64,000 nucleotides of DNA from Candidatus Kapaibacterium sp. (GTDB taxonomy: Bacteria; Bacteroidota; Ignavibacteria; Kapaibacteriales; UBA2268), in contig JAONBD010000002.1 in NCBI GenBank assembly GCA_028376765.1, positions 9,930 through 73,929 of the forward strand, read 5' to 3'. The first letter of the stretch is position 1, and the number at the start of each line of letters is the position of its first letter. The notes under the pieces are model-generated. The model ran no database searches. It saw only the letters and a program-made list of their open reading frames with translations, and had not been told where the DNA came from. The translations under genes and the position numbers were made by a program. Below are positions 1 to 64,000 of the stretch, in pieces.

Positions 1-2
1 AT

Positions 3-1505
3 GACGAGTATGTTTTGATAGCTTCATCTGGTTTTTCTGCGAGTCAATTTTTAAATTACTGCAATGATAATTTCTGTCACTCTGATACACTTGTTGATGT
101 GTTCAAGAATCTTGGATCAAATAGCTTTACAAAAGATTGGGTTAAGGCTGATGTTGGCTACTGCCTTGTAAGTGGCAAAACACTAAATAATAATTTTATT
201 AAAGAAGATATAAAATTCGAAGAATTATCGAATCTAAAAGGTGAGCTTCCGTTTTATCCACTCAATGGTACAATAAAAAGTAAATTAATTGGGCCTGCAA
301 AAAGTTGGAAAAATATTAATATTGGATTTTCTGGAGTTTCTACAATTTTAATTAATATTTATGATTCCGATAATAATCTAATAAAAGTTATAAATGGCTT
401 AGAATCATTTGATCTTAGTGACATAAGTGCAGATTATCTTAGATTTGAAATCAACTTTGAAAGAGAGAACGAAAACAGCTTTTTAAATGTAAATAAATTA
501 GATATTCAGTTTATTCCAAAACCTGAACTAGGTGTTGAAACAGTAACAAATAGTGATTCTAATCTACTAAGGGGTGAGGAATACTCACTCAATCTTAATC
601 TATTTAATTATTCACTTAGAACAAATGCAGATAGTGTTTTTATTGATAGAACAATTAATAATGGTGCAATTAATTCTAGTTTATTAACTAGCTATTTATC
701 AAAAAATACCGAAGATGATTTTGATTTAATACTTGATACCAAATCTTATGAATTATTGAATCAAATTTCATTTAATCTCTCTGATTCAAATATTGATATT
801 CATACATTTAATAACTCTTCTCAAAATTTAATCACTATTTATGAAGATACAATCCCCCCAAATTTGGCTGTGAAATTAAATAATCAAGTACTTTCAGATG
901 GAGATTTTATTCCATTAGATGCAGAAATTATTGTAGAGTTTTACGATAATTCTCCTTTAGCTGTTGATGGACTTAGTAATTTTGATTTATTAAGGTTTAA
1001 TGGATTTTTAGATGATAACGAAATTGAATTTTCAAATGATTTTGATCACAAAGAATCAAATGGGTTAAAAGCAAGATTAGTATTACCTAATGAAAGAATT
1101 AGACCAGGTTTGAATAGAGCAAATTTACTGCAAATAGAGGCATTCGATGCTTCTAACAATCGTGATACATTATTCATGTACTTAAATGTAACTGAAAATG
1201 GTGATATTATTAACCCAATATCATATCCAAATCCATTTAATACTTCATCAATAATTAAATTTGATATACTCTCCCCCATCATCTTGAGTGATGCTACAAG
1301 CATTGTAAACATTTATGACTCAAATGGTAATTTTATTAGGCAATTAAAATCAGAAACTAAAGTAGGTACTAATGAATTATTGTGGGATGGGAAAGATAGC
1401 TCTGGAAACTCTATACCCAATGGAAGGTATTATTATTTAATTATGATACAATCTGATACCCATTTCCCAGATGGCAAAACAGGTATCAGTATTAAAGTAA
1501 ATTAG
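3..1505 (+). CDS. Secreted surface protein, 5'-partial, with T9SS-type / FlgD-Ig-like C-terminal sorting domain
   Basis: The frame is open to the window edge, so the listed TTG at 15 is probably internal. C-terminus reads ...SYPNPFNTSSIIKFDI...VNIYDSNGNFIRQL...WDGKDSSGNSIPNGRYYYLI, typical of Por_Secre_tail/FlgD-Ig tails. Confidence 0.6.
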   Translation, partial: DEYVLIASSGFSASQFLNYCNDNFCHSDTLVDVFKNLGSNSFTKDWVKADVGYCLVSGKTLNNNFIKEDIKFEELSNLKGELPFYPLNGTIKSKLIGPAKSWKNINIGFSGVSTILINIYDSDNNLIKVINGLESFDLSDISADYLRFEINFERENENSFLNVNKLDIQFIPKPELGVETVTNSDSNLLRGEEYSLNLNLFNYSLRTNADSVFIDRTINNGAINSSLLTSYLSKNTEDDFDLILDTKSYELLNQISFNLSDSNIDIHTFNNSSQNLITIYEDTIPPNLAVKLNNQVLSDGDFIPLDAEIIVEFYDNSPLAVDGLSNFDLLRFNGFLDDNEIEFSNDFDHKESNGLKARLVLPNERIRPGLNRANLLQIEAFDASNNRDTLFMYLNVTENGDIINPISYPNPFNTSSIIKFDILSPIILSDATSIVNIYDSNGNFIRQLKSETKVGTNELLWDGKDSSGNSIPNGRYYYLIMIQSDTHFPDGKTGISIKVN

Positions 1506-1507
1506 AA

Positions 1508-3307
1508 TTAACTTTGAATTAATTCTTCAATTTGATTCATTAAATTAGTCATTTTGTTGGTTACAGCCTCTAATGTAGATTTTTGGGTCAAATCAACACC
1601 AGCTTCTTTAAGTATATCAATTGCATAATTTGATTTTCCAGCTGCTAAAAATTTCATTACTTTTCCGGCTCCCTTTTCTCCTTCTTCAAGGACTTGTTTT
1701 GCTAAAACTTCACTAGCAGCAAGTCCAGTCGCATATTGATACACATAAAAGCCATAGTAAAAGTGGGGAACTCGTGACCATGTATAAAATTCTTCTGGGT
1801 CGGCAATTATTTCATTCCCATAATATTTTTTATAGATTTCTCCGTAGAGATTTGTTAATGACTCAGCATTTAGTGATTCCCCAGCCTCTGTTTTCGAATG
1901 AACAAGCATCTCATATTCGGCAAATTGTGTTTGCCTAAAATATGTGCTAACAATTTTATTTACATACGATTCTAGAAGAGTAAGTTTTTCTTGTTTGCTG
2001 GTAGCAATACTCATCATATAATCATGTAACATATTTTCATTGGTGATAGATGCTACTTCTGCTAAAAATATTGGGTATCCTGCATAAATATTTGGCTGAT
2101 ATTTTCCAGTAAAATATGAGTGCATATTGTGACCCATTTCGTGGGTTAGGGTTGATACATCGTTATAAGTATTTGTCCAGTTCAATAGCACATAAGGATC
2201 CACTCCTATTGTAACCCCACTCGAATAAGCTCCCGACCTTTTACCAGGTGTTTCGTATACATCAATACGCCTGTTATCAAAGGCTTTATTTAGTGCTTCG
2301 ATATATTGGAAACCCATAGGTTTTAAGCTTTCAATTACAATTTTCTGTCCCTCTTCGTAGCTATATTCTTTTTTTGATTCTGGAAAAAGAGTAACATACA
2401 TATCAAATGGATGAATTTCCTCTAATCCCAATATTCTTTTTTTGATCCCTACCCATCTGTGAAGAACGCTTACATTTTCATTTACAGAGTCAATTAAATT
2501 ATGATATACGCTTGTAGGAATATTATTTGGTTTTAATGCAGATTCCAAACTTGAATTGTATGATCTAGCCTTAGATCTGAAAATATGAGATTGTAAATTT
2601 CCAGTAAATAATGAAGCTAGGGTATTTTGCCACTCTTGATATGGTTTGTAATAATTTCTATAAACTCTTTCTCTATATTCTCGATTAGTAGAATACATTG
2701 AACTATAAAAAATTCCTTCAGTAATTTCTACATCTTCATTATTTTCATCTTTAATAGTTGGATATTTTAAGTCAGCATTTTTAAAAAATCCAAAGGCATT
2801 AGAGCTTGTTGATAGAGCAGGAGATGATAAAGCTAGTATCTTTTCTTCTTTTTTAGTTAGGGAATGTTGTTTTTGCCTAAATAAATTATCAAAGAAATGT
2901 TTATAGCCTCTGTACTGCTCATTTTCAGCCATCCATTTATATAGAACACGCTCAGGTATTTCTAATATTTCAGGAACAATAAAACTGGATTTACTTTTTG
3001 CAGATGAATAAATTGTATGCATTCTGCCTTCCATCGATTGATATTTTGACACATTCAAGTCAACATCTTTTGCCAAAAAAGCATACAAGTGAAGTTTGCT
3101 TAATTTCAAATCAATATATTCGTCAAAACCCAAACATTTAAATAATATTTCTGAGCTTTCTGCTAATTTACCTTCGTAATTTGAATATTTATCTATTGAA
3201 TCTTCAACAAACTTAAAATCTTTTTCCCACTCATCATTTGAGCTATAGATTACTTCAATGTCCCATTTATATTCACTCGGTATGTCTTTTCTTGATCGAT
3301 ATTTCAT
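1508..3307 (-). CDS. pepF: Oligoendopeptidase F (M3B metallopeptidase)
   Basis: 599 aa with the HEMGH zinc motif (LTHEMGHNMHSYF). Length and overall pattern are typical of PepF, and there is no signal peptide. Confidence 0.85.
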   Translation of the reverse strand: MKYRSRKDIPSEYKWDIEVIYSSNDEWEKDFKFVEDSIDKYSNYEGKLAESSEILFKCLGFDEYIDLKLSKLHLYAFLAKDVDLNVSKYQSMEGRMHTIYSSAKSKSSFIVPEILEIPERVLYKWMAENEQYRGYKHFFDNLFRQKQHSLTKKEEKILALSSPALSTSSNAFGFFKNADLKYPTIKDENNEDVEITEGIFYSSMYSTNREYRERVYRNYYKPYQEWQNTLASLFTGNLQSHIFRSKARSYNSSLESALKPNNIPTSVYHNLIDSVNENVSVLHRWVGIKKRILGLEEIHPFDMYVTLFPESKKEYSYEEGQKIVIESLKPMGFQYIEALNKAFDNRRIDVYETPGKRSGAYSSGVTIGVDPYVLLNWTNTYNDVSTLTHEMGHNMHSYFTGKYQPNIYAGYPIFLAEVASITNENMLHDYMMSIATSKQEKLTLLESYVNKIVSTYFRQTQFAEYEMLVHSKTEAGESLNAESLTNLYGEIYKKYYGNEIIADPEEFYTWSRVPHFYYGFYVYQYATGLAASEVLAKQVLEEGEKGAGKVMKFLAAGKSNYAIDILKEAGVDLTQKSTLEAVTNKMTNLMNQIEELIQS

Positions 3308-3425
3308 TGTTTTTTTTGAGGATTATTTGTAAAGATACTTTCACGCATAGATAATATTTTTATTTATAAATTATAATTTCGGTATTAATTTAAATCTAAC
3401 TAAAAATATAATAATTTAGTTTTAA

Positions 3426-4277
3426 TTATAATTTTTCTAATATAAACTTAATAGCTTTTTTATGAGCATCTTTTGCCATTTTCGGTTTATGCCCTGGGTT
3501 AGAAGGATTAGCAAAAGCATGATTAGCTTCATAACTATGCAATTCCAAATTCTTATTGGTAGCATTCATTCTATTTTCAAACTCTTTGACTACTCCCGGA
3601 TTAATCCATTTATCTTGGGTTGCAAATATCCCTAAAACATCTGCTTCCAAATTTTTTAATCTTTGCATATTTTCTTCAGGCATACCATAATATATTACAC
3701 ACGCACTAGCATTTTCAGCTGCTTCAATAGCTAATTGCATGGACATACCCCCACCGAAGCACCAACCAATTGTTGCGATGGTTGCTTTATCACTTTTTGT
3801 TTTAACCATTTGAATTGCAGAATTAAAAATGGATAATAATCTATTCATATCTTTAGTTGCTTCTTGCATATAATTCCTTGCATCTTCTCTAGTTGTAGCA
3901 ACTTTACCATCATACAAATCCAAAGCTATTACATTGATTTCACCCCCTAAATCTCTAAAGATATTTTCTGCTTCTTTTTTTATATGATTATTTAAACCCC
4001 ACCACTCATGTATTACAAAAACATATTTATCAGAATTACCACTAATCATAAAAGCTTTTGCAGGCTTTTTTTCTTCTAAATTAATATCTATCATTTTACC
4101 AACTTCGGAATGAAAATTAAATGCAATTGGAACATTATGACTAGGTGCAAATTGTTTGTCTTTTGAAAAATTAGAAAATTTTTCTGGAGCAGTTGAGCAA
4201 CAAGATTTTGTACCTTCTGTTTCTTCAGCATTTAGAATACTAGTCATTATTATGATAACTAAGAGTATTGTTTTCAT
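3426..4277 (-). CDS. Dienelactone hydrolase family protein, secreted
   Basis: N-terminal signal peptide. Motifs HEWWGLN and the nucleophile-elbow-like GWCFGGG are typical of the DLH alpha/beta hydrolase family. Confidence 0.7.
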   Translation of the reverse strand: MKTILLVIIIMTSILNAEETEGTKSCCSTAPEKFSNFSKDKQFAPSHNVPIAFNFHSEVGKMIDINLEEKKPAKAFMISGNSDKYVFVIHEWWGLNNHIKKEAENIFRDLGGEINVIALDLYDGKVATTREDARNYMQEATKDMNRLLSIFNSAIQMVKTKSDKATIATIGWCFGGGMSMQLAIEAAENASACVIYYGMPEENMQRLKNLEADVLGIFATQDKWINPGVVKEFENRMNATNKNLELHSYEANHAFANPSNPGHKPKMAKDAHKKAIKFILEKL

Positions 4278-4350
4278 TTTTACTTCCTTTAAATGTAAGA
4301 TATTTAATAAATATATTTTTATAATTTAAGCATAATTATTACATTTAAAA

Positions 4351-5085
4351 ATGGAATATTCAGAAAATTTCGTTAATAGGTTACTTCAATCAAAAAGATT
4401 GGTAATATTAACAGGAGCTGGAACTTCAGCTGAAAGTGGTATCGCAACCTTTAGAGACCCAGAAGGGCTATGGAGTAAATTTGATCCTCTTGAATTAGCT
4501 AGTATTGACGGTTTTTTGGCAAATCCAAAACTTGTTTGGGAATGGTATCAGTATAGAGTCAATATTATTAATAACGCTAAACCAAATGGTGGACATTTAG
4601 CTATTACTGAATTACAAAAAATAAAAGATAATCTTGTTATTGTTACTCAGAATGTAGATAGATTACATCAGAAAGCTGGTTCAAAAAATGTGATTGAGCT
4701 ACATGGTGATATTATTACAAATAGATGTTTTGATTGTGAAAAGCAATACCTAGGAAAAACCTTACTACCTAATAATGAGTTACCTAAATGCAATTTTTGT
4801 AATGGTAAAATAAGACCTAATGTAGTATGGTTTGGTGAGCAATTACCGCAAAAAGCTATTTCTGATTCTGAAAATCATGCTAAAAAATCGGATGTTTTTC
4901 TAATTGCTGGGACTTCCTCAGAGGTATATCCAGCTGCCGGTTTATCTTATTTAGCGAAGCAGTATGGATCTTTTGTCATAGAAATAAATCCAAACGAGAC
5001 AAATTTTTCTAGCTCTGCAGATTATATTATTAGAGAAAAATCAAGCCATGCATTTCAAAATATTTTAAATATATTAAAAGATTAG
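4351..5085 (+). CDS. cobB: NAD-dependent protein deacylase (Sir2 family, class III)
   Basis: Motifs GAGTSAESGIATFRD and QNVDRLHQKAG. Zn-ribbon cysteines CFDC...CNFC, followed by RPNVVWFGE. Confidence 0.9.
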   Translation: MEYSENFVNRLLQSKRLVILTGAGTSAESGIATFRDPEGLWSKFDPLELASIDGFLANPKLVWEWYQYRVNIINNAKPNGGHLAITELQKIKDNLVIVTQNVDRLHQKAGSKNVIELHGDIITNRCFDCEKQYLGKTLLPNNELPKCNFCNGKIRPNVVWFGEQLPQKAISDSENHAKKSDVFLIAGTSSEVYPAAGLSYLAKQYGSFVIEINPNETNFSSSADYIIREKSSHAFQNILNILKD

Positions 5086-5089
5086 CTTG

Positions 5090-8047
5090 TTATTTTCTTA
5101 AATATACTGGATAAATTTCGGTAACACCATTTGATAATTCTAGCATAATATAATATAAACCATTATTTGCAAGATCACCTTTTTCGGTATATCCATCCCA
5201 TCTATCAGTATAAGCTATATTTTCTCTTCTTGGAACATTATCCACAGGAGTAGCTACTAATCTATTATTTTGGTCGAATATTCTAATTGTAACATTAACA
5301 TCGTTACCTACAAAATATACAATTTCAAGCTCTTCTCTAGGTGGTCTAAATGGATTTGGTGCTACAAGTTGAATGTTTCTTACTTTAAATCCAGAACCAA
5401 TAGCTTCTCCCATCACACAAGAATTTTTACAACTAATCCTAAGCTGAAGTGTATCCTGCAAACTAATTGGGAGCTGCCACTTATAACTTCCATCCTCAAT
5501 TGGAACCTCTTCAATCATACTAAAAGAATTTGATCCAGTTCTGAATGAAATTACTACTGTATCACATGGATAATCATTGAATAAAGGATCCCAAATAAAT
5601 TCTTTTGTAGGATCTGCAGTTAATAAACTATCTATTTGAAAATCGAAAGGGTATGGAATTACATCAGTACTAAATGTAGTAGAGTAATCAATTAATTGTG
5701 ATTTATATGTTACTAATCTCCATGATAAATTTTGAGAAACCATATCACTCTGCCAATCAAATGCATCTAAACATGGTATTTCAGCCTCTATATTAAATGT
5801 ATTTGAAACCTGAGAGGAATCAATTGCAGCTCTAGTCCAAGTATTTCCAAATTCTGAATACTCAACGATTAAGGAGTCGTAACAAAATATTTCTCCAGAA
5901 AAGTCAATCATATCACCAACTGTATATTCAGGATTAGGAACATTATAGAATTCATTTATATTAGGAATATTAAAAGTATTTACACCACTAACATCAAAAA
6001 CTTCTGTAGGGTTAACGTCCGAAGAAATAATAAAGGCACCACTTCTTCCTATTACGAGTGTATCAATTTCATATCTATAAGTTATAGAATCTAGCGAATT
6101 ATCAATATTCCTAGAAATTGTTGCAGAATACCCAGTAGGGTTTCCTGTTAAATCTGTTTCTAAAAAGTAAAGAGACACAGTACCTTCTTCTTGAATTAGG
6201 TTTCTCCATTTAATATCAATAGTATCACCAATACAATATTGATCACTTTGGTTTACAGGTTCAAATACATCAAGAATATTATCAAGAGGTGAGCCAATAA
6301 CATAGGTTCTTTGAAAAGTTGTTACAATAACATCATTTCTACCATCACCTTCCATATCAGCAATTTGAGCATACGATATAGTCTCACCCTCAAAATTTTG
6401 TGTGTATAATGTATCAAATCTATTCCCTAACTGAAATTCTTTAGTATCATAATCTCTCATCTGCAATACCATAATTCTAGAGCCATTGACAACCAATATT
6501 TCATCTTTATCATTTGGGTCGTTATCTAAATCATTTACCGCAGCAATCCAACCATTTATTTTTTGAGTACAAATTGTATCAAATGGATTTAATGTAGAAT
6601 TTGGTGGAGATGTTTTTGGTATCTCCTTAATTGTTCCATTATATTTTAGAACTGAAATTCTGCTATTAGGAAATGCAAAGTCTCTTGTTGACTGACTTAC
6701 AATAACTTCATTCCCAGGATTATTTGGATAAAATTCTAAACTTTGGTTATTTTGCCCATCTAAGTTACCAGTTGCAACTGACCAATTATGGTTAGAACCT
6801 CCTTTAAAAGACGGATTGTCTGGATTTAATGGTAAAGTAAGTGGTATTAAAGGATTATCTGCATTTCTAAGGTGCAAATAAGAAGTTCCAATTGAATTAT
6901 CTACACCTGAATATTGTTCAGATACTAATATAAATCTCTCTTGTTGACTCGTTGAGTGATTCCACAAATCAATAAAATAGTTCCTTATTTTTGGTCGAGT
7001 TCCATTTATATCTTGGCTTATATCAGAACTTTTACCTAGTGTACCAAGTTTATTATCTGACATCTGAACATCAATTATATAAGGAGTATCCGAAAATGTG
7101 GATCTAGTTATAATATTAAAATCAAACCTAACTTGATAGTCGCTAGCTAGTACTGGTTGCAAACCAATAAGAGCATTTACAAAACCAAAATCGTTATTAT
7201 TGGTAATTGAGGGTTGGCTATGAAGTAATTCAGGAGCAAGATAAGCAATGTTATTAGTATCATATCCAATATCAGAAAATGGATAATTTGCGATTTCTTT
7301 ACTTGCGTCAAATTGGAAAACACCCCTATAAAATGGAGGGTTAACAGGGAATGTACTATCAGAATCTACAATCGGATCTTGCGAAGAAACTAAAGCATAT
7401 ATCTGGATTTCGTTATTGAATGATTTTCCATAATAAGGTTTGATATAAGCTGAGAAATTTGGACTTACTCCTCTCATATCAACAGCTAATCTCTTGATTA
7501 TATTCGGTTTTTGGGTAATGTGATTAAAACCAGCCAAATAAGCCAAAGCAAGTGTATCAGGCAAATCCTCTAGTTCAGCTCTTGAAGTCTCAATCGTTTC
7601 TAATCCCATTATAACAGGTGCCTGAACTCTATTTGGATATGATGTCCTGTTTGAATCAAATAATACACTTACTCCATTAATATAATTTGGCAAATCATCA
7701 GTTTCTTTAACGGTACCAGTACCATCTAATATTACCAACTTATCACCCACAATTGCAACCATTTCGTTAGGAGCGTATGGGTATTCTGGGAAAAGCTTCT
7801 CTTGTACAATAATATTCCCAATTAAAGGAGTAATATCTCCAGATATGGCTGATGATGACCATTTTATATTAAAATTTCTAATATTCTGTGAATCTGAAGC
7901 AAAAGGAACAAGCTTTGTTGCGTTAGGGTTTCCATCTGGGAATAACCAGTTTGCTGGGCTTGCATCAGTTTGTGCTACCATCACATAGTCGAAGCTTGTA
8001 ATTATAAGCAAGTATGCAATTAATATTTTAATTGGATTTTTTATCAT
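5090..8047 (-). CDS. Large secreted FG-GAP/VCBS-like repeat protein with FlgD-Ig/T9SS-type C-terminal domain
   Basis: Signal peptide. FG-GAP-like Ca-loop ADMEGDGRNDVIVTT and DLDNDPNDKDEILVV. C-terminus APNPFRPP...VTIRIFDQNNRLV...WDGYTEKGDLANNGLYYIML. Confidence 0.6.
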   Translation of the reverse strand: MIKNPIKILIAYLLIITSFDYVMVAQTDASPANWLFPDGNPNATKLVPFASDSQNIRNFNIKWSSSAISGDITPLIGNIIVQEKLFPEYPYAPNEMVAIVGDKLVILDGTGTVKETDDLPNYINGVSVLFDSNRTSYPNRVQAPVIMGLETIETSRAELEDLPDTLALAYLAGFNHITQKPNIIKRLAVDMRGVSPNFSAYIKPYYGKSFNNEIQIYALVSSQDPIVDSDSTFPVNPPFYRGVFQFDASKEIANYPFSDIGYDTNNIAYLAPELLHSQPSITNNNDFGFVNALIGLQPVLASDYQVRFDFNIITRSTFSDTPYIIDVQMSDNKLGTLGKSSDISQDINGTRPKIRNYFIDLWNHSTSQQERFILVSEQYSGVDNSIGTSYLHLRNADNPLIPLTLPLNPDNPSFKGGSNHNWSVATGNLDGQNNQSLEFYPNNPGNEVIVSQSTRDFAFPNSRISVLKYNGTIKEIPKTSPPNSTLNPFDTICTQKINGWIAAVNDLDNDPNDKDEILVVNGSRIMVLQMRDYDTKEFQLGNRFDTLYTQNFEGETISYAQIADMEGDGRNDVIVTTFQRTYVIGSPLDNILDVFEPVNQSDQYCIGDTIDIKWRNLIQEEGTVSLYFLETDLTGNPTGYSATISRNIDNSLDSITYRYEIDTLVIGRSGAFIISSDVNPTEVFDVSGVNTFNIPNINEFYNVPNPEYTVGDMIDFSGEIFCYDSLIVEYSEFGNTWTRAAIDSSQVSNTFNIEAEIPCLDAFDWQSDMVSQNLSWRLVTYKSQLIDYSTTFSTDVIPYPFDFQIDSLLTADPTKEFIWDPLFNDYPCDTVVISFRTGSNSFSMIEEVPIEDGSYKWQLPISLQDTLQLRISCKNSCVMGEAIGSGFKVRNIQLVAPNPFRPPREELEIVYFVGNDVNVTIRIFDQNNRLVATPVDNVPRRENIAYTDRWDGYTEKGDLANNGLYYIMLELSNGVTEIYPVYLRK

Positions 8048-8219
8048 TGTTTTTTGAGATTTTTATTCAAATAAAATAAAGCATAAATCAAGCCAATCTA
8101 TCTATTTTTATTAATAATTACTAAATCTAGTTTTTTTCTTAATTGGTTTCGGCTGTATCATGCAAATAAAAAATAATTTTCATAATTTGTTGAAACAAGT
8201 ATAAGGAATCAACCTAAAA

Positions 8220-8978
8220 ATGAGTAAAAATATAATTATTACAGGCGCAAGTTCAGGAATTGGAAAAGCCAGTGCCATAAAGTTTGCATCAATGGGCTAC
8301 AATGTTGCAATAACTGGACGCAGAAAAGAAAATTTAGAAGAATTATCTGAATATATTGAAAACGAATTTGAAATCGAAGTTAAGACACTTAATTTTGATA
8401 TTAGATCTAATAAAGAAACTGAAATCAACATTTCATCTCTATTAAATGAATGGCAAAATATAGATTTACTTCTTAACAATGCTGGACTTGCAGCTGGTTT
8501 TGATGAATTTCCAAAATCTGATGTAAATGATTGGGAGCAAATGATCGATACAAATATTAAGGGACTTCTCTATATTTCAAAAATAGTATCAGAGAAAATG
8601 GTATCTCAAAATTTTGGTCATATTATAAATGTCGGTTCAATAGCAGGTTATAATGTGTACCCCAAAGGACATGTTTATTGTGCTTCAAAATATGCAGTTA
8701 GAGCTTTAACTGAAGGTATGAGAGAAGATTTGATTCAACATAATATTAAAGTTTCTAGTATAAACCCTGGTATGGTAGAAACTGAGTTTTCACTTGTGAG
8801 GCTTAAAGGCTCTGAAAGTGCAGCCAAAAATGTTTATCAAGGACTAGAACCTTTAAAACCAGAAGATGTTGCTGAAACAATTTATTTTATGAGTAGTCAG
8901 CCAGATCATGTCAACTTAGCAGATGTTACAATATTGCCAAAAGCTCAAGCAAATGCACATTATACTTATAGAAAATGA
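8220..8978 (+). CDS. SDR family NADP-dependent oxidoreductase (YdfG-like)
   Basis: Motifs TGASSGIGKA, NNAG and YCASKYAV (YxxxK). TGRR indicates NADP preference. Confidence 0.85.
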   Translation: MSKNIIITGASSGIGKASAIKFASMGYNVAITGRRKENLEELSEYIENEFEIEVKTLNFDIRSNKETEINISSLLNEWQNIDLLLNNAGLAAGFDEFPKSDVNDWEQMIDTNIKGLLYISKIVSEKMVSQNFGHIINVGSIAGYNVYPKGHVYCASKYAVRALTEGMREDLIQHNIKVSSINPGMVETEFSLVRLKGSESAAKNVYQGLEPLKPEDVAETIYFMSSQPDHVNLADVTILPKAQANAHYTYRK

Positions 8979-9595
8979 AGATATTAATAGCATTAGTTTT
9001 AATATTTTGCGGAAATATCTTATCACTTGAAGATGTTGATATTTCAAAAGCAAAACACAGATTAACAATTAGCACTGGATCAGCCTATCACATTTTCCAG
9101 GAGGAATTTTTTAGTACTAATGGAGGTGGACTCTTTGGTCCTGACTTCATTCCAGAATATTCCCCAGGTTCATTATTTGGTATTGAGCTAGGATTAGAGT
9201 TGAGTGATTTTACATTAGCCTTACGTTCTAATTACTCTAGATTTTCTGGTACAATCGAAGGAATAGATTTAAGAAAAGATTCTTATACAATTTCAGGTGG
9301 TGCTTATGTTAAAATTTGGGAGTCTGGAAGAGCTAGATTTTATGCAAATACTTTTGTAAACTATTATATTTTAGATCATAAAAGTGATTTTGAGGGTGTT
9401 ACTTATAGAACACAAAGATATTCCTTATTATCAGCAGGAATTTTTGGTGAATTTTTCTTTAATGAGTATTTTTCTCTAGGCCTTAGCCCAGAAATAGATT
9501 TCTATACAATTTTTTTTGATAATTCAGAGTTAAACAACCCGCCTATATATTTCCGAATTAATGTTAATATCAGTATATATTCCAATGCTTTATAA
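8975..9595 (+). CDS. Hypothetical outer-membrane beta-barrel-like protein
   Basis: Signal peptide and alternating hydrophobic/aromatic beta-strand pattern. ATGA overlap with the upstream SDR gene. No family recognised. Confidence 0.4.
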   Translation: MKILIALVLIFCGNILSLEDVDISKAKHRLTISTGSAYHIFQEEFFSTNGGGLFGPDFIPEYSPGSLFGIELGLELSDFTLALRSNYSRFSGTIEGIDLRKDSYTISGGAYVKIWESGRARFYANTFVNYYILDHKSDFEGVTYRTQRYSLLSAGIFGEFFFNEYFSLGLSPEIDFYTIFFDNSELNNPPIYFRINVNISIYSNAL

Positions 9596-9629
9596 AAAAA
9601 GCGACTAATGTGATTAGCCGCTTTTTTTT
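9596..9629. terminator. Bidirectional intrinsic terminator between convergent genes
   Basis: An A-run, then GCGACTAAT-GTG-ATTAGCCGC (9-bp stem with one mismatch), then a T8 run. Confidence 0.7.
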
Positions 9630-9653
9630 GTTCTTAAATATTAATCTAAAGTC

Positions 9654-10925
9654 TTAATTGCTTGTTTTTACAAATGATTTGCTGATTGTTTTGTTATTAA
9701 TATTCGCATTTATAATATATACTCCATCTGCAAACTCTTTAATATTAATTTGATTTTTGTATTTACCCGAAAATACAACTTTACCATTAGGATTTAGAAT
9801 TTCAATATCTGTATTAGAATTTAATCCTTTTAAAGAAATAAAATCAGAGCTTGGGTTAGGATATAACTCAATTGCTAATTGATCTTCATTTTCAATTGAA
9901 TTGATTAATTCTGGTAGTTCATACATCCATAAATCTTTTTCATAAACGTCGGCTTGACCTCTAAAATTTGATCTTCCAGAAGTTAAATACAATTGATTTT
10001 CGATAATAAAATTACCTGGTGCCCATCTTGAATTTCCAGCATGTGCTCCTAATTTTGTCCATTCATTGAACTCTGGATCAAATTCCCACATCTCACCTTC
10101 TTCTAGCAACTGATGATCTTCTCCCTCTCCACTTAGCAGATAACCTTTCCCATTATATGAAAATTGGGTACCGGCAACTCTACCTTCACCTGGAAAGTCA
10201 TTAAGAGTTTCCCATTGTTCAGTTTCTGAATCCCATTTATACACATCATTATAAATTTGAACATTATTTCCAGTAGATGAACTTGTTACAAAATCGCTTC
10301 CATGTCCACAAACAACATAAGCATCGTTACCTATGCCAAAATAAAATGGATGGTGTCTCTGTGGCCCAGGAATATTTGGAAGCTCTCTCCATACATTAGT
10401 TTCAATATCATATTCCCACCAATCATTCAAATTTGATGGTGTAGTTGCATTTAAAAGACCCGCTCCAGCACCCGTGAAAATCTTTCCATTCGCAGCTATA
10501 AAAGCTGGATGATATCTCCCTTTTAATGGATCTAATGGAGCAAGTTGAGTCCATTGTTCGGTTGTTGGATCAAATTCCCATAAATCATTGCCATAACCTT
10601 GTTGAGCACCCTCTTGTATAATCCCCATTCCAACATAAGCCTTTCCGTTATAAGAAACACCATATCCGAACCCTCGACCTGGACCAGGGTAATTGCCAAG
10701 GGAAGTCCACTCATTTGTTACTGGGTCGTATTTGTAAAAGTCAGCGAGCATGGAGCCATCTGGTGTGGAACCACCAAGCAAATATCCATAACCATTAAGC
10801 GAAAATGTTATCGGGTGATGACGAACTGAAGCGCTAGCAGGTAGCGATTCCATCTCAATCCATTCCTCTTCCTGAGAAAATAGTAATGTTCCAAAAAGAA
10901 TAAGTAGTAAATTTAGTTTTATCAT
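9654..10925 (-). CDS. Kelch-repeat beta-propeller protein with T9SS C-terminal sorting domain
   Basis: Signal peptide. Repeated GG...W..L/P...R kelch-like units (NanM-like). C-terminus LYPNPSSDFISLKG...IEILNPNGKVV...DGVYIINA. Confidence 0.7.
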   Translation of the reverse strand: MIKLNLLLILFGTLLFSQEEEWIEMESLPASASVRHHPITFSLNGYGYLLGGSTPDGSMLADFYKYDPVTNEWTSLGNYPGPGRGFGYGVSYNGKAYVGMGIIQEGAQQGYGNDLWEFDPTTEQWTQLAPLDPLKGRYHPAFIAANGKIFTGAGAGLLNATTPSNLNDWWEYDIETNVWRELPNIPGPQRHHPFYFGIGNDAYVVCGHGSDFVTSSSTGNNVQIYNDVYKWDSETEQWETLNDFPGEGRVAGTQFSYNGKGYLLSGEGEDHQLLEEGEMWEFDPEFNEWTKLGAHAGNSRWAPGNFIIENQLYLTSGRSNFRGQADVYEKDLWMYELPELINSIENEDQLAIELYPNPSSDFISLKGLNSNTDIEILNPNGKVVFSGKYKNQINIKEFADGVYIINANINNKTISKSFVKTSN

Positions 10926-11078
10926 ATTATTTAGTTATTTTGTGAAAGATAGCATTTAGACACATAGTTATCTTAATTAGTTACAATTGAGACAAATAAA
11001 TTCCATATTTATTTTAAACCTTCTAGGCTTTAATGTTTCTAACTTATACATCAAATATTTAATTTATAGGTAAAGATT

Positions 11079-12464
11079 ATGAAGAAATTTATAATACTAG
11101 CATTTTTTTCCTTTTTAAGTTACTCCTTGTTTTCCATTGTTGAAAATGACGGAATAATTGATTTAGAAAACCTCCCTAATTACGAAGATCAAGATATTCC
11201 TCTTTATATCCGTAAAGATAATACTCCTAATAACAATATGATTACTAATATTGGAGCTACCTTAGGCAGGGTATTATTCTATGATAAGAATTTGTCAGTT
11301 GATAATACAGTTGCTTGTGCTTCATGCCACAACCAACAGGATGCATTTGCCGATAAAGAAATTGCAAGCGAAGGTGTTGCAGGAACTACTGGTCGTCATT
11401 CAATGAGACTAATAAATTCAAGATTTTCAGATGAAGAAAATTTCTTTTGGGACGAGAGAGCGAGCTCACTTGAAGAGCAAACAAGCCAACCAATTCAAGA
11501 CCATATTGAAATGGGCTTTAGTGGTAGTGATGGAGATCCTAACTTAGATAGCTTAATTAGTAAGTTAGAACAATTAGAATATTATCAAACTTTATTTACA
11601 GAGGCCTATGGTAATTCAACTATTACAGAAAGTAGAATTCAAAATGCTCTTTCACAATTTGTAAGAAGCATTATTAGTTTTGATTCAAAATATGATGATA
11701 ATAGAATTTTAGTAGCTAACGATAACTTAAACTTTCCTAACTACACTCAAAGTGAAAATATGGGAAGAATGCTCTTTATGATACCTCCACAATTCAACCA
11801 AAATGGTGAGCATGTAAGTGGTGGATTTGGATGTGCTGGTTGTCACACTCCTCCCGAATTTGATATTGATCCTAGATCAAGAAACAATGGGGTAATCGAA
11901 TCCTTTACTGAAGAACCTGATTTTGATGTAACAAGATCGCCAAGCTTAAGGGATATATTTAATAATAATGGTGAATTAAACTCTCCACTAATGCACACTG
12001 GTATATCAATGGATGCTTCATTAGAAAATTATAATGATGTAAGTTCTGAAATAAACAATCCAAATCTAGATAACAGGTTAAGACCACAAGGCAATCCACA
12101 GAAATTAAATATGACAGAAGATCAAAAAAATGACATTATTAGTTTTTTAAAAACTTTATCTGGAAATGATGTATATACAAATCCTATATGGTCGGACCCA
12201 TTTGATTTAAACGGTGAATTAATTGTTACAAGGGGGACAAATTCTGTAAATAACGATGAGCTTTTTGAAATTTATCCTAACCCAGCTGATACATATATAA
12301 ATATAACTAGTGAATCTTATCTAGATCAGGTCATTATTTATAACGCAATGGGAAAAATATTCTTTAAAGGCAAAGCTAATGGTAGAGTTGATATTTCTAA
12401 ATTAAATACTGGAAAATATTTTATCAAAACTAAGATTGGAACCAAATCCTTTGTCAAATATTAA
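11079..12464 (+). CDS. Di-haem cytochrome c peroxidase / MauG-family protein fused to a T9SS C-terminal sorting domain
   Basis: Two CxxCH motifs (CASCH, CAGCH) with CCP-like context. C-terminus IYPNPADTYINITSE...IIYNAMGKIFF...GKYFIKT. Confidence 0.75.
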   Translation: MKKFIILAFFSFLSYSLFSIVENDGIIDLENLPNYEDQDIPLYIRKDNTPNNNMITNIGATLGRVLFYDKNLSVDNTVACASCHNQQDAFADKEIASEGVAGTTGRHSMRLINSRFSDEENFFWDERASSLEEQTSQPIQDHIEMGFSGSDGDPNLDSLISKLEQLEYYQTLFTEAYGNSTITESRIQNALSQFVRSIISFDSKYDDNRILVANDNLNFPNYTQSENMGRMLFMIPPQFNQNGEHVSGGFGCAGCHTPPEFDIDPRSRNNGVIESFTEEPDFDVTRSPSLRDIFNNNGELNSPLMHTGISMDASLENYNDVSSEINNPNLDNRLRPQGNPQKLNMTEDQKNDIISFLKTLSGNDVYTNPIWSDPFDLNGELIVTRGTNSVNNDELFEIYPNPADTYINITSESYLDQVIIYNAMGKIFFKGKANGRVDISKLNTGKYFIKTKIGTKSFVKY

Positions 12465-14185
12465 TTTATGACACTTTCAATAGAAATTTTTACTCTCCTA
12501 TTGAAATCATAAGTTGTTCCTTTATAGGGGTCAACGCCAAGACCCCGAATTTCCCAAACAAATCTGAAAGATACTGAGCTATAATTTGGATTTTTCTTTA
12601 ACTCGTTTTCAAAATATTTTGCTGTATAATAAGCCCTTAACTTTGATAATAATTTATTATCAAGCGATATTCCATTAGGAGCATTAAAATTAAAATACTT
12701 ATCATTTATTGTAGGCCCAAAGTATTTTGAATTTTTGGCGAGTGGTCTAGGGTCAGAAAAACCAACTACTTGTACTTTCACAATCTCTTGAGAATTAGAA
12801 CATTCACTTGCAAGATTATCAACTTTAGTTTGCAAAAAGTCTAATGCTTTAGATAAAGCCTCATCTACTTTAAGTGATGATTCATCATATTCATTTTTTG
12901 GATTCTCTACAAAGGAAACTGAATCAGCATCCATTTGATTATATTTAAACTTCAATTTCAAATTTTCTAGATTTTTGCTAGTGTTTGGAATGAAGTAGCC
13001 ACCTACAAAAAAGGGAATATTATATTCTTCAAAGCTAAAATTTCCTATTTGTGGCTCTGGGATACTAATATCTAAATTATATTCATATTCATATTCTTCA
13101 TCGCATGGGATTGTAAAATTTTCTTTGATTATTCCATTGCTTAAACACTTTGAAGTAAATTCAAAATAATAGTTGCCGGGTGTAAGGTCAAGTGATGTTC
13201 CATTATCATCAATCTGTAATACACTAATTAGTCGATCTTCCGAGTAGATTTCTAGCTTACCTACTGGTTTATAGTTTGAATTAATTGATGAAATATTTAG
13301 GATAACCTTACCTGTTCTACATCTCTGAAAATTAAATAAATCATAATTGCCACATCCACCAGCACGGTTTGAAGAAATATAGATTTCTCTATCATCAAAA
13401 TCAAAGCCTTGTTCATCGTACTCAGTATTAAATGGATAAGGTAGCAATTGACCATAAGACCAGTAATTATACCCCTTTTTTTCTGCTTTGATTAAATCAT
13501 AATTATTTAGGTCTGTGTACCCATTTGATACAAAATATAAATCTCCTTCAGGGCTAATATTTGGATAAAGTTCATCGTATTTAGAATTAATATTATCAGA
13601 CATAAGAATAGGCGGATTCCATTTGCCATCTGTATTTGTTGTTAAATAAATATCTGAACCTGTTAAGTCATAATTACTATCTGAAACATAAACTAATGTT
13701 TTGCCATCATTACTTATTTTAGGCATTGATTCATTGAAATCTGAATTAATTTCATTTAAAGCAGTAGGATAGTTAAATTTAAATTCATTCCCATAGGCGA
13801 AATAAATATCTTTATTCTTATTATTTTGGACTGTATTAATAGCAGAAAAATAAACTTCTAAAAAGCCAGTTTCAAGGTTATTATAATAACTTGGTGTACC
13901 AATAATTTTTAAATCTGGAAAATCTAACTCTGTAATCTTTACTAGTTTATTATCTTCACTCAGTGGGTTAGATAATTTTAGTATTTCTGAATAGTTATCA
14001 TCATCAAGATATTCTTGTGTAAAATAAAGATTTCCATTAAAAAAGATTGGATCTATTTCTGAATGTTGGGAATTTACATTTATACTTCCATCAAGAGTTT
14101 CTTCAGGACAACCGTTCATGTTTGTCCTAGTAGAGCAAGCTGATAAGGTAATGGTTATTATTATACTTAATATATATTTTTTCAT
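12461..14185 (-). CDS. Lipoprotein with TolB/PD40-like repeats, CarboxypepD_reg-like beta-sandwich and OmpA_C-like peptidoglycan-binding domain (PorE-like architecture)
   Basis: Lipobox LSAC. PD40-like repeats (NESMPKISNDGKTLVYVSD, DELYPNISPEGDLYFVSN). Segment GKVILNIS...LTPGNYYFEF. C-terminus VVGFSDPRP...LSKLRAYY...NRRVKISI. Confidence 0.5.
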   Translation of the reverse strand: MKKYILSIIITITLSACSTRTNMNGCPEETLDGSINVNSQHSEIDPIFFNGNLYFTQEYLDDDNYSEILKLSNPLSEDNKLVKITELDFPDLKIIGTPSYYNNLETGFLEVYFSAINTVQNNKNKDIYFAYGNEFKFNYPTALNEINSDFNESMPKISNDGKTLVYVSDSNYDLTGSDIYLTTNTDGKWNPPILMSDNINSKYDELYPNISPEGDLYFVSNGYTDLNNYDLIKAEKKGYNYWSYGQLLPYPFNTEYDEQGFDFDDREIYISSNRAGGCGNYDLFNFQRCRTGKVILNISSINSNYKPVGKLEIYSEDRLISVLQIDDNGTSLDLTPGNYYFEFTSKCLSNGIIKENFTIPCDEEYEYEYNLDISIPEPQIGNFSFEEYNIPFFVGGYFIPNTSKNLENLKLKFKYNQMDADSVSFVENPKNEYDESSLKVDEALSKALDFLQTKVDNLASECSNSQEIVKVQVVGFSDPRPLAKNSKYFGPTINDKYFNFNAPNGISLDNKLLSKLRAYYTAKYFENELKKNPNYSSVSFRFVWEIRGLGVDPYKGTTYDFNRRVKISIESVIN

Positions 14186-14265
14186 TAATTTTCTTGATTT
14201 TTGGTATTAAATCTGTACATTTATACTCTATACTAATATCGGTAATTTCACTTAAAACCTTAATT

Positions 14266-15381
14266 ATGAGAGATTCACAAATTCTAATTTCTAAATCTAA
14301 TGTTATCGATAATTATAACATTATCAAAAAACATGCTAATAATATGGAAATAGCTCCTGTTATCAAAGCTAATGCATATGGGCATGGTGCAAACCTTCTA
14401 TCTGGAATTTATCAAGAGCTTAATTGTAGAATGGTAATTGTCGCTTACCTTGAAGAGGCAATAGAAATTAGAAATTCTGGTTATACCAATGATATTATGT
14501 TACTTACACCACCTTTAAATTATGATATTAAAGATATTATTAATTGTAATCTTGAAACAACAATTGCCGAGGAAGAAACAGCTTTTCTATTAAATGAACA
14601 TGCAAAAGCTTTAAATAAAACTGTTAAAGTACATATCTTTTTAAATTCTGGTATGAATAGAGAAGGCAAAAGACCTGAAGATATACTAAAATTTACTAAA
14701 TATTTATCAACCCTTAAATATTTAAAAATCGAAGGATTGATTTCTCACTTTGCGGCATCTGATGTTGTTGATAATATGTTTAATACATATCAAATAAATC
14801 AATTTAAAAAATCTCTATTTCTGTTAAAATCTAATGGCTTTAATATTCCTAAAATTCACATTCATAATTCCTCATCTTTATTTAATTATCCTGATAGTGA
14901 GGAACAAACAGTATTTAATTTATACAGAGCTGGTATTACCAGTTATGGGCTGCTTAGTAATTCAACTTTGGCAGAAAGTGTTGGTTTAAAGCCAGTCTTA
15001 ACATTAAAATCAAATGTACATCATATGATAGAAATAAGAAAGGGTGAAACTTGCGGTTATAATTTCAATTTTCATGCTAATTCAGATGGATATTTAGCTA
15101 TCATACCAATTGGGTATGCAGATGGATTATCAAGAAATCTATCTAACAAAATGAGAGTTATCATAAATGACAAATACTATAAAGTTGCAGGATATATAAG
15201 TATGGATTTGATAATTATTGATGTTGGAGTAGACCCAGTCAAACTAGGTGATGAAGTTATTTTTATAGGTAAGTCAAACAGCAAAGAAATTACCGTTTAC
15301 GAATTGGCAGAATATCAAGGTACTATTCCTTATGAAATTACAACATCATTAAGCCACAGACTACCCAGAATATTAGTTTAA
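14266..15381 (+). CDS. alr: Alanine racemase
   Basis: PLP-lysine motif APVIKANAYGHGA, plus YRAGITSYGL. Start taken at the internal ATG 14266 (MRDSQ...) rather than the upstream TTG-type start at 14194. Confidence 0.85.
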   Translation: MRDSQILISKSNVIDNYNIIKKHANNMEIAPVIKANAYGHGANLLSGIYQELNCRMVIVAYLEEAIEIRNSGYTNDIMLLTPPLNYDIKDIINCNLETTIAEEETAFLLNEHAKALNKTVKVHIFLNSGMNREGKRPEDILKFTKYLSTLKYLKIEGLISHFAASDVVDNMFNTYQINQFKKSLFLLKSNGFNIPKIHIHNSSSLFNYPDSEEQTVFNLYRAGITSYGLLSNSTLAESVGLKPVLTLKSNVHHMIEIRKGETCGYNFNFHANSDGYLAIIPIGYADGLSRNLSNKMRVIINDKYYKVAGYISMDLIIIDVGVDPVKLGDEVIFIGKSNSKEITVYELAEYQGTIPYEITTSLSHRLPRILV

Positions 15382-15403
15382 AAACATTCATTTTAATTAA
15401 AAT

Positions 15404-15438
15404 AAAAAAAGCTCCAAGTATAAACTTGGAGCTTTTTT
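15404..15438. terminator. Bidirectional intrinsic terminator
   Basis: A7, then AGCTCCAAGT-ATAA-ACTTGGAGCT (perfect 10-bp stem), then T6. Lies between convergent alr and the 1631-aa gene. Confidence 0.85.
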
Positions 15439-15462
15439 AGATTGTTGTAATAGAAGAATCTA

Positions 15463-18400
15463 TTATTTAACTAAGTAATTAATTTTGTTACTAATTACGC
15501 CGTTAGAAGTAGAAACTCTATAAATGTAAGTACCTTGAGCAACTTTATTACCTGTTTGGTTTCTACCATCCCAATCAAGACTAATAGGGCCTTGAGCAGT
15601 CTGAGCATTTAATAAAGTAGCAACTGCATTACCATAAAGATCTAATATCTCAACAGTAACGAAATCGTTTTCAGGGTTGTGAATAGTAAATTTAGTTGAT
15701 TCAGTAAATGGATTAGGATATGCTTCTGTTGTTACAGATAAATCCATGTTTTGTGTCCATTCCAAAGTAACAATACCTGAAGAATGACAATCAAAACTAC
15801 CATCAATATCAACTTGTCTTAATCTGTAGTCGTATGCAACATTAGGATTAACATCAGAATCTAAGTAATCATACTGAGTTGTACCTGCATAAGAACCAAC
15901 ACCTCTACCTTCAACAAAATTAGGAAGTTTAACCCAACTTTGCTCACCAGTTTCTGAGTGTAATTTTCTTTCAATATAAAATCCTTTACTATCAGTTTCT
16001 GATTTTGTTTCCCAATATAGTTCATTACCAGTTGAAATTGGGTTACCATTAAAGTAAGCTAATTCAACAGGGACTATTATACACTCTTGATATTCAGGAT
16101 TAGTTCCAAATTCTTTTTCACCAAAGTAAGGTCTTAAAAGTGGAATCCAGAATCCTCTTGACATTGTAAATGTATAGTTATCTACAGGAGATCTACCTAC
16201 GTGGTGAAGGTGAGCATAACCAGGATTACCAACAGTTGGCATAAATTGATTCCACTGATTTGAACCTTTAGAGTTCTCAAAAGCAAATAAGTTATCATTT
16301 ACATATCTATCGCCTGTAGCGTTTAAGGTTCTAAAGTCTTTATGAATATTTAAGTGAATACCAGATGCTCCAGGAGGATCAGGGAACTGTAAATATACAT
16401 TAGTAATTCTCATACCACCTCTTGCTTTCGAAGCTGCAAGTTCTAAACCTGTTTCACCAAGTTGAGCAAGAGCAATCCAGTAGCTACCAGGTTGTAATAC
16501 TATTCCATTACCATTAGGAATTCTGTAGTCAACATATTCGTCAAAAGATACAAGTGGCTCACCATTAGCATCAACTTCTATATCACTTTGACCTCTTAAT
16601 CTTACAAGGTTTCCTTCTGCAATTAATTGACCAGGAGTATTATCTCCACTAAATAATGAGAATTGAATATCATCTCTTGCTTGATTCAATGTACCAAAGA
16701 ATGCTTTGTAACCATAAAGTGTATCAGCATTTGTAAGAACAAATTTCATTGCAACTTGACCTGATCCAGATCCACCAGTTACACCAGCTGCATTCTGAAC
16801 GTTATCGTAAGCGTAAGCAAAATTCCCACCACTTGCTGATCCAAAGAAGTTTAACCCTCTTCCTAATGGTTTATTCAACTCACCAGAAACATCATTAGTT
16901 GGGTTGCCAATTGGATCGTATGCAAAGTCATCACCAAATTCAACAGACCAGTCGTAATAAGTAGTATCATTTCTACTATCCTTATCAGAATCTCCTGGCA
17001 ATTGTACTATAGCTCTTAGTCTATAAGCACCTGGACCAGCATCTTTAGCATTGAATGATGGCATTGAAAATGGAATTGATACTCTTGGATTATGTGTAGA
17101 TACTTGAGATATACGACAGTAAATCGGTTTTGAATCAAAGCCGTTACCTTGACCTTTGAAAATTTCAAGTTTTATCAAATATGAAGGTGCAATTGTTGAA
17201 GTGTTATTTGTTACCTTAACTTCAACTGGAACAGCTGTAGCTTGAGTTGCAGGAACTCTAGTGTAAGGCCATTTTACTTTAACTGCAGATACTTCAATAT
17301 CTGTTGCTTCAATATCTTCAAATAAGATTTTTACGTTATCAACATAGAAATCATCATCATCATCAGGAATAGAAGGGATTACTGGCTTTTGATCATTGTT
17401 AGCCATTACTCTTACTCTGAATCTAAAGTTTTCAGCAACTTCATTAGGGAAGTTAACAAAGGTATCAGGGATAGAAACAAAGAATTTTTGGTATTCTTCA
17501 TCAATACCATCGTCATATCTATTAGGTCTAAGACCATTGTAATCAGCACCAGTATTCATAGCTAATGATGAATCAGGATCTGACTCCAAGAAACCAACTC
17601 TGTAACCACCAGCACCATATAAACCTAGAGCAGGCATATTAGTTTCAGTGTCAGCACCGTCTCTTCTAAAGTGAGTTCTCCATTGTTTGTCATCAATATT
17701 AGTTACATGGAATAGTTTTTCATTAGGATCTAATACGAAGTTATTAGCCAATTCAACAACAATTTCATCTGGTCTTTGTGAAGCAGATCTTCCATCAGTA
17801 TAAGGGTTTAAGTCGTTACCGTTTAATAGAACTCTTGGCTCAGGACCAACCATTCTAGCATCAGACCATCCTCTTTCCCAATCATCAACATAAGTAGTTC
17901 TTTGAACTGAAATTGAAAGTACAGAGTTTTCTCTACCTCTCATATCAATAGGGAATGATCTTATTTCATCACCACCAGGATTAGTAGCTGGCTCTCCACC
18001 ACCTAATGTTAATCTGTTCATTTTAATTACAGGTGATTGAATTGTATAAGCTTTTGCTTGATCAATTTTGTCAGGCAACCATGATTTTTCAATTGGTTCT
18101 TCAACAAATTGTGCGTTAAATGTACCTCTTGGCGGTAATGGGTGCTTAGAAACTTGCTCACCATTTGCCATTTGTGCATCAATATTTACCCATTTCCATA
18201 CTGAAGGCATTGGAACACCATCAATTAAGTGGAATTCAGTACCATCATCATAAAATGAGTTTAGTCTTCTTAATACAAATAAGTTTACGCTAGTTGTATC
18301 ATCAAATGGCCATTCATCACCAAATGAATCTCCTTCAGGAGTCTGAGGAACAGCAATTACGAATGCTTTCAATCTACCAATGTGATCATCAACAAATTCT

Positions 18401-20358
18401 GATGGCTCAAATGGAGGGAAATTAACTTTCACAAAACCATAAGAAGGAACACCATTTAAAGGGTCACCAGAAGTAGTATTAGTACCATCACCTGGGAATT
18501 GGAATTGTGCAGCTGGATCGTCATCAGTTGAAATATATTCTGTAGCAGTATAATCACCACCATCAAGTTCAACTTCAACAAGTCTAATTCTTACATCTGG
18601 ATCACCAGAACATTCAATTAAATCAGCTTCAGGTAAAGATAAACAAATTTCATCTATTACAGTTAATTTTTGAAATACTGTTCTTCCAGAAGCTTGATTT
18701 TTGATTGAAAATCTTGCTCTAAATTCTAAATCTTGCTTAACAAAATTTTGACCTCTAGAACCTTGGATATCATTTGATAAGTTTTGAATAAGAGCAACTG
18801 GTTGAATTGCACCAATTCTTTCCTCTCCAGCAAGTAATTCATAGTTATTCACTTCAGTTGTTTTCACATCTTGAGAAAAACTTAAATCTGGGAAAGGTGT
18901 GATTAATGGGTTTCTAACTCTATACTGAATATCAGCTACTCTTAATGTATTTTGCCATTGCTTATATTTAACAGCAAGCTGAGTTCTTGGATAAGGACGA
19001 CCTGGACGTGAATCAGCAGGAGCTCCTCTTATCCAGTGGTGAGTATATTGTTGGTATTCAGGAGTTGCATCCTCAGAAGCAGGTTTTCTGTTAAAGTTAT
19101 CATGTCTTGCATAACCACTTACACCAGCAGTAGTATTATATCTGAAAGCAGATACTGCATCTGTCTGGCAAAATCCAACTTGCACATTACCCAAAAATTG
19201 GAAATAAATAATTGTTACTGAACTATCTGTATTACTTAAAATAATCTGAGAAGTTGCAGATGTATAGTTTTGATTACCAAATCTTAAATCAGCTGTAGCT
19301 GTTGTTTGTCCAAGGTCACTATTATAAGGTCCACAAGGTGAAGCTAATCTAGTTCCGTTACCACCATTACCAGCTTTTGGTGCCATATTAAAGATTGAGA
19401 TGTATAATTTTTGTGCATCATCAGATCTTCTGTACATTACCTTACCATGAGGATCGATAAATCCACCTGATCTAGCATATTGTGATAAGTGCATATCTCC
19501 AAAAAATGGAGCAATTACAGCAGCACGGTAAGCAGCTGATACTGAATTTAAAGTACCGCCTCTTTGTCTAATACCAGCAGTAGCATTATTAGGATTATTA
19601 GCTAAAACAGCATATCTGTAACCATAATCATCAGGAGTTGCATCATTAAGACCATCTCCACTTCTTTGTCTTCCTACTTGATTTACTTGATACCAATCCA
19701 TAGATTCTCTATCATAAGCATCTCCAGTTTTAGTATCTACTCTTCTGTTTCCATCAGCAGCATAAATGTATCTTCTGTTAGTTAAAGCAATTAAACCATT
19801 AGTAGATACATAAAATGAATCATATCTGATACCATTAAATCTAAATCCACCAGGTAAACCGAGTCTCATTGGACCAGCAATTGCATCATCAGTTGAATCA
19901 ATTACTGCATTTGGATCAGGATCAAAAACATCACCGCCGTTTGAAGCAGGGTTTCTAAAGAACCAATATCCACCTTCAGTATTTTGTAATGGATCATCCC
20001 AATACTCTTTGTCCTTTAATCTTGGACCTTGAGTTATTGTAATCCATTTGTCGTCAATAACACCATTAGATTCTGTTGCTAAGTAATCAGAAGCTTTTGG
20101 TCTCCAAAAATCGTTAACTAAACTTTCATTAGTAACGAAGTAATAACCAGTCGATATTGCTGGTTCGTCGTGATCCCAACGAACATTTAATGTTCCTTCG
20201 AAATCAGCTTGCAACTCCTGAAACGGAGCTGGTACAGTCCCCATCGGGATACAGCTTTTTGCCTTTATCATACATTCTACAAACTCTTGATTCTGCGAAT
20301 AGAGTTTTCCAGAAAGTAGGATACCTGCAATTATTAATAGAGGTATAAACCTTCTCAT
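15463..20358 (-). CDS. Giant (1631 aa) secreted surface protein with T9SS C-terminal sorting domain
   Basis: Signal peptide MRRFIPLLIIAGILLSGKLYSQ and SD AGGAGA 5 nt upstream of the ATG. A W-E-T..GF.IERK...YDYRLRQVDIDGS module precedes the CTD AYPNPFTESTKFTI...VEILDLYGNAV...GTYIYRV. Confidence 0.7.
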   Translation of the reverse strand: MRRFIPLLIIAGILLSGKLYSQNQEFVECMIKAKSCIPMGTVPAPFQELQADFEGTLNVRWDHDEPAISTGYYFVTNESLVNDFWRPKASDYLATESNGVIDDKWITITQGPRLKDKEYWDDPLQNTEGGYWFFRNPASNGGDVFDPDPNAVIDSTDDAIAGPMRLGLPGGFRFNGIRYDSFYVSTNGLIALTNRRYIYAADGNRRVDTKTGDAYDRESMDWYQVNQVGRQRSGDGLNDATPDDYGYRYAVLANNPNNATAGIRQRGGTLNSVSAAYRAAVIAPFFGDMHLSQYARSGGFIDPHGKVMYRRSDDAQKLYISIFNMAPKAGNGGNGTRLASPCGPYNSDLGQTTATADLRFGNQNYTSATSQIILSNTDSSVTIIYFQFLGNVQVGFCQTDAVSAFRYNTTAGVSGYARHDNFNRKPASEDATPEYQQYTHHWIRGAPADSRPGRPYPRTQLAVKYKQWQNTLRVADIQYRVRNPLITPFPDLSFSQDVKTTEVNNYELLAGEERIGAIQPVALIQNLSNDIQGSRGQNFVKQDLEFRARFSIKNQASGRTVFQKLTVIDEICLSLPEADLIECSGDPDVRIRLVEVELDGGDYTATEYISTDDDPAAQFQFPGDGTNTTSGDPLNGVPSYGFVKVNFPPFEPSEFVDDHIGRLKAFVIAVPQTPEGDSFGDEWPFDDTTSVNLFVLRRLNSFYDDGTEFHLIDGVPMPSVWKWVNIDAQMANGEQVSKHPLPPRGTFNAQFVEEPIEKSWLPDKIDQAKAYTIQSPVIKMNRLTLGGGEPATNPGGDEIRSFPIDMRGRENSVLSISVQRTTYVDDWERGWSDARMVGPEPRVLLNGNDLNPYTDGRSASQRPDEIVVELANNFVLDPNEKLFHVTNIDDKQWRTHFRRDGADTETNMPALGLYGAGGYRVGFLESDPDSSLAMNTGADYNGLRPNRYDDGIDEEYQKFFVSIPDTFVNFPNEVAENFRFRVRVMANNDQKPVIPSIPDDDDDFYVDNVKILFEDIEATDIEVSAVKVKWPYTRVPATQATAVPVEVKVTNNTSTIAPSYLIKLEIFKGQGNGFDSKPIYCRISQVSTHNPRVSIPFSMPSFNAKDAGPGAYRLRAIVQLPGDSDKDSRNDTTYYDWSVEFGDDFAYDPIGNPTNDVSGELNKPLGRGLNFFGSASGGNFAYAYDNVQNAAGVTGGSGSGQVAMKFVLTNADTLYGYKAFFGTLNQARDDIQFSLFSGDNTPGQLIAEGNLVRLRGQSDIEVDANGEPLVSFDEYVDYRIPNGNGIVLQPGSYWIALAQLGETGLELAASKARGGMRITNVYLQFPDPPGASGIHLNIHKDFRTLNATGDRYVNDNLFAFENSKGSNQWNQFMPTVGNPGYAHLHHVGRSPVDNYTFTMSRGFWIPLLRPYFGEKEFGTNPEYQECIIVPVELAYFNGNPISTGNELYWETKSETDSKGFYIERKLHSETGEQSWVKLPNFVEGRGVGSYAGTTQYDYLDSDVNPNVAYDYRLRQVDIDGSFDCHSSGIVTLEWTQNMDLSVTTEAYPNPFTESTKFTIHNPENDFVTVEILDLYGNAVATLLNAQTAQGPISLDWDGRNQTGNKVAQGTYIYRVSTSNGVISNKINYLVK

Positions 20359-20416
20359 AAGGCTCTCCTATAATTAGTTAAAAAAATTAGTTTTGTATTA
20401 GTTGTATTCTTCATAT

Positions 20417-22138
20417 TTATCTTTTAAATCTCCAGCCTTTGTCTTGTTTTTCAAAGATCCAAGCTGCAATTTTCCCTTCGTCTATTTTATCAAATTCTTT
20501 CCAGTGTAAAGTAGTGTAATAATGTCTCGACCCACTAATATCACCCTTTATTGATTTGGCTTCTTCCATAATCTGGGTAAGCCTTTCTTTCCATTCTTCA
20601 AAATTTTCTTTTCTTATATCTACCCAACCATCGTAGCACCATTTGTTTACATTTTCTTTAGACATTTCTAAATTTGTGCCTGGTCTATTAACAGGGATTT
20701 TTACAAGTTTCCCTCTTAAATAATCTGTATCGTTGAGTAAAATAGGCAACCCTATTGATAATATTTGTTGTCTCAAAGAACTATTTGCACTTAGTAATTC
20801 ATTAGCTTTTTGGCTGATTTCTTCAGCACTTGTAGCAATTATATTCTCAAAATTTTCAAATAACAATTTCAAAATGTGAGCTTCGAACAGCAACTTTGAA
20901 AGTCTTGGTGGTCCAAGCAATTCAAATGCAACAGCTTCACTATGCTTCGATTCAAGTTCAGTGAGCTCCTCTATAGCCCTATTTCTTAAGTAACCACCTC
21001 TATATGATGGCCCCATTGTAAATGCATCTAAGCCTTGAATAACATCTTTTCCAGTATTCCCACCAGTTGCTTCAAAAACTAGTAAATCTGCGATTTCTTC
21101 TGGAGTAACAATTTCCATTTGACCTAATGAACTAATAGTTTCAAATTCACCTTTTGAGAAAATGCCATTTTCACCAGTATCAATATACACAGATTTAAGC
21201 ACATTACCAGTATCTTGTACATCAGTATCATCTGAAAAGTCGAATGTGTTTGAAACTTTTTTAGCATTCGTTGGCAATTGATCGAACAAAGAAACAGCTT
21301 TTCCACCTTTCTTTATTTCACCAAAAGCTATTTTTTTCCAAGCAATTGTAGCTGTAGGCTTGATTTCCTTAACTTTTGTTTTACCAGGAGTTCTAGCCAT
21401 CAGATACATCAATAATGATTGTGCTCCAGCTACTGCCGTTTTTGACATCAACACTCTTGATGGTCTTTCTTCACTATGAGTATAAGGTATATTAAGCCCC
21501 ATTCCTCCAGTTCCACTAGTACCAACTTTAATATAAGTATCAGTATCAGCTGCTTCAAAACCTTCACCCAATAACTGAATATGTCTTATTAATTGAGGAA
21601 TATATGTACTAGACATTAATTTCTCGATATTCTCTTTAGACATTTTGTCGTTATTGAAATCTTCAATTACACTTAAAGAACTATTGTAAATATCTAAATA
21701 AGCTATTCCAGTTGCAGTATTTATACAATCGATTACCAAATCTGGCTTGTGATGGTTTAACATTGAATATAAAAATGATTCTTGTTTTATTTTCTCAGTT
21801 AATTCAGAAAAAGTGTCCTGAATAATCTGCATTCTAGTTTCAGAATCTGAAAGTAACTTACCATAAGGTTCATCTTTCCATTCTGTTCGGGTAAAAACAT
21901 TTCCCCAATCTGCAACGAATTCAATACCTTTATTGCCAAATTCTGATTTCAAATCTTGAACTGCTTCTTCAGCTTCAATTTTTTTCAAAGAACTAATAAC
22001 GATTTTTTTCGGTTTATGCTCAATAATTTTTCTTGAGATTGCCGAGCCTACAAGACCCCATCCACCAAGTATTAGAATCGTTGAGTTTTCAATATTCATC
22101 TTTTTCCAATTTGTTTTTACATTTAGTAGTATGTTCAA
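20417..22138 (-). CDS. Cytoplasmic NAD(P)-binding Rossmann-fold protein of unknown function
   Basis: GxGxxG motif (ILILGGWGLVGSAI) near the N-terminus and no signal peptide. The remaining ~400 aa are not assignable by eye. The true start may be the internal ATG at 22099 (MNIENST...). Confidence 0.4.
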   Translation of the reverse strand: MNILLNVKTNWKKMNIENSTILILGGWGLVGSAISRKIIEHKPKKIVISSLKKIEAEEAVQDLKSEFGNKGIEFVADWGNVFTRTEWKDEPYGKLLSDSETRMQIIQDTFSELTEKIKQESFLYSMLNHHKPDLVIDCINTATGIAYLDIYNSSLSVIEDFNNDKMSKENIEKLMSSTYIPQLIRHIQLLGEGFEAADTDTYIKVGTSGTGGMGLNIPYTHSEERPSRVLMSKTAVAGAQSLLMYLMARTPGKTKVKEIKPTATIAWKKIAFGEIKKGGKAVSLFDQLPTNAKKVSNTFDFSDDTDVQDTGNVLKSVYIDTGENGIFSKGEFETISSLGQMEIVTPEEIADLLVFEATGGNTGKDVIQGLDAFTMGPSYRGGYLRNRAIEELTELESKHSEAVAFELLGPPRLSKLLFEAHILKLLFENFENIIATSAEEISQKANELLSANSSLRQQILSIGLPILLNDTDYLRGKLVKIPVNRPGTNLEMSKENVNKWCYDGWVDIRKENFEEWKERLTQIMEEAKSIKGDISGSRHYYTTLHWKEFDKIDEGKIAAWIFEKQDKGWRFKR

Positions 22139-22333
22139 TTAAACAATTTATGAAACAAGATTTTTTTTTCCAACTTTTTATTCAAAAATGTGTTAAGAAA
22201 GTTACACACTAAGGGAATTAAAATTTACTTTTTCACCTTATTAACTTCCTTTACTTAGTATAGACACAAAAAAGGAAAATTCGTCTCAAGATTTTTTAAA
22301 ATATTTTTATTTTTTTTAAAGAAAAGGTAACTT

Positions 22334-23692
22334 TTATAATTTAATACGTAGCCAACGCTTTGAATATAATAGGATTAAGCCAATAATTGCAAAAAGCACA
22401 TAAGATATAAACACTCCCCAGTATACTCCAGCAAAACCAAAATCATAATACTTAACCAGAATATACGATAGAGGCAGCTGGATAATAAATAAAACAGACG
22501 AGTACATAATAAAGCTCATCCAAGTATCTCCAGCTCCACTCACAACACGTGTACAAAAGATTCCTATACCAAAAAATATGTAGGATAATGATGTAATAGC
22601 AATGTACTCTGAGGTCTGTAGAATAATGTTTGGATCATTTGTAAATATTTTAGAAAATAAATCACTGTAAAAATATGCTCCTACAACCATTGGTATAATA
22701 ATTACAGAAACTTGTAACAAACCAGAATAAAAGTATTTAAAGATTCTATCAATTTTATTAGCACCCCTATTCTGCCCTGCTATAATTTCCATAGCTACAC
22801 CAGCACCAAATATTGGCATAAAAACAAACAGGTCAAAACTCAATCCTAAAGTATATGAAGTCACTGTTTCCACACCAATCATATTTGCAACAACGAACAT
22901 ACCCATTCTATTAAAAAATAGAGATAAATATTGCAAGGTTGATGGTATACCTCTCAACGTGATTCGTTTTATTAAGCTTAAATCTAGCTTAAAACCTTTA
23001 AATTTGAAATTTAAATTTGTGTAACCTTTTGAAATCAGAATAATAGAAATCATTAAGCCTGAGATTTGAGCAATAGAGGTAGCAATCCCGGCACCAAAAG
23101 CACCCAAACCACCTTCAAATATAAAATCAAAAATTAATAATGGTGATAAAACAGCATTGATTAGAATGGTTAGCGATATAATTATCATTGCGTATTTTGT
23201 ATTACCAGTAGATCTAATAATAGCATTGGTTTGGAAAATTAAAAAATTGAATGGAATTCCCCATAAAATACCTTTAAGATAATTAACAGAATAATCTTGT
23301 ATTTCGCCAGTAAAACCAAATAAATCAAGTAAATTTCTCATGTTAAAATAAAACAATAAACAAATAGCTATGGCATAAAAAAACATAGTTACAATAGCTT
23401 GATTAGCAGTATGGTTTGCCTCCTCATGTTTTCCTTCACCAATTCTTCTGGCGACTACAACACCTGTACCTATTGCAAAACCAATACCTAATGTAAAAAC
23501 CATTAGCCTCATTTGCTCACTAACGCCAATAGCGGCAATTTCTTTATCACCAAGGAAACTAATCCAATACTTATCTACTATACCATTCATTTGGTAAAGT
23601 AGAAAGCTAAAAGCTAATGGCAAGGCTAGTTGTCTGAAGCTAGAGTGGATATTCCCAGATAGTAAATTAACACTTGTTGATTTTGACAACAA
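22334..23692 (-). CDS. MATE family efflux transporter
   Basis: 452 aa with about 12 predicted TM helices. The N-terminal region and repeated halves are typical of MatE. Confidence 0.75.
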   Translation of the reverse strand: MLSKSTSVNLLSGNIHSSFRQLALPLAFSFLLYQMNGIVDKYWISFLGDKEIAAIGVSEQMRLMVFTLGIGFAIGTGVVVARRIGEGKHEEANHTANQAIVTMFFYAIAICLLFYFNMRNLLDLFGFTGEIQDYSVNYLKGILWGIPFNFLIFQTNAIIRSTGNTKYAMIIISLTILINAVLSPLLIFDFIFEGGLGAFGAGIATSIAQISGLMISIILISKGYTNLNFKFKGFKLDLSLIKRITLRGIPSTLQYLSLFFNRMGMFVVANMIGVETVTSYTLGLSFDLFVFMPIFGAGVAMEIIAGQNRGANKIDRIFKYFYSGLLQVSVIIIPMVVGAYFYSDLFSKIFTNDPNIILQTSEYIAITSLSYIFFGIGIFCTRVVSGAGDTWMSFIMYSSVLFIIQLPLSYILVKYYDFGFAGVYWGVFISYVLFAIIGLILLYSKRWLRIKL

Positions 23693-23753
23693 ATACCCCT
23701 ATTAATAATTTATTAACTAATTTTGTGACAGTTAAATCTTGTAGTAAATACTA

Positions 23754-24860
23754 ATGTCATATTTTATTGTAATTATCGCTATTCTACTTTTCCTCATTAG
23801 GTCGGTATTCTTTATCATTGGTCTTAGGAAAAATAGAAAACTTGTAATATCAAAACAAGACTTTTCACAAAATGTTAGTATAATTATTCCAGCAAGAAAT
23901 GAAGAATCAAACATTAAATCCTGCCTCAAATCTATCCTAGACTGTGAATATCCATCAAGTAAAGTTCAGATCATAGTTATAAACGATAGATCATCAGACA
24001 ACACAGAAGCAATTGTTAGGTCACAACAAAAATTAAATTTAAATATTGAATTGGTAAACATAACAAACGAATCGGCAAAGGACAATATTCCTGGAAAAGC
24101 TGGGGCGATTCATCAGGGCTTGATTCATGCCAAAAATGAGTTAGTACTAATGACTGATGCCGATTGTACTGTTACTAAAACTTGGATAAGTGGTTTAGTA
24201 AATGTGTTTAATACCGAAAAAGCTGATATGGTGGCTTCATTTTCAATTATTAATGCAGTGTCAGTTTTTGATAAGCTACAAGAGTTGCAATGGTTCTACA
24301 TGAATTGTATGGCATCAGGAAGTGCCGGTATGAATTATCTTCTTGGATGTTATGGAAATAATCAATCATTCAAGAGAAGTTGCTACTTTGAAACTGGTGG
24401 TTACAAAGAAATAAGTTTTTCTGTCACAGAGGATTTAGCTCTTCTTCAAGAATTTCACAAAAATAATTTTAAAATATCTTACCCCTGCGACCCAATGTTA
24501 GAAGTAAAGACTAATCCTATTAGTAGTATTGGCGATTACATAAAACAGCAACATAGATGGGCTGTCGGTGGAAAATCATTAGGATTTAAGGCGTTTTTAT
24601 TTGTTATCACATCTCTATCTATTTGGGTTGGAGGAATTTTTTGCATTCTTGAAAACAACTATTTTCTTTTATCTTTACTTTTAATTTCAAGAATCGCATT
24701 TGATGCAAGTTTGATGATTCCAGCACTACGGAAATTCAATCTATTTAGTCTGCAAAAGTATATTTTAATTGGTGTTCCATTTTTTTTAATTTTAGAACTA
24801 ATAAGCCCAACATTCCTGCTCAATTCCAAGGTTAAATGGAAAGGTCAGGTATTTAGATGA
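23754..24860 (+). CDS. Membrane-bound family-2 glycosyltransferase
   Basis: Motifs IIIPARNEE, NDRSSDNT, DADC and QQHRWAVG (the Q/RxxRW motif), with flanking TM segments. Confidence 0.75.
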   Translation: MSYFIVIIAILLFLIRSVFFIIGLRKNRKLVISKQDFSQNVSIIIPARNEESNIKSCLKSILDCEYPSSKVQIIVINDRSSDNTEAIVRSQQKLNLNIELVNITNESAKDNIPGKAGAIHQGLIHAKNELVLMTDADCTVTKTWISGLVNVFNTEKADMVASFSIINAVSVFDKLQELQWFYMNCMASGSAGMNYLLGCYGNNQSFKRSCYFETGGYKEISFSVTEDLALLQEFHKNNFKISYPCDPMLEVKTNPISSIGDYIKQQHRWAVGGKSLGFKAFLFVITSLSIWVGGIFCILENNYFLLSLLLISRIAFDASLMIPALRKFNLFSLQKYILIGVPFFLILELISPTFLLNSKVKWKGQVFR

Positions 24861-25372
24861 ACATTTCAAATTTACTTAGTCTAACTAGGTTATTTATCGC
24901 AATTCCCCTATCATTTGCTATTTGGAACAATGAGCAATTGCACATATTTATTTATGTACTAATAGCTGCAATTACAGATTTTCTAGATGGCTTTTTTGCT
25001 CGCAGGTTCAATCAAATAACTGAGCTTGGTAAGATTTTAGATCCAATTGCAGATAAAACATTAATAATTATTACGGGAATAGTATTAATGATAAAAGAAG
25101 AAATTCCTATATGGTTTGGTATTGCCATCATCTTGAGAGATTTGATTATTTTATCAGCTGGTATTTTTGTAAAAAACAAATATAAAGTTGTACTCTCAGC
25201 AAATTTATTTGGTAAGATTACTCTAAATGTAATTGTTGTTACAATTTTGTTGTCCGTTTTTTATAAATTGCAATACCAATTCTATGTATATTGTATTGCA
25301 ACATTATTTATGTTTGCAAGTCTTATGTCATATTTATTTAATGCAATTAAGAAAACTGGAGAAGTAACGTAA
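24857..25372 (+). CDS. CDP-alcohol phosphatidyltransferase family protein
   Basis: Exact Dx2DGx2ARx8Gx3Dx3D signature (DFLDGFFARRFNQITELGKILDPIADK). Polytopic membrane protein. ATGA overlap with the GT2 gene. Confidence 0.85.
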   Translation: MNISNLLSLTRLFIAIPLSFAIWNNEQLHIFIYVLIAAITDFLDGFFARRFNQITELGKILDPIADKTLIIITGIVLMIKEEIPIWFGIAIILRDLIILSAGIFVKNKYKVVLSANLFGKITLNVIVVTILLSVFYKLQYQFYVYCIATLFMFASLMSYLFNAIKKTGEVT

Positions 25373-26436
25373 TGGGATTTTTTGATAGGTTTAAGAAAAA
25401 AATCACTAGTACGGTTGAAAAAGCAACTGAGTCAATTACTGGTTCTATTAAAAAGACTAGCGAAGTTCTAAAGTTTAATAGACTTAAAGAAGGACTAAAA
25501 AAGACTCGTAAAAGTTTCTCCAATTCAATTTTATCTTTGTTAGGTTCAAGAAAAATTGATGAATCTTTATTAAGTGATATAGAAGATATTCTAATAACTT
25601 CTGATATTGGCGTTCAGACTAGTGAAATGCTAATAGGCAAGCTAAAAGAAAGAGTTAAAACTGAAAAAACTGAAAATTCAAAAGATATTTATAAATTTCT
25701 CAAAGATGATATTCATAATTTATTGATTGAATCTCCCTCCAAAAATGATGATGCCGATTTTGTAATCAACAAAGAAAATACTCCTAAAATTGTTATGATG
25801 ATTGGAGTTAATGGAACAGGTAAAACAACCACAATTGGTAAATTAGCTAATAACTACAAAGAAAAAGGTCATAGTGTACTTGTTGCTGCCGCAGATACAT
25901 TCAGAGCTGCTGCAAATGAACAACTTAAGGTTTGGGCAGAAAGAGCACAAGTTGAGGTTATCGAAGGTAAAAATCAAGCTGATCCAGCATCAGTAGTTTT
26001 TGATTCTGTGAAAAAAGCAATTGATGAAAATATTGATATTGTTTTAATCGATACAGCAGGTAGGCTTCACAACAAGATGAATCTTATGAATGAACTTGAA
26101 AAATTCACAAGAGTTATTAAAAAATTAAAACCAACTGGAACTGACGAAGTGTTTTTAGTTTTAGATGGAACAACTGGACAAAATGCAATTCAACAAGCAA
26201 AAGAATTTTCCAAAGTTGCCAGTATCAGTGGGATTGTTCTAACAAAACTAGACGGAACAGCAAAAGGTGGTGTAGTAATTTCTATTGCGAATGAACTACA
26301 AATACCAGTTCGATATATCGGAGTTGGTGAAAAAATCACAGATCTACAACCTTTTGATCCTACATATTTTGTAGAGGCTCTTTTCGGTGATGAAACTGGC
26401 GAAGAAACTATAATCGAAGAACCAACCGAAGACTAA
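25372..26436 (+). CDS. ftsY: Signal recognition particle receptor FtsY
   Basis: Motifs GVNGTGKTTTIGKLA, DTAGRLH and TKLDGTAKGG. Confidence 0.95.
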   Translation: MGFFDRFKKKITSTVEKATESITGSIKKTSEVLKFNRLKEGLKKTRKSFSNSILSLLGSRKIDESLLSDIEDILITSDIGVQTSEMLIGKLKERVKTEKTENSKDIYKFLKDDIHNLLIESPSKNDDADFVINKENTPKIVMMIGVNGTGKTTTIGKLANNYKEKGHSVLVAAADTFRAAANEQLKVWAERAQVEVIEGKNQADPASVVFDSVKKAIDENIDIVLIDTAGRLHNKMNLMNELEKFTRVIKKLKPTGTDEVFLVLDGTTGQNAIQQAKEFSKVASISGIVLTKLDGTAKGGVVISIANELQIPVRYIGVGEKITDLQPFDPTYFVEALFGDETGEETIIEEPTED

Positions 26437-27770
26437 TGAAATCAAAAAGTTCATTCAAATGTACAAATTGTGGATATATGTCTGCCAAATGGGTTGGCAA
26501 ATGCTCCAATTGTAATGAATGGGAAACTTTAAAAGAATTTACTCAAGATACTAAAACCCTTAAATTACAAAGTACAAAAGCAAACGTTACCAAGCTGAAA
26601 GATATTGAAGATGGTGACTTTAAACGTTCTACAACTGGTATATCCGAATTTGATAGAACACTCGGCGGTGGAATTGTACCAGGTAGCTTGGTTTTGATTG
26701 GTGGTGACCCAGGAATTGGGAAATCGACCTTGATGCTACAAATGTGTTCTCACTTGATAAGCTTAAAACCGATTTACGTTACTGGTGAGGAATCAGCTGC
26801 CCAAATAAAGAATAGAGCTGAACGAATTTCAGGTGTTTCGGGTGAGCTCCAAATTTCAGCAGAAAATTCACTTGATTCAATAGAATTACTGTTGAAATCC
26901 GATCAGTGCGGATTTATGATAATCGATTCTATCCAATCTATTCACTTAGAAGGAATAAGTTCTCCAGCGGGAAGCATGCTACAAGTTCGAGAGTGTACGT
27001 ATAGATTAATGGAGCTTGCAAAAAAACTAAATAAATCAGTTTTTATTATCGGACATATTACAAAAGATGGAGCAATTGCAGGTCCAAAATCTCTTGAACA
27101 TCTTGTAGATACTGTTCTTCAGTTCGAAGGTGATAATAGCTTACATTATAGAATAATAAGGACAATAAAAAACAGATTTGGAGCAGTTAACGAAATTGGA
27201 ATTTTTGAAATGTCATCAAAAGGACTTATTGAAGTAAAAGATCCCTCTGGAATATTTATTAGTGGAAATAAATCCGAAGAACCGGGAATCGCAACATCAG
27301 CAATTATGGAAGGAACTCGACCTATTTCTGTTGAGATTCAATCATTAGTTGCAGAAACAGGGTTTTCGATGCCACAAAGAATTTCAACTGGATATGATCA
27401 GAAACGCTTACAAATACTATTGTCTATTCTTGATAAAAGGATTGGGATAAAATTTTTTAAATCAGATGTTTTTTTAAATGTAGCTGGTGGTATTCATATA
27501 AATGATCCAGCTGTTGATTTAGCTGTAATTGCCGCTCTTGTAAGCTCTGAAAGGAATTCTACAATTAACCCCAAAACTATTATTTTTGGTGAATTAAGCC
27601 TTACTGGAGAAGTTAGACCAGTATCTTTTATCGAAGCAAGATTAAAGGAAGCTGAAAAGACTGGGTTCACAAAAGCAATAATTCCTGATCAAGCTATAGA
27701 TATCAAATCAAAAATGAATATTATAAAAGTAAGCCGATTATCATTAGCACTTAATAATTTTTTTAATTAA
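26436..27770 (+). CDS. radA: DNA repair protein RadA
   Basis: N-terminal zinc finger CTNCGY..CSNCNEW. Walker A GGDPGIGKSTL, the KNRFG motif and a Lon-like C-terminal domain. Confidence 0.95.
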   Translation: MKSKSSFKCTNCGYMSAKWVGKCSNCNEWETLKEFTQDTKTLKLQSTKANVTKLKDIEDGDFKRSTTGISEFDRTLGGGIVPGSLVLIGGDPGIGKSTLMLQMCSHLISLKPIYVTGEESAAQIKNRAERISGVSGELQISAENSLDSIELLLKSDQCGFMIIDSIQSIHLEGISSPAGSMLQVRECTYRLMELAKKLNKSVFIIGHITKDGAIAGPKSLEHLVDTVLQFEGDNSLHYRIIRTIKNRFGAVNEIGIFEMSSKGLIEVKDPSGIFISGNKSEEPGIATSAIMEGTRPISVEIQSLVAETGFSMPQRISTGYDQKRLQILLSILDKRIGIKFFKSDVFLNVAGGIHINDPAVDLAVIAALVSSERNSTINPKTIIFGELSLTGEVRPVSFIEARLKEAEKTGFTKAIIPDQAIDIKSKMNIIKVSRLSLALNNFFN

Positions 27771-28374
27771 GATCTAAAATCCTTGTGCCTGCTTTCGCAT
27801 TTGTTTTAATATCTACTACACTAACAAACTCTCCTACCATACTTGATGGAATTCGAGCAGTTATATCGATACTATCTGTATAAATTTCGTCATAGCCAAC
27901 AGCATATTCTTCGAGCAGTCTTTTGATAACATTTATTTCTTCATAAGTACAAAATACTTTCACTCTTCTTGTAATATCAATTTTTTTTGGTGTGCAAAGC
28001 TTCAAAGCCTCTACAGCAGTATCTCCATAAGCTCTTGCAAGCCCACCCTTTCCCAATTTTTTGCCGCCGAAGTACCTTGTAACAATTACAATTATATCGC
28101 TAAGTTCATATTTTTTAATTGCAAATAATATAGGCTTACCTCCTGTTCCATTTGGCTCTCCATCATCTGCGGCTCTAAAAATCATTCCTTTGGGTCCAAT
28201 CCTATATGCAAAGCAATTATGCCTTGCATCATAAAATTCCACTTTAATTTTATCCAATTCCTCTTTTGCAATCTCTGGGCTAGGAGCATAGCATACATTT
28301 GCTATAAATCTTGATTTCTCAATTTTTAATTCTGCTCTTTGGGAGGATTCTATTGTATAGTAGTAGTCAGCCAT
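27763..28374 (-). CDS. yigZ: YigZ / IMPACT family protein (UPF0029)
   Basis: Motifs KSRFIA, ARHNCFAYR and DDGEPNGTGGKPIL. Confidence 0.8.
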   Translation of the reverse strand: MADYYYTIESSQRAELKIEKSRFIANVCYAPSPEIAKEELDKIKVEFYDARHNCFAYRIGPKGMIFRAADDGEPNGTGGKPILFAIKKYELSDIIVIVTRYFGGKKLGKGGLARAYGDTAVEALKLCTPKKIDITRRVKVFCTYEEINVIKRLLEEYAVGYDEIYTDSIDITARIPSSMVGEFVSVVDIKTNAKAGTRILDLN

Positions 28375-30506
28375 TAAAGTGAAATTATTTTTTTTATATT
28401 ATTTGCAAATTTAATAAAATATATACCTTTATTTAAATCAATATGGAATGGTGCATTATAAATGGTGCTAAAAATTAACACTCCATTAATGTCATAAATA
28501 AATACCTCTCCATTATAATCTTTTATAGATAAATGTTGATTAATGTATTCAACCTTTAAATTAATTGGTAATACAATACTAGTAAAATCATAATTACTAT
28601 CAGAGTAAATTGCAAGATTCTTTATTGATATACCTTCAAATGTGCGAGATCTATCAGAGAACATACCGATTCTTAACTCAATCAAATCAGATTTTATTTC
28701 AGATAAATCAAAGGTTTCGTTAAAATAGTCATGTTCAAATCCATGGTACCCATATTTGGGAATAGTGTCCGAAGAACCACCAAAAACTCCATAATTCTCA
28801 ATCCCATATTTAACCTCAAAATATTCCCATTTAAGGTTATTGAATAGTTCAATTGTAGATAAATCAAAATCTGTTTCAATTGCATATTTAATTTCATAAT
28901 TTAAATATTGATAATTATTCCTAGGGTTAAGTATATTTAATTTAGAATAGCAATTACTTTCATTAAAATAATTTGAATCAATATTTATTATAATATTTCC
29001 ATCATATAAAAAACACTCATTTTCAGTAAAAGAGTTAACTTTTGTAATTTCAGGGTAATACAATACAAAATAATTAGAAGTTGCAACCTCAAATCCGTTA
29101 TGATAACTAAGCTCAATTCTTTGTTTAGAAATATAATTGTGGGGTATTCCCAATAAATACTCCTCTCCTGTCTTAATTGCAGGAATTTCATATTCAACTA
29201 TTTTAGAGTTATAATCTACTGATATAGTTTGCTGAATTGATGGTTTTAAACCAATATTTTTAAATTTAATATTAATTAAACCTTCTTGTTTTTTATCTAT
29301 AACTATTGAATCAGATTTTACGATTAAATAGCTATTAATACTTTTCCATGTATCAAAAATAAGTGGCAAACTTTTTTTACACTGTTCGATTAATTCGCTG
29401 GAGTTTTGGACATAAAAACCATCCTTTCTATCACCAATTTCAGGAGTCACACTTCTTATTCTTTTGGGAGATAAGCTATTTAAATAATCATCAGAAGAAC
29501 CTCTGATTTTATATGCCAATGTTAGAGTATCAATTCCATGTACATATTCATTAATGCCTTTTGAGTTTGAAAATACATCCTTAAAATAACTTGAGTCTTT
29601 GGTCAATACACCATTTTTAGTACTCGGTAAAACAATTACATTTCCAAAAGAATGGAAGTTTAGTGCCGTTGAAAATGAATAGCTATTTACATGATTCCTA
29701 ATTGCTTGTGTTTCTGGTTCGGAAAATGGATTATCTCCCCTATAAGTGGAATTGTAAGTTATAGTACTTGAACCGCCCCTAGGTGAATCCCAACAATCTT
29801 GTGGTCCATAATTTCTATTTAAATCGACTCCAACTACATTCCCATCAATATTTTTAGTATTTTTTCGCCACAGCCCACCACCATTAGGGTTACTTGCTAT
29901 ATTTTTCAAGTACCCATCTGGATTCACACAAGCAACCCAGGATATATAAGCACTATCAAATAAATCTATTAGTTCTGATTTACCCTCTTCTAATTGACTC
30001 AATATATCATACAAAAAATAGCAAACTACACTTGCACTAGCTGGTTCCCTAGCATGGTGCAGACTTGTTAATAACAAGCCATTGTTATTTTCGATATTAC
30101 CAATAATAATCGATGTTATTGGATTGTTATTTATAGAGTAGCCAATCGTATCAATTTTGGTTGGAATATTATACTTAATAAATTTATCTTTGAGCTTATT
30201 TAAATTAGAATATATTTCACTTAAAGTAAAATATCCATTACCATAAGTGCCTAACTCGAATCCATTTTCTAATAACTTATTATATTTTTGTTTCGGAAAA
30301 AACTCAGGATTTTCAGATAATAATTCAATATTATATTTATTCTTAATTTCTGAATACTCAATTTCATTAATAATAAATGAGATTTTATTATTTATAACTG
30401 AAATTGACTCAGTATCAATTTGATAATCCACTATTATCTTAGATAAATCTTCCTTTTCGCAGCTAACCTTATAGTAACCAGAAAATGAAGTATTAATTAA
30501 AAGCAA
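28374..30506 (-). CDS. M14 zinc carboxypeptidase with T9SS-type C-terminal domain
   Basis: Motifs SLHHAREPAS and LNFHSFGN. C-terminus VFIYDINGVLIF...KGIYFIKF. Confidence 0.7.
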   Translation of the reverse strand: MLLINTSFSGYYKVSCEKEDLSKIIVDYQIDTESISVINNKISFIINEIEYSEIKNKYNIELLSENPEFFPKQKYNKLLENGFELGTYGNGYFTLSEIYSNLNKLKDKFIKYNIPTKIDTIGYSINNNPITSIIIGNIENNNGLLLTSLHHAREPASASVVCYFLYDILSQLEEGKSELIDLFDSAYISWVACVNPDGYLKNIASNPNGGGLWRKNTKNIDGNVVGVDLNRNYGPQDCWDSPRGGSSTITYNSTYRGDNPFSEPETQAIRNHVNSYSFSTALNFHSFGNVIVLPSTKNGVLTKDSSYFKDVFSNSKGINEYVHGIDTLTLAYKIRGSSDDYLNSLSPKRIRSVTPEIGDRKDGFYVQNSSELIEQCKKSLPLIFDTWKSINSYLIVKSDSIVIDKKQEGLINIKFKNIGLKPSIQQTISVDYNSKIVEYEIPAIKTGEEYLLGIPHNYISKQRIELSYHNGFEVATSNYFVLYYPEITKVNSFTENECFLYDGNIIINIDSNYFNESNCYSKLNILNPRNNYQYLNYEIKYAIETDFDLSTIELFNNLKWEYFEVKYGIENYGVFGGSSDTIPKYGYHGFEHDYFNETFDLSEIKSDLIELRIGMFSDRSRTFEGISIKNLAIYSDSNYDFTSIVLPINLKVEYINQHLSIKDYNGEVFIYDINGVLIFSTIYNAPFHIDLNKGIYFIKFANNIKKIISL

Positions 30507-30520
30507 TAATATTATAATGA

Positions 30521-31408
30521 TTATTTTAATTGTATTTTCCTATTTATTAAGTTCTCAATTTTAATAGATAAATACCCAAATAATACCCCTGCAATTAAAT
30601 CAATAACATAATGATACCTAAGATATACAGTTGATATAATAAGACTTATACCTATAAATAAAATAAGATATTTTAATTTACTATTATATTTAAACGCAAC
30701 AAATATATTAATAATGGTCATCATAGTATGCCCGCTTGGGAAACAGTCCCTATTCACTTGGATACTTGGGTTTAAATTAAAATTTAATATTCCACCACCA
30801 TAATCTACCATATTTCTTATATATTCAGTAAAGAAAAGCCCGGGCAATTCATTATTTATCATTGAATATTCATGGAGAGTAAATCTTGGTCCAATAGCTG
30901 GAATAAATAAATATAATATAAATGAAAATAAGAACCCGAATATCATATTCCTAAGCAAGTATTGAAATTCAAATTTGCTTTCTCTCATTAAATATTCTAA
31001 AGCTTGGAGAATTGGCAAAACATAAAAAAGCAAGTAAGCTATTTGCAAATATTCTGTTAAAAATGGGTTCGAAATCGTCGCTAAATATTCAGTTGGATTT
31101 AAACCGAAAATTGATTTATCGATATTGATTAACACACTATCTAGGTCGGTGCTATGAAGCTTTTTTATTAATGGCTTTATATTATTATAGATAATATAAA
31201 TAGGAACTATCAAAAAAATATATCTTAATAAATTATTAGCTTCCTTTTTCCTAAATAAATAATTCATCAGGCAAATATAAACAATTGAAAGCATCATTAA
31301 TACTGGGAAAACAAACTCAATTTGTAAAATAATGCTTAATACTAATAGAAGCATTGAGCAGGTAAGTATATAAATTTCTGTGATACTAAATTGAAGTTTC
31401 TTTATCAT
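30521..31408 (-). CDS. PAP2 superfamily membrane protein (PAP2_3 / inositol-phosphorylceramide-synthase-like)
   Basis: Polytopic membrane protein with PSGHT and RYHYVIDLIAG (HxxxD) motifs. Confidence 0.6.
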   Translation of the reverse strand: MIKKLQFSITEIYILTCSMLLLVLSIILQIEFVFPVLMMLSIVYICLMNYLFRKKEANNLLRYIFLIVPIYIIYNNIKPLIKKLHSTDLDSVLINIDKSIFGLNPTEYLATISNPFLTEYLQIAYLLFYVLPILQALEYLMRESKFEFQYLLRNMIFGFLFSFILYLFIPAIGPRFTLHEYSMINNELPGLFFTEYIRNMVDYGGGILNFNLNPSIQVNRDCFPSGHTMMTIINIFVAFKYNSKLKYLILFIGISLIISTVYLRYHYVIDLIAGVLFGYLSIKIENLINRKIQLK

Positions 31409-32144
31409 TTAATATCTGATATAATTCTACAAATTCGTCACAATTTAACTGTTCAGCCCTTTTGCTTTTATAATTTGCAGGCAGAGCTCCATAACTTTTT
31501 AATGAATTTCCAAGCTGTTTTCTTCTTTGATTAAAAGCTGCTTTTACTAATGTTGCAAATGGTTTGAAATCTAAATTATATTTATTGTGAAATTTTATTT
31601 CAATTATTGAAGATGTAACCCGTGGTCTAGGATAAAAACACCTTGGTGAAACATCGAACAGCTTCTTTGATGACCCAACAAAATTAGTTAGAATAGATAA
31701 AATGCCGTTTTCTTTGCTGCCAACCTTGCCATTTATTCTGTCAGAAACTTCTTTCTGAACCATAAAAATACATTTACTAGGTTTTTTTTCCCATTCATAA
31801 ATTTTAAAAAGTATGCTACTTGTTATATAGTAAGGTAAATTCCCTACTACCTTATAATTATGAATTTCATCAGGAATATTATATTTTAAGAAATCAGCAT
31901 TAATTATATTAATATCACTAAACTTATTTTCAAGATATTCCTTTGCTCTTTCATCTAATTCAATGCCTGAATAGTTTACCTTATGTTCTAAAATATATTC
32001 AGTAAGAGCCCCCATACCAGGACCAATTTCAAAAATATTATCATTTTCGATAATATCAATAGATTGGACAATTTTATTAATGATATTCTTATCAGTCAAA
32101 AAATTTTGTCCAAGTGATTTGATTGGTCTTAGTTTTTCTGTCAT
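31386..32144 (-). CDS. rsmA: 16S rRNA (adenine1518/1519-N6)-dimethyltransferase
   Basis: Motifs LGQNFL and EIGPGMGALT, then GNLPYYITS. Start taken at ATG 32144, which forms an ATGA overlap with the upstream HIT gene's stop. The listed ORF extends to 32186. Confidence 0.9.
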   Translation of the reverse strand: MTEKLRPIKSLGQNFLTDKNIINKIVQSIDIIENDNIFEIGPGMGALTEYILEHKVNYSGIELDERAKEYLENKFSDINIINADFLKYNIPDEIHNYKVVGNLPYYITSSILFKIYEWEKKPSKCIFMVQKEVSDRINGKVGSKENGILSILTNFVGSSKKLFDVSPRCFYPRPRVTSSIIEIKFHNKYNLDFKPFATLVKAAFNQRRKQLGNSLKSYGALPANYKSKRAEQLNCDEFVELYQILNDKETSI

Positions 32145-32647
32145 TTGCCTTTTATTTTTAAAAATGCATCTTTTAATTTCTGCCAAGATTCTTCCATTGA
32201 TACAGATACCAGTTTAATATCTGCAACAGTAGAAATAAAATTGGTATCGCCATTCCACCTTGGAACAATGTGATAATGTAAATGTTGTGGTAAGCCTGCT
32301 CCGCCTGCATCACCAATGTTTACTCCAACATTATAACCATGAGGACTATAAACGGATTTAATTACTTTAATTGAATCCATTAAAGCTTTATTTATGTTAT
32401 TATACTCATCTTCTTCAAGCTCGTCTATATCAGAAACTTGTCGGTAAGGTGCAATTAATAAATGTCCATTGTTATAAGGGTATTTATTCATCAATACAAA
32501 ACATAGCTCTCTACGCTCAACAACTAAAGACTCTTTATCGTTTTTACTTTCTATAGCTAATTGAATAAATGTCTTATCAGATTTATCTTCTTCTTCTGAA
32601 AAACTTTCAATATATTTTGATCGCCAAGGTGAAAATATTTTTTTCAT
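32141..32647 (-). CDS. HIT family protein
   Basis: Histidine triad HLHYHIVPRW and N-terminal FSPWRSKYI. Confidence 0.8.
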   Translation of the reverse strand: MKKIFSPWRSKYIESFSEEEDKSDKTFIQLAIESKNDKESLVVERRELCFVLMNKYPYNNGHLLIAPYRQVSDIDELEEDEYNNINKALMDSIKVIKSVYSPHGYNVGVNIGDAGGAGLPQHLHYHIVPRWNGDTNFISTVADIKLVSVSMEESWQKLKDAFLKIKGK

Positions 32648-32652
32648 ATAGT

Positions 32653-32680
32653 AAAAAAAAAGTCTCCCATAAGGAAGACT
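32653..32680 (-). terminator. Intrinsic terminator downstream of the 286-aa barrel gene
   Basis: The minus-strand RNA forms AGUCUUCC-UUAU-GGGAGACU (8 bp including one G.U) followed by U9. The U-tract ends 5 nt before the HIT start codon. Confidence 0.65.
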
Positions 32681-32704
32681 TCTTAAATTTATTATTAAAT
32701 AAAA

Positions 32705-33565
32705 TTAAAATGCAAATCTCACATCAGTACCAATTTGGAATGCACTTACTCTCCATTCGTTCTGATCTTCGTTAACTAAACTTGTAAGACCATAATTGTA
32801 GAACATATGTGGTACAATTAAAAAACCTGGGAAACTAAATTCATATTGTAAACCAAGTTTTAGACCAACTCTTAATCCGGCAGCACCAGCAATATCTTCT
32901 CCACCTTCTTGACCAAACTGCAGTGTTTTAGCATCAGGATAAAACCAATCAGGTTCAATCTGATTTGGTACCTTAATAAATTCTGCATTAGAAGGAGATG
33001 CAAGCTTCATTTGCTGAACGTCTGTAGCAGTCATTGTAAAATCAAAAGCTAAACCAGCAACAGCTCCAATTGGTGTACCAGCTATATTCATTTTATAAAG
33101 AACCTCACCAGATATTACAGAATAGTCTATTTCTCTTGTAAAGTTGATTAATGTCTGTGTTACTTGCTGACCTGCTGGCTGATTAACATTACCATTGAAA
33201 GAAGTTGGCAATTGATCACCTTCTTTCTCCACAAAACCTGGATAAGTAGAGTACAATAGTTTTGCAATTATTGAAGATGTAGAATTTTTTGCTCCACCCA
33301 ATAGATATTCGAATGCAACACCAACATAAAATCCATTTTCTGAACCATCTTCAAAATTAGGACAATCTATAGAGTTATTCTGAGTTTGGATTACTTGCTG
33401 TGTTCCTGCGTGAGATACTGCGTTGTATCCAATTACTGGACCAATGTAGATTGGCTTGCTAACTTGACCCGGGTTAAGTGGATCGGCTATTTGTGATGAA
33501 GCATAGTTAGACATTGCCAAAATCAGAAACGGCAGTAGTAGTTTTATTAGTATATTTTTGGACAT
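32705..33565 (-). CDS. Outer-membrane beta-barrel protein, family not recognised
   Basis: Signal peptide, alternating beta-strand pattern and a C-terminal aromatic (..DVRFAF). Begins 10 nt downstream of the stop of the 1372-aa gene on the same strand. Confidence 0.5.
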   Translation of the reverse strand: MSKNILIKLLLPFLILAMSNYASSQIADPLNPGQVSKPIYIGPVIGYNAVSHAGTQQVIQTQNNSIDCPNFEDGSENGFYVGVAFEYLLGGAKNSTSSIIAKLLYSTYPGFVEKEGDQLPTSFNGNVNQPAGQQVTQTLINFTREIDYSVISGEVLYKMNIAGTPIGAVAGLAFDFTMTATDVQQMKLASPSNAEFIKVPNQIEPDWFYPDAKTLQFGQEGGEDIAGAAGLRVGLKLGLQYEFSFPGFLIVPHMFYNYGLTSLVNEDQNEWRVSAFQIGTDVRFAF

Positions 33566-33575
33566 TTGTACCCCT

Positions 33576-36500
33576 TTAATTCGATATTGTTATTATTCTA
33601 TTTTTAGTTAAGTATTTTGTTTGAAAAGTTAAAAAGTAATTGCCATTAGGCAATCCATTCAATTCATAATATAATAAATGTTCTCCTTTATTTACAAACT
33701 TTTTTTCAAAAGTGGAAACAACGGCACCTTTTATATCTGTAAATAACACATTTACATAAGTTTGATTTGGTGTTTCAAAGTCTAAAATCAGTCTGTTCGA
33801 TTTAATATCTACTCTTGCATCTAACCCATCGTCAGCCGCAACAATTGGTCTTAATTTGTAAGCACAGACTCCTTCTAAATCAAGCTTAAACGAACGGTTT
33901 AATGGCAGAAAGCACTCATCTGAGCTTACTTCAAATATTAAATCTGTTTCGTAATAGGTTGCAAGCAAGAAAAGAAACGGAAGTTCAAACTTCACCAATG
34001 TATGTTCAGTAATATCAATATTAATTTGCTCTGGTCTGAATTCAATTTCGTTTTCAGTTTGAAATCCATTCATTTGAATAGTTTCAACAATAGTGTTATT
34101 GTCGTATAAAAACAGTTCAAAGTCATCTTCAATTAAATGCATCAATTTCGAATCTGCCTGCAATTTCATACTAAAATCAACATTTTCATTTACTGAATAA
34201 GGAAATTCAAATTCGAATCCGATTGTTCCTTCATCCTTTATTGTAAATAGAAAATCTGGATCTGGACCATCAATTATTTCTTCATCCAGAGTTATTAATT
34301 TTGAAATTGAAATATTTAATGTTGTATCTAAACCAATTGGCTTTGCTTCAATTTCAAGCTTTATTTCTCTTTCGTCTTGTTTATTAATTAACAAACCAAA
34401 CTCAAAATAATCACTAGTGTTAGCTTTAATAATTTGTGGAAGATTTAAGTTATCAAATGATAGATCATTATTTGAAATAACTTCAATGTTTAAAATTTCA
34501 ATATCAATATTTCCAGTATTATTCAAAACTAGTTCATACGTCTCTTCTATACAAGATTTAATTAATGAGTTACCATTCAGTTCTGCTGATAATTCTGGAA
34601 TTTCTTGATCGAAAACAGTGTAACAAATAAGCGATGATTCAACAATTGTAGGTTCTTGGTTTGGACCAGTATTTGGGTTTTGGTATTCTGTTTCTATATA
34701 AATCTTATAAACATCTTGCACTAATCCCGTTACCAATAAATCAATTTCAATTGATTCCCCTACTTGAAGCTCCTGACCAATGTATTCTGAAACATTTAAT
34801 AATTGGAATCTAGCATCAGGTAAAGAATAAAAGAATGGATTTCCTAAGTTGAGTCTAGAAATTTCTGAAAGCTTAATATCATTAATAGTTACCGGTACAT
34901 CACCAGTGTTTTGTATTATGGTAAAGTTATTGATATACTCTGTATCAGCTATCAAAGTATCATTATTATTACAATTTTGGATTGGAGTAATTTCATTTGT
35001 AATAGCTATACCTTTTGAATGGAAATAGATTTCTGGATGTAAGTCCCAATTCGTATCAAAAAGTGCATCTATTGTAAAAGTTCCTGTAGAATTAGGTTCA
35101 AAGAATACTTCAAACTCAAAATCAGCACCAGGTTCTATATCAACATTAATATTCTCAATAATATTTTCTGAGCTAGTGGAATAACTATTTAATTGAGTAT
35201 AATTGATGAAATTAAGTTCACCCCCAATATTACCATTGTTAGTAAACTTAAATTTTTCGGATTTTATTTCACCTAACCAGTTAGTACCAAAATCATGTTC
35301 GATTGATTCAAATAGAGGAGCAACCCCTCTGCCTAATAATCTATCGCTATCGTTTAGCTCTATTAGATTATTATTAAATGTAGAACTCCCATAAATTGTA
35401 ATATCAAGTGAGTAATCATTTCTCAACTCTGGTAGGAAAGTAGCCGATAAACTTATTTGCTCGCTAGGTGAAATTGATTTTTCACTTAGACCCGTTGTAT
35501 CAATTACAAAAATATTTGATTGATCAAAATCTAATCTTTCTAAATTAACTAGCTCATTACCAGAATTACCAATTAAAATATCACCAATTTTTTCATCGCC
35601 CAAATAAACATCTTTAAAATCGTATCCTGAAATTACTAAAGAAGGATTTTTAATATCATAGTAAAATTGGGTTGTAGATTGAACATCACATTCAAATAAA
35701 GCTGAAATAGTTTTAGAGTTCTCTCCAATTTCATTATCTGAATTTACTTCAATTTGAAACACCAATTCTTCTTTGGGTTTCATTTGGTAGCTTAGTAAAA
35801 TAGGGTTTAAGATAGTGATTTCATTAGGAGTTATAATATCAATTAGCTCAAGCACTCGGTTAGAGTTATTTGTGACAGAAAATGTTGTAGAAATAATTTC
35901 ATTTGGTAAATAATCTCCAATATCATTTTTAGTATCAATGTCAATATTTATTCCTGTATAGCTAAATGAATAAGTAGATGTATTGTTTAAATAGTCAACA
36001 AATGTAGCAGAAAAATAAGCTGAATTTTTCAAATTAGGAACAGATCCTACAAGGTTAGCACCATTAGTTTCAAAGTTAAATTCTTCTTGAAATTCGATAT
36101 TGAAATTTTTACTTTTATCAATAATCATCTCAAAATAGCCTGTGTCAAACTCATGATTATCCGTTATTTGTACTTCAAATTGACCACAATTTTCATTTAC
36201 CGTTAGTTGTGGTGGTATCGAATCCGATTGATTTTGATTCCTAATACTGATTCCAACATTGTGAGCATACGAATCATAAATCCCAATTCCATAATTTAAA
36301 CAAGTAAACTTTCCAGCTTGTGAGCTAATGAAATGAGCACCTGGTTGTACAGGAATATTAGCTAAGTAGTATTTTTTGTTTTCAGATTCAATTTCTGCGA
36401 CGATAGCTAGTTCAATTACATCACTTCTTAATCGCATAAAATCTAGTTCAATATCGTATGCGGCTGCTTCTTCCATTAAAATTGTAATTTGGTGTAATTC

Positions 36501-37694
36501 GTATTGCTGATCTGATTGATAGAAATCTCCACATCTGTTGGCAGAAAATCCATTATAGTTTTCATCGATTGTATATTCAGGAGTTTGGAAGAAAGTACTA
36601 TTAATAAATAAATCTAATGGGTTTAATAGCATCAGTGCCGGATCAAAAAATACTTCGCAAATTTTTTCTGGTATTCTAGCCATGGAATGCATAATCTGAA
36701 CTGGCTCATTTGATTTCCAAACTGCAGGCAGATTATAATAAACTGAAGTACTTTCTAATTCATTAAGCTCTATTAAGTCAATTTCTCCATCACTGGTAGT
36801 AATTGTTACTGAAGTATTATTGTTAGTTGCAAGGATTTTAAAATGGTTATCACCAGCATAATTTAGCGGTACACTTACAAAGTTCTTACCAAAAGAATTT
36901 GCTGGGGTTAACATCTCTACAATGTGATCTTTGGAGTTAGCAGCACCCGATAAATTCTGCGGTACAGATGTTCTCATGTGTCCAGTAACTATTCCAAGTG
37001 GTTTGCTACTTTTGATTGAGGTTCCAGTAAGATCATTATCACCCCTATTTTGCATTATCTCACTTGATCCCAATAAATAAGATTCACCATTATTTAGGGT
37101 TACATTTACTTTTTCACCTTTTAATCCGCTTCTAGTATCTGCACTCAAATCTATTTCAATTTGGTTATTATCCTGAGAAGACATAATTAAAACCTCTCCA
37201 GTACGAGATACATTCCAGTTTTCGGTTAAATCATCTTCAAGGTAGTGATCATTTCCCATTGTGGAAACATAATATTGCTTACCCCATGTGTGAACTGGAT
37301 AAACTGTGTACATATCTGAACTAAGTGATCGTGTGGAATATGCATAAACTGTAACAGGATTATCGGCTACAATTCTATACAACATATTGTTCATAACCGT
37401 TTCAAAATTCCTGTGCTCATAACTGCGAGATACATTTATACTAACACTTGAAAATGCAGGAATAAACTTCCTCTCTTCCGTATTATCTGGATGGATAATC
37501 GTTATGTTTGTGCTTTTCCTAGCTCCAATAAAAATTTGCTGATACAAAGCTGCATTATTGCTCTGTGCAATCTCATTTTTAAGGAAACCTACCATGAAGT
37601 ATCTACCTTCTTGGCTTGAAAAGACTTGATTTTCTTGGGCCTCTATGCTTACAAAAATCATTAGTATTATTAGTATGAGCTTTCTCATTAACAT
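33576..37694 (-). CDS. Giant (1372 aa) secreted protein with an IgGFc-binding-like N-terminal domain, multiple Ig/ASH-like beta-sandwich repeats and a T9SS-type tail
   Basis: Signal peptide. N-terminal pattern GRYFMVGFLKNE...ITIIHPD...RIVADNPVTVYAYS...GKQYYV...DLTGTSIKSSKPLGIVTGH. Repeated F..V.LG......F.I.N.GN units. C-terminus NVLFTDIKGAVV...NGNYFLTF. Confidence 0.55.
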   Translation of the reverse strand: MLMRKLILIILMIFVSIEAQENQVFSSQEGRYFMVGFLKNEIAQSNNAALYQQIFIGARKSTNITIIHPDNTEERKFIPAFSSVSINVSRSYEHRNFETVMNNMLYRIVADNPVTVYAYSTRSLSSDMYTVYPVHTWGKQYYVSTMGNDHYLEDDLTENWNVSRTGEVLIMSSQDNNQIEIDLSADTRSGLKGEKVNVTLNNGESYLLGSSEIMQNRGDNDLTGTSIKSSKPLGIVTGHMRTSVPQNLSGAANSKDHIVEMLTPANSFGKNFVSVPLNYAGDNHFKILATNNNTSVTITTSDGEIDLIELNELESTSVYYNLPAVWKSNEPVQIMHSMARIPEKICEVFFDPALMLLNPLDLFINSTFFQTPEYTIDENYNGFSANRCGDFYQSDQQYELHQITILMEEAAAYDIELDFMRLRSDVIELAIVAEIESENKKYYLANIPVQPGAHFISSQAGKFTCLNYGIGIYDSYAHNVGISIRNQNQSDSIPPQLTVNENCGQFEVQITDNHEFDTGYFEMIIDKSKNFNIEFQEEFNFETNGANLVGSVPNLKNSAYFSATFVDYLNNTSTYSFSYTGINIDIDTKNDIGDYLPNEIISTTFSVTNNSNRVLELIDIITPNEITILNPILLSYQMKPKEELVFQIEVNSDNEIGENSKTISALFECDVQSTTQFYYDIKNPSLVISGYDFKDVYLGDEKIGDILIGNSGNELVNLERLDFDQSNIFVIDTTGLSEKSISPSEQISLSATFLPELRNDYSLDITIYGSSTFNNNLIELNDSDRLLGRGVAPLFESIEHDFGTNWLGEIKSEKFKFTNNGNIGGELNFINYTQLNSYSTSSENIIENINVDIEPGADFEFEVFFEPNSTGTFTIDALFDTNWDLHPEIYFHSKGIAITNEITPIQNCNNNDTLIADTEYINNFTIIQNTGDVPVTINDIKLSEISRLNLGNPFFYSLPDARFQLLNVSEYIGQELQVGESIEIDLLVTGLVQDVYKIYIETEYQNPNTGPNQEPTIVESSLICYTVFDQEIPELSAELNGNSLIKSCIEETYELVLNNTGNIDIEILNIEVISNNDLSFDNLNLPQIIKANTSDYFEFGLLINKQDEREIKLEIEAKPIGLDTTLNISISKLITLDEEIIDGPDPDFLFTIKDEGTIGFEFEFPYSVNENVDFSMKLQADSKLMHLIEDDFELFLYDNNTIVETIQMNGFQTENEIEFRPEQINIDITEHTLVKFELPFLFLLATYYETDLIFEVSSDECFLPLNRSFKLDLEGVCAYKLRPIVAADDGLDARVDIKSNRLILDFETPNQTYVNVLFTDIKGAVVSTFEKKFVNKGEHLLYYELNGLPNGNYFLTFQTKYLTKNRIITISN

Positions 37695-37712
37695 AAAATT
37701 AACATTTTTATA

Positions 37713-38993
37713 CTATTCTGCAATTATTTTTTTTTGAGGATATATTAATTTCTTCTTTAAAGGTGGAGATACATCCCATTTAAATGAAGGTAAATAGAAA
37801 TCTTTTTCTTTACCTTGAGTCATAAATTCTGGTAGTGTTTTTACTTCTGGGCTTTCTCCTCCATTTTTACCCTTAAAGAAATTCATATCAGTAGCTTCAT
37901 TTTCTTCAAATAAAATATCGATATTTTCAGAACTACAAACATTAGCACCATCTGGATTCTTATCTTCATTCATTATAAAGTGAAGTAACTTGGACTTTCC
38001 CTTTGCGAACATCCCATTTACTTTCTGATCTTCAAAGTCAATTGAAATAGTATCTCCTGACATTTGATTCTTTCGAGATATAAAGACTGAATCTTCTATT
38101 GATACCGAAATTGAATTATTAACAGCTTTTATACGGCTTAGCTTTGTACCATTCATAAATATATTTATTGAATCTCCAAATAGTTGAGAATTGTCATAAA
38201 AAATTACTGAAGAGCCTAGCAGATACGTTAGCTCTTCTTTTTCATAAACAAATAAACTATCAGATTTACCTCTTATTTTTTCTCTGTAAATTTCTACACT
38301 ATCAAAAAAATAGAATTTAGTATCATCAATTTCACGATAAGCTTCCATTCTTTTTGATATAATAGATAAGGTATCTAGTTTCATATTATCTGTAGTGTCA
38401 ATTAGAAATAATTCTGGGTTACCGTAAGAAAAAGTTATCTTTGATTTCCCGTAGTTTTCAATTGTATCTGCCTTCAGATATACATTTTCATTCTTACCCC
38501 AAAGAAAAACATCTCCGTAAGTATAGCTTACTTCATCAATTCGATGATGAATCAGTCTATTACAATAAATTCTACTTGTATCATCATCTATTAAAACATT
38601 TCCTGAAAATATTGCTTTTTTAAATATTGAGTTGTAAGTACCTTTATCACCTTCAAGAATAGTTTCTCTATCAACAATCTTTATTTTAGCGGGACTATTG
38701 GTAATCTTTGTATTTCCATTATATATCATTTTTTCGGAGAATACAGTCAAGCTATCTTGATGAACCTTCACACGACCCATCAGCTCAGCAATATTAGAAT
38801 TGAAATAGTAAATAGCAGAATCGCATTCAATAAAAATTGAATCCTGCCACATATTTACATTTCCAATTAATCTTCTACCTTGACCAAAATTGTTATTAAA
38901 GCCTTCTAGTCTATCAGCAGTGTAATCTAAACCATTTTCCTTTGAGATTACAAAGCAGTAGCATAATATCATTATAAATATAATTTTATTCAT
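37713..38993 (-). CDS. OstA/LptD-N-terminal-like repeat protein
   Basis: Signal peptide. Repeated A....Y......L.GNV.....D....CD units typical of OstA-like domains. Confidence 0.45.
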   Translation of the reverse strand: MNKIIFIMILCYCFVISKENGLDYTADRLEGFNNNFGQGRRLIGNVNMWQDSIFIECDSAIYYFNSNIAELMGRVKVHQDSLTVFSEKMIYNGNTKITNSPAKIKIVDRETILEGDKGTYNSIFKKAIFSGNVLIDDDTSRIYCNRLIHHRIDEVSYTYGDVFLWGKNENVYLKADTIENYGKSKITFSYGNPELFLIDTTDNMKLDTLSIISKRMEAYREIDDTKFYFFDSVEIYREKIRGKSDSLFVYEKEELTYLLGSSVIFYDNSQLFGDSINIFMNGTKLSRIKAVNNSISVSIEDSVFISRKNQMSGDTISIDFEDQKVNGMFAKGKSKLLHFIMNEDKNPDGANVCSSENIDILFEENEATDMNFFKGKNGGESPEVKTLPEFMTQGKEKDFYLPSFKWDVSPPLKKKLIYPQKKIIAE

Positions 38994-39039
38994 CTATTTG
39001 TCACACTAATATTAAAACTTATTTCTGAATACATCGTTA

Positions 39040-40860
39040 ATGCGTAAAAATAAAAACAAACTGTCTATGTTAAAAATATTATCAATTTTCATCTTATTAA
39101 CTTCCCTTGTATTTACTCAGGACAAGAAATACGAATTTGCAAAATCTTATTTAGATAATGGGCAATTTGAAGATGCAGCTAGATTATTTAATGAATTATA
39201 TTTAGAAAACCCAAATGATCAGAAAGTTGTTGAGGGGTTAATATCAAGTTTGTATTCAACTAATAAATATTCAGAACTGCTACCAATATTAGAAAAATAC
39301 TCTCCAACTACAAAAGATCCTGGCATTGAAGCACTACTAGGTGATGTTTATTGGAAAAATTCAAATATAGAAAAAGCAAAATCAACATGGGACAATACAC
39401 TTAAAAAATATAATAAAAGAGTTGATGCCTACAAAGTTGTAGCTTCTGCACAATCAAGGAATAGACTTTTTGATGATGCAATTCAAACATATTTGACAGC
39501 AAGAAAAAATCTAACAGACAAATTAATTTTTTCTGATGAACTTATTAAACTATATATCTCTCTGGGCTACTATGAAGATGGAAGTAAAGAGACAATTAAT
39601 GGTCTTAATATAAATAGATCGGTACCAACAGCACAAGGTCGCTTTTATGCTTTAATGTCTACTGAAGGTGCGACAGAATTCATTGGTACTTTTCTAAAAA
39701 ATCTTGCTGATAACAATAGTAAGAATTTGGTTTTTCAAGATTTACTTGCTTGGTATTTTAATACAACGAAGAATTATACCGACGCATTTGAAGTATATAA
39801 AAGATTAGACCAACTTAGAAATTCTAAAGGCGGTACAATCTTCAAGTTTGCAGAAACATCAAGAAAAGATGCCAATTACAACTCGGCATTGATAGCTTAC
39901 GAATATATTATTGATAATAAATCAAGTTATGATAGATATTTAGCTAAAGCTCTTTTTGGTTACGCAAGAACTTTAGAGGAAGAAATGGATTCCAAGAAAT
40001 TTATTTCTGAAAAAAATATAAATCGCATTATAAAAAGGTACGAAGAAATAATAGATGAGAATCCAAAATCTCCATTAGCAGAAGAAGCTTTTTTCAGAAT
40101 AGGAACAATCTTCAAAGACAATATTAATGACTATGATAAAGCTCTAGAATATTTTAACAAGCTAATTAATATTTTTAAAAATACCGAAAAATCAGCTTAT
40201 GCAATTCTCAACATTGGCGACTTATATTTGTTAAAAGGTGAATTGAAAAATGCAACTGATACTTATTTAAAAGTTTTAAGCAATTATCCATCTGGAATGA
40301 AAAACCCAAGATTTAAAGCCTCTTACAATTTAGCTAGGGCATATTATTATCAAGGAAATTCTGAAAAATCTCTTGAGAACCTACAGCCTCTACTAGCCAT
40401 TCAAAATGAAAATATTGCTAATGATGCCATTCAATTGACTTACTTAATTGCAGAGAACAAGGATTTTACAGAAGCAGCAGATTCCTTAGGTAGAGCTGAC
40501 TTTCTTTCAATAACTGCATTAACAATTAAAGACAGCTTAGATGTAGAAAATGCTTACTACAACATTAATAAAAAGTTCCCAGCAACTCCAGCATCTGAAA
40601 GGGCTTATTTGAACCTTTCTAAATTTTTCATCAAAAATAACCCACAAAAAACAATTAGTATTATTGATGATTTCTTATATTTATTTCCGAGCTCAATTTT
40701 GATTGATGAAATGCTTATTATGAAAGCTAAATCATTTATTGCTTTGGGAGATAAACAGGAAGCACAGGATACATTTAGTAAGATATTAATCGACTACCCC
40801 GATTCTATATACCTACAAGAAGCAAGAGATTCAATAAGGAAACTTAGAGGCGAATTTTAA
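39040..40860 (+). CDS. Tetratricopeptide-repeat protein, secreted or periplasmic
   Basis: Signal peptide and numerous TPR-like A..Y..G......A...F units along its 606 aa. Confidence 0.65.
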   Translation: MRKNKNKLSMLKILSIFILLTSLVFTQDKKYEFAKSYLDNGQFEDAARLFNELYLENPNDQKVVEGLISSLYSTNKYSELLPILEKYSPTTKDPGIEALLGDVYWKNSNIEKAKSTWDNTLKKYNKRVDAYKVVASAQSRNRLFDDAIQTYLTARKNLTDKLIFSDELIKLYISLGYYEDGSKETINGLNINRSVPTAQGRFYALMSTEGATEFIGTFLKNLADNNSKNLVFQDLLAWYFNTTKNYTDAFEVYKRLDQLRNSKGGTIFKFAETSRKDANYNSALIAYEYIIDNKSSYDRYLAKALFGYARTLEEEMDSKKFISEKNINRIIKRYEEIIDENPKSPLAEEAFFRIGTIFKDNINDYDKALEYFNKLINIFKNTEKSAYAILNIGDLYLLKGELKNATDTYLKVLSNYPSGMKNPRFKASYNLARAYYYQGNSEKSLENLQPLLAIQNENIANDAIQLTYLIAENKDFTEAADSLGRADFLSITALTIKDSLDVENAYYNINKKFPATPASERAYLNLSKFFIKNNPQKTISIIDDFLYLFPSSILIDEMLIMKAKSFIALGDKQEAQDTFSKILIDYPDSIYLQEARDSIRKLRGEF

Positions 40861-41093
40861 TCTTACTTTGCGATTTAGTTACATTTCATTAAATATCAAC
40901 GTTATTTTTTCAGCTCAAAACAACCACAAAAAACCTATATTTTCTAAAAATATTATTGTATCGGCAGGTTTTATTAAAAATTAAGTATTTTTACTTAGTT
41001 ATTTTGTGGAAAAATATATTAATTTTACATTGTTGCAAACTGCTTGAATGTCAATACCATAACTCCTACCAACTTAGCAGCACAAAGAAATAA

Positions 41094-41110
41094 TTGGCAT
41101 GATGTTTGCG
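41094..41110 (+). promoter_or_regulatory. Sigma-54 (RpoN) -24/-12 promoter candidate
   Basis: TTGGCATGATGTTTGCG against consensus YTGGCACGrNNNTTGCW. GG is at 41096-97 and GC at 41108-09, giving correct spacing. It lies in a 420-nt intergenic region in the correct orientation, ~170 nt upstream of ATG 41281. Confidence 0.6.
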
Positions 41111-41280
41111 AGAATCTTACTGAAGATTGTAATAAAATTAATTGTGAAATAATTTTCATATTTGCAGATTAAAATCCGTACATTTACGTAGTATTAATAG
41201 GTACTGATGTTTTAATTTTGAATGTGATACTAAATAAGAATAAAAAATTTAATTTAATTTATACTAGGAGATCTCTAATT

Positions 41281-43614
41281 ATGAAGAGTCTTATATTACT
41301 AATAATTGGTTTGCTGCCATCGCTTTTGCTATCGCAGACATTTACCATAACAGGAAATTCATCATCGTTCTATAACTCTGGAACTTTCTGTGTAAGAAAT
41401 GATGAAGGATCCCTCAACACAGATGCCGGTTCAGTTGCTAGAGTTGATAATTCGAATGGGGTAATCCAATTTGAAGGCTTGAATAATAGATTTGCTGATA
41501 CAGGTGCAGGTAATAATTATATTGGAAGCTCAGATGCCAATAGACTAGAAGGGCAATTGGTATACATAAAAGTTGGTGCTAATGGTACTCAAACTGTTCA
41601 AGATGACCTATATCTAACAAATTTGGAAGTTTCAAGTACTACTGGTAATACTGTTCAATATGGTAATGCTGTTTATTTGAGTGGGACTTATTCAATTCCT
41701 GGTACTGCCATAAGAGATTATGCTACCAATTCAAACTCATTTGTATATGATGCAAATGGATCTACTACTCAATCAATTGTTGGTGAACCTTCATATTATG
41801 GGTTGTACTTAACAAACTCTGCTATTAAAAACTTAGCAGCTAATCAATCTGCTACTGCAACTAATGAATTTGGATCGTTAGCATCTGTTACAGGTGGAGC
41901 TACAATTAACGGTTCTTTAGAAGCATCTAATAATTTCTTTTTAGAAAATTCTGGAGCAGAATTTTATGTTCAAAGTATTAGTGCAGATAACGCAACTTTA
42001 CAATTAGGTAATGGTACAGTTTCAATTGATGGTCTTCTTACCGTTGAAGAGAATGGTTCTGGCTCAGCTCAGGTAAATACTGGTTCGGCTGTTGCAACTG
42101 TGAACTCAAATGGTACAGTACTAATCACTTCAGGTACATTTAATGCAATTGATGGAAACCTTACATTAGCAGGCGGAGGTTCTTCATTTACAGTAGAATC
42201 TAACGGAGATATTGTTTTGGGTGATTCTAGAACTTTTACAATTAATGATGGTGGATTTGTAAACGGACAAGCAACTGTTGCTAGTAGAGACAATATGAGT
42301 TTTGCAGATAATTCAGAAGTTGTTTACAACGGTGGTAATGTAGTGATGACAAGTTCAAGCTACGGCTATGGTAATTTAACTGCTAATGGTGCAAGCGGTG
42401 TTGAACTAGCAAACGAAACAATTTATGTAGATAACACTCTTAATGTAAGAACATCAAACTTTGATATTTCAAGTGGTGTTGGAACTTCATCTACACTATA
42501 TATGACTGATGATACTGCTCAACCTACTTACGATGAAGGAATCGAGCTAGTTGGTAGAATGGAAAGAACTGTAACTGGTACTTCTGGTACTTTAACATAC
42601 AACAATGCTGAAACAACTCTCGACTTTGCTAACGGTGGTATTGGAACAAATACTTCAATTGGTTTAGATGTTAGACCTTCCGATAATGATCTTGCAAATA
42701 ATTCTGAGATAACTGATTTTGACCCATCAAGAGATGTTGATAGAAGTATCCAAGCTTACTTTACTGGAACTTCTGCATCGTATAACTTAAACTATGCATA
42801 CCAAGATACAGAAACATCAGCGACTATTGCAAACTATCATAACTCATTGAGATATAGAGAGGTTGATGACAATGGTGCCGGTCAATCTGGTAAAATTTCA
42901 ACTGGTGAGCAATATGTAAGAGAAATTACTGATAATGCTCCTAACTTTAGAAGTATTTATTTAAGAGGAATGAGACAAGATGGTGATGGAACAGCCGTTA
43001 CTGGTGATCTTGCAGAAGTTAGTGATGGTGGTGTCATCTTCTTAAGAGGTGGTCCTGCAATATTTATATCAGTTAATTCTGGTAGATGGTCTAACCCTAA
43101 TACTTGGGATGAGGCAGAACAACCTGGCCCTTCTGATTTAGCAGTAGTAAGACATACAGTCCATGCTGGTTTCACAAGAACTAATCAAGATAATTATACA
43201 GATGATGAAGATGATCACTTAGCTACTTTCCCTGGTGCACCTACAACTGCAACTAAATTAGTTGGTAAAGTAATCATCGACGAAAACTATGGTGGAATTG
43301 CTAATACAAATGAAGCTACATTAATCTTAGGTGGTAATAAAACTTACGCTCTTAACCCTGAAGATGGAAACATGACTGATGAAGGTTGGGGTCAAGGTGT
43401 ATTTGCTAACGCTGGTGGTATAGAAGTTGAGCCTGCTGCTGCAAATGGAACACTTGCAACAACTGAAGCTGCAGTAGATGCTAATGCAGATACTTATAGT
43501 AATGGTCTAGTAATATTTGCAGGTGCTACATTGATGATTGATGGTAATGGTAATGTAACTGATAACCAAGTTAATAACTTAGGTAAGTTATTAGTTGACG
43601 AAGACGGAAACTAA
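41281..43614 (+). CDS. Secreted Gly/Thr/Asn/Ser/Ala-rich protein (777 aa), probable beta-helical surface or fibril protein with no T9SS tail
   Basis: Start taken at ATG 41281 (MKSLILLIIGLLPSLLLSQ signal peptide) with AGGAG 10 nt upstream. Repetitive ..N.G.i.v..g... strand-like pattern. No recognisable enzyme motif. Confidence 0.5.
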   Translation: MKSLILLIIGLLPSLLLSQTFTITGNSSSFYNSGTFCVRNDEGSLNTDAGSVARVDNSNGVIQFEGLNNRFADTGAGNNYIGSSDANRLEGQLVYIKVGANGTQTVQDDLYLTNLEVSSTTGNTVQYGNAVYLSGTYSIPGTAIRDYATNSNSFVYDANGSTTQSIVGEPSYYGLYLTNSAIKNLAANQSATATNEFGSLASVTGGATINGSLEASNNFFLENSGAEFYVQSISADNATLQLGNGTVSIDGLLTVEENGSGSAQVNTGSAVATVNSNGTVLITSGTFNAIDGNLTLAGGGSSFTVESNGDIVLGDSRTFTINDGGFVNGQATVASRDNMSFADNSEVVYNGGNVVMTSSSYGYGNLTANGASGVELANETIYVDNTLNVRTSNFDISSGVGTSSTLYMTDDTAQPTYDEGIELVGRMERTVTGTSGTLTYNNAETTLDFANGGIGTNTSIGLDVRPSDNDLANNSEITDFDPSRDVDRSIQAYFTGTSASYNLNYAYQDTETSATIANYHNSLRYREVDDNGAGQSGKISTGEQYVREITDNAPNFRSIYLRGMRQDGDGTAVTGDLAEVSDGGVIFLRGGPAIFISVNSGRWSNPNTWDEAEQPGPSDLAVVRHTVHAGFTRTNQDNYTDDEDDHLATFPGAPTTATKLVGKVIIDENYGGIANTNEATLILGGNKTYALNPEDGNMTDEGWGQGVFANAGGIEVEPAAANGTLATTEAAVDANADTYSNGLVIFAGATLMIDGNGNVTDNQVNNLGKLLVDEDGN

Positions 43615-43630
43615 TTTTCTAATAAAAATT

Positions 43631-43685
43631 CGCCCCTTATGGGCTTTTCAATTAAGGGGCAGCTTATTTTATGGCTGTCCTTTTT
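43631..43685 (+). terminator. Two overlapping alternative hairpins, the second an intrinsic terminator
   Basis: Hairpin A is GCCCCTTA (43631-38) paired with TAAGGGGC (43652-59). Hairpin B is GGGCAGC (43656-62) paired with GCTGTCC (43673-79), followed by T6. The two share 43656-59. Confidence 0.6.
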
Positions 43686-43755
43686 TGTAAAAAATAAATT
43701 TTGGTCTTATTATTGATATAAACTATTATATTATTCGCTATATTATAAATCATAA

Positions 43756-46164
43756 TTGAAAAAAATAACAACCATATTACTATTACTAATTAGCTGGTCA
43801 TTTGCACAGAACAAGTTTAATGTGAAAGGCACTGGTCAAGTAAATAACTTTGGAAACTCAATTTTCGAAGCTGGAAACACCAAAATTATTGTTGAAGAAA
43901 ATGCCAGAATTAATAATTCAGGCACTATAAAAGTAAATGATAAAAATGATGTGAGTCAGCAAGCAGTAGGAGTTGAATTCTATGGTATAGTTGAAAATGT
44001 AAACGGCTTTATCGATTTAAATTATTATGGTAATTCCATAATAACACAAGAACTATTAAACGGTACAGTAGCTTTCTCATCTCAAATTAATGACCCAAAT
44101 GGAAGACAATTTGTTCCATTAATCCAGTACGATAGTGTGCTTTTTTCTGGCACCAGAAAAACTTTAAGGTTAAACACAGGTTCTACAAGAACCAAACTTG
44201 TTGCCAGAAAAAATTTCACAAGTACTAATAATACATTTGAATATGATAATAATGTAGAAATTGAATCTCATAAACACACTGAACACGATGGAACTTTTGA
44301 AACGAGTTTTGATAGAGTTACATTTATTCAAGGCTCTGATTCATTAGATGCTAGGGTGAATGGTACTGGTAATTTTAAAGTACTAAGAATTGACAACCCT
44401 AACGGTGTTGATATTACTCGTGGTGGATTTGAAGTTCAAAATAGGTTGGAACTTTATCAAGGGAAATTAAATAATAGTGCTTCAGCTAATTTTATTTTAG
44501 CAGATTCTTCTACAATAGAACTACCTGCTAATTTTAATATGATGGACGAATCAGGTATATATAGAGAAGCAGCTTCTTCTCTTAATATCGAACCAGAATT
44601 TGATGGCACAGTACTAGTACAATATCAAGGTAATGCACCAATGGAAAGTGGACCAGAAATCCCAGCAGATAATCAAATACTTACAGATTTAAATATCTTA
44701 AATAATGGCGGGGTTACTTTTACTAAAGATGTTTTTGTTAGAGATAGAATAGAAATTGGTGCCAACGCTTACATGGATTATGCAGGTAATGAAAACACTT
44801 TATATTACCTCTCCCCCGACGATTCTGGAATATTCTTTTCAGATACTACTAAAGAAGTATATGGAAATATGGCTAGAGCTAACGCTAATCTTCCAACTGA
44901 TTCAAGATTAACTTTTAATAACGCATATACATATTTAAGATTTAGTACTGAAGATCAAGATGCAGATCCTGATTTAACAAGTGACGGCGGCTTAGTTGAT
45001 ACTATAATAGTTAGAGTTGAACCAAATACAGCCTATGATGATTTAACCTATGGAAATGATTCAGATCTAAAAGTTCAGAGAAAAATAAAGATTTCTGCTA
45101 AAGATAATAGCGGCACTGAATTAATAGCATTTAATAATGCTTCATTTGGTTATGCTTGGAGACATGATGCAGATAGCCCAAAAGCTAATTATCATGAAAC
45201 TAGGGATGATAATTCTGAGATAATATTTGATGAGCTAGGTCTACAAAGGTTTGATATTCAATCCCAAGTTTGGCTAGACGAACAATCTCAAATTCCTCCA
45301 AATTATGATGATATTAATGATTGGGCTTATAGTAATGCTTCTTTATCAGGATTGCTTGGAGAATTTGCTATTGGTCTTAATATAAAAAAATATTTAGCTT
45401 TTGTTGCGAATGCAATTTTGGAAGGCCCTTATGACTTGGAAAGTGGTCAAATGATTGATAGCCTACAACAACAAGATTTATTCCCTAAGGATCAAAATGG
45501 TAAATATATTCTGCCAAATTCTTATCCTTTCGAAACTGCTTGGATACCTAATGAATTAAGAATAACATTAGATAGTATACCAGAAAATGTAGTAGATTGG
45601 GTTTTAATCGAATTTAGAAAGGGACAAGAAGAATCAACAGAGTCATTTTATAAACCCTGTTTTCTTAGGAAAGATGGTGTTTTGATTGATACTGTTGGTA
45701 ACGAAAATATTATAGTTTGGGAAGAAGAGGTAGGCGGCATTGACGTATCTGGTGAAACAACTTACTATATAGCAATACACCACAGAAACCACATGCCAAT
45801 TGTTACTAATGAAAAATTAAAATTCTCGTCAAATGAAGATAACCCAGAATTAGTTGATTTCACAAACCTCAACAGCATTTATAATTTTGCTTTAAGCCCA
45901 GTTAAATTTCTTGGACTAGATGAAAATAATGAAAGAATCTATGGCTTATATGCAGGTAATACCGAAAGAACAGTTGAGCAAATAGACTTTAGACAAATAA
46001 TTAATCAAGCTGACTTGGATGAGATAAATGACTGGATTAAAAGGGATAACTATTTGCTTTATTTAAGAGCCGACATCAACATGGACGGAATAGTTAACGC
46101 CAAAGATTTTAATGTGTCTTGGAATAATCAGAAAAATAGATACGTAGATAGTTTTGTAAAATGA
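43756..46164 (+). CDS. Secreted 802-aa protein with N-terminal beta-helix-like region and C-terminal dockerin-like calcium loop
   Basis: TTG start and signal peptide MKKITTILLLLISWSFAQ. The central LEGPY....VVDWVLIEFR....HHRNHMPIV module recurs in FCB surface proteins. C-terminal DINMDGIVNAKD matches DxNxDGxxNxxD. Confidence 0.5.
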   Translation: MKKITTILLLLISWSFAQNKFNVKGTGQVNNFGNSIFEAGNTKIIVEENARINNSGTIKVNDKNDVSQQAVGVEFYGIVENVNGFIDLNYYGNSIITQELLNGTVAFSSQINDPNGRQFVPLIQYDSVLFSGTRKTLRLNTGSTRTKLVARKNFTSTNNTFEYDNNVEIESHKHTEHDGTFETSFDRVTFIQGSDSLDARVNGTGNFKVLRIDNPNGVDITRGGFEVQNRLELYQGKLNNSASANFILADSSTIELPANFNMMDESGIYREAASSLNIEPEFDGTVLVQYQGNAPMESGPEIPADNQILTDLNILNNGGVTFTKDVFVRDRIEIGANAYMDYAGNENTLYYLSPDDSGIFFSDTTKEVYGNMARANANLPTDSRLTFNNAYTYLRFSTEDQDADPDLTSDGGLVDTIIVRVEPNTAYDDLTYGNDSDLKVQRKIKISAKDNSGTELIAFNNASFGYAWRHDADSPKANYHETRDDNSEIIFDELGLQRFDIQSQVWLDEQSQIPPNYDDINDWAYSNASLSGLLGEFAIGLNIKKYLAFVANAILEGPYDLESGQMIDSLQQQDLFPKDQNGKYILPNSYPFETAWIPNELRITLDSIPENVVDWVLIEFRKGQEESTESFYKPCFLRKDGVLIDTVGNENIIVWEEEVGGIDVSGETTYYIAIHHRNHMPIVTNEKLKFSSNEDNPELVDFTNLNSIYNFALSPVKFLGLDENNERIYGLYAGNTERTVEQIDFRQIINQADLDEINDWIKRDNYLLYLRADINMDGIVNAKDFNVSWNNQKNRYVDSFVK

Positions 46165-47795
46165 AATATTTAATATTAATAATTATCATAGTTTTATCAT
46201 CATACATCTTTGCACAAGATGAGAAACCTGCTATACTTGAAATTAGAAATACAAATCCAATAGAACCATCTATTTTAGAATTTGATATTTACATGAGAAG
46301 AAATTCTAATTTGTGGCAACGGTTTGCAAATGGGACTTATTATTTCGAATTTAAAAAAAGTTATCCAGAGCAGCCTGATTATATAATCAATCCAGATAAT
46401 TTAAATTTCACTTTTCAAGATGTAACAACAGAACTAGCCTTAAGTACTCAAGGTCAAAATATTGACGGATTATCTGAATATATTGTTAACACGCAAGTAA
46501 TAAATGAAGCACTAGTTGTTTCAATAATCGGACCTGAAGATTATGTAAATGCTCAGGAAGTTCCACTTAACACTTCTGGCGAAGAAGATTTAAAAATTGG
46601 GACATTTAGGGTTCAGGCGGTTGATTCTCGTGCCTCGATCCCAACAAAAATACGTTGGAAAACACCTGCTCCATATTGGCAGACTACAGCATATAAAAAT
46701 GATATTGATAGAGATTATAAAAAAGTACCTGAAAATGAGTACAGCAACCCTCAAGACTTTAATGCTGTTAGAACTTTTTTTATAAGTGATAATATCAATC
46801 TGAATAATCCCAATTCAGAGATAGAGTACTCAGAGGATTTTACTGAGCCAGATGGTATTAAACCGAGGTATGTTGATGCTAAGTACTTTGGTGATGGAAG
46901 GATAACAGTTTCTTGGAAAACAGATAGTGAAATTTTTCCTCACAATTACGTTATCAAAAGAATGAAGAAAAATTTCTACACAACAAGAGAAGAATTTGCA
47001 TCGTTAAGACAATATTTTGAAACAGATTTAGCTCAAGATTATTATGCAATTAACCCAATAACTAGTGGTCCAAACGCTAGACCCGAATATACAAATCAAT
47101 ACAAGGTTGTTGCAACAGGTACATCCTACGATAGAACCGATGCTTTTGATATATTTTTTTGGGATGAGAATACTTTATCTAATGGTAACTTTAATCGTGA
47201 TGATTTATTAAGTGAATCATTAAAAGAACTTCTAACTGGTGTAGGGAACGAGACTCCATACCCCTCACTTGTAAAGAGATTTGATACCCAAAAAGAAACA
47301 AAAGGTGAAGATTATTTCTGGACAGATCCCGAAAAATTTGAAAAAGGTGAATGGGGTTGCTATCACGTTTCTTATCAAGATTGGAATGGATTCGTTTATC
47401 CTCTCGGATATGATTGTGAACAGATACCAAATTCTGTAATTGCTTTTGCAAATGCTTACCCAAATCCATTCGAAACAGAAACTCAAATTGATTTTGAACT
47501 ACTTGATGATGTTAAGAATTTGCAACTTAGAGTGGTTGACGGTCTAGGTAAAGTTGTAACTCATGCAGTTGGCTTAGATGGTGTAATACTTGATAATGTA
47601 TCTGCTCCCGATGTGGCTGATAATAATTCAAAACCATCAAGATATGCTTTAAGAGGCACACATACTGCAAAAATTAATATCCCCAAAAGCTCTTTAGGAC
47701 AAGCTTCCTATTCTTTATTAATTACCGCAGACCCATTAAACGATAATTTTGTTGGTAGTTCTAATGCTCTTGTAAAACTACAAGTAACACGTTAA
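46161..47795 (+). CDS. Secreted 544-aa protein with T9SS C-terminal sorting domain
   Basis: ATGA overlap with the upstream gene and a signal peptide. C-terminus AYPNPFETETQIDFEL...LQLRVVDGLGKVV. The N-terminal ~150 aa form a beta-sandwich-like region (possibly cohesin-like, low confidence). Confidence 0.55.
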   Translation: MKYLILIIIIVLSSYIFAQDEKPAILEIRNTNPIEPSILEFDIYMRRNSNLWQRFANGTYYFEFKKSYPEQPDYIINPDNLNFTFQDVTTELALSTQGQNIDGLSEYIVNTQVINEALVVSIIGPEDYVNAQEVPLNTSGEEDLKIGTFRVQAVDSRASIPTKIRWKTPAPYWQTTAYKNDIDRDYKKVPENEYSNPQDFNAVRTFFISDNINLNNPNSEIEYSEDFTEPDGIKPRYVDAKYFGDGRITVSWKTDSEIFPHNYVIKRMKKNFYTTREEFASLRQYFETDLAQDYYAINPITSGPNARPEYTNQYKVVATGTSYDRTDAFDIFFWDENTLSNGNFNRDDLLSESLKELLTGVGNETPYPSLVKRFDTQKETKGEDYFWTDPEKFEKGEWGCYHVSYQDWNGFVYPLGYDCEQIPNSVIAFANAYPNPFETETQIDFELLDDVKNLQLRVVDGLGKVVTHAVGLDGVILDNVSAPDVADNNSKPSRYALRGTHTAKINIPKSSLGQASYSLLITADPLNDNFVGSSNALVKLQVTR

Positions 47796-47835
47796 TAATT
47801 TTTTTTTTAAGTTACACATCTAATAACCGCCCAAT

Positions 47836-49362
47836 TTGAAATTAAAACTATTAATAATACTCAGCTTTTTAGCTTGTCCAATATTAGGACAGGAGAGTTC
47901 TACATTAACAAATGAAAGTGATGTGAGTAATTCTAATACATTTACTGAAGATGAATTTGAGCCAGCAATGGACTTATATGATGACGGTAAAATGTATGAA
48001 GAAACAATACTTAGCAATAATGACACTTTGCTGGTAACAAGAACCTATGGTGATCACTTTTATGGATTATTTGCTGGGCCTAATCTATCTTTAATTACAG
48101 GAAATGTTAGATGGGCTGCAAACCCATTAGCAATTGCTCCGGGAGACTACCCTGAACCTTCCCGTGGAGATGTAATTGTAGATTACACTCCAATCAGAAT
48201 TAATGAAAATTTCAATTGGTTCCCTGGTTTTATTTATGAATATTCACCTGTAGATTGGGACTTTGGTTTTGCTCTAAGAGTCTTCCCATTCGAGACAGTA
48301 CTTTTAAGAGCAGAGTTTTTAGTTCCTGAAGAAGATGCCACCCGAGAGAATGAAAAATATATATTTACATCTAGGATACCATACACAGGAATATCTCCCC
48401 AATTGACATATAAAATTCGTTATTTAAATTTAAAATTATGGGCTGGAGCAGACGTATTTTTTAGCATTGGTAACGACGAAACTCAAATAGAAAGAGATTA
48501 TATTACAACATCAGGGGATGTTGAAGTTCCTAGGATTATTAGAAACTTAGAAGATCCTCCGTTAAGATATGGTTTTAACACTGGTATTGAATACGAGTTT
48601 TTAGTGATGGACATATTTAAATCCACTAGGGTTAAATTCGCTCCATATTTCATGGCTGAATGGACTACTAGTTATATTAGTGATTTTGGTTCAAGTGTTT
48701 CCCCAATAATTGTTAGGGCTGGCTTAGCAATAAAACTTGGTCCTGATAGGATAAAAACTGAGACATTGAAATATGTTCCAAAAATAAATAACGATTTCCT
48801 AGCTAAATTCGATGAACAAAGAACTGTTAGTTTTGGTGGTTTTATTGAAAATGAAGAATTAGTTTCCTCTTCGCTCGATTATATTGAAGTTGCTCAAGTT
48901 CAAGCAGATATTACAGATGAACCTTCTTCAAAACTAGAAAATACAGATGATTTATTTAAACCCCAAGTTAGCTCAGAACCAGAGGAAGAAGAAGAAGAAA
49001 AAGAAAATAAGTTGTCAAAAGGTCAACAAAAAATATTCACGTTTAAGAACATTAGTTCTACTACCCTATCAAAAGAATTACGAGATTATTTGAAAGGAAT
49101 TGCTACTTGGCTTAAAAACAACCCTAATGTTGAAATTCGAGTAGTTGGTCACGCCTCTGCAGACGAGCCACAGAGGGAAGCACAGCAATTATCTAATAAT
49201 AGAGCATTGAAAGTTCAATCCTATTTACAAAGACAAGGCATACAGAAAAGAAGAGTATTAGTTGGTTTTCAAGGTGCAAGATCGCCAAGACGAGATGTTG
49301 ATAACAGAACAGCAGCTGGTAGAGCCGCAAACAGACGGGTTGAGATAGAATTAGCTAAATAA
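47836..49362 (+). CDS. OmpA family protein with N-terminal beta-barrel, acidic linker and C-terminal OmpA-like peptidoglycan-binding domain
   Basis: TTG start and signal peptide. C-terminus IRVVGHASADEP....LSNNRALKVQSYL....NRRVEIEL. Confidence 0.75.
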   Translation: MKLKLLIILSFLACPILGQESSTLTNESDVSNSNTFTEDEFEPAMDLYDDGKMYEETILSNNDTLLVTRTYGDHFYGLFAGPNLSLITGNVRWAANPLAIAPGDYPEPSRGDVIVDYTPIRINENFNWFPGFIYEYSPVDWDFGFALRVFPFETVLLRAEFLVPEEDATRENEKYIFTSRIPYTGISPQLTYKIRYLNLKLWAGADVFFSIGNDETQIERDYITTSGDVEVPRIIRNLEDPPLRYGFNTGIEYEFLVMDIFKSTRVKFAPYFMAEWTTSYISDFGSSVSPIIVRAGLAIKLGPDRIKTETLKYVPKINNDFLAKFDEQRTVSFGGFIENEELVSSSLDYIEVAQVQADITDEPSSKLENTDDLFKPQVSSEPEEEEEEKENKLSKGQQKIFTFKNISSTTLSKELRDYLKGIATWLKNNPNVEIRVVGHASADEPQREAQQLSNNRALKVQSYLQRQGIQKRRVLVGFQGARSPRRDVDNRTAAGRAANRRVEIELAK

Positions 49363-49447
49363 AATCCTTTCATTAAATATAATATTTTCAGATTAATTTT
49401 TTTTTTTGTTATTTTACGTTGCTTAACAAATAAAAAATATTAAAACT

Positions 49448-49837
49448 ATGTCTGATAAATCAAATCCTATCGCAATAGTTGAAGATAATACTCCAATTAG
49501 AAAATTATTTTCAACATTACTAAAGAAAGCAGGTCACCAAATTATTGAATTTGAAAATGGTGAATCAGCTATGGAAGGTCTGAAAAATACATCCGTTTCC
49601 ACAATTATATTAGACATACTTTTACCAGATAGAAATGGTAGTGATATGATTGGGGAATTAAGAGGAATAAAAGGTTACGATAAAATACCTATTATTGCAA
49701 TTACTGGTTTTGCTCAGGCATCTGACCGTCAAAAATTTATAGATTTGGGTTTCGATGCATATCTTGCTAAACCAATAAACACATCAAGTTTTGTAGAAGA
49801 GATTAATACGATTAGAGATGAAAAATTTAAAAAATAG
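49448..49837 (+). CDS. Single-domain response regulator (CheY-like receiver only)
   Basis: IAIVEDN acidic pocket, phospho-acceptor context ILDILLPDRNG, IIAITG and YLAKP. No output domain. Confidence 0.85.
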   Translation: MSDKSNPIAIVEDNTPIRKLFSTLLKKAGHQIIEFENGESAMEGLKNTSVSTIILDILLPDRNGSDMIGELRGIKGYDKIPIIAITGFAQASDRQKFIDLGFDAYLAKPINTSSFVEEINTIRDEKFKK

Positions 49838-49845
49838 GTAATGGA

Positions 49846-52029
49846 ATGGGATCATACGAAGACGTACTAAAAAGTGCAACCAACCAAAGTTCAAATAAAA
49901 ATATTCTGTTCCAATTTTCAAAAACTTATCCTGCATGGGTAATATTCATTATTACACTTGCACTTAGTTTTGTTTTATGGCAATTTATTGAACAACAAGT
50001 TAATAATGAGAACCAAAATAATTTTGAAAAAGCTAGTTCTTCATTAATGGTTCGATTAGAAGAAAAATACCAATCAGAAATCCAGGTATTAAATTCAATC
50101 AAACCAGTTTTTAAGAGCTTTGTAGTTAGAGATGCATTTGAATTGAATGCAAAATCACCTGTTAATGCAGATACTGTAATTAGAACAATTATGAAGGTAA
50201 CTGAAGTTGATACTAGCTACTATGATGATTTTATTTACAACACTCGTTCGCAGGGTTATTATGATTTGAAAATTCACCCTGAACAAAAACGAGATATTTA
50301 CAATATAGTAGAATATGTTGTACCATTTGAAGTAAATCAAGACAGATCTGGATATGACTTTAGCTCAGAGCCAGAAATCGCAAAATTATTTAGAATGTCA
50401 GCAAAAGATGATGAAATTCTGATGTCTCCAATCTATGATGTTAGACCTGATACTTTAGGCTTCTACATGCTTGCTCCAGTTTACAGAGCTTACCAAGAGC
50501 CTGAAAATGAAAGTGAAAGAATGGAACATTTTGAAGGAGCTTTATTATTAGAAATAAAAGTTCCAAGTTTCTTTCAAGCAGCAATTGGAGAAGGTATTGC
50601 CTCAGATTCAACAATTATATATGATATTATAGATAATAATTCACCTCGGAGTGATAAATCTTTTTACCAATCTAACAATTATTTCCTTTTAACTGATGAG
50701 TTCATCCCATTATTAAGGGATAATAAGACCTTAGAGATCGGCGGTAAAAATATCGATGTGATGTTTTACACAGTACCAGAATTTGGAGGTTTCCAAAATA
50801 ACTTACCAATAATTTCATTAATAATTGGAATTGTTGTTTCGTTTGTACTATTTGGATTCATTATATCAGTTATTACCAGTAGACAAAGAGCATTGGAATT
50901 AGCTGAACAAATGACTAAATCCCAAAGACGTATCGTTGAGTCGTCTCAAGATATTATTGCAGTTTTAGATTTCAATGGAATTTGGAAAACAATGAACCCC
51001 GCAAGTGAGGAGATTTTCAACCAAGGGACAGATGAATTAATTGGTTCATCCATCGATGAATTATTCCAAGATAAAAAAGATACTCATATATTTTACAAAA
51101 TCATTGAAAGCGGTTTAGATGATTATACTGAAAGAGTAGATTTAAAAATGCTTGCCCGTGGAAACAAGAAAAAGTGGTTGAATTGGAGTTTCACAGTATC
51201 TCACCAAGATTCTTTAGTTTATGCAATTGGTAGAGATGTTACTCTCCAAAAAGAAGCTGAGGCTCAACAAAGAATTAGAAACAAACAAGTTGAATTAGCT
51301 GAAAGATTTTCTAGAGAGGCAAGTGAATCTAAAACTTACTTTATGACAACACTTTCTCATCAATTAAGAAACTCGCTAACTGGTATTTTAGGTTATTTAC
51401 AAATGGCTAAGGAAGGATTCTATGAGAATACGGAAGAGTTGAATTCATTCTTAGAATTAGCTGAACAATCTAGTGAAGAGATATTTACTTTTGTTGCAGA
51501 TTATGTTGACATGACAATTGCTACAGATTCTAATACCAAAAATATTGATTTCTCTACTGTGAAAATTAAAGAGAATTATGAAAATGTTCTTTATAAACTA
51601 GGGCTAGAAGACAAGCCTCTTAACATAAAAACAGAATTCATTGAAGAAACTCCTAATTCTAAATTCTTAGGAGATAAAAATATAATGAGTGAAACTTTAA
51701 TGATAATTTTAAAAACATTGGCAGAAGGCAATGCTATGACCAATGTTACAATCCAAGCAACTGAAAACAGCTATGAAAAAGCTACTGAATTGCAAATACT
51801 TGGATCTGAAAATTCTATTGTTGAAGAAATGATCAAAATTTACAAACAAGAAAAAAGAGATATAGTTGATGCTCTCGAAAAAGATAAAAAAGATGTTTTA
51901 TTGAGTTTGGCAACTATTGAATCGAACATTAGAAGACTAAATGGATCTATCCAATTTGAAACATTTGGAGGCGAAGAAGGTAATGTAGTAATGATTACCT
52001 TACCTCTAACTGCAACAACAGCTAGATAA
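49846..52029 (+). CDS. Membrane sensor with CHASE, PAS and HisKA domains and a catalytic-domain-like C-terminus whose ATP-binding motifs appear degenerate
   Basis: Two TM segments flank a CHASE-like region (...MSPIYDVRPDTLGFYMLAPVYRAY). A PAS-like segment follows, then the H-box TLSHQLRNSLTGILGY (His codon 51358-60). I could not find N, G1 (DxGxG) or G2 (GxGLGL) boxes. Confidence 0.7.
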   Translation: MGSYEDVLKSATNQSSNKNILFQFSKTYPAWVIFIITLALSFVLWQFIEQQVNNENQNNFEKASSSLMVRLEEKYQSEIQVLNSIKPVFKSFVVRDAFELNAKSPVNADTVIRTIMKVTEVDTSYYDDFIYNTRSQGYYDLKIHPEQKRDIYNIVEYVVPFEVNQDRSGYDFSSEPEIAKLFRMSAKDDEILMSPIYDVRPDTLGFYMLAPVYRAYQEPENESERMEHFEGALLLEIKVPSFFQAAIGEGIASDSTIIYDIIDNNSPRSDKSFYQSNNYFLLTDEFIPLLRDNKTLEIGGKNIDVMFYTVPEFGGFQNNLPIISLIIGIVVSFVLFGFIISVITSRQRALELAEQMTKSQRRIVESSQDIIAVLDFNGIWKTMNPASEEIFNQGTDELIGSSIDELFQDKKDTHIFYKIIESGLDDYTERVDLKMLARGNKKKWLNWSFTVSHQDSLVYAIGRDVTLQKEAEAQQRIRNKQVELAERFSREASESKTYFMTTLSHQLRNSLTGILGYLQMAKEGFYENTEELNSFLELAEQSSEEIFTFVADYVDMTIATDSNTKNIDFSTVKIKENYENVLYKLGLEDKPLNIKTEFIEETPNSKFLGDKNIMSETLMIILKTLAEGNAMTNVTIQATENSYEKATELQILGSENSIVEEMIKIYKQEKRDIVDALEKDKKDVLLSLATIESNIRRLNGSIQFETFGGEEGNVVMITLPLTATTAR

Positions 52030-52055
52030 TATCTAGTAAATATTTTAAGATTTAG

Positions 52056-52083
52056 AGCCGAAGCAACACTTCGGCTTTTTTTT
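52056..52083 (+). terminator. Intrinsic terminator ending the 41-52 kb unit
   Basis: AGCCGAAG-CAACA-CTTCGGCT (perfect 8-bp stem) followed by T8. The next ATG (52085) starts 2 nt after the T-run. Confidence 0.85.
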
Positions 52084-52084
52084 A

Positions 52085-53374
52085 ATGAAAACAATTTTCA
52101 AAATATTCCTTACGATTAATCTAATAGCATTTCTATGCTCAATAACTATTATTAAAATAGTTGAAACATTAATTGTACTAAATCAAGATAATTCTAATGA
52201 AATGGTGGAATTACAAAAGGTCAGTTTTTCGCCATTCAAGAAAATAGATAAAACCATAATTGTTAAACAAAAAAATAGAAAGGAAGTAAGTAAATTTGAT
52301 TCTACAATTTATAAAATCAATATATCCGAAAAAGAAGATTTAGCTATTCCCTTTAAAATAGATACAAAAGCTGGTAAAATTTATAGAAAAATATATTCTG
52401 GCAGAAGAATAAATATTGCCTTGATTGGAATTGATTCAAAAATTGGCGAACGTTTTAAACTAGCTGATGCCAATCATATTATTTCACTTCTACCTGAAAC
52501 TAGACAAATAGAAATATACTCTATTCCACGAGATACTAAGGTCAATTTCGCTGAAGAAGATTCTTTAAAACCTAAAATTTTATCAAGATATTATTCCAAA
52601 GTTGGTAAAAATGAATATTTAAGAAAATTAGCAGAAATATCTGAATTAGATAAAGTCCACTACTGGGTTGAAGTTGGCTTTTCTCAAGTAATTGGGTTGT
52701 TAGATTTCTTTGGCTATCGGAACCCATCAAACACACTCCAAGTACTCCGTTCTCGTAAAATATTTAAGGGTGGCGACTATCAGCGTGTATATAATCAAGC
52801 GAATTTCTTGAAATATCAATTAAACAAAAATATTAATTATTATAATGAGCAGACTTTTAAAGTTATACTAAACTCAGTTCTATCATTATTAAATAATAAT
52901 TGTAATTCTGATACTCTATTTTCTTGTTATCAATCTTTTAGGTCGGATAACTTTCCGCCCTCAAATATAAATATTCAAATAAAACCAAGTTTCAAGTTTA
53001 AATATAAAGATTTTGATTTTTCAAATGATTTTGTACTAACTAAACTAGAATCAAAAGTTAGCGGTTCAAATAGAAATTATGGTTTAAAAGTGTACAAAAC
53101 TTTAGATTCTATTTTGGTTCTTGCTCAAAAGGATTCTATAAAACATCCCATATTGGTTATTTCCAAATTAGAAAAATATTTTGAACAAAAAGCTTGGCTT
53201 CAGATACCTGAAACAGAGTTTAGGAATAAAATAAGAAATCGTTTTAAAGGTTTATTATCTAGTGCCTACAGCAGAAAAAACTATAATCACAAACTTAAGA
53301 AACTACTAATCTCTTTTGAATCTGAAGAAAATCTAAACAATCTAAATCAATATGAAAAAATTACTTCTAAATAG
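52085..53374 (+). CDS. LytR-CpsA-Psr (LCP) family protein, membrane-anchored
   Basis: N-terminal TM helix. Motif INIALIGIDSK....ADANHIISL....IEIYSIPRDT matches the LCP core pattern. Confidence 0.6.
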   Translation: MKTIFKIFLTINLIAFLCSITIIKIVETLIVLNQDNSNEMVELQKVSFSPFKKIDKTIIVKQKNRKEVSKFDSTIYKINISEKEDLAIPFKIDTKAGKIYRKIYSGRRINIALIGIDSKIGERFKLADANHIISLLPETRQIEIYSIPRDTKVNFAEEDSLKPKILSRYYSKVGKNEYLRKLAEISELDKVHYWVEVGFSQVIGLLDFFGYRNPSNTLQVLRSRKIFKGGDYQRVYNQANFLKYQLNKNINYYNEQTFKVILNSVLSLLNNNCNSDTLFSCYQSFRSDNFPPSNINIQIKPSFKFKYKDFDFSNDFVLTKLESKVSGSNRNYGLKVYKTLDSILVLAQKDSIKHPILVISKLEKYFEQKAWLQIPETEFRNKIRNRFKGLLSSAYSRKNYNHKLKKLLISFESEENLNNLNQYEKITSK

Positions 53375-53840
53375 ACATGCAAAGTCCGATTGGGGAAATC
53401 AATCAATAAGTGATTTTGATCGCCCTCTCAACAAAAGAGGTCTGAAAGATGCTCCCGAAATGGCTGGTAGATTACTAAATAGAAAAATTATACCTGATAT
53501 TATTCTCTCTTCTCCAGCACTAAGAGCAATTACTACAGCTAAGTTTTTTTCAGAGCAATATTCACTAGAGCCAATAGAAGAAGAAAATATATATAGCAAT
53601 GGAATGCAGTGTTTAAGAAAAATTCTTCCAAAACTAGATAATAAATTTAGTACTGTACTATGCTTTGGACATAACCCTGATTTTACATCGTTAGCAACTT
53701 TTTACTCTGGTGAAGTGTTCTCTAATATTCCTACTTGCGGGATTGTTTGTATTGAGTTCGATACAGAAACTTGGGAAAATATTGATCAATTGAATGGCAA
53801 GCTTATATTTTTTGATTACCCCAAAAGTATCAATGACTAG
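53352..53840 (+). CDS. sixA: Phosphohistidine phosphatase SixA / histidine phosphatase family
   Basis: N-terminal LLLNRHAKSDW (the RHG-type motif), ~160 aa in length, and a later GHNP motif. Confidence 0.75.
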   Translation: MKKLLLNRHAKSDWGNQSISDFDRPLNKRGLKDAPEMAGRLLNRKIIPDIILSSPALRAITTAKFFSEQYSLEPIEEENIYSNGMQCLRKILPKLDNKFSTVLCFGHNPDFTSLATFYSGEVFSNIPTCGIVCIEFDTETWENIDQLNGKLIFFDYPKSIND

Positions 53841-54726
53841 TATTAGCATAGACCTTTTAGCAAAAAAACTTATTGAAGGACAATTAGTAATTGTTCCTAC
53901 AGAAACTGTATATGGCTTAGCAGCTAATGCACTAAATCGTGAAGCAGTTAATAATATTTTTAAAGCAAAAGGAAGACCTCAGGATAACCCCCTTATTGTT
54001 CATGTTCATAGTAAAGAGGGGATTTTAAGGTACAGCAAGAATCAACCTGATTATTTAAATTCGTTGATTGAACATTTTTCCCCTGGACCATTAACTTATG
54101 TTCTTGAAACAAATCATCTGATTCCTAGCAATATAACAGCTAACTTAGATACAATAGCAATGAGAATACCAGATAATCCTATTTTTATTAATCTATTAAA
54201 AGAATGTAATTTGCCCCTAGCAGCACCTTCAGCTAATATTTCTGGAAGACCTTCTTCTACAAATTTTAAAGATGCAAGGAACGAATTTAGCAACTCAAAT
54301 TTGGTAAACTATGGACTAGATGGTGGAAAATCATCAATTGGGATTGAATCAACTGTTATAAGGTGTAATCACAATCAAATTATTATTTTAAGACATGGAA
54401 CTTTTAAAAAAGAAGATATTGAAAAAGTAGTAGAAGTTCCTGTAGTCTTTAATAGAAGTAAAAAGCTGGAAGCTCCCGGTCAAAAATATAAACACTATTC
54501 TCCTGCCGTAAAGGTCAGTTTAGTAAATAGTTTTGAGAATTATAATACTGATATATTCTTATTTGGTGAGTATGGTGAGTCTAAATATTATTCAATAAAC
54601 GAAAGCAACATTTATGATTTTTTTCGAGAAGGTGAAACTAAAAATAAGGATATTTTAATTTTAGAAACTAGTTCTCTTAAAAACAATTTAGCTTTATTTG
54701 ATAGAATTAAAAAAGCAACTTCATAA
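53833..54726 (+). CDS. tsaC: L-threonylcarbamoyladenylate synthase (TsaC/Sua5 type)
   Basis: Motifs VPTETVYGLAANA, KGRPQDNPLIVHV and APSANISGRPS, plus a Sua5-like C-terminal extension. Start taken at ATG 53833. Confidence 0.85.
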   Translation: MTSISIDLLAKKLIEGQLVIVPTETVYGLAANALNREAVNNIFKAKGRPQDNPLIVHVHSKEGILRYSKNQPDYLNSLIEHFSPGPLTYVLETNHLIPSNITANLDTIAMRIPDNPIFINLLKECNLPLAAPSANISGRPSSTNFKDARNEFSNSNLVNYGLDGGKSSIGIESTVIRCNHNQIIILRHGTFKKEDIEKVVEVPVVFNRSKKLEAPGQKYKHYSPAVKVSLVNSFENYNTDIFLFGEYGESKYYSINESNIYDFFREGETKNKDILILETSSLKNNLALFDRIKKATS

Positions 54727-54767
54727 TTAATCATATTATTTAAATATTCCATTAGAAGTATTTCAAT

Positions 54768-55180
54768 ATGAAAAAACAAGTGAATAAAATATTAATCGGC
54801 AGAGTTGATAAAGCAGATTTACCTGAATTTGGATTTGAAAATATCGATTGCAAAATAGATACAGGTGCTGATATTAGTTCAATACATTGTTCTAAGGTAA
54901 AGTTATTAGAAAAAGATGGTGTAGATCAGCTAAATACAAGCTTTTAGATAAAATGCATCCACTGTTTAATGCTAGAACATTAACTACTGTTAATTTTACA
55001 GAAATGAATATTAAATCAAAAATCAGGATATTTAACAAAGTATTTCCAATATACTTTTCATTAGCAGATAGGTCTAAAATGACCTACAAAATATTACTTG
55101 GTAGAAAGATTTTAAATAAGAAGTTTTTAGTTGATGTCTCGCAAAAAGATTTATCAATTAATCAAAAAGGATTATCGTGA
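54768..55180 (+). pseudogene. RimB-like / PF05618 (retropepsin-like 'ATP-dependent zinc protease') gene split by a frameshift
   Basis: The first 59 codons (54768-54947, absent from the ORF track) read ILIGRVDKADLPEFGF..CKIDTGADISSIH... and then reach a TAG. The family's C-terminal half (..SLADRSKMTYKILLGRKIL..FLVDVS) continues in the -1 frame (ORF 54953-55180). The frames rejoin sensibly at CTAAAT, ~54930-54935. Confidence 0.65.
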
Positions 55181-56088
55181 AAATAGCAGTATTATCTAGA
55201 AATGAAGAGTTATACTCCACAAAAAGACTCATTGAAGCAATTGAAAAAAGAGGTCATGATGCAATTTTAGTAAACCATTCTAGATCATACATGGTTATTC
55301 AAGAAGAATCACCTCTAGTTTTTAGAGGTAAAAGTGAGGAAATTAGTGTTGATGCAATTATTCCTAGAATTGGTGCATCTGTTACATTTTATGGTTCTGC
55401 AGTAATTAGGCAGTTTGAAATGAACAAAGTATTTACAACCTTAAGTTCTTTAGCATTAGTTAGATCAAGAGACAAGCTTCGATCTTTACAAGTATTATCT
55501 AAAGCTGGAGTTGGAATTCCTAAAACTGCATTTGCAAAGCACCCGAGTGACATAGAAAGTTTAATACAGCAAATTGGTGGGGCTCCACTTGTAATTAAAT
55601 TATTGGAGGGTACTCAAGGCTTAGGAGTTGTACTAGCAGAAACTAAATCTGCTGCAAAATCGGTTATTGAAGCTTTTTTTGGATTAGAAGCTACTATTTT
55701 AGTCCAAGAATTTATTAAGGAGGCTGGTGGAGCTGTTATAAGAGCCTTTGTAATAGGCGATAAAGTAGTTGGTGCTATGAAAAGACAAGGTAAACCTGGA
55801 GAATTTAGATCTAACCTTCATAGAGATGGCGAAAGTTCATTAATTAAACTTACAAGAACAGAGAAACTTACAGCAGTTAGAGCAGCAAAAGCTCTAGGTT
55901 TAAAGATTGCTGGAGTAGATATGTTAAGGTCTGAAAGAGGGCCTTTAGTGATTGAAGTAAACTCTTCACCTGGCTTAGAAGGAATCGAAAAAACAACTGA
56001 AATTGATATAGCAGATAAAATAGTTCAGTATATTGAAGAAACAATAGTTAAATCGTCTCACGCTAAAAAAGACACCATAGGAGTTTAA
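55177..56088 (+). CDS. rimK: Ribosomal protein S6 L-glutamate ligase RimK (ATP-grasp)
   Basis: GTG start in a GTGA overlap with the upstream gene. N-terminus [16 protein letters not shown], then [21 protein letters not shown] and [13 protein letters not shown]. Confidence 0.9.
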
Positions 56089-56116
56089 AATTAATAAGTA
56101 TTTAATTATAATTCTT

Positions 56117-56512
56117 TTGGGTGCAGCTTTACTATTAGGTAATCAAGCTAGTATAAATAAAGATGATATATTTGGGACATGGCTTACCCAAGACCAAGAT
56201 GGTAAATTTGAAATCTATGAACGTGATGGTAAGTTTTTCGGTAAACTTGTTTGGGGTAAAAACCCAAATAAACTTGATGAAAACAATCCTAATCCCAAAT
56301 TAAGAAATAGAAAATTAGTTGGGTCGGAAATATTAACTGAATTTATTTTTGACAATGGTGAATGGGTTGATGGTAAAATTTATGACCCTAGAGATGGTGA
56401 TACATATTCCTGTAATATGTGGCTTGAAGATTTAAATACATTAAAAATAAGAGGTTATGTTGGCATCTCTCTTTTCGGAAAAACTGTTACTTGGACACGG
56501 TTTAAAGAGTAG
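56117..56512 (+). CDS. DUF2147 domain protein (secreted), with the true start probably upstream at a non-canonical codon
   Basis: Pattern W....DGKFEIYERDGKFFGKLVW....GKIYDPRDGDTYSCNMW....L.IRGY.G....GKT..W.R is typical of DUF2147. The frame is open upstream to 56090 and encodes a complete signal peptide there. Confidence 0.7.
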   Translation: MGAALLLGNQASINKDDIFGTWLTQDQDGKFEIYERDGKFFGKLVWGKNPNKLDENNPNPKLRNRKLVGSEILTEFIFDNGEWVDGKIYDPRDGDTYSCNMWLEDLNTLKIRGYVGISLFGKTVTWTRFKE

Positions 56513-56516
56513 TTAA

Positions 56517-56849
56517 TCATTTTTTAGAGCAAGAAACACAAAACAGGCTTTCTGGCATAAAAAACAACCTCTCAATTGGAATAAGCTCTTTACAATTTTG
56601 ACATTTCCCAAAATCATCAGAATCTATTTTTAGAAGTTGGGTTTCCAAATCACTTAGTTTATTTTTGGCTTGTCTTTCTGAAAATTCGGCTGTTGATTTA
56701 CTACCAAGTGCTTCCATCCTACTTAATCTGCCTATAGAATTATCTGGTGAAACAGGCTTTGTAATCTCTTTAAACTGATTCAAAATCACCTTGGTTTCTT
56801 CTATTTCATCTACAATTATTTCTTTCAATTTTACTTTATCTACTTGCAT
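56517..56849 (-). CDS. DksA/TraR family C4-type zinc-finger protein
   Basis: C-terminal CQNCKELIPIERLFFMPESLFCVSC preceded by a coiled-coil-like region. Confidence 0.7.
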   Translation of the reverse strand: MQVDKVKLKEIIVDEIEETKVILNQFKEITKPVSPDNSIGRLSRMEALGSKSTAEFSERQAKNKLSDLETQLLKIDSDDFGKCQNCKELIPIERLFFMPESLFCVSCSKK

Positions 56850-56884
56850 AATAAGTTAAATTAAGAAAAATACATCTTTCTCAC

Positions 56885-56912
56885 AAAAAAAGCCCCCATT
56901 ATCTTGGAGGCT
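56885..56912 (-). terminator. Intrinsic terminator after rplT
   Basis: The minus-strand RNA forms AGCCUCC-AAGAUAAU-GGGGGCU (7 bp including one G.U) followed by U7. Confidence 0.65.
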
Positions 56913-56938
56913 TTAATTTTTATCAAATTCAATTTGAA

Positions 56939-57286
56939 TTATTTTGTGACTTTCTTACAAATACTTGAAAATACTTGTGGGTCATTCATTGCAAAATGAG
57001 CTAATAATTTTCTATTTACATCAATATTATTAAGCTTTAAATTATGCATTAATCTTGAGTAAGTAGTACCATTCAATCTTGCAGCAGCATTTATTCTAAT
57101 GATCCAAAGTCTGCGATAAGATCTTTTTTTAAGTTTTCTACCAACAAAGGCATGCAGTAAACCTTTTTCTACGTGATTTTTAGCAACTGTCCAGACATTT
57201 TTTCTTGATCCCCAGTAACCTTTGGCTAGCTTGATGAATTTTTTTCTTCTACGTCTGGAAGCTACTTTATTTTGTGATCTAGGCAT
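56939..57286 (-). CDS. rplT: 50S ribosomal protein L20
   Basis: N-terminus [33 protein letters not shown] at 57286 with AGGA 4 nt upstream. The listed ORF begins at an upstream TTG. Confidence 0.95.
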
Positions 57287-57347
57287 ATTCCTAATCTCCA
57301 ATTATGACCGAGGGTGAGCTTTAACCCATGAGTCAGTTAAAAAATTT

Positions 57348-57542
57348 TTATACTCCCGGTAGTAATCTAGATACTTCTTTCATATCTGATTTATCTACTT
57401 GGAATGTTCCTCTAAGCTGTCTTTTACGCTTAGATGACATTTTTGTAAGTATGTGACTGCGAAAAGCTTTCTTTCTTTTAAAACCATTTTTTGTTTTTCT
57501 GAAACGCTTTCTAGCTGCCGCATTTGTTTTCATTTTTGGCAT
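57348..57542 (-). CDS. rpmI: 50S ribosomal protein L35
   Basis: N-terminus [24 protein letters not shown], 64 aa in total. Confidence 0.95.
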
Positions 57543-57605
57543 TTGTTTCTCTACTTTTTGTTTTTCAAGGATTGCAAATTTAAAAATAATAATCTAAATG
57601 TACAA

Positions 57606-58193
57606 TTATTTTTTCTTAGTTGGAGATAAAATAACAGTTAAATTTCTACCTTCCATTCTCATTGGGTTATCAACCTTACTAACTTCAGCAAGTGCAATAA
57701 TGAATTTATCTAATAATTCCATTCCGATTTCTTTGTGGGTAATTTCTCGACCCCTAAACATAACAGTACCTTTTACTTTGTTTCCCTCTTCCAAGAAATC
57801 TTTTGCGTGATTAGTTTTAAAATTGAAATCGTGAGTATCGGTTCTTGGTTTAAACCTAATTTCTTTTAGCTGTTGCTTATGTTGATTTTTCTTTTGAATT
57901 TTTTCTTTTTTCTGCTGCTCGTAAATGTATTTACCATAATCCATTATTTTACAAACAGGTGGTTCTGCTTGTGGAGCGATTTCGATTAAATCCATTCCAA
58001 ACTCAGTTGCTTTTGCAATTGCTTGTCCTTTGGACATTACACCCAGCATTTCGCTATCTGGTCCAATTACTCTGAATTCTTTACCACGTATTTCGTGATT
58101 TGTTTTATGTTTTTTTTCTTGTGGTCTTGGTTGAAATCTCTTACCTCTGAAACCTCCACCACCGCCAAATTTAGCATGTAGAATTTGTAGCAA
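57606..58193 (-). CDS. infC: Translation initiation factor IF-3
   Basis: Pattern NHEIRGKEFRVIGPDSEMLGVMS...DLIEI...PPVCKIMDYGKY. The non-ATG start (TTG at 58193) has AGGAAAG 6 nt upstream and an in-frame TAA two codons upstream. An in-frame ATT at 58184 is an alternative start. Confidence 0.9.
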   Translation of the reverse strand: MLQILHAKFGGGGGFRGKRFQPRPQEKKHKTNHEIRGKEFRVIGPDSEMLGVMSKGQAIAKATEFGMDLIEIAPQAEPPVCKIMDYGKYIYEQQKKEKIQKKNQHKQQLKEIRFKPRTDTHDFNFKTNHAKDFLEEGNKVKGTVMFRGREITHKEIGMELLDKFIIALAEVSKVDNPMRMEGRNLTVILSPTKKK

Positions 58194-58307
58194 AAATTAC
58201 TTTCCTAATAGTGTAACAAAATTTGATTCTATAATAAACGTAAACATACAAAATTTATTAGTAATTTTGAATATTAAACTTATCAATAATAAAGGTTTAA
58301 CCATAAA

Positions 58308-59813
58308 ATGAGCGAAAATAATAGCAGCGAGTTAGTAAAAAGAAGACTAGAAGAATTAGATCATCTTGAAAAAATGGGTGTAAATGCCTACCCATATTCA
58401 TTTGATAAAACTCATACCAGCCAAGAAATAAATGATAATTATTCTGACGAAAGTCCAGAATTATTTGAGAAAGTTGCCATAGCAGGGCGAATTATGGCTT
58501 TAAGAAGAATGGGTAAATCTACATTTTTAACGATCCAAGACCAGCAAGGTAGAATCCAAATTTGGTTCAATCAAAAATTAACTCCAGAGAAATATGACCA
58601 AATTAAACTTTGGGATATTGGAGATATTATTGGAGTTAAAGGCCCTACATTCAGAACTAAAACTGGAGAAATCACAGTAAAAGGGGCTGATTTTGAGTTG
58701 CTTACTAAATCGATAAAACCACTACCGATAGCAAAAGAAGAAGTTGATGATGAAGGAAATAAAATACTTCATGACGCATTTAGCGACAAAGAGCTTCGAT
58801 ATAGAAATAGATATACTGACTTAATTGTTAATCCTAAAATCAGAGAAGTTTTTACAAAAAGATCTTTGATTATTTCTGAAATGAGAAGATACTTTGATTC
58901 AAATGGGTGGATGGAAGTAGAAACACCAATTTTACAATCAATTTATGGTGGTGCTGCTGCAAGACCATTTTCTACTCACCACAATACATTAGATATATCT
59001 ATGTATATGCGAATTGCTCTTGAACTTTATTTAAAAAGATTACTAGTAGGTGGTTTTGAAGGGGTTTACGAGATTAGTAAAAATTTCAGAAACGAAGGAA
59101 TGGATAAAAATCACAATCCAGAATTCACCATGATGGAAATTTATGTTGCCTACAAAGATTATAATTGGTGCATGGATATGACCGAAGACCTAATTAAAAC
59201 CTTAGCAAATAAAGCAAATGGCAACTTAATCCTAAATGTTGATGAAATTGAAGTAGATCTAAGCGAGTCTTTTGAAAGGACTCCTTGGTTTGCTCTAATT
59301 AAGAAATACACTGGTATGGATCTATTTGGAAAGTCAAAAGATGAATTACTAGGAGATGCCAAAACATTAGGGGTTCACGTAGAATCAACTGATTCTAAAA
59401 CAAAAATTCTTGATGAAATATTTTCTGAAAAGGTCGAAAACAACCTACAAAAGCCAACTTTTGTAACTGATTTCCCATTAGAGATGTCACCTCTAGCTAA
59501 AAAACATAGAAGCACCGAAGGACTTGTTGAAAGGTTCGAGCTTTATATGTTTGGTCAGGAAGTTGGTAACTCATTTTCTGAATTGAACGACCCACGAGAT
59601 CAAAGAGCTAGATTTGAAGAGCAAGCAAAAGACAAAGCAGCTGGCGATGAAGATGCAATGATGTTAGATGAAGATTTCCTAAATGCTATTGAAGTTGGAA
59701 TGCCTCCAGCTGCTGGTTTAGGTATCGGGATTGATCGATTAGTAATGATGCTAACTGGACAATCTTCTATAAGGGATGTACTATTCTTCCCGCAAATGAA
59801 ACCTAGAAAATAG
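58308..59813 (+). CDS. lysS: Lysine--tRNA ligase (class II)
   Basis: Motifs [33 protein letters not shown] and [12 protein letters not shown]. Confidence 0.95.
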
Positions 59814-59842
59814 GTATGATATTATTAAAGATTAACTGTACT

Positions 59843-59876
59843 TGGCTGATTTTACTAAAAATGAATCAGCCATTTA
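59843..59876. terminator. Bidirectional terminator-like hairpin between convergent lysS and the 141-aa gene
   Basis: TGGCTGATT (59843-51) pairs with AATCAGCCA (59864-72), a perfect 9-bp stem with a 12-nt loop. Only a short T-run follows. Confidence 0.55.
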
Positions 59877-59877
59877 T

Positions 59878-60303
59878 TTAAACTTTTGTTAATTCTAATA
59901 GTTCAATATTATCTATTCCGCATTTATCTTTTGCCAAACAATCTGTAAATTTATTTTCTAAAACAAAGTTTGAACCATCGAAATTAATATTAAATATTTC
60001 TATAGTATCACCTTGATATTCTATTTCAATTTCAGAATTGGCAAGCAAGAATGTTTTTTCAGCTTTGCTAATTATTCCCAATAATTTTGAGGGTGTAAGT
60101 CTATGATTATAATCGTCAGCAACCCACAACTGAAAAGATATTTTTTCTTCATGTCTTAGAGTACCACCACAATCTATGTAGTCTTTTGTTAACTTTGCTA
60201 TCTCAGTTAAGTGAAAATGTTTTGGAATAATTTCATTATTTGACTTACAGATGTTTATAGTTTCTAATTTTTTGAGCGTATCCTTTAATTCAGAAAGTTT
60301 CAT
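59878..60303 (-). CDS. Hypothetical protein resembling the DUF6428 family
   Basis: Pattern MKLSELK..L..LE......N...IP.HFH.TE......DYIDCGGT.R.E.K..FQLW...D..HRL.P.KLL.II recalled from DUF6428 proteins. Assignment is from memory only. Confidence 0.4.
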   Translation of the reverse strand: MKLSELKDTLKKLETINICKSNNEIIPKHFHLTEIAKLTKDYIDCGGTLRHEEKISFQLWVADDYNHRLTPSKLLGIISKAEKTFLLANSEIEIEYQGDTIEIFNINFDGSNFVLENKFTDCLAKDKCGIDNIELLELTKV

Positions 60304-60432
60304 TCTATTTTCTCGTTCTATTTTTAAAGATAAGTCAAAATCGTATTAGTACCATTTCTATTTTTATAAATTTTATTCCAACACAATTAATTTATTTACG
60401 TATTAGTCAAATAACAAATAACGGACAATAAA

Positions 60433-60969
60433 ATGAGAACTCTTCTACTAATACTTGCACTTGGTTTTCTATCATTTAGTTGCGACGATGACAATCAACC
60501 AGTTGTTAATTACAGTTACGATATCGACGCACAAAATATATTCTTTTCAGTCAATAATACTTCTTGGAATTATGATAATTCTACCGGTAGCTGGTTCTAC
60601 ACATTCAATACAGACATCATTGATAAATTTGCAGTAGATTTTGGAGTTGTCCTTGTCTACATGGCGGATTTAAACTCGAATTCTGATAGATGGAGATCTA
60701 TCCCGAGAACAGAAATTTATTACCATACCGATACAACTGGCGGTGTAAATATTGGAGACTTCAACTATTCAATTGAATATGGTTATTGGTTTGGACCAGG
60801 TTACCTTGAACTTGAAATGTACCACTCTAACCCTACCGAGTTTTTCCCTGATTTTGACGCAGATTTCAAACTTTTAGTCCTAAGTGAATTAGAGGCTAAA
60901 ACATTAAAAGAAAATGGAATTAACACTTCTAATTATAATGATGTTAAAAACGCACTTAACTTAAAATAA
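60433..60969 (+). CDS. Hypothetical lipoprotein
   Basis: Signal peptide with lipobox LSFSC. No family recognised. Confidence 0.45.
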   Translation: MRTLLLILALGFLSFSCDDDNQPVVNYSYDIDAQNIFFSVNNTSWNYDNSTGSWFYTFNTDIIDKFAVDFGVVLVYMADLNSNSDRWRSIPRTEIYYHTDTTGGVNIGDFNYSIEYGYWFGPGYLELEMYHSNPTEFFPDFDADFKLLVLSELEAKTLKENGINTSNYNDVKNALNLK

Positions 60970-60971
60970 AT

Positions 60972-61523
60972 ATGAAAATATATACAAAAACTGGCGATGA
61001 TGGCACAACTGGTCTATTTAATGGAGCTAGAGTCAAAAAATCCAATATTAGAGTAGAGCTATACGGAACTACCGATGAGCTCAATTCTATTATTGGTTTG
61101 GCTACTTCATCAACTCCTAATTCTAAAATTAATAATCATTTAGAAATAATTAATAATTGGATTTTCAACCTTGGATCTGATTTAGCAACTCCATTAAATC
61201 CGCCACCAAAGTTTGATGTTCCAAGGATTAACGAGAAAAATATTAACTGGTTAGAAACCAAAATTGATGAATATGACAAAAGCCTTGAACCATTAAAAAC
61301 TTTCATTTTACCTGGTGGATGTAAGCAATCAGCTTTTTTACATCAAGCCAGAACAGTTTGCAGAAGAGCCGAAAGGATTTGTGTAGATTTATCTCAAAAT
61401 GAAGATTTAGGAAGTTATTCTCTAAAGTTTCTAAACCGACTATCGGACTATTTATTTACAGCTGCTAGATATGCTAATTTCCTTCACGATATTGAGGATA
61501 AAAAATGGAATAAAGATATTTAA
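60972..61523 (+). CDS. ATP:cob(I)alamin adenosyltransferase, PduO type
   Basis: N-terminal MKIYTKTGDDGTTGL and later LPGG....A.LH.ARTVCRRAER. Confidence 0.85.
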   Translation: MKIYTKTGDDGTTGLFNGARVKKSNIRVELYGTTDELNSIIGLATSSTPNSKINNHLEIINNWIFNLGSDLATPLNPPPKFDVPRINEKNINWLETKIDEYDKSLEPLKTFILPGGCKQSAFLHQARTVCRRAERICVDLSQNEDLGSYSLKFLNRLSDYLFTAARYANFLHDIEDKKWNKDI

Positions 61524-61560
61524 CTTGAATTAATAATTCTTTTTTTTGTAATTAATTTAC

Positions 61561-62076
61561 TTATTTATAAAGTGAATAGATTCTTGCTAATTGTTTATCT
61601 TCAATAATATCTTTTTCATATTTAAATTTAAGCTTTTCAAGAACTCTAATTGAACCAATATTTCCAGGTAGTACCATTGCTATCAATTTTTTTAATTCTA
61701 GTTTATTAAATCCCATTTTAACAACAGCTATGGAAGATTCTGTAGCAATACCTCTCCCCCAATATTCCTTCATAAACCTATATCCTAAATCAACTTCATT
61801 TAAATCCTCAAGATATTTTAGTCCAGTAAAACCAATAAATTTATTTTCTTCTTTTAATTCGACTGCAAGCCTACCAAAACCATGTTTTTTATAATCTCCA
61901 AATACATTTTCTACAATCCTTCTTTCAATTTCTTTTTTAGAAACTACCCCGCCATCACCAGTGTATTTGCTTACTTCCTCATCCAAATTCATTTCATAAG
62001 ATGGTTCAATATCTTCCAATGTAAATGGTCGAATTAGAAGTCTGTCTGTTTCGATATATAAATTTTGATTTAGCAT
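61561..62076 (-). CDS. GNAT family N-acetyltransferase (RimJ/RimL-like)
   Basis: N-terminal TDRLLIRPFTLEDIE, then WGRGIATES and NIGSIRVLEKLKFKYE. Confidence 0.8.
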   Translation of the reverse strand: MLNQNLYIETDRLLIRPFTLEDIEPSYEMNLDEEVSKYTGDGGVVSKKEIERRIVENVFGDYKKHGFGRLAVELKEENKFIGFTGLKYLEDLNEVDLGYRFMKEYWGRGIATESSIAVVKMGFNKLELKKLIAMVLPGNIGSIRVLEKLKFKYEKDIIEDKQLARIYSLYK

Positions 62077-62203
62077 TATATATTTATGATATATTTCATA
62101 ATAGAATTTTTTTCAAACTAATAATCAGAACCCTAAAAAACAACAAGCTTTTATTGTTATTCCATTTTAATAGAATTGTTTGAATTTACCATTTCCTTCC
62201 TTT

Positions 62204-62255
62204 TGGTTACATCTGGTAACACTTGGTAACACTTTTTCGCTTTTTAAGTGTTACC
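62204..62255. repeat. Three tandem 10-nt units followed by an inverted copy (iteron-like array / 10-bp-stem hairpin)
   Basis: The units TGGTTACATC (62204-13), TGGTAACACT (62214-23) and TGGTAACACT (62224-33) are directly adjacent. GGTAACACTT (62225-34) pairs perfectly with AAGTGTTACC (62246-55) across an 11-nt loop. Confidence 0.8.
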
Positions 62256-62481
62256 ACCCGTCCTTTTTCAAGTTCTCACACTCATTGCGGCAGCTTGATT
62301 TTTTGAGCGTAAGCTACGCAACCAATAACAAAATACAAGAAAACCATTTATCCAAATTATATAAATAGTTTGTAGGATATAGTGGTAAACATCTTTCATT
62401 AGACTAACACTTACATAACATAATATCCCAAATCCTATTTTTTCTTAAATTGTAATTGTACTAACAAACAATAGAACCACT

Positions 62482-62760
62482 ATGAAAAACATAATAATCA
62501 TTCTAATACTAGCATTAAGCTACAATAGCTCCGCAAAGCTCCGAGGACAAGCACGAATTGATTCACTAGAAGCTGAATTACCTAATGCAAAAACTGATTC
62601 TAATCATTTGAAATTGTTAAATAGCTTATCTTTAGCTTTTTATAGAGTTAATCCTGATAAACGGATTAAATATCGAGAAGAAGGACTTGCTCTCGCAAAA
62701 GATATTAATTGGAAAATGGGTAGAGCAATAAATTACAATTCATTAGGGGTAATAAAATGA
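62482..62760 (+). pseudogene. Probable N-terminal remnant of a TPR-containing sensor/regulator
   Basis: A signal/anchor segment plus ..IDSLEAELPNAKTDSNHLKLLNSLSLAFYRVNPDK.IKY.EEGLALAKDINWKMGRAINYNSLGV. This resembles the first ~90 aa of much longer Bacteroidota-type TPR sensor proteins, and it stops within the first TPR. Confidence 0.3.
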
Positions 62761-62975
62761 ATAAAACATTGTACAACATTTTAGTTCTTTTGTTCCTTAG
62801 CGGTTGTTCAAACAATTTTAATTTCGACAATTATCTAAGAAAAAATGGCTGTGACTCCGTAAGTATTTCGAATATGGCAGATTCATTCTTGTATTTTAAT
62901 GGAGAAAATTCCTCGAGTTATAATATTATTATTCAAAATAATTTTGATTCAATTGAATTAACTATTGAACGATAA
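62757..62975 (+). CDS. Small hypothetical lipoprotein, possibly interrupted by an in-frame stop
   Basis: Lipobox LLFLSGC. After TAA 62973-75 the same frame stays open for 34 more protein-like codons, up to the TAA at 63078-80. Confidence 0.3.
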   Translation: MNKTLYNILVLLFLSGCSNNFNFDNYLRKNGCDSVSISNMADSFLYFNGENSSSYNIIIQNNFDSIELTIER

Positions 62976-63442
62976 ATATCTCTTAGAAAAGAAACTTATT
63001 ATCCAATTCTTGGAGGTGAAAATAATATTATTGTTAATAAAAAGGATTTCAAAATCACCCAAATTTACTTTACGCAATAAAGGAGTATTTATAATACTAA
63101 AGTAAATTTTATTTTTAACGTTAGTTTCAAACTATATTTTTTCTTAAACCTATCAATAAGATGATAATGGGAAATTTTGGACGAACTAAATGTTGATCAG
63201 AAAGATATTTTAATTGATAAATATGCAAATGATATTTTTAATAAATCAGAACTTTATTCATGTGTTTCAGACAAAATTAGAGTTGCAACTATATCCAATT
63301 AACCTACGATAATAAACACCTCTGAAAATATGATTACAAGAAATCAATAAATATTACAATAAATTGGTATTAATTACCTATCAATTGTTTTTAATAATTT
63401 CCGTAGCTTGAGTAAAAAGTAAATCAACAAATTCAAAAATAT

Positions 63443-64000
63443 ATGAAACTATTTAATAAATCACTAATCCTATTGGCATGTTTAATCAATGCAGCATGCT
63501 CTAATGCCGATAAAGAAAATACAGAAATCGTTAGCTATGCTAACGATAGTCATTCCTATGCTAAACCTAGTGAAGCGATTGCTAAACATTTATCCTTAGA
63601 TATTGTTGTAGATTTTGATAAGAAAATTGTATCAGGAATCGCAGATTATACCATAGAAAATAATGGTGGTAATGAAATTATTTTTGACACCAAAAATTTA
63701 ATTATCCATAAAGCTACAGTCGATGGCAAAGATGTATCTTTTTCTTTAGGTGCTGATAATCCAATTCTAGGGCAACCACTTTCAATACCCATCAATAATG
63801 ATTCAAAACTAGTTTCTATAAAGTATGAAACAACTGATAAAACAGAAGCATTACAGTTTTTGAACCCACAACAAACAGCAGATAAAAAGTTTCCTTTTTT
63901 ATTAACTCAAGGGCAGGCAATTTTAACAAGAACTTGGATTCCTATTCAGGATAGTCCACAAATTAGATTAACCTATTCTGCAAACGTAAAAGTACCAAAA
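63443..64000 (+). CDS. M1 family aminopeptidase (leukotriene-A4-hydrolase-like), lipoprotein, 3'-partial
   Basis: Not in the ORF track because it runs off the window. N-terminus MKLFNKSLILLACLINAAC (lipobox). EALQFLNPQQTADKKFPFLLTQGQAILTRTWIPIQDSPQIRLTYSANVKVPK closely parallels the LTA4H N-terminal domain. Confidence 0.8.
   Translation, partial: MKLFNKSLILLACLINAACSNADKENTEIVSYANDSHSYAKPSEAIAKHLSLDIVVDFDKKIVSGIADYTIENNGGNEIIFDTKNLIIHKATVDGKDVSFSLGADNPILGQPLSIPINNDSKLVSIKYETTDKTEALQFLNPQQTADKKFPFLLTQGQAILTRTWIPIQDSPQIRLTYSANVKVPK

Follow-up and report, generated by a model that had tools for sequence, protein, structure and literature searches.

[quoted passage not shown] The initial annotation had described a module of four consecutive same-strand genes, all with signal peptides; the four open reading frames (ORFs) were confirmed, and the signal peptides are read from the sequence. 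The features of the block and of its 5' region are as follows.

40861 to 41280, + strand: intergenic region 5' of g1; 420 nt, AT-rich, presumably containing the promoter and 5' leader; AGGAG lies at 41267 to 41271.
41281 to 43614, + strand: g1; 777 aa, predicted to be exported, Gly/Thr/Asn-rich, Lys-poor, all-beta.
43081 to 43131, + strand: g1 motif G-R-W-S-N-P-x-T-W-D-E-x-x-x-P-G-P; residues 601 to 617, where conservation within the family is highest.
43654 to 43689, + strand: hairpin resembling an intrinsic terminator; 11-bp stem and 8-nt loop (43654 to 43683), then a T-run.
43756 to 46164, + strand: g2; 802 aa, predicted to be exported, g1 paralogue with a different C-terminal module.
45403 to 46161, + strand: g2 C-terminal module; about residues 550 to 802, a beta-sandwich containing VDWV-x-x-E-x-R ... 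H-R-N-H and, after it, a dockerin-like Ca-loop.
46161 to 47795, + strand: g3; 544 aa, predicted to be exported; its N-domain is specific to the family, and an Fn3-like sandwich and a T9SS-like C-terminal domain are also present.
47442 to 47792, + strand: T9SS type-A-like C-terminal domain of g3; about residues 428 to 544, with a clade-specific insertion.
47836 to 49362, + strand: g4; 508 aa, with a predicted N-terminal beta-barrel (about residues 60 to 300), an acidic linker and OmpA_C.
49054 to 49335, + strand: OmpA_C of g4; residues 407 to 500, PF00691, E 2e-16, above the cut-off.
49448 to 49837, + strand: stand-alone CheY-like receiver; Response_reg, E 4e-23.
49846 to 52029, + strand: CHASE-PAS-HisKA sensor; Pfam domains, with a degenerate ATP-binding domain.

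Under the proposed explanation, g1 and g2 would be exported by Sec, be joined end to end and act as a single unit, and g3 would be made in step with g2. Given its T9SS-like C-terminal domain, g3 is expected to be exported and attached to the outer membrane on the external side. There it would serve as a receptor or carrier for the g2 end of the g1-g2 rod, keeping that end in place and possibly bringing it out. The hairpin and gap 3' of g1 would let g1 be produced in excess over g2-g3-g4, g4 would tie the outer membrane to peptidoglycan as an accessory envelope brace rather than a secretion pore, and the CheY-like receiver and CHASE sensor probably control the system. The analysis establishes which genes are present and in what order, the paralogy and natural fusions of g1 and g2, the export signals, the T9SS-tail homology and the OmpA identity of g4; we infer the surface location of g1 and g2, the binding of g2 to g3, end-to-end assembly, regulation and any adhesive role.

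The order g1-g2-g3-g4 is kept in ∼50 species-level genomes, mostly metagenome-assembled genomes (MAGs), and the MAGs carrying the cluster are labeled Kapaibacteria, Ignavibacteria, Chlorobiota or Bacteroidota. Because the order recurs so often, the arrangement is not due to chance, and the gene neighborhood comparison that the initial annotation had proposed thus speaks for co-occurrence. In all 44 loci with room for it, g3 comes directly after g2 (median distance, 1 nt; often a 4-nt overlap, as in the window); g4 follows g3 in 36 of 37, and the median spacing between g1 and g2 is 104 nt. The order usually runs on into the receiver, which follows g4 in 31 of the 37 loci that have room for it, and the CHASE sensor, present in 28 of 32, and both flanks differ between genomes. 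We therefore consider the unit to comprise six genes, not four: the earlier idea of one module stands as far as conserved, co-inherited exported proteins are concerned but not as a four-gene unit, since the receiver and sensor accompany these genes in most genomes. Synteny breaks down 3' of the sensor gene, and none of the related loci keeps the gene for a TPR protein that lies 5' of g1 (39040 to 40860). A fifth secreted gene is present in half of the genomes with the cluster. The best explanation is a lineage-specific cluster of cell-envelope genes that has been passed on vertically in Kapaibacteria and allied MAGs. We found no expression, proteomic or imaging data for this uncultured lineage.

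Each of the g1 to g4 N-termini has a Lys-containing n-region, a hydrophobic core of 12 to 15 residues and then a Gln, a pattern that fits the Bacteroidetes "Q-rule" on signal peptidase I substrates (PMC5837995). The predicted Sec signal peptide of g3, for example, reads MKYLILIIIIVLSSYIFA before the cleavage site and QDEK after it, with the Gln kept across 39 orthologues. In the orthologue alignments of g1, g2 and g3, this residue varies little or not at all; in g4 it is consensus only. No conserved Cys follows the signal peptides in the alignments of g1 to g4; the Gln stands there instead. With no conserved Cys, g4 is not a lipoprotein. Type V (FimA/Mfa) pili were ruled out by the lack of a lipobox Cys and of a pilin Pfam match, as was type V secretion, since Pfam and NCBIfam scans of g1 to g4 and of 54 g1 and 43 g2 homologues revealed no autotransporter barrel, TPS domain or POTRA-containing TpsB. 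Likewise, g1 and g2 have no recognizable lipobox, autotransporter or TPS part. In agreement with the initial view, none of the four proteins falls into a known family of pilins, ushers, TPS proteins or autotransporters.

The T9SS tail first noticed on g3 is borne out at the family level. Por_Secre_tail scores 17.8 bits on the window protein, under the Pfam cut-off of 27, and weakly matches 10 of the 39 g3 orthologues (best E, 3e-5). When the family tail was compared with a profile of T9SS-type tails drawn from neighboring beta-propeller genes and one window protein, hhalign gave 97% (E 8e-11), and we read the tail as a homologue of the type A C-terminal domains of T9SS cargo. Another protein in the window (15463 to 20358) has a T9SS-tail-like end, with FlgD_ig above threshold and Por_Secre_tail just below, and further T9SS-tail genes occur inside related clusters. 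T9SS machinery (SprA/Sov, PorK/L/M/N, PorU/V) was not identified within the 64 kb. As first reported, g3 is the only one of the four secreted proteins with such a signal: g1, g2 and their homologues gave no match to Por_Secre_tail, CHU_C, TIGR04183 or TIGR04131.

In Bacteroidota, T9SS cargo with a type A C-terminal domain is attached by the PorU/PorV/PorQ/PorZ attachment complex, and SprB works with SprF. Like T9SS surface proteins, g3 combines a predicted Sec signal peptide that is followed by a Gln where cleavage is expected with a type A-like tail, and large adhesin-like proteins are encoded beside small partner genes. Unlike in those systems, the small g3 alone has a tail, the large g1 and g2 have neither type A nor type B, and a PorP/SprF-like barrel is absent here.

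The resemblance of the N-terminus of g2 to that of g1, noted at the outset, extends well past the N-terminus: g1 residues 340 to 522 align with g2 residues 281 to 482 (hhalign, 94.8%; E 5e-8). By this profile alignment, the two are distant paralogues. Moreover, g1 and g2 occur as a single polypeptide in at least eight proteins (P0074, P0076, P0097, P0099, P0109, P0123, P0161 and P0162), in which the junction is seamless, with no internal signal peptide and a chain of ∼1450 aa. Beside these fusions g3 is retained directly 3', although the loci lack g4, the receiver and the sensor. As for g2 itself, neither Pfam nor the PDB yielded a relative, and its 43 homologues gave no pilin, usher, TPS or autotransporter match. 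The AF2 model of g2 is poor (pLDDT, 62 overall).

The motifs of the g2 C-terminal module are invariant columns in 43 orthologues, and the dockerin-like loop that had been recognized at its end (46072 to 46107; D773-x-N-x-D-G-x-V-x-x-x-D784) is nearly invariant. Dockerin_1 matches 3 of the 43 orthologues (best E, 6.5e-4) and is subthreshold in the window protein; this region of the model has a pLDDT of <50. The loop, followed by predicted short helices, and the tightly coupled, predicted surface-anchored partner gene g3 after g2 recall cohesin-dockerin assemblies, both cellulosome-type and non-cellulosomal. Unlike in those assemblies, g2 carries no attached enzymes, and no cohesin was detected in g3 (no Pfam match in the N-domains at E up to 5 and none in a PDB profile search). 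Dockerins consist of duplicated calcium-binding loop-helix segments; g2 has one near-invariant DxNxDGxVxxxD loop.

The g2 module is also found at the C terminus of otherwise unrelated secreted proteins (P0010, P0011 and P0163) and of multidomain proteins with adhesin-type PKD, Big_9 and LVIVD domains. For P0010, which lies in another context, a gene for a small T9SS-tail protein is located 4 nt downstream. A bolder version of the proposal, which we regard as rather improbable, is that the module is an unrecognized sorting or attachment signal acting via co-translated g3-type T9SS cargo and that g1 and g2 stack end to end into a beta-helical fiber. Proteins lacking a T9SS tail would then arrive at the cell surface, or be retained there, through two-partner "hitch-hiking" or docking, and we know of no described case of such hitch-hiking through the T9SS. 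If true, two-partner docking could be a general mechanism in FCB bacteria, since the module ends unrelated adhesin-like proteins, one of which has its own downstream T9SS-tail gene.

The OmpA_C reported for g4 is also supported by its relatives, and the barrel by some of them. All 33 orthologues contain OmpA_C, and OMP_b-brl_2 matches the N-terminal part of 13 of these (best E, 5e-7), though not that of the window protein. PDB profile matches are limited to the OmpA_C part and comprise OmpA_C/Pal/MotB-type peptidoglycan-binding domains, down to E 2e-27. By these domain matches, g4 is best read as a peptidoglycan-binding protein with a small barrel of the OmpA type, not as an usher-like pore.

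The conservation of this peptidoglycan-binding protein (36 of 37 loci) invites an alternative in which g1 and g2 form a periplasmic beta-helix strut with g4 and peptidoglycan, only g3 is surface exposed, and the system serves envelope architecture or integrity instead of adhesion. Consistent with such a scaffold, g1 and g2 carry Sec signal peptides and lack any known signal for crossing the outer membrane, and a membrane sensor and receiver adjoin the cluster. We nevertheless think it unlikely, because the strongest linkage is that of g2 with g3 and not with g4, the g1-g2 fusion genes have no neighboring g4, g3 bears a T9SS-like export tail, and the g2 module also ends proteins with adhesin-type domains.

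AGGAG stands 9 nt ahead of the g1 ATG at 41281; a longer g1 with a TTG start at 41218 is unlikely. The 420-nt region upstream had no Rfam family match. The composition of g1 is as initially described (G, 12.0%; T, 10.7%; N, 10.6%; versus 6.2, 5.4 and 7.7% across the window's remaining ORFs), Lys makes up 1.0% versus 6.4%, and there is a single Cys. An exhaustive HMMER search defined a family of 226 representatives, and none of 54 g1 homologues matched Pfam; on sequence grounds, g1 founds a family that has no relatives in Pfam or the PDB. Within its most conserved motif, G601, R602, W603, T608, W609 and P615 are invariant across 54 sequences, and GRWSNPxTWDE was not found in g2-type proteins.

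The AF2 model of g1 is confident and all-beta (pLDDT, 86; pTM, 0.84), with an inserted beta-rich segment at about residues 440 to 570. The top Foldseek neighbors are almost all right-handed beta-helix adhesins or tailspikes, the adhesins being Ag43, EspC, Hbp, IcsA, TibA and pertactin, but none is significant (best E, 0.03; TM, <0.3). The model looks solenoid-like, and the "fibril/adhesin" label given initially fits its beta-helix-like form. Self-associating autotransporter passengers (Ag43, TibA and AIDA-I type) and pertactin, its best, nonsignificant structural neighbors, share with g1 long right-handed beta-helices, as modeled, and a Gly/Thr/Asn-rich, Cys-poor composition. They differ in that g1 has no autotransporter beta-domain or sequence similarity to them and has its own inserted segment and family-specific motif.

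The weak Foldseek neighbors also include pectate-lyase-fold tailspikes and phage depolymerase-like proteins, and the g1 family has conserved polar residues (N338, N442 and R488 invariant; E422, D485 and D610 nearly so). Both would suit g1 and g2 as pectate-lyase-fold lyases, hydrolases or epimerases acting on capsule, EPS or a substrate polymer, with g3 as a surface binding partner. We judge this very unlikely, given that the structural matches are nonsignificant, that no Pfam glycoside hydrolase, lyase or Beta_helix match was obtained in 54 g1 and 43 g2 homologues, and that the surroundings of the cluster contain no conserved genes of the glycosyltransferase, export or SusC/D type.

The terminator-like structure after g1 proved to be a stable hairpin: the 89-nt stretch containing it folds at -24.3 kcal/mol (z = -3.8 versus shuffles), although a consensus terminator scanner did not pick it up. 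The same hairpin occurs in two other loci (L001 and L006), and unrelated strong hairpins with T-runs occur in five more; such a structure is present in only about 8 of 37 loci, with none detected in most others. The hairpin following a promoter-proximal, probably abundant structural gene, together with further predicted exported proteins and an outer-membrane protein, had suggested the logic of a chaperone-usher pilus operon (pap and fim), in which g1 would be the major subunit, g2 and g3 the minor ones and g4 the outer-membrane assembly platform. This is almost certainly wrong: a PapD-like chaperone, an usher, a pilin domain with its Ig-like fold and donor-strand logic are all absent (Pfam and NCBIfam; no PF00577 match in g1 to g4 or their neighbors), g1 and g2 (777 to 802 aa) are far bigger than pilins and fusable into one chain, and the supposed platform, whose orthologues match only OMP_b-brl_2 and OmpA, is an OmpA-type peptidoglycan anchor whose barrel matches small OmpA/OmpX-type barrels, and it is dispensable in the fusion genomes, where g3 alone is kept.

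The sensor at the 3' end of the block had no HATPase_c match. The N, G1 and G2 boxes were found neither in the window protein nor in the 22 orthologues checked, one of which has a lone GDGEG. The sensor is thus probably not a conventional autokinase; its phospho-acceptor His (LSHQLRNSL) is kept in the window protein.

Four consecutive genes for exported proteins (g1 to g4) and the two genes directly 3' of them are arranged as follows:

41281-43614, plus strand: g1, 777 aa, with AGGAG 9 nt 5' of its ATG
43756-46164, plus strand: g2, 802 aa, with a TTG start; an identical protein is P0006 in the public collection
46161-47795, plus strand: g3, 544 aa, overlapping g2 by 4 nt
47836-49362, plus strand: g4, 508 aa
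49448-49837, directly downstream of g4: CheY-like receiver, 129 aa
49846-52029, directly downstream of the receiver: CHASE-PAS-HisKA sensor

An antisense ORF of 92 aa at 47191-47469 was treated as spurious, and no paralogues of g1 to g4 were found elsewhere within the window. The N termini of all four proteins have a short basic stretch, a hydrophobic core of 12 to 15 residues, and then a Gln. In alignments of orthologues, this residue varies little or not at all in g1, g2, and g3, and in g4 it is only the consensus. This Gln, at the predicted cleavage site, matches the "Q-rule" described for Bacteroidetes signal peptidase I substrates (PMC5837995, PMC10653852). The rule thus appears to extend to a Kapaibacteria-type lineage. 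The four proteins are not lipoproteins, as none has a conserved Cys after its signal peptide.

Word-indexed protein searches were nearly blind to the g1 and g2 families (4 relatives for g1 and 7 to 10 for g2), which were revealed by an exhaustive HMMER search and a genome scan. Every contig carrying a word-search relative had the order g1, g2, g3, OmpA gene, receiver, CHASE sensor. Two g2 peptide patterns, run against a single genome for each GTDB species, yielded 50 loci, nearly all from MAGs labeled Kapaibacteria/Kapabacteria, Ignavibacteria, Chlorobiota, or "Bacteroidetes"; a few bear labels that are evidently wrong. Samples that contain the cluster include SRR28370465 and JGI 3300010430. 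We counted neighbors by searching all loci with the window proteins (tblastn), using only contigs with room for the gene. By this count, g3 followed g2 in 44 of 44 loci, g4 was present in 36 of 37, the receiver in 31 of 37, and the sensor in 28 of 32, and a separate g1 lay upstream in 27 of 35. Since the gene 5' of g1 varies from genome to genome and synteny past the sensor is kept in the closest relatives only, the conserved unit runs from g1 to the sensor. The initial annotation had placed the four plus-strand ORFs exactly and grouped them as one module; the recurrence of their order in the 50-locus scan makes this grouping more than chance, but the unit comprises six genes, not four.

Immediately 5' of g1, an AT-rich non-coding stretch (40861-41280) is unusually long (420 nt) and has no Rfam match; it may house the cluster's promoter and regulatory sites. 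No Rfam elements were found in 40700-49600. In the Kapaibacteriales MAG Co_bin_515_strict (L009, 7590-12370), the g1 and g2 homologues each contain one in-frame stop, and g4 has no receiver or sensor after it; the locus could be a copy in decay or reflect errors of assembly. [quoted passage not shown] The beta-propeller of L003 (7351-9237) has Por_Secre_tail on record, and the clade of the window lacks this gene between g3 and g4.

The spacing of g2 and g3 had a median of 1 nt (34 of 51 pairs at ≤20 nt, often with a 4-nt overlap), that of receiver and sensor a median of 15 nt, and that of g1 and g2 a median of 104 nt. Between g1 and g2 of the window, an 11-bp hairpin precedes a T-run, and the surrounding 89 nt folds at -24.3 kcal/mol (z, -3.8); a consensus scanner did not pick this hairpin up. 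It recurs in the two closest relatives, and 5 more loci have strong hairpins with T-runs that are unrelated to it; no hairpin after g1 was detected in most of the remaining loci.

The Gly and Thr content of g1 is about twice that of the rest of the window, and its Lys content is 1.0% versus 6.4%. With a four-sequence profile, the exhaustive HMMER search recovered 226 representatives of the family at 50% clustering (145 with E ≤ 1e-30), nearly all of 700 to 870 aa. There was no Pfam match in 54 family members, nor in ten longer ones. The most conserved stretch of the family is G-R-W-S-N-P-x-T-W-D-E...P (residues 601 to 615 of g1); its GRWSNPxTW motif may be similar to the opening of G8 or PATR-type beta-helix domains, but no model matched. 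An AlphaFold2 model of g1 from 54 sequences (mean pLDDT, 86; pTM, 0.84) has short strands almost throughout, with pLDDT >90 over most of residues 130 to 450 and less certainty in the last 170 residues. Foldseek found no match to this model at E ≤ 1e-3 in PDB or BFVD, and the weak top matches were uniform: Ag43, EspC, Hbp, IcsA, TibA, pertactin, phage tailspikes, and pectate-lyase-fold fibres. From these matches, we read g1 as a likely right-handed beta-helix without a specific relative. Profile searches of PDB with g1, g2, and g3 found no solved relative.

Residues 340 to 522 of g1 are homologous to residues 281 to 482 of g2 (profile-profile comparison, 94.8%, E = 5e-8), and a Q-x-F...G-x-x-x-N-x-G rung pattern opens the mature N termini of both. 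Moreover, the two occur as one chain in eight proteins of 1416 to 1581 aa (P0074, P0076, P0097, P0099, P0109, P0123, P0161, and P0162), in which the N half resembles g1 and the C half resembles g2. The junction is seamless: the g1 C-terminal rungs (...N-x-G-x-I-x-N-x-G...) pass into the g2 sequence I-x-N-x-G-x-I...Q-D-S-I-x-G, and the g2 signal peptide and ∼30 further residues are absent. On the two fusion contigs examined (L057, 6936-11321, and L058, 5803-10053; 49% GC), an overlapping g3 homologue directly follows the fusion gene; g4 and the CHASE sensor were not found nearby, one unrelated receiver lies ∼3 kb further on, and the genes downstream are unrelated and on the opposite strand. Because these contigs keep g3 without g4 or the sensor, the invariant core is g2, with or without g1, plus g3. 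In the L043-L050 clade, a single g2-type gene whose N part resembles g1 occurs alone.

A separate module occupies the last ∼250 residues of g2 (∼550 to 802) and contains E-G-P-Y, V-D-W-V-x-x-E-F-R, R-x-D-G, and H-R-N-H, the last followed by a near-invariant D-x-N-x-D-G-x-V-x-x-x-D-x-N-x-S-W-N-N. Pfam Dockerin_1 was matched by 3 of 43 g2 orthologues (best E, 6.5e-4). The module also ends three unrelated secreted proteins with LVIVD/MopE or PKD/Big_9 domains (P0010, P0011, and P0163), in which the calcium loop is visibly duplicated. The g2 model (15 sequences) was poor (pLDDT, 62), its structural matches are not trustworthy, and Foldseek found none in PDB at E ≤ 1e-3.

Four parts of g3 are apparent in an alignment of 39 orthologues. 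The signal peptide is followed by an N-domain specific to the family (residues ∼20 to 240; ...R-x-S-x-x-W-x-x-F-A-N-G-T-F...Y-Y-Q-A-x-A-Y-K) and then by a sandwich of Fn3-like type, and the protein closes with a C-terminal tail (P-N-P-F...T-x-I-x-Y-x-L-D-D-D-V-x-L-T-x-x-V-Y-D-x-x-G-K). A cohesin assignment for the N-domain had no Pfam support at E up to 5. Por_Secre_tail matched weakly in 10 of the 39 orthologues, and g3 of the window fell under the Pfam cutoff. Compared with all other orthologues, the window g3 and its closest relatives (L001 and L006) have ∼100 extra residues in three insertions, at residues ∼300 to 320, 400 to 490, and, within the tail, ∼470 to 490; the weak Pfam score of the window tail is partly due to these clade-specific insertions. 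The g3 tail profile matched a profile of the neighboring beta-propeller tails and one window protein's tail (97%, E = 8e-11), which identifies g3, by homology, as putative T9SS-type cargo. In g4, a clear OmpA_C domain is joined by an acidic, variable linker to an N-terminal part for which 13 of 33 orthologues gave a match to OMP_b-brl_2, a model of small barrels. With this predicted architecture, g4 would be a tether of OmpA type between membrane and peptidoglycan and not an usher or another large translocon.

The pairing of g2 with g3 recurs outside the cluster at L059 (4973-8063), where the gene for P0010 (LVIVD/MopE-motif, ending in the g2-type module) lies 4 nt ahead of one for a protein of 358 aa with Por_Secre_tail above threshold. 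The 358-aa protein aligns with g3 over the Fn3-like sandwich and the tail (hhalign, 92%, E = 5e-7), not over the N-domain, and the context differs from the cluster in adjoining a Wzy_C gene. As a single extra example, this is no more than suggestive.

The window sensor has no HATPase_c Pfam match and no N, G1 (DxGxG), or G2 (GxGxG) motif, and it retains the His in LSHQLRNSL. N and G1 motifs were also absent from all 22 orthologues checked, one of which has a lone GDGEG. The sensor, whose degenerate ATP-binding domain does not pass as that of a histidine kinase, appears to be a conserved pseudo-kinase, or else a phosphatase or a protein of phosphotransfer.

The members of this co-inherited set are thus the paralogous, Sec-exported, all-beta proteins g1 and g2, which form one chain in some genomes; g3, which bears a T9SS-type tail and is invariably coupled; g4, an anchor of OmpA type; and the receiver and the sensor. 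Tentatively (probability, roughly 0.4), we propose that g1 and g2 form a single elongated rod, with the C terminus of g1 joined to the N terminus of g2 as in the fusions. g3 would leave through the T9SS and be anchored at the cell surface, where the g2 C-terminal module would bind it, possibly in a calcium-dependent manner; g4 would brace the envelope, the hairpin after g1 would permit an excess of g1, and the sensor and receiver would regulate the system. The initial annotation had remarked that g1 and g2 have no evident route to the surface, and indeed Pfam and NCBIfam scans of g1 to g4 and their homologues gave g1 and g2 no known outer-membrane-crossing signal. This leaves g3 as carrier or dock, the g2 module as an unrecognized signal, or retention in the periplasm. 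Docking or hitch-hiking to the surface via the tail-bearing partner is, taken by itself, rather unlikely. The main rival, that g1 and g2 never leave the periplasm, has about one chance in four; the missing signal favors it, and the tight linkage of g2 to g3 speaks against it. An enzymatic role for the g1 and g2 beta-helices, improbable in our view, found no positive support. The same scans (g1 to g4, 54 g1 homologues, and 43 g2 homologues) matched no pilin, usher, chaperone, TPS, autotransporter, beta-helix, G8, or glycoside hydrolase model. They bear out the earlier remark that no pilin, usher, TPS, or autotransporter part is recognizable, and the chaperone-usher operon logic proposed alongside it is very improbable: with g4 of the OmpA type, it fails on every defining part.

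Among known systems, T9SS-linked surface adhesins with accessory partners are closest in working logic, self-associating autotransporter passengers are closest in fold class, and cohesin-dockerin docking may be closest to the g2-g3 pair. To judge from domain matches, known families accommodate only g3 (as T9SS cargo, by homology of its tail) and g4 (as a member of the OmpA family). In contrast, g1 and g2 each represent a new family, and the other parts are ordinary. The conservation and natural fusions are solid. The proposed function is that of a complex linked to the T9SS, at the surface or in the envelope, whose building blocks are two protein families not described before. We found no account of the cluster in the literature on Kapaibacteria with T9SS or surface structures, and to our knowledge the lineage has no cultured member. 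Both families are sizeable (226 representatives at 50% identity for g1 and 50 species-level genomes for g2), without Pfam model, solved relative, or annotation, and are fixed in one conserved gene neighborhood throughout an uncultured class of bacteria related to Bacteroidota, which supplies a name and a setting for their annotation. For the T9SS, they pose the question of two large beta-rich exported proteins that have no sorting tail and are always encoded and translationally coupled with a small tail-bearing partner. If g3 docks or carries g1 and g2, this would be a new way of populating the Bacteroidota cell surface; if they are periplasmic, the cluster would be a lineage-specific envelope brace.

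On its minus strand, the window also has ORFs of 985 aa (5090-8047) and 573 aa (20417-22138) that have no Pfam family at E ≤ 1e-3 and may be further lineage-specific proteins. Two other minus-strand proteins are very large and exported-looking: one of 1372 aa with IgGFc_binding and Ig-like domains (33576-37694) and one of 1631 aa (15463-20358), which, because of its FlgD_ig match and sub-threshold Por_Secre_tail/CHU_C matches at the C terminus, is probably T9SS cargo.
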